Source of the DNA: an uncultured virus (IMG/VR IMGVR_UViG_3300017963_000243)
Taxonomy: Duplodnaviria; Heunggongvirae; Uroviricota; Caudoviricetes
DNA: 20,000 bases
Strand: one strand, 5' to 3'
Virus record (IMG/VR): IMGVR_UViG_3300017963_000243
Coordinates: 58,571-78,570 of that record
The position numbers were made by a program, and so were the translations under genes. Positions 1 through 20,000 of this stretch are shown here, one piece after another (position 1 is the first letter of the stretch; the number at the start of each line of letters is the position of its first letter). Under the pieces are notes generated by a model, which did no database searches, was not told where the DNA came from, and worked only from the letters and a program-made list of their open reading frames with translations.

Positions 1-1
1 G

Positions 2-223
2 AAAACCGTAGAGGCTCAGCAAATAGCCGCACTGAAGTCGAAGCAAGATATCTCTTCTTCTCTTACGAAACACATCAACTGTATGGTGTGCGCGCAGTAC
101 CCCACCTGTGCCAAGGACAAAGTAGATCCGTGGACGGACGGCTGCATCTTAGGGCGCGAGGTTAAAAAGAAGATCACCCGGGTAGGTGTAATCCACCTAG
201 GAGAGGACACGGAGGAAGCGTAA
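2..223 (+). CDS. 3' end of an upstream gene, probably a SNF2/SF2-family helicase with a Cys-rich tail (partial)
   Basis: Frame open from the window start, read manually: KTVEAQQIAALKSKQDISSSLTKHINCMVCAQYPTC...GC...EEA*. The TVE..I.AL..K..I pattern resembles the helix after SNF2 motif VI. TAA 221-223 overlaps the next ATG (TAATG). Absent from the ORF track. Confidence 0.55.
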   Translation, partial: KTVEAQQIAALKSKQDISSSLTKHINCMVCAQYPTCAKDKVDPWTDGCILGREVKKKITRVGVIHLGEDTEEA

Positions 224-615
224 TGGACATCGTACTACGAGAACACGACGTTAAAAGAATGATAGGAGAAGCCCTGGGAGTAAAGATCCCTCCTGACGAT
301 TTGATGGTCGAGCAGGACCCCCTGAGTGTGACTATCGTAAATGCGGAAAAATACCTCTACAAAAAGAAACCAGTTTTACGAGGTAAACCTGACGAAGCAC
401 CGTCGCAACCTCCAGATGCCTCTGAAGACTCCGAGCCCCCGCCAAGCGCGGACGCCTCACCCCTCATGTCCATGGACGACTTGAAACGGGAGAGCGCGGG
501 CCTGGCAGCGGCTCCTCCACAAACGGGGAATTCTGAAAACTCTCCCCGAGCGCTGGGAGCCAACGAACGCACTGAAGTGCCGCCCCCAACCGAACACGGC
601 AAGGAGAAATTGTAA
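223..615 (+). CDS. Hypothetical protein, 130 aa, Pro/Ser/acidic low-complexity C-terminal half
   Basis: GGAGG SD at 211-215; start overlaps the upstream stop; abuts the downstream ATG at 616. Confidence 0.75.
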   Translation: MDIVLREHDVKRMIGEALGVKIPPDDLMVEQDPLSVTIVNAEKYLYKKKPVLRGKPDEAPSQPPDASEDSEPPPSADASPLMSMDDLKRESAGLAAAPPQTGNSENSPRALGANERTEVPPPTEHGKEKL

Positions 616-1473
616 ATGCCCGAACTCAATATACATGGAAAGATCGTGGAGGTTCCCGCGGGATTCGGAGATTCCGGACTCCCTAATAAGGAATACTTCT
701 CACACTCCCAGTTCTCAATGTATCGGAGGTGCCCCCGGCAGTTCGAATACCGCTACGTACTCGGTATGCGCCAACCGCCGGGTATCGCCATGACACAGGG
801 GACGGTCATCCATGCCGGAGCAGAGGCCACACACCGCGCCACTATCGAAAACGGTAGGCCCCTATCACTAGAGCACGCAGAGGCTATAGTGTCGGACAAG
901 TTCGATTCTGTGAAGGAGTACATCGAAGACTGGGGAGACGCGAAGCCAGGAAAGGTCAAAGAACTGACGCTTCACCACTTCCGAGTCTACCATAAACAGT
1001 CGATACCCCTGGTACGCCCCAAAGCGGTGGAGGAGCCGTTTGCGGTTAAAGTCGGGACAGTACCCATCGTCGGCTTTATCGACCTCATTGACGAGGTGAT
1101 GTTGGATCGCGAAAATGATACCCTGGCCAAAGGGGAAGGTCCGCTAGTCACGGAAGTCGTCACGGACTTGAAGTTCACGGGTCGTAAATGGCAGGCGGCT
1201 AAGTTGAGACATGACACCCAGCTGACTCTTTATGCGCACGTTAAGGGGATTCCACGTGTTCGCATCGACTTTCTGCTTGACCAGAAGAGCGGCACTCGTT
1301 ACGTTCAGGAAAGATCGTTAAGGACACCGCGGGATGCTAAGAACTTCGAAGAAGACCTGGAAGAATGTGTGGACCTCATCAAGAAAGGCATCTTCCCGCG
1401 TTGTGACCCGACGACCTGGGCCTGTACTCCGCGCTTCTGCGGCTACTACGAAAGATGTCGAGGACCCCAATGA
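616..1473 (+). CDS. PD-(D/E)XK nuclease superfamily protein (RecB/AddB/Cas4-like, PDDEXK_1)
   Basis: FSHSQFSMYRRCPRQF N-terminal motif, GTVIH, GFIDLID, TDLKF, QLTLY, and C-terminal Cys cluster C..WAC..FC..YERC (probable Fe-S clamp). SD AAGGAG at 601-606. Confidence 0.88.
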   Translation: MPELNIHGKIVEVPAGFGDSGLPNKEYFSHSQFSMYRRCPRQFEYRYVLGMRQPPGIAMTQGTVIHAGAEATHRATIENGRPLSLEHAEAIVSDKFDSVKEYIEDWGDAKPGKVKELTLHHFRVYHKQSIPLVRPKAVEEPFAVKVGTVPIVGFIDLIDEVMLDRENDTLAKGEGPLVTEVVTDLKFTGRKWQAAKLRHDTQLTLYAHVKGIPRVRIDFLLDQKSGTRYVQERSLRTPRDAKNFEEDLEECVDLIKKGIFPRCDPTTWACTPRFCGYYERCRGPQ

Positions 1474-2660
1474 CTGAGGAACTGAAACTCCGCGACTTCA
1501 CCGAACTGTCTCCCAAAGAGTTTTGGAAACTCGTTGATGCCGAAGCAGGAGCTGCGCAGACAAAAGTACAGGAGATCTTTGAGAAGGCTAACCGCCAAGT
1601 ACTCAACCAGAAAGAAGCGATTGAGGGGTTGGATGCGCTTTTCATTGATTCGCACCGGCGAATCAAGGAGCACAGCTCTGCGCTCGCTAAACACTACCCT
1701 ACCAAACAGCTGACCAAAAATAAGCTAGAGGACTTGGAGCATATGTGGTGGGTCGACCACTACACCTCGGGGGTCTCTCGGTGGTCGACTCTCAGCTGGT
1801 TCAGCTCCAAGAAGAATGCGAATAAGAAAGGGAAGATGCGGTATAACGGAGCTTCGACGCATTTTGTCCTCGGCTACGAGGGCTACCCTTTCTATATTAT
1901 CCCGCTCATGCACGGAGCGTGGCATGAACCGAAGCGTAACAGAGACTCCATCAGCATCGAGATGGTAAACTGCGGCGCTATCAAGGAACATAAGGGTAAG
2001 TACTGCTACTGGCCCAAGGGATACACGCAAGAAATCCCGGCACAACTCGTAGCCGAACTTCCTCCGACGAGGCTCCCTTTCAATTTCCGAGGAGCTAAGA
2101 TCCTCCAGCCGTTTACGGCGTCCCAGATAAAGTACAATGTTCTCCTCAAGCGCATTATCCTCGCAGCTTTACCCGGTAAATTGGACCGTTCACGCTTCAG
2201 TCAGCACCAGGAATGGCGCAGTACCAAGCTGGACATGGGACCTCTGTGGCCTTTCAAGGACGTCAACGATGCTGCGCATGATGCATTCCCGATCTCGCAG
2301 TACTCCTTCCTCTCCAAATTTGAATTAGCAGTCAAAGACGGCACGATCACCGAAGCTGAAGCTGCCGAACTGGAGATGGAAGGACACAGCCCTGAGTATG
2401 GAGACGAGACTCCTACTCACGATGATGACCTGGACGACGACAACGAAAGCGTAATGTCGATCTCTGAGGTCCAAGAATATCTTAACCTTTACGGATTCCG
2501 TGTGGAAGTCGATGGTAAGTTCGGTCCCCAGACCAAGAAAGCTGTCGGCAAATTCCAGACCGTCTATAACATGAAGTATCCGAGTACGGACGCCCTGGCT
2601 GTCGACGGCATACCAGGCCCCCGTACGTGTGCAGCTCTCAAACGGTATGAGAAGGAGTGA
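1470..2660 (+). CDS. N-acetylmuramoyl-L-alanine amidase (Amidase_2) with C-terminal PG_binding_1 domain; endolysin-like
   Basis: VDHYT, ASTHFV, AWH...N..SISIEMVN, FTASQ and QH...KLDMGP motifs; C-terminal VQEYL...VDGKFGPQTKKAV..FQ...LAVDGIPGPRT. Start set to ATG 1470 (ATGA overlap with the upstream stop) rather than 1455. Confidence 0.85.
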   Translation: MTEELKLRDFTELSPKEFWKLVDAEAGAAQTKVQEIFEKANRQVLNQKEAIEGLDALFIDSHRRIKEHSSALAKHYPTKQLTKNKLEDLEHMWWVDHYTSGVSRWSTLSWFSSKKNANKKGKMRYNGASTHFVLGYEGYPFYIIPLMHGAWHEPKRNRDSISIEMVNCGAIKEHKGKYCYWPKGYTQEIPAQLVAELPPTRLPFNFRGAKILQPFTASQIKYNVLLKRIILAALPGKLDRSRFSQHQEWRSTKLDMGPLWPFKDVNDAAHDAFPISQYSFLSKFELAVKDGTITEAEAAELEMEGHSPEYGDETPTHDDDLDDDNESVMSISEVQEYLNLYGFRVEVDGKFGPQTKKAVGKFQTVYNMKYPSTDALAVDGIPGPRTCAALKRYEKE

Positions 2661-2665
2661 CCGCC

Positions 2666-3010
2666 ATGGAACTGAACGAAGTCTGCAGCAGGTGTGGGAA
2701 GTCCGTTAAGGTTCCCGCTGACCCCGAGTTGATGAAACTCAAGATCGAGGAGGAAGCCTCTGTCAATGAGATCATCGAGAAGTTTCGGCAATTCGCCGAT
2801 AACCTCGAGGACCCTCTCCCCGAAATCATCACGCTCGTCCGTGTGCAAGACGACAACGGAGAGTACCGCTTCGATGTCAAGGCGCTCACCAAGCTGTGCG
2901 GCCCTGATGAGACCAAGAAGCGGAACAAGAGCGGCTGCTTGAAGCGCGTCCAGGCTCTGGTAGATGACATCTACCGACAGGCTAAGGGCCCTTCTAAGAG
3001 TAAGGAATGA
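2666..3010 (+). CDS. Hypothetical protein with CxxC...C...C (possible Zn binding)
   Basis: AAGGAG SD at 2652-2657, 8 nt before ATG 2666; CSRC near the N-terminus plus two later Cys. Confidence 0.7.
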   Translation: MELNEVCSRCGKSVKVPADPELMKLKIEEEASVNEIIEKFRQFADNLEDPLPEIITLVRVQDDNGEYRFDVKALTKLCGPDETKKRNKSGCLKRVQALVDDIYRQAKGPSKSKE

Positions 3011-3186
3011 TGGAGAAATACGGAGTAGACCAGGAGCCCGAGCAAAAAACCGCTAACGAAATCGAGTCCAAATGCCCTCAGTGCGGAAAACGACTTCGAG
3101 ACAGAAGCGAAACCGGCGTGCTGGTCTGTCCGCAGTGCGGAAGTCGACCCTTCGAGTCGACCGAACCTCCGTCGCCCAAAAGCTGA
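3007..3186 (+). CDS. Small zinc-ribbon protein, 59 aa (MMEKYGVDQ...CPQCG...CPQCGSRPFE...)
   Basis: Translated manually; below the 60-aa track cut-off. Two CPQCG knuckles; ATGA overlap with the upstream stop; alternative start at ATG 3010. Confidence 0.8.
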   Translation: MMEKYGVDQEPEQKTANEIESKCPQCGKRLRDRSETGVLVCPQCGSRPFESTEPPSPKS

Positions 3187-3359
3187 GGATCATTCGGGCC
3201 CTTTACTTCGTCGCGTACAACAGTGACGAGAGCCTCTTTCCACAATCAGTAGAGCTCTTCCACACCCTTGGTGAGGTGCTGGAGGGCGTACCCCCCGACG
3301 AACTGAGCCTGCGTAACATCAGCAAGCAGGCCCTTCTCGAGGAGCTAGCGTTCGATTAG
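3072..3359 (+). CDS. Hypothetical protein, up to 95 aa, overlapping the zinc-ribbon gene; start uncertain
   Basis: The C-terminal ~58 aa (LRIIRALYFVAY...EELAFD) look like an amphipathic globular domain and fill the otherwise empty 3187-3359. The ATG/GTG starts that would include this domain (3072, 3081, 3135) lie inside the previous gene. Confidence 0.5.
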   Translation: MPSVRKTTSRQKRNRRAGLSAVRKSTLRVDRTSVAQKLRIIRALYFVAYNSDESLFPQSVELFHTLGEVLEGVPPDELSLRNISKQALLEELAFD

Positions 3360-3385
3360 TCTCTAGCTCCACGGAGTGACCGCCA

Positions 3386-4462
3386 ATGACCGAAAAACAA
3401 GAGAACAAAGACACCCCGGTGTCTGCCGACACCCAAGAGTCAAAAAACCAGAAGGAGAAAAACGTGACTGACGCCAAGGCACCAGAGAAGACTGAGCGTA
3501 AAGCTCCGAAGAAGAAAGCCCCTGTCAAGAAGGAAGAGCCGGTAGCGGAGAACAACTTCGTTGTGAAGCTCACTGACATCGAGCTCCCGGACAAGTGGAA
3601 CCGGGACAAGCCCGGTAACCTCGGGTCATTGACCACGTCGCTCAAGACCATCGGGCAAATCGTCGCCATGGTCGTGCAGCCTCACCCCACCAAGAAGGGG
3701 AAATATGTCCTCGTGGATGGGCGGCGGCGTTACATGGCGCTCCAAGACGCGAAAATCAAAAATGCGTTCGTTACGTTCACCGCGGGCGATGAGACCGAAG
3801 CCTACACCAAGTCCCTGGTGGCAAACATCAACCGGGAAGGTCACAACCCTATGGAGATCGCCAACGCGTTCTCTGAGTTGATCGAAGGAGGTATGAATAA
3901 CCGCAAGATCGCCCGGGCAGGTGGCGTCTCCGAGGGGTTCGTTTCGCAACACTTGTCGCTCCTCGACCTCGACAGTGCGGTACAGAAAGCTATCGCGAAG
4001 GACGTCATCTCGATGTCCCAGGCGCGCATCCTCTGCCGCGTCAATGTGGAAGAACATTCCACTTTCTTCTTCCGCCTGTTCGAACAGATGGTAACCAAGG
4101 GTCTCAGCGCCCCCGAAGCGGACGAGAAGACGAAAGCGTATCTCGACCGTTACAAGCAGCGCCAAAAGGAGAAGGAAGAGGCGCAGAAGGCCAAGGACAA
4201 AGCCGCTGGGAAGGACACTTCCAGCAAGAAGGGCGCAGGGAAGAAGCCGGAAGAGCCCAAGAAGGGCCCCGGACGTCCAGAAGCCGAGGTTCCGACCTAT
4301 GATGACCGTAAGGCTGACATCCGCCCCTCGAACAAGACGGAGCTCCTTGCCTACCTCAACGGTCACTCCGAGCGCATGGCGCGCGCCACGTCAGAGAAGA
4401 CCAAGCAGTTCTTGAAGGGTGTGCTCCACGGTCTGGAGCTGGCTTCCGGTCTGAAGGAATAG
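3386..4462 (+). CDS. parB: ParB/Spo0J-family protein (ParB N-terminal CTPase-like domain plus HTH)
   Basis: YVLVDGRRRYMAL (GxRR arginine patch), ANINREGHNPMEIA, HTH NRKIARAGGVSEGFVSQHLSLL; Lys-rich low-complexity N-terminal and late segments; SD GGAG at 3373-3376. Confidence 0.88.
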   Translation: MTEKQENKDTPVSADTQESKNQKEKNVTDAKAPEKTERKAPKKKAPVKKEEPVAENNFVVKLTDIELPDKWNRDKPGNLGSLTTSLKTIGQIVAMVVQPHPTKKGKYVLVDGRRRYMALQDAKIKNAFVTFTAGDETEAYTKSLVANINREGHNPMEIANAFSELIEGGMNNRKIARAGGVSEGFVSQHLSLLDLDSAVQKAIAKDVISMSQARILCRVNVEEHSTFFFRLFEQMVTKGLSAPEADEKTKAYLDRYKQRQKEKEEAQKAKDKAAGKDTSSKKGAGKKPEEPKKGPGRPEAEVPTYDDRKADIRPSNKTELLAYLNGHSERMARATSEKTKQFLKGVLHGLELASGLKE

Positions 4463-4464
4463 CG

Positions 4465-5517
4465 TTATTCCGCGCAGAGATCGCTCAAATCATTCACTGA
4501 CAATCTTCGGAACTCTAACTTCACCTCTTGCAGTAGTCGCTGCTTGATCTGCCGGACACGTTCCGGAGTCAGGTCGGCGAGTACTGCAAGTTGGTGAAGA
4601 CTCTTCGAAGAAGTTCGGCGCGTTTTTTCAGGGATGTTGTAGTACTGGAGTAAGATAAACTTGTCACGCGCACGCATTGGGATCTTGGAAAGCACGTCGC
4701 GAATCATCTTTGCGACAGTAGCGTCAATGACTTCTTCCTCCATATCGGAGTCACTCGTAAGAGGTATCGGACGACCCTGGGCGTTCTCGAGAGGGACCAT
4801 GATGTTGAGAGCTTCCTGGTCAACCACTGGCAGGAAGTCGTGAGCCTCACCTGAAGGGCATGGCGGTAGGCTTCTAGGGGTAATATCGCCATCTACTCGA
4901 TAGTCGCAATGGCGGCACATAAACGACGTGGTACGTTGCGCTCTGCGGTGCGACTTATGTTTGTGGGAGGGGACGTGCACAATACTGCTACTTTGGATCT
5001 CATCAAACATCTCTTTTCGGATCCAATGTGCAGCGTAGGTCAAGAAGCGCGTCCCCTGAGTGATATCGAACTTGTCGATTGCAATGAGCAGCCCGACGTT
5101 TCCCGCTGACGTGAGTTGTTGTATTCGGTACGGGTCTTTAGTAATGGACTTCGCCATGCGTACAACGAATCGCAAATTACCGTTTACAATACGTTCACGA
5201 GCATCGAGATCTCGCCCTCTACCGCACCTCAAGCAATAAGGTGGAGCATAGTAAGTTTCAAATTTGTCCCCGCACGCGGTACAAAGAGTTAAGTAGTATT
5301 CCGTGGCGTTTTCGTCACCCTCTACGGGAGCGTTGGCGCCACACTCAGTGCAGTAAGGTCTGCGAACTTTGTGAGGGATTAGCTCGTCGCAATGAGGGCA
5401 CGTGTTGTAACGCTTAAGAAGCGCGCGCTCTTCTTTGGGACGCAATAACGGGTGCTTTCCCAAGTCTTCATAGTACGCTTTAAATGTCCTATCGTTAAAC
5501 GCGCTTGCCGATTCCAT
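4465..5517 (-). CDS. Sigma-70 family RNA polymerase sigma factor with Cys-rich zinc-ribbon insertions
   Basis: Region 1.2 YYEDLGKHPLL..EE; region 2 ARERIVNGNLRFVV..AK and GNVGLLIAIDKFD...GTRFLTYAAHWIR; region 4 SLHQLA...LTPERVRQI. Confidence 0.9.
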   Translation of the reverse strand: MESASAFNDRTFKAYYEDLGKHPLLRPKEERALLKRYNTCPHCDELIPHKVRRPYCTECGANAPVEGDENATEYYLTLCTACGDKFETYYAPPYCLRCGRGRDLDARERIVNGNLRFVVRMAKSITKDPYRIQQLTSAGNVGLLIAIDKFDITQGTRFLTYAAHWIRKEMFDEIQSSSIVHVPSHKHKSHRRAQRTTSFMCRHCDYRVDGDITPRSLPPCPSGEAHDFLPVVDQEALNIMVPLENAQGRPIPLTSDSDMEEEVIDATVAKMIRDVLSKIPMRARDKFILLQYYNIPEKTRRTSSKSLHQLAVLADLTPERVRQIKQRLLQEVKLEFRRLSVNDLSDLCAE

Positions 5518-5567
5518 CCTTAACTCCCCGTGCTTAAATACCTATATCAGATACTGCCAAATAGAAG

Positions 5568-5596
5568 TTGACTTGTCCATACTGATCCAATAACGT
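5568..5596 (+). promoter_or_regulatory. Putative sigma70-type promoter for the SSB/replication operon
   Basis: TTGACT (5568-5573), 17 nt spacer, TAACGT (5591-5596) in the AT-richer divergent intergenic region; AAGGAGG SD at 5609-5615 downstream. Confidence 0.55.
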
Positions 5597-5622
5597 GGAT
5601 AGACCGCCAAGGAGGACCTCTC

Positions 5623-6645
5623 ATGAGTAAAGCCAAGAAAAAAGAAGAACCCAAACAGGAGAAAGAAGAGATGAGCGACAAGCAAGAGCCGACTGACATC
5701 GTCAAAGCAGACAGCGCAGAGCTGGAGAAGACGATCCAATCCCCCGTCCTTTTGGATCTCGTACAGCAAGTCAAGAACCCGAGGTTCTATGACAAGTTCC
5801 GTACTCAGCTCGAACGCGTTCGCCGCCCCACTCTCAACGAGTTGGTGAGCATAATCAACACGATTCCCGAAGAGTATCAGGACGCTATCACCACCTTGAT
5901 GAAGAAGATGGATCCGAACCGTCCCGGACTTTACCTCGCGGATTCGCGACCCCAACTCACAGAGCTCCGGCTCTACCAAGGGTCCGGTAACGACCCTAAC
6001 CGTCCCGACAATTGCCGCGTAGGGCACTTCTACTTGACCACCAAACAGAATGTCGGAGCGAAATTCGAGGGTGCAGTTCTCGCACTGTGGCAGGGACGCA
6101 CCATGTGGGCAGGTCCCGAAGATCCTCGCAGCGGTCCCGTCTGTACGTCGATGGACCGGGAAGTGGGTTCCAAGTACGGAACTTGCGAAACCTGTCCTGA
6201 GCGCCCATGGCGTGATGGTGAGAAGACAAACTGTAACGACGACGTTGTCGCGTTCATGCTGCCTAAGGCTATGGACGATATCATCATCGTCCGGTTTTCG
6301 CGTACGTCGGAGGCTTCCGGACGGCAACTCTCTAAGTTCGCCGCTAAGAACCTCGTGCCGTGGCAGCGCTTCTACGAGATCACCGCGAGTGAGCGGCAGG
6401 GCAAGGGCGGCGCTTCGATCAAGTGGCACGTCATGAAAGTAGAGCCTTCCGAGGATTCGATGCCTACCGAGTTGATGGAGTTCTGTGCTGCGCTGTGTGC
6501 AATGGCGGAACACGACTTTATCCTCCCGGGTCTGGGACGCATCTATAACGACGCCGCGGCCCTCAGCGGAGACGCCGCAACTTCGCAGAGTGGCGATGCC
6601 GTCAAGGATGCTAGCGAATACGACGACTTCGAAGACAACGTCTAA
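5623..6645 (+). CDS. Putative single-stranded DNA-binding/annealing protein with a Zn-binding insertion
   Basis: Strong SD; first gene of the replication operon; C-x-S-x-D...CETC...W...C motif; acidic tail EYDDFEDNV typical of phage SSBs; followed by a terminator, consistent with high expression. Function is inferred. Confidence 0.55.
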   Translation: MSKAKKKEEPKQEKEEMSDKQEPTDIVKADSAELEKTIQSPVLLDLVQQVKNPRFYDKFRTQLERVRRPTLNELVSIINTIPEEYQDAITTLMKKMDPNRPGLYLADSRPQLTELRLYQGSGNDPNRPDNCRVGHFYLTTKQNVGAKFEGAVLALWQGRTMWAGPEDPRSGPVCTSMDREVGSKYGTCETCPERPWRDGEKTNCNDDVVAFMLPKAMDDIIIVRFSRTSEASGRQLSKFAAKNLVPWQRFYEITASERQGKGGASIKWHVMKVEPSEDSMPTELMEFCAALCAMAEHDFILPGLGRIYNDAAALSGDAATSQSGDAVKDASEYDDFEDNV

Positions 6646-6657
6646 CCTAGGGGGAGG

Positions 6658-6690
6658 AGTGAGGGGGTGCAACGCCCCCTCACTTTTTTT
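6658..6690 (+). terminator. Rho-independent terminator
   Basis: AGTGAGGGGG / CCCCCTCACT 10-bp stem followed by a T-run (6684-6690), 12 nt after the SSB-like stop. Confidence 0.8.
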
Positions 6691-6694
6691 AGTC

Positions 6695-7516
6695 ATGACA
6701 ATCGAGCCGTCGCAATTTGTATTGGATCACGGTCCCTGGTCATACTCCAAAGCGGAGTCAGCGTCGCAATGTCCGCTACGTTTCTACTACACCTATATAG
6801 AAAAGCGTGCGAAGGGGCGTCCGAACGCCGACGCATTGGTCGGACAAGCGGTACATAAAATTCTGGAGTTCATGATCAGCGGTAGGGAGTGGAACCTGGC
6901 TAGGGATGCTGCGTTAGAGTCCTACGACCTAACGACCAACGAGCTCGACCGCGTTGCAGACATGCGATTCTCCGCTGAGAATTTCATCCAGAAACTGACC
7001 CGGTACCAAGAACGCCACAACATCCAAGACACTTGGATTGAGCGGAAGATGGGCATCACCTTGGAAGGTAAGCCTACCAAGTTCTTCGCCTCAGACGTCT
7101 TCTTCCGAGGAGTTGTGGACTTGGCACTTTTCCCCAAAGATAAAGGACACGTAATCGTCCTCGATCACAAAACGGGGAAACGGCGGAATCTGAAGTACTA
7201 CGAGCGACAGTTCGATTGTTACCTCTTACTCGTGAAGGCTACCCTGGGACGCATCAACCAAGGACGCGTCGGAATCCATTGGGCGAAGGAAGACCTGATC
7301 GAGCTTTCGAAGCAACCCAGAAACCTGACGGAGATTCAGCCATATCAGGAGCAACTGATTGAGTGGTTGAACGCTTCCGTACAGGCCGCATCCGAAAACC
7401 TCGAAACTGCCAAACCAGGACCCCTGTGCCCGTGGTGTGAGCACCAGTCCACATGTCCTGAGTTCGGCCAAGGGAGCGACGCCGACAATGCCTGCGGAAA
7501 GGAAAGCGAAGGGTAA
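6695..7516 (+). CDS. Second PD-(D/E)XK nuclease (Cas4/RecB-like exonuclease), 273 aa
   Basis: WSYSK...QCPLRF, GQAVHKILE, RGVVDL, VLDHKTG, QFDCY, CPWCEHQSTC (1+3 Cys Fe-S clamp). Start moved to ATG 6695; the track's 6485 start runs through the previous gene and the terminator. Confidence 0.88.
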   Translation: MTIEPSQFVLDHGPWSYSKAESASQCPLRFYYTYIEKRAKGRPNADALVGQAVHKILEFMISGREWNLARDAALESYDLTTNELDRVADMRFSAENFIQKLTRYQERHNIQDTWIERKMGITLEGKPTKFFASDVFFRGVVDLALFPKDKGHVIVLDHKTGKRRNLKYYERQFDCYLLLVKATLGRINQGRVGIHWAKEDLIELSKQPRNLTEIQPYQEQLIEWLNASVQAASENLETAKPGPLCPWCEHQSTCPEFGQGSDADNACGKESEG

Positions 7517-10500
7517 GAAACGGGGCATTACCCGCAAACAGATCTGGAAGATCTGGGAAACGGTGTCGCCTCGGGACTGGTACGAGTTCTTTAACCACTT
7601 CAAGCGCGGGTCCAACGTAGAGTTTGCGGGGGACACGACGCTGAAGGCCCTGTGCCCCCACCCTAAGCATCCGGACACTTCGCCGTCGTTCTTCGTCTTC
7701 ACGGCCAAGGGCTACGCTAAGTGTTTTGGTTGCGACTTCTACACCTCCAACCCGATAGAGCTCATCGCGATGTTGATGGGCGGCACAGATGCCGACGCCG
7801 TCCAGTTCTTGAATGAGCGCTTCAACCTGAACTTTTTACCTCGTAAAGCCATTGAAGAGCTGCGAGCACAAAAGACCAACCAGAACACCAAGCAAGCGAT
7901 CATGCACGTATGTAATCAAGTGCTGATTGACGCGCTAGCTGACACCTCTGGAAAAACGCACAAGTTCGCACAACCGGCTCTCGACTGGCTCATCAACACT
8001 AGAAAAGTTCCTGCGGATATGCTGCATGCTCTTCCAGTGGGGATCATGCCACCCTTGATAGAGCTCGGTAATTTGGTGGAGGACTACTGCAAGAAACTCA
8101 AAACCGCGTGGGACAACGATCCTAAGAGGGGACCTACGCCTCCTGAAGATGTCACTGACAACTCCATCAATTACATGTCCGAATCCTTCAGCGTTCCTTT
8201 TACCGTAGGCGGGGTCGTGTGGCCCCTCCACGCAACCCCTACGGAAATTGCACGCCTCAAGATACGCGGACCAAACAACAACACTCCTAAAGACATCACG
8301 ATGCCGATGGATGAGTACGAAGATCTCCTCGGCATGTTCGGACTTGGGTGGGGGCCTTACCAGGCACTCCTTGACCCCAAGACGATGAGTGACTGGGCGT
8401 ATCTCACAGAAGGTGAGATGGACGTCATGTCGTACATGGCCCAAGCTTTGAAGACCGGAAACATCAACTTTCCGCTCTTCTCGATTGGCGGGAAGGGCGG
8501 GTCCGCTCACATCGAACCCATCTTCAAAGCAGCGGGATTCTCCGGCGCTTACATGATCGGAGACTCGCCGAACAAAGGTTCGTCGGGGGGTGATGTCGTT
8601 GTCTACCACTGGATGTCCCACATCAGGGATACACGTGTCAAAGTCTTCACCGGTTGGGACGAACTCATTCCCTGTGGGGACCTCGACGAAGCTGTACTGA
8701 CGCATGGCCTCAAGAAAGTTGAGGACACGCTTTGGAAAGACCCGAGCAAATTCTTTGTTCCTGCGTGGCAATGGTGCGCAGAGAGCGCTATGAGCGCCAT
8801 CGACAACTTGAGCGATAAAGACTACCGCGTGATGGTGGAAATTGCTTCCCAGATTGGGAGCTGTCTTCGAAACCGTCACGACATTGAGCAGTACGCTAAC
8901 GAGATCTCTTCCGCGTATGACGAGATCACGGTTCCCATCCTGAAACGTGAAATAGCCTCCAGCGAGGACACAGAAACGGGGTTCATCCTACGGTGCACTG
9001 ACGCTTTGAAAGACCACTTCGCCACCCTCGCCACCAAGTTGGAGAGCGGTAATCGGTGGTTGTTACTCTACGCTAAACGAGCACGTGAATACCGAAAAAT
9101 CAAACTGGACAGTGAACAGTCTATCGCTCAGGAACTCGCACCGACAACGGGTAATCTCCTCCAGTTTATACGCAACGAAGTAGGCTTTCCGGCTTTCATG
9201 GACGACCCCGAAGAGCTTGACGGTCAAGGACGTAAACGAGCTGATCAGAATGTCCGCTACTACCTGAAAGAAGCGTGTTTGGACATGGCACAAGGCGTAC
9301 CCGATCTCACCGCGACGAAAACATTGCGTCAAGGATACCACACTGTCAAGGGCTCCGACGGTACGCGTGAGTTCATTGTCTGCGGCAAAGACGTTCTACA
9401 TATCGAGAGATCCTCCAACGGAGCACCTATCTACAAGCATCTCGACGGACCAGCACACGAGGGTATCCTATTCGACCTGGGCCTCATCAACCCTCAAGAG
9501 GACACGGAACCCTGGTACCCCGGAGGGCTTACTACAAAGGTCCTCGAGGATGCCCAGAACATCAACGTAGATGCCCTATTCAAGGAGCTACAACACTTCT
9601 TCGATATCGGATTCCAGTTCGCAACTCACGACATCATGAAAACACTCTTGGCAGCGCAGACACTGATCTTCCCTGTCATGAACGCTTTCGACCGCCAGAT
9701 GCTCATGTTCATCACTGGGGAGACGCACTCCGGTAAGTCTACACTCCTCTCAACCTTCGGGGGACCTTTCGTACCCAACTTGAAGCTCGTGCTGTGCTCT
9801 CAAGGCATGGACAACTATACTGCCGCAGGCGTCATGGCAGCCACCAACTGCGACTCCCGGCTCATGTGTCTCGACGAGTTCGAGTTCGAAGGTGCAAAGG
9901 CAGAAGCGTCCCGGGTTATCATGGAAATGCTCCGCGGTCTGGTAACTGACCAAGCCAAACGCGTCACCGGCGTAAAAGACGGAAAGGGTTACAAGGTTAC
10001 GTATCACCGTCTGCCAATGATCTTGAGCGGCATTACTGGCGCTGAACTGCCCCAGGACCTGAACCGCCTTCTGATCGTTGAAATGAAGAAGATTCGTTCT
10101 CGCAACAGTCCAGAAAATATCCTCCTTAAAGAATTCGGACAGGAACGGATCCACGAGATGGCTCGCCAAATTGCTGTAGCGCTCTACCCGCGCGTTCCTG
10201 AAATCCTGACACACTACCAGGAAATCAAGTCCCAGTTTGTTGAGCTCAACGCCCTGCTTCCTTTCCCTGTAGAGTGGCGTTACGCGTCCGCGCTCTTCGG
10301 AACGCTGTCTCTTTTGAAATACTTGGGGCACGACTGGCAGTCGTTCTTTCGTGAGTTCGTCTCTCAGAATGCTACTACGATTCAGCGTGCGTCAACCATC
10401 AACGAGTCTACCAACCTCCTTAACACCATGTTTCGCTATGGTGCGCTTTACAACTACGAGACGAAGCGCAACACTTCCGTCAATACACTTTTGGGGCAGA

Positions 10501-10889
10501 GCATTACACGTAACGAGATCAACTCTTACGCCTGTGGCGTTTACTACGACGAAGCCACTAAGAACATCATGCTCCTCCTCAGCCAAGCGATGCCTGTTCT
10601 CATCCCTCCACAGAATCCCATGCGAAACGCTAGCGAAGTTCGAATTCGAGACACTCTCGAACGTCATCCGCTGGCCCTCTCACCTGCAGAGATAAAGAAA
10701 TCAGGCATGATCCAACGTTCCGCCCCCTTCTTGGGTGTCAATATCGCAGTGGAAGACGTCGTCGCCTTCCGCGCACAACCCTGGTTGAACGAGCCCGGTA
10801 TAGCGGACGATTCAGCACCGAAACCACCGAAGAAAGACGACGATACGCTAGAAAATCCGCAACTGGAAGAGTATGACGACTGGGGGTAA
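7488..10889 (+). CDS. DNA primase-helicase fusion: CHC2 zinc finger, TOPRIM, C-terminal P-loop (SF3/AAA+-like) NTPase
   Basis: CPHPKHPDTSPSF...CFGC (CHC2); YLTEGEMD (TOPRIM); GDLDE; Walker A GETHSGKST; Walker B LMCLDEFE; DLNR arginine-finger-like; acidic tail EEYDDWG. Start ATG 7488 follows AGGGAG 7471-7476. Confidence 0.85.
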   Translation: MPAERKAKGKKRGITRKQIWKIWETVSPRDWYEFFNHFKRGSNVEFAGDTTLKALCPHPKHPDTSPSFFVFTAKGYAKCFGCDFYTSNPIELIAMLMGGTDADAVQFLNERFNLNFLPRKAIEELRAQKTNQNTKQAIMHVCNQVLIDALADTSGKTHKFAQPALDWLINTRKVPADMLHALPVGIMPPLIELGNLVEDYCKKLKTAWDNDPKRGPTPPEDVTDNSINYMSESFSVPFTVGGVVWPLHATPTEIARLKIRGPNNNTPKDITMPMDEYEDLLGMFGLGWGPYQALLDPKTMSDWAYLTEGEMDVMSYMAQALKTGNINFPLFSIGGKGGSAHIEPIFKAAGFSGAYMIGDSPNKGSSGGDVVVYHWMSHIRDTRVKVFTGWDELIPCGDLDEAVLTHGLKKVEDTLWKDPSKFFVPAWQWCAESAMSAIDNLSDKDYRVMVEIASQIGSCLRNRHDIEQYANEISSAYDEITVPILKREIASSEDTETGFILRCTDALKDHFATLATKLESGNRWLLLYAKRAREYRKIKLDSEQSIAQELAPTTGNLLQFIRNEVGFPAFMDDPEELDGQGRKRADQNVRYYLKEACLDMAQGVPDLTATKTLRQGYHTVKGSDGTREFIVCGKDVLHIERSSNGAPIYKHLDGPAHEGILFDLGLINPQEDTEPWYPGGLTTKVLEDAQNINVDALFKELQHFFDIGFQFATHDIMKTLLAAQTLIFPVMNAFDRQMLMFITGETHSGKSTLLSTFGGPFVPNLKLVLCSQGMDNYTAAGVMAATNCDSRLMCLDEFEFEGAKAEASRVIMEMLRGLVTDQAKRVTGVKDGKGYKVTYHRLPMILSGITGAELPQDLNRLLIVEMKKIRSRNSPENILLKEFGQERIHEMARQIAVALYPRVPEILTHYQEIKSQFVELNALLPFPVEWRYASALFGTLSLLKYLGHDWQSFFREFVSQNATTIQRASTINESTNLLNTMFRYGALYNYETKRNTSVNTLLGQSITRNEINSYACGVYYDEATKNIMLLLSQAMPVLIPPQNPMRNASEVRIRDTLERHPLALSPAEIKKSGMIQRSAPFLGVNIAVEDVVAFRAQPWLNEPGIADDSAPKPPKKDDDTLENPQLEEYDDWG

Positions 10890-10892
10890 CCC

Positions 10893-13859
10893 ATGCTCGA
10901 TTGTAATCTCTGCGGACAGACCGCTTGGAAAGGCGAATCCTGTCCCGACTGTCCGATTTACCAACAAGAACACTACATGGAAGGAGTCGGCACACAACAA
11001 AATGTCGACTTCTTCTGTGTAGCCGAGTCTCCTCACGTACCCGGCGTATCGAGTTCCCTCACAAAACACACTCCTTGGGGATTCGACGTAGAAGCTATCG
11101 TGAAACGGTCTGTTACAGACACGGTAGCCACTAAGAATCGTTACCGGCAATTGCGAGGACGCTTTTCGTACGCTGTCCGCTGCGCTGTCGACAAGCCTAA
11201 CAAGAAGATACGAGAAGCCTGCTCGAAACTTTTCAAACCTGAGTTGTTAAAAGCTGCGAATCCTAAACGCCCCATCATGATCTTTGCGCTAGGACCCGCG
11301 GTCCTCCAGTCCCTAGGGATTAAGGTCTCGGGGTACAAAAAACTCCAGGGCAGGCTCGTCGAAGCGACGCTCAGTGGACGCCGTGTCATCATCATGCCGT
11401 CATTATCTAAGCGACAACTTGCGGCAAATCCGGAGCACCACGAAATCCTGATGCGCCAACTGTACCAGTTCTTGGATGCAGTACTGGAAGTACGCGCGGG
11501 AAGATCCGTACAGATCATCACCCCTACGGACATGCTCATCCAAGACTACCGCTTCCCCAAATCCGTTCGTGCGGTCCAGAAACTCGTCGAAGAAGTAGTC
11601 GCCTACGCTCCTGAGGGGAGAAACCCCGATACGCACGTCATCTCAGTAGACACAGAAACTAACACCCTGTTTCCGCACCGCGAAAAGCTCAAGATTCTAA
11701 CCTTCGTGTTCTCTTGGGGCCCTGGCTTAGCCGCTTCAATCCCTATCGAACACGACGAGAGTCCTCTGACATTGGCGGAAGTGGCCCCATATATCCAGCA
11801 GCTTCTCACGTGCCCTAAGCCTAAAGTTTTTCACAACGCCAAGTTCGACCTCAAAGTTTTACGACGTAAAGGGTGGGACGTAGAGAAGCTGGCTTGGGAC
11901 ACAATGCTAGCAGAACACCTTCTTGCTGAGGCCAAAAAGGGGTACTACGACCTGAAGTCCTTGACGCAGAGCTTCCTCCCTAAATACGGCGGATACGAAG
12001 ACGAGATGCAAGCAGTTTACCGGAAGAGAGTCCTCGAGTACAAAGCGTCACTCGAACGAGACCCTAACGCCCCAAAATTGAAGGGTGCTGCTAAGAAGCT
12101 CGATGAAGACTACGGGTACGCCTTCGTCCCTCTTAAGAAGTTGAGCGTGTACGGGGCGATTGACGCTGACGTTACTCGGCAACTTGCTCTCGTCCAGCGT
12201 AAGAGGATGCTCGCTGAACAGAAAGACCTGAACGCGCGTCGTCGAAAAATCAGTACGAACACGTACTTTGCAGCGCTAGCAGCTCCTGGCACGCCGGAGA
12301 AAGAGCCTCTCAAAGCGCTCATGTTTCAGCAACTCATCCCTGTCACGCGTACGTTAGCTCGGATGGAAGAGGTCGGGATGCGTGTCGACCGCCCATACGT
12401 CCTGGACCTCGACGAGAAGATGCGTAGGTCGGCACGTAACCTCTACGCAGAGTTGAAACTCATGCTCCCTAACGGAGTAGTCAACGAAGACTTCAACCCT
12501 AAAAGCGTGGCACAGTTACGACGGATCCTCTTCACAGCGGGTTACCTACACCCCAAAACAGGGCGGATGGTATGTCATACCGGAGAAATCCCTGATGAAG
12601 ATATCCCGCGTACAGGCACGGGATTAATCTCTACGAACGCCAAGTTCTTGCGCGTGCTCAAAAACCAGTATGACTGTCAGTTCTCAGACACCCTCTTGAA
12701 GTACCGCGCGATCACCAAAGCCCGAGACACTTTCGTACGTAACATCCTCGTACTGAGTGAAGAAGACGGGAGGATGCACACCACCTTTAACATCCACGGA
12801 ACAGCTACCGGAAGGCTAAGTTCCGTGGATGAGAACATGCAAAACATCCCCAAGAAGATCGGGGACCACAACCTCAAACAGTCGTTCATTCCAACTGACC
12901 CGGATACGCAAGTCATGATGAACGCTGATGCCAAGGCCGCAGAGGTGCGCCTCTACGCCGCATATAGTCGAGATGAAAACCTGATTAGCGCTCTCAACGA
13001 AGGTCTGGACCCTCACAGCTTCTTCTCCTCTAGAGTCCTCAACCCCGCTACGATCCTGGAAGGTGTTCGGGCTTCCGAGAAATCTTCGGTCTTGGCGCTA
13101 GTCGGGATCGACGACGTACACGACTGGAGCTACGAAGATTTCCAAAAGCGTGGATACTATACGGGGACTGAGGAGGACCCAGGCCCTGACGTCGCTTACG
13201 GTCAACAGCTCGGTAAACTCCGGGGAAACATCAAACGGGTGGTCTTCGGCATCCTCTACGGAGCCGCACCTAAAAAGATCGCCAGTATTGTAGGGATCCC
13301 AGAAGCTCAAGCTGCTGCCATCATCGAATCCTTGTTCCGAATGTTCCCTACTATTCCAGAGTACATCTCGAAGACTAAAGAGAAGATCCAGTACCTCGGG
13401 TGCGTAGAGACCTTCTTTGGAAGACGGCGCCGTTTCAACCTGCGCGGTATGACCTTCAAAATGCGCAACAAGGCTGAGCGGCAGGCTGTTAACATGCTGA
13501 TCCAGAGTACGAGCTCAGAGATCATCATGAGGGTAATCACCGCGGTTGACGAACCCATACGTCACGACTTCGGAGGCAACTTGCTCATCACAGTTCACGA
13601 CTCTCTTGTTGCGGAGATTCCCAAAAAGTACGTCCCTCAAATGAAAGACTTCATCACCGAATACGGAGTCAAGCGCGTCCGAGAGCTCTATCCGTGGCTG
13701 CCTGTCCCTTTCCTATGGGACGTGGAAGTAGGTCCCTCTTACGGACAACTTACTGACATAGATAAGTACCTGAAAGGGAACGTCCTCCCTGCTGACATTA
13801 GTGGCGACGATTACCTCGACCACGAAATCAAAAGCGACTTCGAAAACCTCGACTCCTAG
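10893..13859 (+). CDS. polA: Family A DNA polymerase with 3'-5' exonuclease and N-terminal degenerate uracil-DNA-glycosylase-like (family 4) domain
   Basis: Exo I VDTET, Exo II FHNAKFD, Exo III YGAIDAD; TGRLSS/NMQNIP; motif A NADAKAAEVR; motif B RGNIKRVVFGILYG; motif C VHDS; N-terminal CPDC..AESP..YAVRC..EAC..IFALG resembling UDG-4. Confidence 0.93.
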   Translation: MLDCNLCGQTAWKGESCPDCPIYQQEHYMEGVGTQQNVDFFCVAESPHVPGVSSSLTKHTPWGFDVEAIVKRSVTDTVATKNRYRQLRGRFSYAVRCAVDKPNKKIREACSKLFKPELLKAANPKRPIMIFALGPAVLQSLGIKVSGYKKLQGRLVEATLSGRRVIIMPSLSKRQLAANPEHHEILMRQLYQFLDAVLEVRAGRSVQIITPTDMLIQDYRFPKSVRAVQKLVEEVVAYAPEGRNPDTHVISVDTETNTLFPHREKLKILTFVFSWGPGLAASIPIEHDESPLTLAEVAPYIQQLLTCPKPKVFHNAKFDLKVLRRKGWDVEKLAWDTMLAEHLLAEAKKGYYDLKSLTQSFLPKYGGYEDEMQAVYRKRVLEYKASLERDPNAPKLKGAAKKLDEDYGYAFVPLKKLSVYGAIDADVTRQLALVQRKRMLAEQKDLNARRRKISTNTYFAALAAPGTPEKEPLKALMFQQLIPVTRTLARMEEVGMRVDRPYVLDLDEKMRRSARNLYAELKLMLPNGVVNEDFNPKSVAQLRRILFTAGYLHPKTGRMVCHTGEIPDEDIPRTGTGLISTNAKFLRVLKNQYDCQFSDTLLKYRAITKARDTFVRNILVLSEEDGRMHTTFNIHGTATGRLSSVDENMQNIPKKIGDHNLKQSFIPTDPDTQVMMNADAKAAEVRLYAAYSRDENLISALNEGLDPHSFFSSRVLNPATILEGVRASEKSSVLALVGIDDVHDWSYEDFQKRGYYTGTEEDPGPDVAYGQQLGKLRGNIKRVVFGILYGAAPKKIASIVGIPEAQAAAIIESLFRMFPTIPEYISKTKEKIQYLGCVETFFGRRRRFNLRGMTFKMRNKAERQAVNMLIQSTSSEIIMRVITAVDEPIRHDFGGNLLITVHDSLVAEIPKKYVPQMKDFITEYGVKRVRELYPWLPVPFLWDVEVGPSYGQLTDIDKYLKGNVLPADISGDDYLDHEIKSDFENLDS

Positions 13860-13898
13860 AGGTAAAAGAGTTTGGTACTGGCGTTTTTCCATACGCAG

Positions 13899-13922
13899 AA
13901 AAACAGAGGGAGTTACTCCCTC
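13899..13922 (-). terminator. Rho-independent terminator on the minus strand
   Basis: Minus strand reads GAGGGAG-TAA-CTCCCTC followed by TGTTTTT. Confidence 0.6.
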
Positions 13923-13939
13923 GCACGCTGCACGAGCTC

Positions 13940-14469
13940 GCGGTACGACCAGGGGTGTCACCGCCACAGCCCGAGCCGACCCACTGTGTGACCTGCGATC
14001 ACACACGTGGCTCAAGCCGGGCTACGACGTGACTCCCACCTGACAGCAGTACCCCACGTTCGAGTGTCAGATGCCGCGCCAAGATTTCGGGACCGACTGG
14101 ACGAACGACGAAATCTTAGCTGCCCATCTGACACTTTTCTCACTAGGAGGAAAGCAGTACCCCCTGTGAGTTCTTCGGAGATCCGAGGCCCTCTCCGCGG
14201 GAGATCTACGCGATGATCGGACGCTGCGTAGTCTCACCTCTGCGAGGGCCCGGATCTCCGATGAACATCCTAGCAGTACCTGTGTACCTGAGTTGGCCTC
14301 CTCATCCCGCTATCCGCTAAGATGAGGACCCCAACTCAAAGCCTAGCAGTACCATTTTTAGTGCCGGAAAACCGGGTATACCCCAGCCGGTGAGCTACAC
14401 GCCGGACGCCTTCGTGTGTGGAACTGAGTGCTCTCGGTTCTGAGCAAGAACGACAGCATAGCGGCACTA
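13940..14469 (-). ncRNA. Candidate structured ncRNA: five long hairpins separated by a conserved 9-nt linker
   Basis: No credible ORF. Inverted repeats 13957-13973/14018-14033, 14063-14073/14125-14135, 14175-14185/14251-14261, 14289-14296/14331-14338 and 14359-14366/14462-14469. Several plus-strand C.A mismatches become G.U pairs on the minus strand. Strand is tentative. Confidence 0.5.
14045..14353 (+). repeat. Four exact direct repeats AGCAGTACC
   Basis: Copies at 14045-14053, 14153-14161, 14272-14280 and 14345-14353. Degenerate GCGGTACG at 13940-13947; inverted partial copy GGTACTG at 13874-13880. Confidence 0.9.
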
Positions 14470-16065
14470 CTCCTGCCAGAATTTGAAATCCTTGTTGATG
14501 ACCTTCCACGCTAGCCACGCAAAGAGGCCAGCGTGGAGGCAGTCATCAGGCTTCTGGGGAGAATGGCGCCAAACCTTCCGGTCATTCTGCGTGATGTCTT
14601 CGTACTCGTTCAAGATGTCGTTAATCGCGACCCGCATCTCCACCAACGGAGCCCACTCTACTTTCTTTTGCTTCAAGAGCATGAAGTAGTTGTCGATGAG
14701 AGTTGTGCGGTCACCCATGTAGCGGTCAATCTGGTTGAACTTCAAGGCTTTGGCCTGCATACCATACTGTACCTGGATCACTTTGTGGTGTCCGAGGTGT
14801 GTGCGCATGAGGTCATTAGCTAATGCCCCTTCACCTGCATCACCGCAGAACATAGAGACGTGGTACTGCTTGCAAGTGTATGCGATCTCTTCTACGGCGC
14901 TTACAGGGTTAGTTCCCGGGTATACCTTATAAAACAAGCACACGAGCTTCTGATCTCTAGGTCGCCAACCCCAGATCCAAAGAACAGTCCTGGATACCCC
15001 AGAAGTCCCTCCCCCCGACCAATCAGCGCCCGCAACGATTTGTGTGATGTCCTTTAAGTGGTCTCGCGGGGGATACTGCTCCAGCTTTCTACCTGTGCAC
15101 AACGCCTCAAGCTCTTCTTGAGAAAGTAAGCGGCTACCAATCTCGTCCGAAACACCCAAGACCTCATTCCGAAAAGTCGAAAGAGGGGCTTCTTCGTATT
15201 TCTGTAAGATTCGCGACCAGCGCTGCTCCGCAACTTGAATTTCGGATGTGGAACGTCCCGCCATTCTCATTGCATGTGGGTTGTTACGCGGCATCATCGG
15301 CTGACTAATATGAAAACCCTGGAGTGTTTTACTCGGAGCCATATCCACCCATTGGCCATTGAAGGGGTTAAGCAATTTTTTACATTTAGGACAGCCGGGG
15401 CCCTCTTTTTGGAGTATCTTCTCACTGTCAATGTACACGTAGTTATTACAGCCCTCGCACTTCATCACCCACTCAGTCTGGGTGCTGAGCTCCCAGAGGT
15501 ACTGAATGGTATTCTCCATCGTCTTCGGAGTCCCGGCATACGTCTCATACGCGTAGTCAGACTCCGCCATCGTCTCGTTACCGACAGTGATGACAGGGTC
15601 ATACAGAATATCCTGGACCTCGTCATACATGTTCCGGTCAGTGGAAGGCCCACGAAGACGTTCAGCATCATCACATCCGTAGGTGAAGAGCATCTCGCTG
15701 CCATTCGTGAACTGTTTGTGGAAGACGCGGTCTGCCAAGTCCGTTCGCAGAAACTTATCGTTGATAATTGGGGAATAGCGCATCGTTTTACCGATACGCG
15801 TATTGGAAAACCGCGTCGTTTGCTCCTTGGAGGGGCTCACGAACATGGTAGAGAAGTGTGGTATAAGACTGCACTCGATGATGGAGAAATTCGCTAGCGT
15901 AGTAGACTTCGCAACCTGGCGACTAGTCTTAAACAACGTACGCCGATAGCGCCCGTCATAGAACGCACGGTGCATCGGCCAATCCGTCAAACGAAAAGGT
16001 TTCCCGTCGAGCATAATCCATGCTTCGGCGGTAACGGACAGTAGGGCTGAGCGGGAGTTGCTCAT
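14467..16065 (-). CDS. terL: Terminase large subunit, lambda GpA-like
   Basis: Walker A-like FKTSRQVAKSTT; LRG...MYDEVQD Walker B; GTP coupling motif; CEGC...CPKC Zn ribbon typical of GpA; RNase H-like nuclease acidic residues in GADWSGG, CGDAG and PDDCLHA. Confidence 0.9.
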   Translation of the reverse strand: MSNSRSALLSVTAEAWIMLDGKPFRLTDWPMHRAFYDGRYRRTLFKTSRQVAKSTTLANFSIIECSLIPHFSTMFVSPSKEQTTRFSNTRIGKTMRYSPIINDKFLRTDLADRVFHKQFTNGSEMLFTYGCDDAERLRGPSTDRNMYDEVQDILYDPVITVGNETMAESDYAYETYAGTPKTMENTIQYLWELSTQTEWVMKCEGCNNYVYIDSEKILQKEGPGCPKCKKLLNPFNGQWVDMAPSKTLQGFHISQPMMPRNNPHAMRMAGRSTSEIQVAEQRWSRILQKYEEAPLSTFRNEVLGVSDEIGSRLLSQEELEALCTGRKLEQYPPRDHLKDITQIVAGADWSGGGTSGVSRTVLWIWGWRPRDQKLVCLFYKVYPGTNPVSAVEEIAYTCKQYHVSMFCGDAGEGALANDLMRTHLGHHKVIQVQYGMQAKALKFNQIDRYMGDRTTLIDNYFMLLKQKKVEWAPLVEMRVAINDILNEYEDITQNDRKVWRHSPQKPDDCLHAGLFAWLAWKVINKDFKFWQE

Positions 16066-16085
16066 AACAAAGAGAGGTTAACAGC

Positions 16086-17336
16086 ATGGCACGAGGCAGG
16101 CAAGAAGAGAACCCGAACAAGCAGCTGCACTACGCCGAGAAGTACGACATCCCACGAGCTACCATCGCAGAGATCCGGCAGCAGATCCTGCTCACCTGGC
16201 AGACCAAACAGCACCGCGGAGCTATCTGCGTGGTCGGTGAGGCAGGCATCGGCAAGTCCCAGATCGTCGCCCAGATCGCGAGGGATGAAGGCGCGAGCAT
16301 CTACGACATCAGGACCGCCCACTACGGTCTCGTGGGTACCGGCATCCCGAGCACTAAAGACTCCCCCGAGGGGTACTTCGACCTGCTCGTCCCGTCGGTG
16401 TTCCCAAAGAAGGGTGAGAAGTCCATCATGCTGTTCGAGGAGATCAACCAGGGTCTTCAGCACAGCATCGCCATGTTCTTCTCCCTCGTCGAGGACCGGA
16501 GGATGTTCAACTACTTCCTTCCGGATGAGGCCATCGTGGTCGCGCTGATGAACCCCGCAACGGCGCAATACGCCGTCACACAGCTCGAAAACAACGCAGC
16601 TCTCCGTCGGCGCCTGAAGTGGTTCTACGCACTGGAGTCGTTCAAGGACTGGGTCGAACACGCGTCCACCGACAGCTTCCACGAGAGCGACCGTTCCTGC
16701 TTCGACGATCACAAGGGGCGTCCATGCCATCCGGGAGTACTCGACTTCGTGAAGCAGTACCCCAAGAATCTGTACGACAAGAAGGCGCAGGGAGAAGGCA
16801 AGCAGTACATGTGCCCCGCGACGGTCCAGACCGTCTCGCTGGACGCGTACATGCTCGAGAAGATGGACCTCCCCGTCGACAACGAGTTCGCCCTGTGCCG
16901 TTACGCATCCTCCGTGGGCACGCACATGGCGACGCAACTCGTCGAGCACCTCAAGGACAACCGCACCGCGGTTCGCGCCGACGACGTGGTCTCCGACTAC
17001 AAGAAGCTCGCTCGCAAGCCGGTGCGCCTCCTCCTGCAGAAGTCGGAGCAGGAGAAGATCACCGAACTGAACATCAACGTCCTGACGTACATGTTCAGCC
17101 TGCAGCCCGACGCAAAGGTAGCGGCGAAGAACTTCGTCATGTATCTCGAAGATCTGCCCAACGAGATGCGTGTCAGCCTGCTCTCGCAGCTGAAGAAGTT
17201 CGCAGACGAGAACAACGCCAACGACTACCTCTTCTCCCTGATGCGTCACGTCCAAACACACAAAAGCTGGATCAAGATCCACGCTAGCCTGGACGACGCG
17301 CAGACGGAGGTCGAGCGGGCCCTGCGCGGGAGCTGA
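16086..17336 (+). CDS. MoxR/AAA_5-like AAA+ ATPase
   Basis: Walker A GEAGIGKSQ; YDIR; Walker B variant IMLFEEIN; sensor-1 VALMNP; ALRRR arginine finger; SD GAGAGG at 16072-16077. Confidence 0.85.
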   Translation: MARGRQEENPNKQLHYAEKYDIPRATIAEIRQQILLTWQTKQHRGAICVVGEAGIGKSQIVAQIARDEGASIYDIRTAHYGLVGTGIPSTKDSPEGYFDLLVPSVFPKKGEKSIMLFEEINQGLQHSIAMFFSLVEDRRMFNYFLPDEAIVVALMNPATAQYAVTQLENNAALRRRLKWFYALESFKDWVEHASTDSFHESDRSCFDDHKGRPCHPGVLDFVKQYPKNLYDKKAQGEGKQYMCPATVQTVSLDAYMLEKMDLPVDNEFALCRYASSVGTHMATQLVEHLKDNRTAVRADDVVSDYKKLARKPVRLLLQKSEQEKITELNINVLTYMFSLQPDAKVAAKNFVMYLEDLPNEMRVSLLSQLKKFADENNANDYLFSLMRHVQTHKSWIKIHASLDDAQTEVERALRGS

Positions 17337-17340
17337 GGCC

Positions 17341-17718
17341 GTGTCGCCGTATCTGTCCCTGGCGTGTGAGTTGCGCCAATCCAGAACCGAAGAAGAGTGG
17401 CGGAAGGACTCAGAGGAGATCCGGCAGAAGTGTCTCATCGCCGTTAAAGAAGTAATGACGGCACAGCCTGAGCCGGAAGAGATCATCTACGACTTGATCT
17501 GCCTCCTCCTCGTGCTTCCCGTCGCTGACCGCCTCCACATCCAACGCGCCTTCCGGCCTCTTGCTCAGAAGCTGGATTGCGTGGCCTACCTTTCGAACGT
17601 GTCTCGGGCTCTGCAGGAGACCGACGCCTGGGTGGATCTGAACATCCTGTCAGACAAGGGGCGTCGAAGCCTGCCTGACATGGGGCTGGAGATCAACCCG
17701 GAATTCAAACTCCCTTGA
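17341..17718 (+). CDS. Hypothetical protein, 125 aa
   Basis: GTG start 4 nt after the AAA+ stop, with GGGAG upstream; same G/C-ending codon style; overlaps the convergent gene end by 14 nt. Confidence 0.65.
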   Translation: MSPYLSLACELRQSRTEEEWRKDSEEIRQKCLIAVKEVMTAQPEPEEIIYDLICLLLVLPVADRLHIQRAFRPLAQKLDCVAYLSNVSRALQETDAWVDLNILSDKGRRSLPDMGLEINPEFKLP

Positions 17719-18451
17719 GCTCTAGGAAGTCCTGTCCCATGGACTTAGCGGCGTCTTCCACAAAGACGTAGGTCCCTGCGAGCCGAGACAGGTTCACCCC
17801 AAGGGGGTTCTCCGCAAACTCAGTGTGCTGGAGAGCCCCCTTATCCAACCCCTCCCACGCCTTGCGGACTTCCTTCCGCAAATTTTTTGCTTCAGGAGGT
17901 TGCAAGTCTACGAGGTTATCCTCGGCAAAGGAGAGCTCCTCAGGAGTGGTGATGTAACCTGCGCGCTTCAAGCAAACAGCAACGTACTGCTGGACATCCT
18001 CATCGAACTCCGCGTCCCCCTTGCCCTCGGGATCCATCCTTCGGACAGCGTCTGCCTCGTAGACTGTCCACGCCATTTCCGCAGGGTGACACTCCTGAAT
18101 CGCATCGGGGTTACTAATATTCCCCACAAAAGCGTGGACAGTATTCTCGAACACAATGTGGTCCCAGAAGAATTGCGGGTTGACGATGAGGGCGATAACC
18201 GCCTGGAGCTTGTCACGGTTGACGAGGCTCAAGTCGAGACCGTCTTTCTCCATCGTTATCCAGAGAGTCTCCGGCTCCCAAGAAAGCATCTCCAAACCAT
18301 AAACGTTGCGCGCCGCGGTGTAGAGAGATCCTGCGCTACGCTCATCCGTTGAACTCTTGAGAAATTCTAGAGAACGCGCCCTAGAAGTCGCAGGAAGAGA
18401 CTCCGGGATCGCAGCTACGCTACTTGCGAGTTTTTCTAAGAGTTCATTCAT
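17705..18451 (-). CDS. Hypothetical phage protein, 248 aa (possibly virion/morphogenesis)
   Basis: Natural composition; ATGA coupling with the upstream minus-strand gene at 18448-18451. Confidence 0.75.
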   Translation of the reverse strand: MNELLEKLASSVAAIPESLPATSRARSLEFLKSSTDERSAGSLYTAARNVYGLEMLSWEPETLWITMEKDGLDLSLVNRDKLQAVIALIVNPQFFWDHIVFENTVHAFVGNISNPDAIQECHPAEMAWTVYEADAVRRMDPEGKGDAEFDEDVQQYVAVCLKRAGYITTPEELSFAEDNLVDLQPPEAKNLRKEVRKAWEGLDKGALQHTEFAENPLGVNLSRLAGTYVFVEDAAKSMGQDFLELKGV

Positions 18452-19455
18452 ACGTAGGAGGAGAGTTGCTTTTGCGCAATGGCCTTCACGTCATCAGGAA
18501 GCGTGGGAAGAAGCTGCATCAAAGCTTCCGGGTTAACAGTCTCCCCGTCACTGGAAATCTCGGAAGCCACGTTATCCCCCAGCAGGTCCTTCCAAAACGT
18601 AAGGGGAAGCGCCGCTAACTTCTGCTTATTGAGCATCATCCCGGTACCAAGCTCCAGAGTGTCCTCCGCAAGCTTCTCCGAATTGAAGACAGTCTGAATC
18701 GGATCTGGAAGCTTACGACCGTAAAGACGTGTAAGCCCGGCTTCCTTGTCCAGCTCGTGAATCGCGCTGGCTAATTTAGTCTGAATCTCTCTGTCATGAA
18801 ACTCAGGAGCAACACCCTCGAGTTCCTGGGATATTTTGTCAAACGCATCCGAGAAAACGGTGCCCCGAGTCACTTCCCTTCGCGCACCCAGCCAGTCTTT
18901 TAGGCGCTGAGTACTGGTAAGCGTAAAACCGGCCAGTTTCTCGGTAGAAGGATGTAATGTGACTCCAAATTCCTTTGCGAGTTTGCAAAGCTGGAACATC
19001 CCAGAAGCCCGATCCTCTACAGTAAGAGTCGGGTAAATCTCACGGATACGAGTTTCCGCCAACTTGACATCTTCCGCGGTCTTCACCAGGAAGCGCTGTT
19101 GTTCAGGAAATACGTAGCGCTCTTCCGCAGACGCAGTCTTCTCGGCGGACGCTACGTAGATGTCGTCGTCAAGCTCGTAGACTTCCGCCGCTTTCTCCAG
19201 CATCTCATCAACTTCGCGAGGAACCGCGGACGCAAGCTTTCGATAGCCCAAGGAAAGCGCCGCGTGCTCTCGCGTGTGTAACGGAAATCGACGCTGTCCC
19301 GGCCACGCAAACGAACTATCGGGGAGATCCGAAAACTCGTCTTCGTCGATGTTGGCAGTCTTGGCCACTTCTTGCAATGCAGGAAAGCGATCAAGAACCA
19401 CTCGAAGATGGGCATAACCCGGGTCGCACGTTTGGTCGTAAAGTGTCGTTGTCAT
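18448..19455 (-). CDS. Hypothetical phage protein, 335 aa, with a DUF6582-like LPDSSFAWP..RRFPL motif; probable virion/head protein
   Basis: Start set to ATG 19455 (MTTTLYDQ) with a GAGGG SD; the longer track ORF overlaps the plus-strand HExxH gene. Two related segments: FAWPGQRRFPLHT and YVFPEQQRFLVKT. Confidence 0.7.
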   Translation of the reverse strand: MTTTLYDQTCDPGYAHLRVVLDRFPALQEVAKTANIDEDEFSDLPDSSFAWPGQRRFPLHTREHAALSLGYRKLASAVPREVDEMLEKAAEVYELDDDIYVASAEKTASAEERYVFPEQQRFLVKTAEDVKLAETRIREIYPTLTVEDRASGMFQLCKLAKEFGVTLHPSTEKLAGFTLTSTQRLKDWLGARREVTRGTVFSDAFDKISQELEGVAPEFHDREIQTKLASAIHELDKEAGLTRLYGRKLPDPIQTVFNSEKLAEDTLELGTGMMLNKQKLAALPLTFWKDLLGDNVASEISSDGETVNPEALMQLLPTLPDDVKAIAQKQLSSYV

Positions 19456-19492
19456 ATTGTCCCTCAAACCGCGTGGTAGTGAAACACACCTC

Positions 19493-19521
19493 ATTATACG
19501 GCAGGAGGAAATGGAATGCAA
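19493..19521 (-). promoter_or_regulatory. Putative sigma70-type promoter for the minus-strand genes 19455-17705
   Basis: Minus strand TTGCAT (19521-19516), 17 nt spacer, TATAAT (19498-19493). Confidence 0.55.
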
Positions 19522-20000
19522 AACAACCAACAATCGCCAGCGGAAGCCCTCTCTCAGGTCCTCCAATGGGCTTGCTCCCCTCGCGGAGGCAACAACTTCT
19601 GGGGCCGCATCTTGAACGGTTGCGGTCGACGGGCTATTCCAGGTCTGGGAACCGCTGCGATCTCCCTCACTCGAGAGGGAAAATTCATGTTCCTCTGGGA
19701 CCCGGAGTTCTTCGTGAAGATTCCGATGCCCCTCCGGATCATGGTCGTCATCCACGAAGCGGCCCACATCGTCCTGTCGCATGTCGAGCGGAGCCTGCAC
19801 ATGAAGCAGATCTGCAGCGCCAACGACTACCAGTGGAACCAACTGTCCCCGCTCATCAACTTTGCACAAGACATGGCCGCCAACGACATTGCCCTCCGCG
19901 CTCTCGTCGATCTCGGCAACTTCAGAGAATACAAGAAAGAGCTCCTGTTCCCTGAGAACCCCCCTTGGAACTTCCCCCAGGGCAAGTCGTTCGAAGAGTA
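19516..20000 (+). CDS. DUF2201-like HExxH metallopeptidase-domain protein (usually vWA-fused), 5' part only
   Basis: Translated manually: MQNNQQSP...GTAAI...LWDPEFF...VIHEAAHIVLSHVER...NFAQDMAAND...SFEE. AGGAGG SD at 19503-19508. Open to the window end; absent from the ORF track. Confidence 0.85.
   Translation, partial: MQNNQQSPAEALSQVLQWACSPRGGNNFWGRILNGCGRRAIPGLGTAAISLTREGKFMFLWDPEFFVKIPMPLRIMVVIHEAAHIVLSHVERSLHMKQICSANDYQWNQLSPLINFAQDMAANDIALRALVDLGNFREYKKELLFPENPPWNFPQGKSFEE

Follow-up and report, generated by a model that had tools for sequence, protein, structure and literature searches.

The locus analyzed here raises a two-part question: which RNA polymerase is served by a phage sigma factor that carries cysteine-rich insertions, and what might those insertions contribute to it? 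The gene lies in a 20,000-nucleotide stretch of DNA (the window) from an uncultured Caudoviricetes virus, corresponding to positions 58,571 to 78,570 of IMG/VR record IMGVR_UViG_3300017963_000243. Judged from its sequence, the product is a sigma-70-family factor, as had been claimed from the DNA alone in the original prediction. Three lines of evidence agree on this: the Pfam Sigma70_r2 domain (PF04542; 47.8 bits against a cut-off of 24, E-value 1.2e-12, residues 111-176), the NCBIfam superfamily model TIGR02937 (67.9 bits against a cut-off of 42.9, residues 105-333), and a profile of the sigma family that matched solved RpoD, RpoS, and SigA chains at ∼1e-30 over query residues 96-326. The protein also matched phrog_351 (1.8e-24), and the best Foldseek matches of its predicted model were sigma-S and SigA. 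Compared with named sigmas it is nevertheless an equivalog of none: among the best 25 of 43 matching families, every equivalog or subfamily score was far below its cut-off, the highest equivalog score being that for rpoS_proteo (87.5 vs. 378.7 bits), and RpoD_Cterm reached 73 against a cut-off of 354. Each of the genomes G000-G003 contains a single Sigma70_r2 gene, which in the window's record is the gene described here. An Atlas look-up returned generic sigma clusters only, and a genome contig search of 185,579 species genomes recovered no full-length relatives. A reading of the product as an HNH endonuclease was set aside for want of a Pfam HNH match; the phrog_1271 match behind it was weak (E-value 2.2e-4, residues 35-210, spanning the Cys-rich stretch). 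Coordinates of the gene, its regions, and the associated features are given in Table 1.

Table 1. Features of the sigma locus and of the polymerase genes in the same virus record. Positions refer to the window unless prefixed by G000:C1.
Feature	Position	Strand	Basis or remarks
Sigma-70-family gene	4465..5517	-	ATG start, 350 aa; Pfam, PHROG, and PDB profile matches
Region 1.2, residues 7-38, two helices	5404..5499	-	Helices predicted at 3-19 and 27-38
Eight-Cys module, residues 39-101, four CxxC knuckles, two putative zinc ribbons	5215..5403	-	
Regions 2.1-2.4, residues 104-176, with NLRFV, SAGNVGLLIAIDKFD, and FLTYAAHWIRKEM	4990..5208	-	Pfam Sigma70_r2
Region 3.0-like basic helix, residues 178-197, motif VHVPSHKHK	4927..4986	-	Predicted helix 186-195
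Third Cys/His module, residues 198-230, C201-x2-C204-x15-C220-x5-H226	4828..4926	-	Three short strands
Acidic linker, residues 231-262, region 3.2 position	4732..4827	-	Poorly ordered, pLDDT 45-53
Region 4, residues 263-340, TPERVRQIK recognition helix	4498..4731	-	Family profile aligns with solved sigmas
Divergent intergenic region between sigma and first replication-module gene	5518..5622	.	
Promoter-like element TTGACT-TGTCCA-N11-TAACGT	5568-5596	+	
Polymerase beta-beta' fusion, 1452 aa	G000:C1 49797-54155	-	Rpb2_6 2.7e-48, Rpb2_3, Rpb1_1, Rpb1_2 4.9e-22
Polymerase beta' C-terminal subunit, 599 aa	G000:C1 46411-48210	-	Rpb1_5 3.4e-16

Regions 2.1-2.4, 3.0, the acidic linker, and region 4.2, and more tentatively region 1.2, align with group 2/3 sigmas (RpoS, SigB, and the C-terminal part of RpoD/SigA). 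The match of PF00140 to region 1.2 was weak and sub-threshold (residues 13-33, E-value 0.083, 13.3 bits vs. 22); the TIGR02997 alignment likewise begins at residue 13, and the region aligns with region 1.2 of the solved cyanobacterial SigA1 and with gp196 of Salmonella phage Arash. Regions 2.1-2.4 align residue by residue to solved RpoD and contain invariant columns in the family alignment, with region 2.2 near the bacterial consensus in the alignment of solved chains. Within region 3, only the 3.0 helix aligns to solved sigmas, in this case to RTIRVPVHMIETINK of RpoD, and Sigma70_r3 (PF04539) gave no Pfam match to the protein at E ≤ 1. The family mean net charge is +4 for this helix and −5.4 for the acidic linker (−7 in the window protein). 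In the alignments to solved RpoD, RpoS, and SigA, the family profile takes in region 4.2 (up to query residues 325-334); PF04545 was sub-threshold on the window sigma (12.9 vs. 24.1 bits) and is precomputed on many of its homologues. What sets the protein apart from group 2/3 sigmas is a 59-residue eight-Cys module inserted between the region 1.2 helices and region 2.1, the junction at which primary sigmas carry their non-conserved region, and a C2CH knuckle that follows the region 3.0 helix in place of region 3.1.

Both insertions were part of the original prediction, and their placement was borne out. The four CxxC pairs between regions 1.2 and 2 (C40/43, C56/59, C79/82, and C95/98) were confirmed on the translation, and the C201/204, C220, and H226 set does lie where region 3 helices would be expected; the one remaining Cys is at position 348. 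Together the 12 Cys make up 3.4% of the 350 residues, against 1.1% in the record's rough set of open reading frames, and this enrichment and the conservation in homologues put the clustering above chance. All eight N-terminal Cys are present in 86 of the 89 metagenomic homologues of full length, down to 34% identity, so that the conservation expected of a genuine module was found, and the remaining three retain four of them, the two inner knuckles being deleted. For the third module, the C,C,C,H set is intact in 83 of the 89, with C220 substituted in three and the whole module deleted in three. C40, C59, C95, and C98 never vary in a 39-sequence alignment reaching down to 37% identity, in which each of the other ligands is at least 90% conserved, and all eight module Cys are invariant in 26 module sequences. 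There is next to no probability that the Cys pairs are a chance or non-metal-binding feature, or that the open reading frame was mis-called: every Pfam zinc-ribbon model does score under its cut-off (DZR, PF12773, 18.3 vs. 27.3 over residues 40-99; DZR_2, PF18912, 22.7 vs. 27), but against this stand the invariant and highly conserved ligands, the retention of all eight Cys in nearly all full-length homologues, a GGAG 8 nt upstream of the ATG, and the conserved synteny. The zinc-ribbon form of the sigma is known from metagenomes only. Some homologue entries, including P0073 and others of 201-242 aa, begin at an internal Met and are without region 2.1; these are probably truncated gene calls.

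Structure prediction of the sigma alone, which had been proposed as a check, gave confident models of the module regions. The eight-Cys module has pLDDT values of 79-96 in the full model (80.8 when modeled alone), the strands of the third module (198-201, 207-209, and 228-230) have values of 76-86, and the paired CxxC knuckles fall at hairpin turns. Given the sequence pattern and these models, the Cys/His modules probably bind zinc. Read indirectly, the predicted model favors a nested ribbon topology, and the two copies of TCxxC-x12-CPxCG look like a tandem duplication. No fold could be assigned from structure searches with the eight-Cys module alone: Foldseek returned no PDB match at E ≤ 0.001, VIA returned one match on Foldseek's list, and in its wide search two chains out of 48,161 reached Z ≥ 2, each with Z 2.1. 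A tblastn search of the module against named phages gave nothing at E ≤ 1. Matches to Bacillus phages that entered the ribbon (query 77-183) were discarded as spurious extensions, the sigma of vB_BtM_BMBsp2 having no Cys there. The net charge of the module averages +3.9 and ranges from −5 to +8 (−4 in the window protein); because it is not conserved, a single conserved contact to the DNA backbone is not favored.

We found no solved, named, or published equivalent of this ribbon-bearing sigma, and the prediction's premise that group 1-3 sigmas do not normally carry such ribbons is in line with the literature, in which we found none described. The closest likenesses are therefore to other classes of protein. 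Four CxxC knuckles, which in the double zinc ribbons DZR and DZR_2 hold two metals, are common to these domains and the window sigma, at Pfam scores below the cut-offs. The knuckle spacing of 12/19/12 residues resembles that of the four motifs of the DnaJ cysteine-rich domain, which has two nested zinc centers, and DnaJ chains were absent from the Foldseek and VIA searches with the module. A regulatory switch, in which the Cys clusters would sense redox or metal supply in the manner of CorE2 and other Cys-rich ECF sigmas, seems highly improbable. The redox motif of zinc-containing anti-sigmas (ZAS) is H-x3-C-x2-C, of which none was seen by eye in the sigma (none of the CxxC pairs has a His four residues ahead of it); nor is there an evident partner sensor, and paired knuckles at hairpin turns in the predicted models are the pattern of a structural zinc ribbon. 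What speaks for such a switch is the many surface thiols of the protein and the precedent of the ECF238 sigmas, described in one section of the literature as regulated by Cys-rich extensions (PMC7826278). The same source outlines a sigma-like protein, Gp17 of Bacillus phage vB_BceM-HSE3, in which a Pfam double zinc ribbon replaces the sigma-2 domain and sigma-4 is lacking (PMC7826278); compared by description, the window protein differs in keeping both sigma-2 and sigma-4 intact. The window protein also recalls TFB/TFIIB, another initiation factor in which a zinc ribbon precedes the DNA-binding domains; the TFB/TFIIB ribbon touches the polymerase (PMC6372665; PMC4581349). This resemblance is at most functional, and the window protein is a sigma by every test.

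As for the polymerase, the original prediction implied the host RNAP core as the sigma's partner. That assignment is questionable, because the phage has a bacterial-type RNA polymerase of its own, encoded in the same virus record 9-17 kb from the sigma gene. The nearest solved relatives of this enzyme are bacterial beta (2.4e-70) and beta' (4.5e-48); the lid, clamp helices, and NADYDGD motif of the fusion align to Taq beta', and its flap-tip region aligns to beta. In the fusion, ∼20 residues replace Taq beta' residues 55-145, the zinc-binding domain, and this domain is missing from the polymerase in all 15 genomes. The beta-beta' fusion contains no Cys in five of five genomes, and the fusion junction is Cys-free in 14 of 14 relatives. 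Alpha (PF01000) and omega (PF01192) had no match in any of four records, while controls matched in 14 of 14 genomes. All 15 tested genomes with related sigmas encode the polymerase; within one viral clade, this co-occurrence may reflect only shared descent. Phage-encoded specificity subunits for phage-encoded multisubunit polymerases are likewise represented by phiKZ gp68 and AR9 gp226. In the passages of two sources that treat them, AR9 gp226 is without sequence similarity to sigma and phiKZ gp68 is only a structural homologue (PMC13282480, PMC7598289). The phiKZ and AR9 polymerases are also split into 4-5 pieces, whereas the sigma and polymerase of the window phage are plainly of bacterial type.

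Relatives of the window phage show how the sigma varies beside this polymerase. Uncultured phages with the same polymerase (genomes G006-G010) encode single-ribbon sigmas (P0101-P0104 and P0135-P0145) that have one CxxC-x12-CxxC ribbon at the same 1.2/2.1 junction, with flanks shared with the window sigma (Y-x-T-C ... C-P-x-C-x-x-P-R-D/N-F-x-A-R-D). They differ from the window protein, to which they are 29-31% identical, in having one ribbon rather than two and no third module. Across the clade, ribbons occur at the 1.2/2.1 junction, inside region 2, and in region 3, and genomes G012-G015, like Arash and Vibrio phage D69, combine the same domain-less polymerase with a sigma without any ribbon. 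Because clade sigmas have two ribbons, one, differently placed ones, or none, we regard the ribbons, on sequence comparison, as lineage-specific add-ons. The same distribution bears on the idea that the zinc modules act in trans, filling the space or the DNA/RNA-exit contacts of the polymerase's lost beta' zinc-binding domain. The absence of that domain from every polymerase and the gain of ribbons at three positions in the sigmas are consistent with this, as is the third module's place adjoining the region 3.0 helix, which in bacterial holoenzymes is close to the zipper and the zinc-binding domain of beta'. The ribbon-free sigmas that co-occur with the domain-less polymerase, however, indicate that ribbons are not required to offset the loss, and we consider such complementation very unlikely.

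The distantly related Arash (OQ632216.1) has been cultured, and its host is Salmonella. Like the window phage, it encodes a beta-beta' fusion (gp206, 36% identity over the full length) and a beta' C-part (gp216), and the gene for its sigma, gp196, likewise stands alone on its strand. Regions 1.2 and 2 of the window sigma share 32% identity with gp196 over 90 residues (E-value 2e-15); gp196 differs in lacking both the ribbons and the C2CH module, its 1.2/2.1 junction being just 13 residues long. Proteins named in passages of the Arash virion mass spectrometry report include gp206, which gave the largest number of spectra, as well as gp216 and gp10, a second sigma-like protein; gp196 goes unmentioned in those passages (PMC10585845). 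Homologues of gp10 are present in three of three near-complete relatives of the window phage.

The gene's surroundings are conserved. Plus-strand genes flank it at 223-4462 and 5623-13859, and minus-strand genes resume at 14467; the description of the sigma as alone on the minus strand and divergent from the replication operon thus holds locally but fails beyond 14467. All 36 related viral loci have the upstream neighbor on the opposite strand, and a ParB-like gene lies downstream, also on the opposite strand, in 34 of them, the other two loci stopping at the sigma gene. A TTGNNNTGTCYA element recurs in the sigma-adjacent intergenic region of most related loci; in most clades it faces sigma, in the window's clade the neighbor. 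It occupies only one intergenic place in the 78.6-kb record and was rejected as a general promoter for that reason. No phage-specific promoter consensus for the sigma emerged from the 78.6-kb fragment by k-mer counts, a −10-anchored listing, or inspection by eye, in a scan that used imperfect greedy calls of open reading frames (a shadow frame at 5542-6696 was chosen). The record does contain sigma-70-like promoters, e.g., TTG[GT]AT-N17-TATACT, which form no distinct family.

Such promoters would suit a classical takeover, in which the sigma redirects the host core to phage middle or late promoters and the phage polymerase uses the other sigma-like protein or none. Also in keeping with this are the closeness of regions 2.1-2.4 and of the recognition helix in region 4.2 to bacterial sigmas, the action of phage sigmas on the host core in the relevant parts of reviews (PMC7598289, PMC13282480), and the packaged Arash polymerase, accompanied in the cited passages by gp10 and not by the homologue gp196 (PMC10585845). 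With region 2.2 so near the bacterial consensus, the sigma could bind host core. Against a takeover, all 15 genomes of the sigma lineage encode a polymerase with clamp helices and flap tip, which would need a specificity factor after infection, and no anti-sigma or host-takeover gene was recognized among 57 open reading frames outside and 14 inside the window, most of them without a family match. We judge the takeover to be somewhat unlikely.

The reading we prefer, to which we give about even credence, is that the sigma is the phage polymerase's non-virion (middle or late) specificity subunit, that its modules are lineage-specific add-ons, and that the virion enzyme uses a second sigma-like protein. 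The protein would then be a working initiation factor in a lineage of uncultured phages whose genomes measure ∼170-180 kb. It would retain beta' clamp-helix binding and −10 melting and reading through regions 2.1-2.4, together with the basic 3.0 helix, the acidic 3.2-like linker, and the region 4 helix-turn-helix, to which the eight-Cys double zinc-ribbon module and the C2CH zinc knuckle would have been added. Since these phages bring a bacterial-type RNA polymerase of their own, it is that enzyme, the beta-beta' fusion with the beta' C-terminal subunit, that the sigma would most likely serve as promoter-specificity subunit outside the virion, the packaged enzyme being served by the second, smaller sigma-like protein. 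Here we infer the pairing, the timing, the role of the modules, and zinc binding; the non-virion, middle or late timing in particular is drawn by analogy with Arash, a relative at 32% identity over 90 residues. The zinc modules would be compact structural add-ons that tune contacts to the polymerase clamp or to promoter DNA and are dispensable for basic sigma function; natural variants occur without the two inner knuckles (three proteins) or without the third module (three proteins). A bolder version, which we find quite unlikely, envisions a self-contained and pared-down phage transcription machine of bacterial type, made up of the fusion, the beta' C-part, and two sigma-like factors, with alpha, omega, and the beta' zinc-binding domain all absent; in the window's lineage, the ribbons of the post-infection sigma would supply clamp, exit-channel, or spacer-DNA contacts lost by the stripped core. 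If true, the gain of ribbons at three positions among sister lineages would amount to recurrent answers to one deficit.

In parts of reviews from 2020, 2021, and 2026, jumbo phages with multisubunit RNA polymerases are said to lack sigma homologues, and those without a polymerase to encode sigmas. The window lineage and its wider clade carry both a sigma and a bacterial-type polymerase, in genomes of 158-198 kb as compared with the >200 kb that defines a jumbo phage. Should the sigma merely serve the host core, what is left would be a conserved sigma architecture, of which we found no description, with modest consequence. With Arash in culture, though only distantly related, the pairing of sigma and polymerase is accessible to bench work, and a ribbon-bearing sigma beside a stripped core offers a natural experiment on which parts of the holoenzyme are dispensable and on how sigma and core divide their contacts.

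The sigma gene, which the ORF listing of the window gives with an ATG start and a 350-aa product, almost certainly encodes a sigma-70-family factor. Pfam Sigma70_r2 scored 47.8 bits (cut-off 24) over residues 111-176, the NCBIfam superfamily model TIGR02937 scored 67.9 (cut-off 42.9), and PHROG 351 ("RNA polymerase sigma factor") matched at 1.8e-24. A profile of the sigma family matched solved RpoD, RpoS and SigA chains at ~1e-30 over query residues 96-326, with the profile-to-structure alignment extending through region 4.2, and the best Foldseek matches of the predicted structure were sigma-S and SigA. In NCBIfam all named-sigma equivalog models fell far below cut-off, and the TIGR02997 alignment begins at residue 13; in Pfam the region 3 domain PF04539 gave no match, and regions 1.2 and 4 scored below threshold. 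At the sequence level, the core-binding and promoter-reading regions are intact.

Translation bore out the Cys/His positions of the original prediction (C40/43, C56/59, C79/82, C95/98, C201/204, C220, and H226) and revealed one more Cys at residue 348. This residue lies 2-3 residues from the C-terminus, and by eye a Cys occurs there in most family members (26/39 aligned). The original prediction had made conservation of the cysteines in homologues one of its tests, which they passed. A word-indexed protein search with the sigma returned 140 proteins at E ≤ 1e-3, and the sigma family was taken as P0001-P0094 among the best 120 of these 140; the relatives among the matches listed carry generic JGI labels only. 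After leaving out five entries of 227-230 aa that begin at an internal Met, without region 2.1, 89 full-length members remained (308-364 aa, 34-99% identity to the window protein). Upon realignment, all eight N-terminal Cys were kept in 86 of the 89, the other three (P0089, P0093, P0094) having four only, as CxC...CxxC after a deletion. C201, C204, C220, and H226 were all kept in 83, with C220 substituted in P0040, P0042, and P0045 and the third module absent from P0075, P0078, and P0080. In a 39-sequence alignment C40, C59, C95, and C98 were invariant and the other ligands at least 90% conserved. All three Cys/His sets are thus conserved in the family, and they are very probably zinc modules.

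Searching 1.84 billion representatives with a profile built on residues 7-126 recovered 10 clusters that reach E ≤ 1e-30 and show the complete N-terminal architecture; the count at E ≤ 1e-10 was 14. In a set of 50,697 phage records, 65 matched the window sigma, every match starting near residue 70-110; none covered at least 80% of it, and the zinc module alone gave no match at E ≤ 1. No full-length relative was found in the genomes of 185,579 species (one genome each).

A structural model of the sigma built with the family alignment had a mean pLDDT of 79.8 and a pTM of 0.50, with pLDDT of 89-96 for residues 21-60, 79-81 for 61-80, and 90-95 for 81-170; the third module scored 76-86 and the 231-260 linker 45-53. 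Every CxxC is predicted to be flanked by two short strands, resembling a zinc knuckle, and the third module (residues 198-230) to form three short strands beside a basic region 3.0 helix (residues 186-195), which aligned with RTIRVPVHMIETINK of RpoD. Modeled by itself, the N-terminal Cys module reached a pLDDT of 80.8 and gave no Foldseek match at E ≤ 0.001; structural alignment against 48,161 chains returned two rows only, both at Z 2.1. The TAB2 NZF finger aligned over 26 residues (rmsd 0.8, model range 9..75) and therefore used the first and last knuckles, and the RPA12 N-ribbon over 40 residues (rmsd 2.6, range 24..69) across the two middle knuckles. Read indirectly, these weak matches lean slightly toward a nested topology, with knuckles 1 and 4 outer and 2 and 3 inner. 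The module sequence, however, looks like a tandem duplication (TCxxC-x12-CPxCG, repeated), which counts against nesting; single-ribbon relatives share its 12-residue CxxC spacing, and natural four-Cys variants are compatible with either topology. Net charge of the N-terminal module averages +3.9 across the family (range -5 to +8; -4 in the window protein), a variability that makes one conserved DNA-backbone contact unlikely. C-terminal to the third module, the linker is acidic (mean net charge -5.4), in keeping with an equivalent of region 3.2.

Features of the window and of contig C1 of its virus record (G000).
Feature	Location	Strand	Matches
PD-(D/E)XK nuclease	window 616-1473	+	
Amidase/PG-binding endolysin	window 1455-2660	+	
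ParB-like protein	window 3386-4462	+	
Sigma	window 4465-5517	-	
C348 codon	window 4474-4476		
Shadow ORF, 384 aa	window 5542-6696	-	
TTGNNN-TGTCYA-N11-TAnnnT	window 5568-5596	+	
340-aa protein	window 5623-6645	+	no family match in Pfam, PHROGs, NCBIfam
Second PD-(D/E)XK nuclease	window 6485-7516	+	
Primase-type protein	window 7437-10889	+	
Family A DNA polymerase	window 10893-13859	+	
Large terminase, then more minus-strand genes	window 14467-16065	-	
TTTAC-NNN-GTAAA	window 375, 2168, 7835, 11858		
Beta' C-part, 599 aa	G000:C1 46411-48210	-	Rpb1_5 3.4e-16
LigD primase-polymerase + phosphoesterase-like, 528 aa	G000:C1 48211-49797	-	Pfam 4.5e-12, 1.6e-7
Beta-beta' fusion, 1452 aa	G000:C1 49797-54155	-	Rpb2_3, Rpb2_6 2.7e-48, Rpb1_1, Rpb1_2 4.9e-22
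TTG[GT]AT-N17/18-TATACT	G000:C1 6765, 22942, 45886	-	sigma-70-like promoters
tRNA-like sequence, intergenic	G000:C1 ~1950-2040, 10360-10500, 10880-11060, 14540-14610		T-arm-like GGTTCGA motifs, by eye

The 36 viral loci that have full-length homologues share one gene order and strand arrangement around the sigma gene. In all 36 the 340-aa gene lies upstream and on the opposite strand; the ParB gene, likewise on the opposite strand, is downstream in 34, the remaining two loci stopping at the sigma gene. By eye, the 340-aa protein carries a Cys cluster, C-x16-C-x2-C-x13-C, and its gene is overlapped by the shadow ORF. Between the sigma gene and this divergent neighbor lies a promoter-like element, the single intergenic copy in the record, which is conserved in related loci L004-L037; it faces sigma in most clades and the neighbor in the window's own. 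Sigma-70-like promoters occur elsewhere in the record, and the minus strand, which does most of the coding there, carries 13 of 16 TATA[AC]T hexamers. The inverted repeat TTTAC-NNN-GTAAA (four in the window vs. none expected) is spaced ~5-8 kb apart and mostly intragenic, with 14 sites in the whole record, 21 each in the related phage genomes G001 and G007, one in G002 and none in G003; the reversed control gave none in any of them. A dimeric DNA-binding protein, e.g., the adjacent ParB-like product, could bind there. The window comprises bases 58571-78570 of a 78,570-base record rated 44% complete; related records rated 95-100% complete measure 170-179 kb.

Beyond the window, 57 ORFs in its record were scanned and 12 of them then run against Pfam. 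Two polymerase genes were found 4-12 kb ahead of the window start (G000:C1 46411-54155), with the LigD-like gene wedged between them and abutting each. Among solved chains, the fusion lies nearest bacterial beta over query 44-981 (2.4e-70) and bacterial beta' over query 1060-1449 (4.5e-48). The fusion's Rpb1_1 match covers profile positions 164-303 only. The 599-aa protein aligns with beta' from about residue 660 on; this is therefore a bacterial-type core with beta joined to the N-terminal part of beta'. Aligned to Taq beta', the fusion pairs with residues 7-54 and then not until residue 146, so that the zinc-binding-domain stretch of ~90 residues is replaced by ~20, while the lid and clamp helices (DTNPLYQDLIYINNQMKEV...LQQAVGAVYG) are retained, as is the catalytic NADYDGD; the flap-tip stretch is alignable to beta. 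The fusion contains no Cys in the record and four relatives (1450-1461 aa), and its junction is Cys-free in 14/14 relatives. Four Cys (213, 270, 277, and 280) are retained in the beta' C-part, in a pattern that corresponds to the second zinc site in bacterial beta'. No match to alpha (PF01000) or omega (PF01192) turned up in G000-G003, identical searches being positive in 14/14 control genomes; each of these four genomes has one Sigma70_r2 gene.

The fusion was present in all 15 tested genomes with related sigmas (five of five each for double-ribbon, single-ribbon, and more distant sigmas), beta and the beta' N-part being separate genes in one; a bacterial-type core is thus encoded by the phage in every clade genome tested. 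The fusion's open frame is longer (1610-2015 aa) or its match is split in L198-L202, L205, and L113, and Vibrio phages D148 and D181 have an annotated homing endonuclease beneath the fusion match, which suggests inteins or mobile insertions. Sigma architecture varies: two ribbons plus the third module in G000-G005 (the latter missing in the G003 subclade, L026-L032, 315-330 aa), one ribbon in G006-G010 (read from four of five sequences, G008 yielding a 22-residue frame only), a ribbon within region 2 between DRY and TRFLTYA in G011, and none in G012-G015. One idea is that the ribbons compensate for the lost beta' zinc-binding domain. The polymerase lacks that domain throughout the tested genomes; ribbon presence therefore does not track domain loss one-to-one, which weakens the idea. 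Three different ribbon positions within one clade are still a notable pattern.

Full-length matches to the fusion occur in four named phages, which are Salmonella phage Arash (180,819 bp, 36% identity) and Vibrio phages D69, D148, and D181 (~187 kb, 35%). In Arash, gp206 corresponds to the fusion, gp216 to the beta' C-part, and gp196 to the sigma; gp10 (234 aa) is also sigma-like (Sigma70_r3 at 9.1e-9). Like the window gene, gp196 stands alone on its strand (+) amid minus-strand neighbors and aligns over regions 1.2 and 2, but just 13 residues occupy the position of the window protein's ribbon module; the D69 sigma (258 aa) is too short to hold a ribbon. According to the Arash paper, virion mass spectrometry detected gp206 most, plus gp216 and gp10, and "Gp196" does not occur in its text (PMC10585845). 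A second sigma-like gene (239-255 aa, 39-40% identical to gp10) is present in the near-complete relatives G001-G003 (L210-L212); none was found in the 44%-complete fragment holding the window. Two reviews report that no sigma factor was found in polymerase-encoding group 1 phages (PMC7824862) and that jumbo-phage polymerases are without homologues of alpha, sigma, and omega (PMC13282480). In a literature search with thin coverage of subscription journals, we found no description of such a zinc-ribbon sigma, and the Arash paper was the sole account of this phage clade.

The sigma with its putative zinc modules is real and conserved, and no earlier description was found. Its main partner has an even chance of being the phage polymerase; that the host core fills this role is possible but doubtful. 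With the phage polymerase as partner, the sigma would join the phage core once infection has begun, and a gp10-like protein may accompany the packaged polymerase, by analogy with Arash. The Cys/His sets would be small rigid zinc-binding domains that add or adjust contacts at the 1.2/2.1 junction, the site of the primary-sigma non-conserved region, and next to the region 3.0 helix. Because the clade has its own bacterial-type, probably sigma-dependent polymerase, the sigma is more interesting in context than alone.

Follow-up and report, generated by a model that had tools for sequence, protein, structure and literature searches.

The 20,000-nt stretch of viral DNA analyzed here (the window) contains a gap of 607 nt (13860–14466) between two convergent genes. 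On the left, polA (10893–13859, + strand) encodes a family A DNA polymerase with a 3'-5' exonuclease (Pfam DNA_pol_A, 2.8e-71, and DNA_pol_A_exo1, 3.1e-13; PHROG 17, 8.9e-114), and on the right terL (14467–16065, - strand) encodes a large terminase with a lambda gpA-type ATPase (Pfam GpA_ATPase, 1.2e-13; PHROG 675, 2.5e-46). The gap is adjoined by polA and a DnaG-type primase gene and is positioned between the replication and packaging modules. Its array region is not AT-rich (GC 0.573 at 14001–14400). Elsewhere in the window, a phage sigma-like gene is located at 4465–5517. The gap had been described as ORF-less in an earlier note on this DNA; six mechanical ORFs of 43–100 aa do overlap it, but none has a match in Pfam or PHROGs at E ≤ 1, and no supported protein-coding gene lies in it. 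ARAGORN returned no tRNA or tmRNA gene in the window or in 10 related loci; eight tRNAs and a tmRNA-like gene are located at 1.6–15.4 kb of the record, outside the window. Contigs from four runs bridge the array with no breaks or rearrangements. The read data include one strain with three substitutions in the gap, affecting a linker flank, an internal mismatch and a loop, and by our reading of the folds these would break no helix. No DNA match was present in the isolated-phage collection, in which the nearest isolates have 29% TerL identity and a different gene order.

A 9-nt motif, AGCAGTACC, occurs exactly on the + strand at 14045–14053, 14153–14161, 14272–14280 and 14345–14353, with spacings of 108, 119 and 73 nt, precisely as the earlier note had reported. 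We refer to these copies as linkers 1 to 4; the fourth is followed by ATTTTT on the + strand. When one mismatch was allowed, the window held 15 matches against 3.06 ± 1.81 expected, a number reached in 0 of 200 shuffles. Two further exact copies in the window, at 14862 (-) and 16753 (+), are both within genes. The whole 78,570-nt record has 8 exact copies and 30 sites with at most one mismatch, among which only the four array copies lie outside ORFs on a crude ORF map; the motif is absent from the other intergenic regions of the 78.6-kb record. A degenerate copy proposed at 13940 was not borne out, given that only six of nine bases match (13939–13947) and that it is not kept in the alignment of relatives. 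The shared element comprises 9 nt in the window, or 12–14 nt when copies are taken in pairs, and does not exceed 16 nt in L017, a related phage.

Both the gap and its units fold far better than shuffled controls. Whole-gap folding gave z-scores of -6.12 on the + strand and -8.47 on the - strand (20 shuffles each), and for 22 single-hairpin units from the window array and five relatives, each compared with 50 shuffles per strand, the mean z-score was -4.26 on one strand and -4.53 on the other. All hairpin arm pairs listed previously were found in the sequence. The three longest inverted repeats, 14063–14089/14109–14135 (I1), 14170–14190/14246–14266 (I2) and 14289–14306/14321–14338 (I3), make up hairpins D (14063–14135), C (14170–14266) and B (14289–14338), respectively. 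Their units have minimum free energies of -41.3 (-) and -36.6 (+) for D (z -3.5 and -3.0), -63.2 and -66.5 for C (z -5.4 and -7.1), and -33.2 and -26.6 for B (z -4.2 and -5.5), in the same strand order; hairpin D is followed by TTTTCTC on the + strand. At the terL end, the fold contains a branched domain A (14359–14469), which is closed by TAGTGCCG/CGGCACTA, overlaps the terL stop codon and is homologous to the first unit of the relative L013 (67% over 132 nt), with a compensatory change in the closing stem. Among 21 inner units, the length ranges between 42 and 139 nt (median 91), and the median number of base pairs per unit is 31. Each of the five window units matches only itself in the 78.6-kb record and the related loci, and no significant matches were obtained elsewhere in five related records. 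We also considered the hairpins as captured sequence and rejected this; the only blastn match, 31 nt at 90% between hairpin C and a gene upstream of terL in L013, was treated as chance.

Beside the polA stop lies a single copy of the heptamer GGTACTG (13874–13880, + strand), which is complementary to all four linkers and represents the 5' strand of a helix that we named P1. On the - strand the heptamer reads CAGTACC and is preceded by the conserved C of CCAGT, a pentamer that is invariant in 13 of 13 aligned domains. The linkers had been described as single-stranded, a view that has to be qualified, as they are complementary to the heptamer and one linker pairs with it in the whole-gap folds. 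Linker 1 and the heptamer together close a domain with three further helices. P4 (13883–13904; GTTTTTC/GAAAAAC), read by eye, is a short hairpin that abuts the heptamer; at the same site most of 12 lineages have a 5–7 bp hairpin of differing sequence, which is weak or unclear in L013, L039 and L050. P3 (13906–13922) has a purine-rich 5' arm and a loop that reads G-TTA-C on the + strand and G-TAA-C on the - strand. Five of its six pairs show compensatory changes, 0 of 72 cells are G-U and the closing G-C is present in 12 of 12; on the 13 aligned domains, six of seven pairs are changed on both sides. The lack of G-U pairs in P3 is no more indicative of RNA than of DNA or of a hairpin that has to form on both strands. 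P2 (13948–14042), the long imperfect hairpin of the core, contains TGTGTGA/TCACACA and AGCCCG/CGGGCT, and its sequence is not kept in relatives.

Covariation in the related loci supports P1. In the 13 aligned domains, three of its seven pairs are changed on both sides and 96.7% of cells are paired, while the comparison of 36 ACTGCT-anchored linkers from 12 lineages with the single anti-motif of the same lineage gave Watson-Crick pairs in 227 of 252 cells. The covarying variants are GGTACTG/CAGTACC, TGTACTG/CAGTACA, ATACACTG/CAGTGTAT and CTAACTG/CAGTTAG. When P1 and P3 were combined over the 13 aligned domains, 92.9% of cells were paired against 76.1 ± 1.9 in shuffled alignments, with a covariation score of 0.485 against 0.175; neither value was reached in 500 shuffles, and slid controls were 34–52% paired. 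As judged from these alignments, the heptamer pairs with the linker over a long range in a covarying helix, and this helix closes a conserved, predicted four-helix core including a G-UWA-C hairpin. In the record that contains the window, a model of the segment from P3 to the heptamer (R1) recovered its own source segment, a second domain with a weak score and, also weakly, a third site (8515–8535, E 0.38) that covers only a P3-type hairpin; it had no match in five related records, three of which are 95–100% complete.

Related phages of about 170–190 kb carry the same gap with one to nine copies of a lineage-specific motif, whose core is ACTGCT on the terL strand, separated by hairpins of unrelated sequence. 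This place and architecture were found in relatives of 65–87% TerL identity. L013, L020, L033 and L014/L077 have three linkers each, L074 has five, and L017 has nine, eight of them with AGGCACTGCTGTCTTA or a close variant; L019 carries three copies of a different motif, ATGCCGCTAAGT, and L037 is a minimal version of 171 nt. Lineage-specific linkers also include GGTACTGCT, GGCACTGCTGTCTTA and CGTACTGCT. The length of the gap ranges from 6 to about 1160 nt, and it is absent in 11 of 36 relatives, so that any role must be dispensable or supplied elsewhere. The L010 gap is identical to that of the window. In the comparison of L010 with L013, the alignment is confined to the first unit and the final ~60 nt, as is also the case for L017 and L033; the inner 400 nt of the gap are not alignable to L013, and the inner sequence has no similarity even to the relative with 87% TerL identity. 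The flanks of L012 and L013 are 99.7% identical, and the two differ by one 129-nt unit bounded by a 12-nt linker. In L017, eight near-identical linkers of ~16 nt stand beside hairpins that share no similarity. Related phages had been named in the earlier note as the comparison for its linker-plus-hairpin architecture, and in them the architecture is kept and the number of units is variable. Judging by these sequences, the hairpins drift freely in sequence and whole units are lost or gained at the linkers, while linker and heptamer stay constant and change together from one lineage to another. Anatomy, conservation, covariation and unit turnover are established by these comparisons. Outside the clade, scans for two linker copies at set distances and for a box-plus-heptamer pattern yielded, among the matches listed and after filtering, only contigs that were already known, the unfiltered matches being mostly chance or in-frame coding repeats; two further array candidates from the scans were rejected as coding sequence.

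The evidence on the transcribed strand is mixed. A -10-like promoter candidate, the GGTAAAAG box (13861–13868, + strand), faces into the array. Three records in which ORFs of at least 90 aa cover 88–94% have 38 sites of the corresponding GGTAWAAG sequence, 19 of them intergenic, and at several sites it is located 17–70 nt upstream of co-oriented genes. The distance between box and heptamer is 5–6 nt in most of 12 aligned lineages, with L014 and L037 differing. L014 and L021 have canonical polA-sense terminators at that end of the gap which borders terL, and a canonical terL-sense terminator is located only 27% into the L039 gap. Across 21 gaps, the few canonical terminator sites are at the ends only, and the long variable hairpins have no U runs. 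In the window, the terminator scan found no canonical terminator before terL on the + strand. Its single gap site is P3 plus TGTTTTTCTG on the - strand, where shuffled versions of the scanned 1.2-kb region gave 1.0 on average; the T run after P3 is an arm of P4 and is not conserved. In the relative G003, tRNA spacers contain P3-type hairpins whose loop is G-UAA-C when read in the direction of the tRNAs and of a canonical terminator, which corresponds to the - strand orientation at the array locus.

The non-Watson-Crick cells of P1 bear on the same matter, since 17 of 25 are G-U when read on the + strand and 0 of 25 on the - strand. The linker variants GGCACTG, GATACTG, AGTACTG and CGTACTG are all transitions, giving G-U on the + strand and A-C on the - strand, although L012 has a linker, GGTATTGCT, that forms a wobble on the - strand and a mismatch on the + strand. 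This argument is weaker than the raw count, because the ACTGCT anchor leaves only three outer positions free to vary, and any transition at these positions of P1 is a + strand wobble. The wobble signal proper amounts to 4–5 independent transitions and 0 transversions among otherwise intact copies. Folding favored no strand: with composition controlled, 9 of 22 units gave the more negative value on the terL-sense strand (Wilcoxon p = 0.20), and a two-sequence consensus fold gave -19.85 and -19.55. Strand calls from raw energies (-1988 kcal/mol on the - strand, -1836 on the + strand) and from G-U pair counts (114 and 77, respectively) were discarded, as the difference disappeared after dinucleotide shuffling, and so was a call from 1x1 mismatches in the hairpins (G-T 19 and A-C 5 on the - strand), which follows the G richness of the mismatch positions and of the - strand. 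The + strand orientation used in the earlier note is favored here too, weakly.

Comparison with catalogued families did not identify the element. The Rfam families covered include phage pRNA, GOLLD, ROOL, tRNA-like and ribozyme models; the best match in 13500–14900 was a miRNA model with E 0.21 (21 bits, gathering score 80), and at gathering score no family matched in 11 related loci (94,110 nt). The accessible parts of the literature on tandem hairpins in phages contained nothing relevant. We agree with the earlier proposal that a structured non-coding element with linker-plus-hairpin architecture is real and undescribed. Several candidate classes were rejected. Origins with iterons have direct repeats to which an initiator binds, lie beside an AT-rich unwinding region, and are essential and stable in position; a replication origin of this type was set aside on the basis of the GC content of 0.573, the lack of a skew turn in six records and the 11 of 36 relatives that have no gap. 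A MITE- or REP-type element does not agree with units that are each single-copy in the 78.6-kb record and have no significant matches elsewhere in five related records. Sigma-54 -24/-12 spacing, the T4 MotA box, primase trinucleotides with G4-type priming hairpins, single-strand origins of rolling-circle plasmids (CS-6), phage nick-site consensus, Chi sites, MqsR/MazF-type cleavage motifs, complementarity to the 16S rRNA 530 region and a tRNA-like cloverleaf (topology only) were all dropped for lack of fit, as was boxA/nut, discussed below.

Like CRISPR arrays, the element alternates a constant short sequence with variable ones, its unit number differs between close relatives, and units are lost or gained at the constant element. 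CRISPR repeats are 23–50 nt long, near-identical and often partly palindromic, with non-palindromic spacers of 30–40 nt and cas genes nearby. Here the constant element is 9–16 nt and unstructured, it pairs in cis with a heptamer, and the variable units are palindromic hairpins of 42–139 nt in place of uniform non-palindromic spacers; no cas gene was found among 14 ORFs of the 20-kb window scanned against Pfam and PHROGs, apart from a weak PD-(D/E)XK label. A CRISPR array was therefore rejected. The earlier description of an inverted CRISPR logic captures the constant linker and the variable hairpins, but it misses the linker as one strand of a covarying helix that closes a four-helix domain. 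Sponge RNAs of the CsrB/RsmZ type also present one short motif many times among hairpins, with a copy number that varies between species. Their GGA motif lies mostly in hairpin loops and binds a known protein, whereas the motif here has another sequence, is located between hairpins, has a covarying partner within the element and gave no Rfam match. ToxI and phage pseudo-ToxI resemble the array in being tandem RNA units with a fixed short site each, and phages are known to carry pseudo-ToxI arrays as counter-defence. ToxI units are near-identical repeats of ~36 nt beside (upstream of) an endoribonuclease toxin gene; in contrast, the present units are unrelated in sequence and share only the linker, and their neighbors are polA and terL, on which grounds a type III antitoxin array was rejected.

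The lambda-type nut site and the boxA/boxB of rRNA leaders likewise combine a short linear motif with a hairpin of free stem sequence, and the L017 linker, ...UGCUGUCUUAAC, is one that we take to resemble the boxA consensus. The boxA core consensus is GCUCUUUA; the - strand linkers read ...ACUGCUAGG, ...ACUGCUUUCC and ...ACUGCUGUCAGG, with only L017 near this core, and the window linkers continue with GCUAGG, GCUUUCC and GCUGUCAGG, lacking the UCUUUA core. Moreover, the conserved GGUACUG part of the motif is outside boxA, and the array is located at operon ends, not after a promoter. Palindromes of the REP/BIME/ERIC type and T7 RNase III-site hairpins are stable hairpins in transcribed intergenic regions at gene ends, as are those described here, and are thought to stop exonucleases or to act as processing sites. 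REP/BIME/ERIC-type elements are many copies of one sequence family across a genome, whereas our hairpins are each unique and tied together by the pairing of linkers with one heptamer. The loosely proposed likeness to phi29 pRNA, a structured phage RNA linked to packaging, is not supported, given the lack of an Rfam match at E ≤ 10, a terminase of lambda gpA type and the absence of the gap in 11 of 36 relatives with the same terL. GOLLD and ROOL are similar in that they are highly structured non-coding RNAs of ~600 nt in phage genomes that also carry tRNA genes; according to one report, they form RNA-only homo-oligomers (PMC12286853). These ornate RNAs have a fixed architecture, unlike the present element, which conserves only a minor part of its sequence and has a variable number of units; neither they nor other Rfam families matched at E ≤ 10 in the gap or at gathering score in the 11 relatives.

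Based on these data, we tentatively read the gap, with a probability of about 40%, as a conserved non-coding multi-domain element that acts as a single strand, most likely a + strand RNA, and forms a cis module in which the linkers compete for one 5' heptamer. Transcription on the + (polA-sense) strand would begin from the GGTAAAAG box, which follows the polA stop by 2 nt, and this would place the heptamer at or near the 5' end of the RNA. GGUACUG (13874–13880) would pair with the CAGUACC core of one linker as P1 and enclose P4 (13883–13904), P3 (13906–13922, with its G-UUA-C loop) and the long hairpin P2. Toward terL, the element would be extended by units that each consist of an independently folding hairpin and one more linker. 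As there is one heptamer and a linker in each unit, four equivalent partners would exist in the window phage and one to nine in relatives. Any free linker could close the molecule on its own 5' end, and the leftover linkers would stay single-stranded and could bind other RNA copies or another partner. In cis, the RNA may act as a self-closing module that resists nucleases where the converging replication and packaging blocks meet; this end protection or insulation is a proposal drawn from position and anatomy.

It is conceivable, though rather unlikely, that the element is instead a - (terL-sense) RNA and gives the late packaging operon a long 3' untranslated extension. The single 3' strand, CCAGUACC, after which there is a U-rich stretch, would then have a choice of 5' strands among the GGUACUGCU copies, and together they would serve as an elaborate terminator and 3'-end protector of the terL mRNA. 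The only terminator-like site that the scan found in the window gap is on this strand, the 3' strand of P1 in L037 is followed by T9 and several lineages have a T-rich stretch there, and the G003 hairpins, the L012 wobble variant and the excess of G-T mismatches all point to the same orientation. However, that excess follows the genome-wide G richness of the - strand, with mismatch positions G-rich in general, the T run after P3 in the window is the unconserved arm of P4, terL-sense transcription would end 27% into the L039 gap, and in L014 and L021 the terL end carries strong terminators of polA sense; intact linker variants would be A-C mismatches, and the conserved GGTAWAAG box at a fixed distance would be left unexplained. 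An RNA acting in trans, either cut at the linkers into hairpin RNAs or presenting the 9-mer as a sponge or decoy, as the earlier note suggested, appears unlikely. A recognized site, possibly of a host sequence-specific endoribonuclease, would account for a linker that is identical in up to nine copies while hairpins drift, its lineage specificity could reflect the tracking of a partner, the element is accessory (absent in 11 of 36 relatives), and, as the one heptamer can engage no more than one linker, the others would be free. Yet the covariation of heptamer and linker already explains the conservation and lineage specificity of the linker, and the only complement, and the only partner, found for it is that heptamer within the element, which speaks against a sponge for an outside factor; in the window, Pfam and PHROGs identified no gene for a nuclease or RNA-binding protein linked to the array, and the other intergenic regions of the 78.6-kb record lack the motif.

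Action as DNA, with single-stranded hairpins and a repeated site for a DNA enzyme, be it a priming or origin signal, a packaging site next to terL or a site-specific recombination array, seems quite unlikely to us. The near-purely Watson-Crick hairpins that are equally good on both strands, the position between replication and packaging modules beside the primase gene and polA, the loss and gain of units exactly at direct repeats, and the trinucleotides CTG, GCT and GTC in the linker, which known primases use, would agree with it. On the other hand, the cumulative GC skew is monotonic over whole relatives of 170–179 kb with no turn at the terL/polA junction, and the region is not AT-rich; the gap is missing in 11 of 36 relatives, in five of which the core model finds no copy elsewhere, although an essential origin or packaging site should not vanish. 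The array is also bridged intact by contigs from four runs, with which a packaging site is still compatible, and iterons or terminase sites are not known to covary over 100–200 nt. Least probable, and in our opinion very unlikely, is the lack of a dedicated function, with palindromes as generic two-way transcription stops of convergent operons and the motif as a by-product of slippage. It would be in line with the position between convergent genes, the gap length of 6 to about 1160 nt, the symmetry of hairpins between strands and the one-unit, slippage-type indel between 12-nt repeats. Nevertheless, a recent duplication predicts similar hairpins and an old one decayed linkers, and L017 shows neither; linker and heptamer covary across lineages, the closing pair and loop of P3 are invariant, and in the window only P3, on the - strand, has a T run accepted by the scan.

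Two bolder readings, which we consider improbable, go beyond the cis module. The array may be a dynamic cassette system, an "inverse CRISPR" that gains new palindromic units through a linker-duplicating process and keeps its record as hairpins, which would explain the eight near-identical linkers and unrelated hairpins of L017. Alternatively, it may be a multivalent RNA, in which one 5' heptamer and n complementary linkers could join the transcripts of an infected cell into RNA-only multimers or networks.

Provided that the anatomy is correct, these large and uncultivated phages, a clade with tRNA genes, carry a structured non-coding element of an uncatalogued kind, in which one heptamer has many interchangeable partners spaced by hairpins of free sequence and kept fold. 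The element is a testable object, with a promoter candidate, a covarying helix, natural variants of one to nine units and a natural one-unit deletion. It bears on the use that phages make of long structured RNAs where their replication and packaging programmes meet, and on whether RNAs can be expandable arrays. Even if it were only a two-way transcription stop, it would still document how such stops evolve, with flanks and linkers fixed and hairpins replaced.

The window makes up the final 20 kb of a viral record that is 78,570 nt long with an estimated completeness of 44%, and contigs near-identical or related to this record reach 170–190 kb. The array occupies a gap of 607 nt (13860–14466) onto which two genes converge, one for a family A DNA polymerase on the left (polA; 10893–13859, +) and one for a large terminase of the lambda gpA type on the right (terL; 14467–16065, −); + denotes polA sense and − terL sense. 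An earlier note had described hairpins separated by a nine-base linker in this gap, and exact copies of AGCAGTACC were found at 14045, 14153, 14272 and 14345. With at most one mismatch, the window contains 15 matches (expected 3.06 ± 1.81; attained in 0 of 200 shuffles), and among 30 such sites in the whole record the four array copies are the only ones outside the ORF map. All hairpin arms listed in that note were recovered, while the proposed degenerate copy at 13940, matching at 6 of 9 bases and lacking conservation, was discarded. The gap folds more stably than shuffled controls (z −6.12 on + and −8.47 on −), as do single-hairpin units from the window array and five relatives (n = 22; mean z per strand −4.26 and −4.53).

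The complement of the linker, overlooked in the earlier note, is present as one copy beside the polA stop in every array-bearing lineage. In the window this heptamer is GGTACTG (13874–13880, +; CCAGTACC on the opposite strand), and the helix it forms with a linker, P1, encloses three hairpins: P2, which is long and variable; P3 (13906–13922), which is short, with a 5′ arm rich in purines and a loop of three bases closed by an invariant G-C; and P4 (13883–13904), which is short and variable and abuts the heptamer. When 36 ACTGCT-anchored linker copies from 12 lineages were each compared with the single anti-motif of their own lineage, 227 of 252 P1 cells were Watson-Crick; every linker stays complementary to one heptamer. 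P1 covaries across lineages, with four helix variants: GGTACTG/CAGTACC, TGTACTG/CAGTACA (related loci L015, L030, L039 and L050), ATACACTG/CAGTGTAT (L037, whose gap of only 171 nt holds one domain) and CTAACTG/CAGTTAG (a second, internal domain of L014). Over 13 aligned domains, 92.9% of P1 and P3 cells were paired against 76.1 ± 1.9% after shuffling, and the covariation score was 0.485 against 0.175, neither being attained in 500 shuffles; slid controls were 34–52% paired. No variation occurs in these domains at ACUG/CAGU or at the flanking CU and C, so that constraint acts on sequence as well as on pairing. The array folds as a single strand in which a long-range helix covaries, the core is conserved and the hairpin-plus-linker tail is expandable.

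A TerL search yielded 36 viral and 36 metagenome loci, the contigs being largely identical in both sets; all relatives are metagenome contigs, with gene maps beyond the window based on crude ORF calls. The convergence of terL and polA is retained in most of them, with polA coming after terL on the other strand in almost every locus of sufficient length, and gap length varies between 6 and about 1160 nt (≤44 nt in 11 of 36 viral loci). L009, L010, L011 and L046 reproduce the window's gap letter for letter. The linker-plus-hairpin build, whose conservation in related phages the earlier note had named as a test, does recur in other lineages with varying linker number (motifs in terL sense): three GGTACTGCT in L013 (TerL identity 87%), one GGTACTGCT and eight GGCACTGCT in L017 (65%), the latter extended to AGGCACTGCTGTCTTA or a close variant at spacings of 60–139, three CGTACTGCT in L020 (65%), three linkers in L033 (about 64%), five in L074 (67%), three including two TAACTGCT in L014 and L077 (72% and 66%), and three ATGCCGCTAAGT in L019 (67%). 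Inner units (n = 21) measure 42–139 nt (median 91) and contain a median of 31 pairs; an apical loop common to them is lacking. A more distant relative (L038, 5582–6970, also L070; 55% TerL identity) has a gap of ~1.4 kb in which a ~200-nt unit with a conserved AGCTAGGCT and a GTCTCCACTACGGAGAC hairpin is repeated about four times, a repeat that Tandem Repeats Finder did not report.

Between the window lineage and L013, alignment is confined to the unit nearest terL (67% over 132 nt) and the final ~60 nt, while L017 and L033 align solely over a block of 63 nt and their final ~90 nt; inner hairpins share no sequence in either comparison. L012 and L013, 99.7% identical in their flanks, differ by exactly one 129-nt unit with the junction inside the 12-nt linker GGTACTGCTGTG, and units are therefore lost or gained at linkers. 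Contigs from four sequencing runs span the window's array without indels, and one strain carries three gap substitutions, at 14146 (linker flank), 14239 (internal mismatch) and 14444 (loop), which by our reading of the folds break no helix. Over 31 nt (14188–14218), the unit hairpin at 14170–14266 is 90% identical to a part (3774–3804) of the gene that in L013 lies upstream of terL (E 1.4e-5 against a small database). The copy of this gene in the window has no match to the hairpin, and the likeness is probably due to chance.

Folding did not discriminate between the strands, and the apparent G-U excess on − arises because that strand is G-rich genome-wide. A candidate promoter box, GGTAAAAG (13861–13868, +), lies 2 nt past the polA stop and 5 nt ahead of the heptamer, and the distance from GGTAWAAG to the heptamer is constant in most of 12 aligned lineages, L014 and L037 being the exceptions. 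Across three records with 88–94% ORF coverage, GGTAWAAG is intergenic at 19 of 38 sites, a strong enrichment, and frequently lies 17–70 nt upstream of co-oriented genes; other sites occur in the window's whole record (G000) at 943(−), 2636(−) and 15565(−), and in the related records G003 and G002. In this phage clade it may serve as a −10-like promoter element, which a sigma-70 region-2 protein with a zinc ribbon (window 4465–5517) perhaps recognises. A GGTATAAG box opposite terL, conserved in three lineages (window about 15860 (+) inside terL, G003 82063, G002 51645), could reflect constraint on the coding sequence or a promoter for antisense transcription inside the gene.

We lean slightly towards a + strand transcript. 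Canonical polA-sense terminators stand at the terL-proximal end of the gap in L014 and L021, the canonical terL-sense terminator of L039 lies only 27% into the gap, and otherwise intact linker variants are transitions throughout, preserving a G-U pair on +; non-Watson-Crick P1 cells are G-U in 17 of 25 cases on + and in 0 of 25 on −, a count limited to three outer positions. Against + stand one L012 linker variant of the opposite kind, the P3 loops of G003, which read G-UAA-C in tRNA sense, and the lack of a + strand terminator ahead of terL in the window. The L012 variant and the G003 loops would suit a − strand 3′ extension of terL, which, given the terminators and G-U pairs, we regard as rather doubtful.

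Comparison with known systems excluded a CRISPR array, a ToxI-type array and a repeated mobile palindrome. Also excluded were a tRNA or tmRNA (no tRNA genes were detected in the window), a known Rfam family (best E 0.21 over 13500–14900; 0 of 11 related loci at gathering score) and a protein-coding gene, the six mechanical ORFs overlapping the gap matching neither Pfam nor PHROG. No described family with this build was found in Rfam, in a non-exhaustive literature search or among the known systems compared; the phage RNAs GOLLD and ROOL, RNA-only homo-oligomers according to the abstract of PMC12286853, gave no Rfam match here either.

The RNA cut at the linker, or the sponge or decoy, suggested in the earlier note would accommodate linkers kept constant between drifting hairpins, but the only linker complement found lies in the element itself, and this reading is unlikely. 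A DNA-level site, with a packaging site among the candidates, would sit well with the equal folding of both strands; it is quite unlikely overall, a packaging site staying conceivable on assembled contigs alone. Against a replication origin or terminus, GC skew is monotonic over whole genomes without a turn at the array, GC content is 0.573, the gap is absent in 11 of 36 relatives and a second copy was not found in five related records. Cumulative GC skew runs one way over almost the entire 78–179 kb of G000, G002, G003, G006, G007 and G009, whatever the gene orientation, which suggests that replication is one-directional or that the strands differ genome-wide in some other way. Palindromes accumulated without function would fit the position between converging genes and the variable gap length, with P1 covariation and the unrelated hairpins beside near-identical linkers against them, and are highly improbable. 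We tentatively prefer (probability about 0.4) a heptamer-closed RNA with interchangeable linkers, probably starting at the heptamer and driven by the candidate GGTAAAAG box. The heptamer would pair with any available linker, so that a compact, nuclease-resistant molecule would form where two converging transcription programmes meet, and spare linkers would remain free and may bind further copies or another partner.

The window also encodes two PD-(D/E)XK nucleases (616–1473 and 6485–7516), an amidase/PG-binding endolysin (1455–2660), a ParB-like protein (3386–4462) and a protein of 1150 aa that carries a DnaG-type zinc finger (7437–10889). ORFs of 474 and 416 aa (16062–17486, −; 16086–17336, +; 60% GC) overlap almost completely in antisense; the family scan, which covered the − strand ORF, gave no match.

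Beyond the window, G000 carries at 1.6–15.4 kb eight tRNA genes and one tmRNA-like gene, each on − and set among strongly folding spacers; five tRNAs and one tmRNA-like gene are present in G003. A P3-type hairpin follows GACTGCTAG at G000 8480–8555. Two non-coding regions of ~400–470 nt in G003 (132040–132505, +; 22139–22515, −) use the same blocks, a GCACTAG/CTAGTGC closing helix and three G-TAA-C hairpins, one region ending in a canonical terminator and the other lying between two tRNA genes. A second, weak domain of the same build occurs at G000 5806–5960 (+), running from TACTAG through a long hairpin, AGGACGTAACGTCCT and a short hairpin to CTAGTA (P3-to-heptamer model match at 5906–5967, E 0.04), and tRNA spacers of G003 contain P3-type hairpins; based on these, the core domain looks like a reusable building block that these phages employ more than once.
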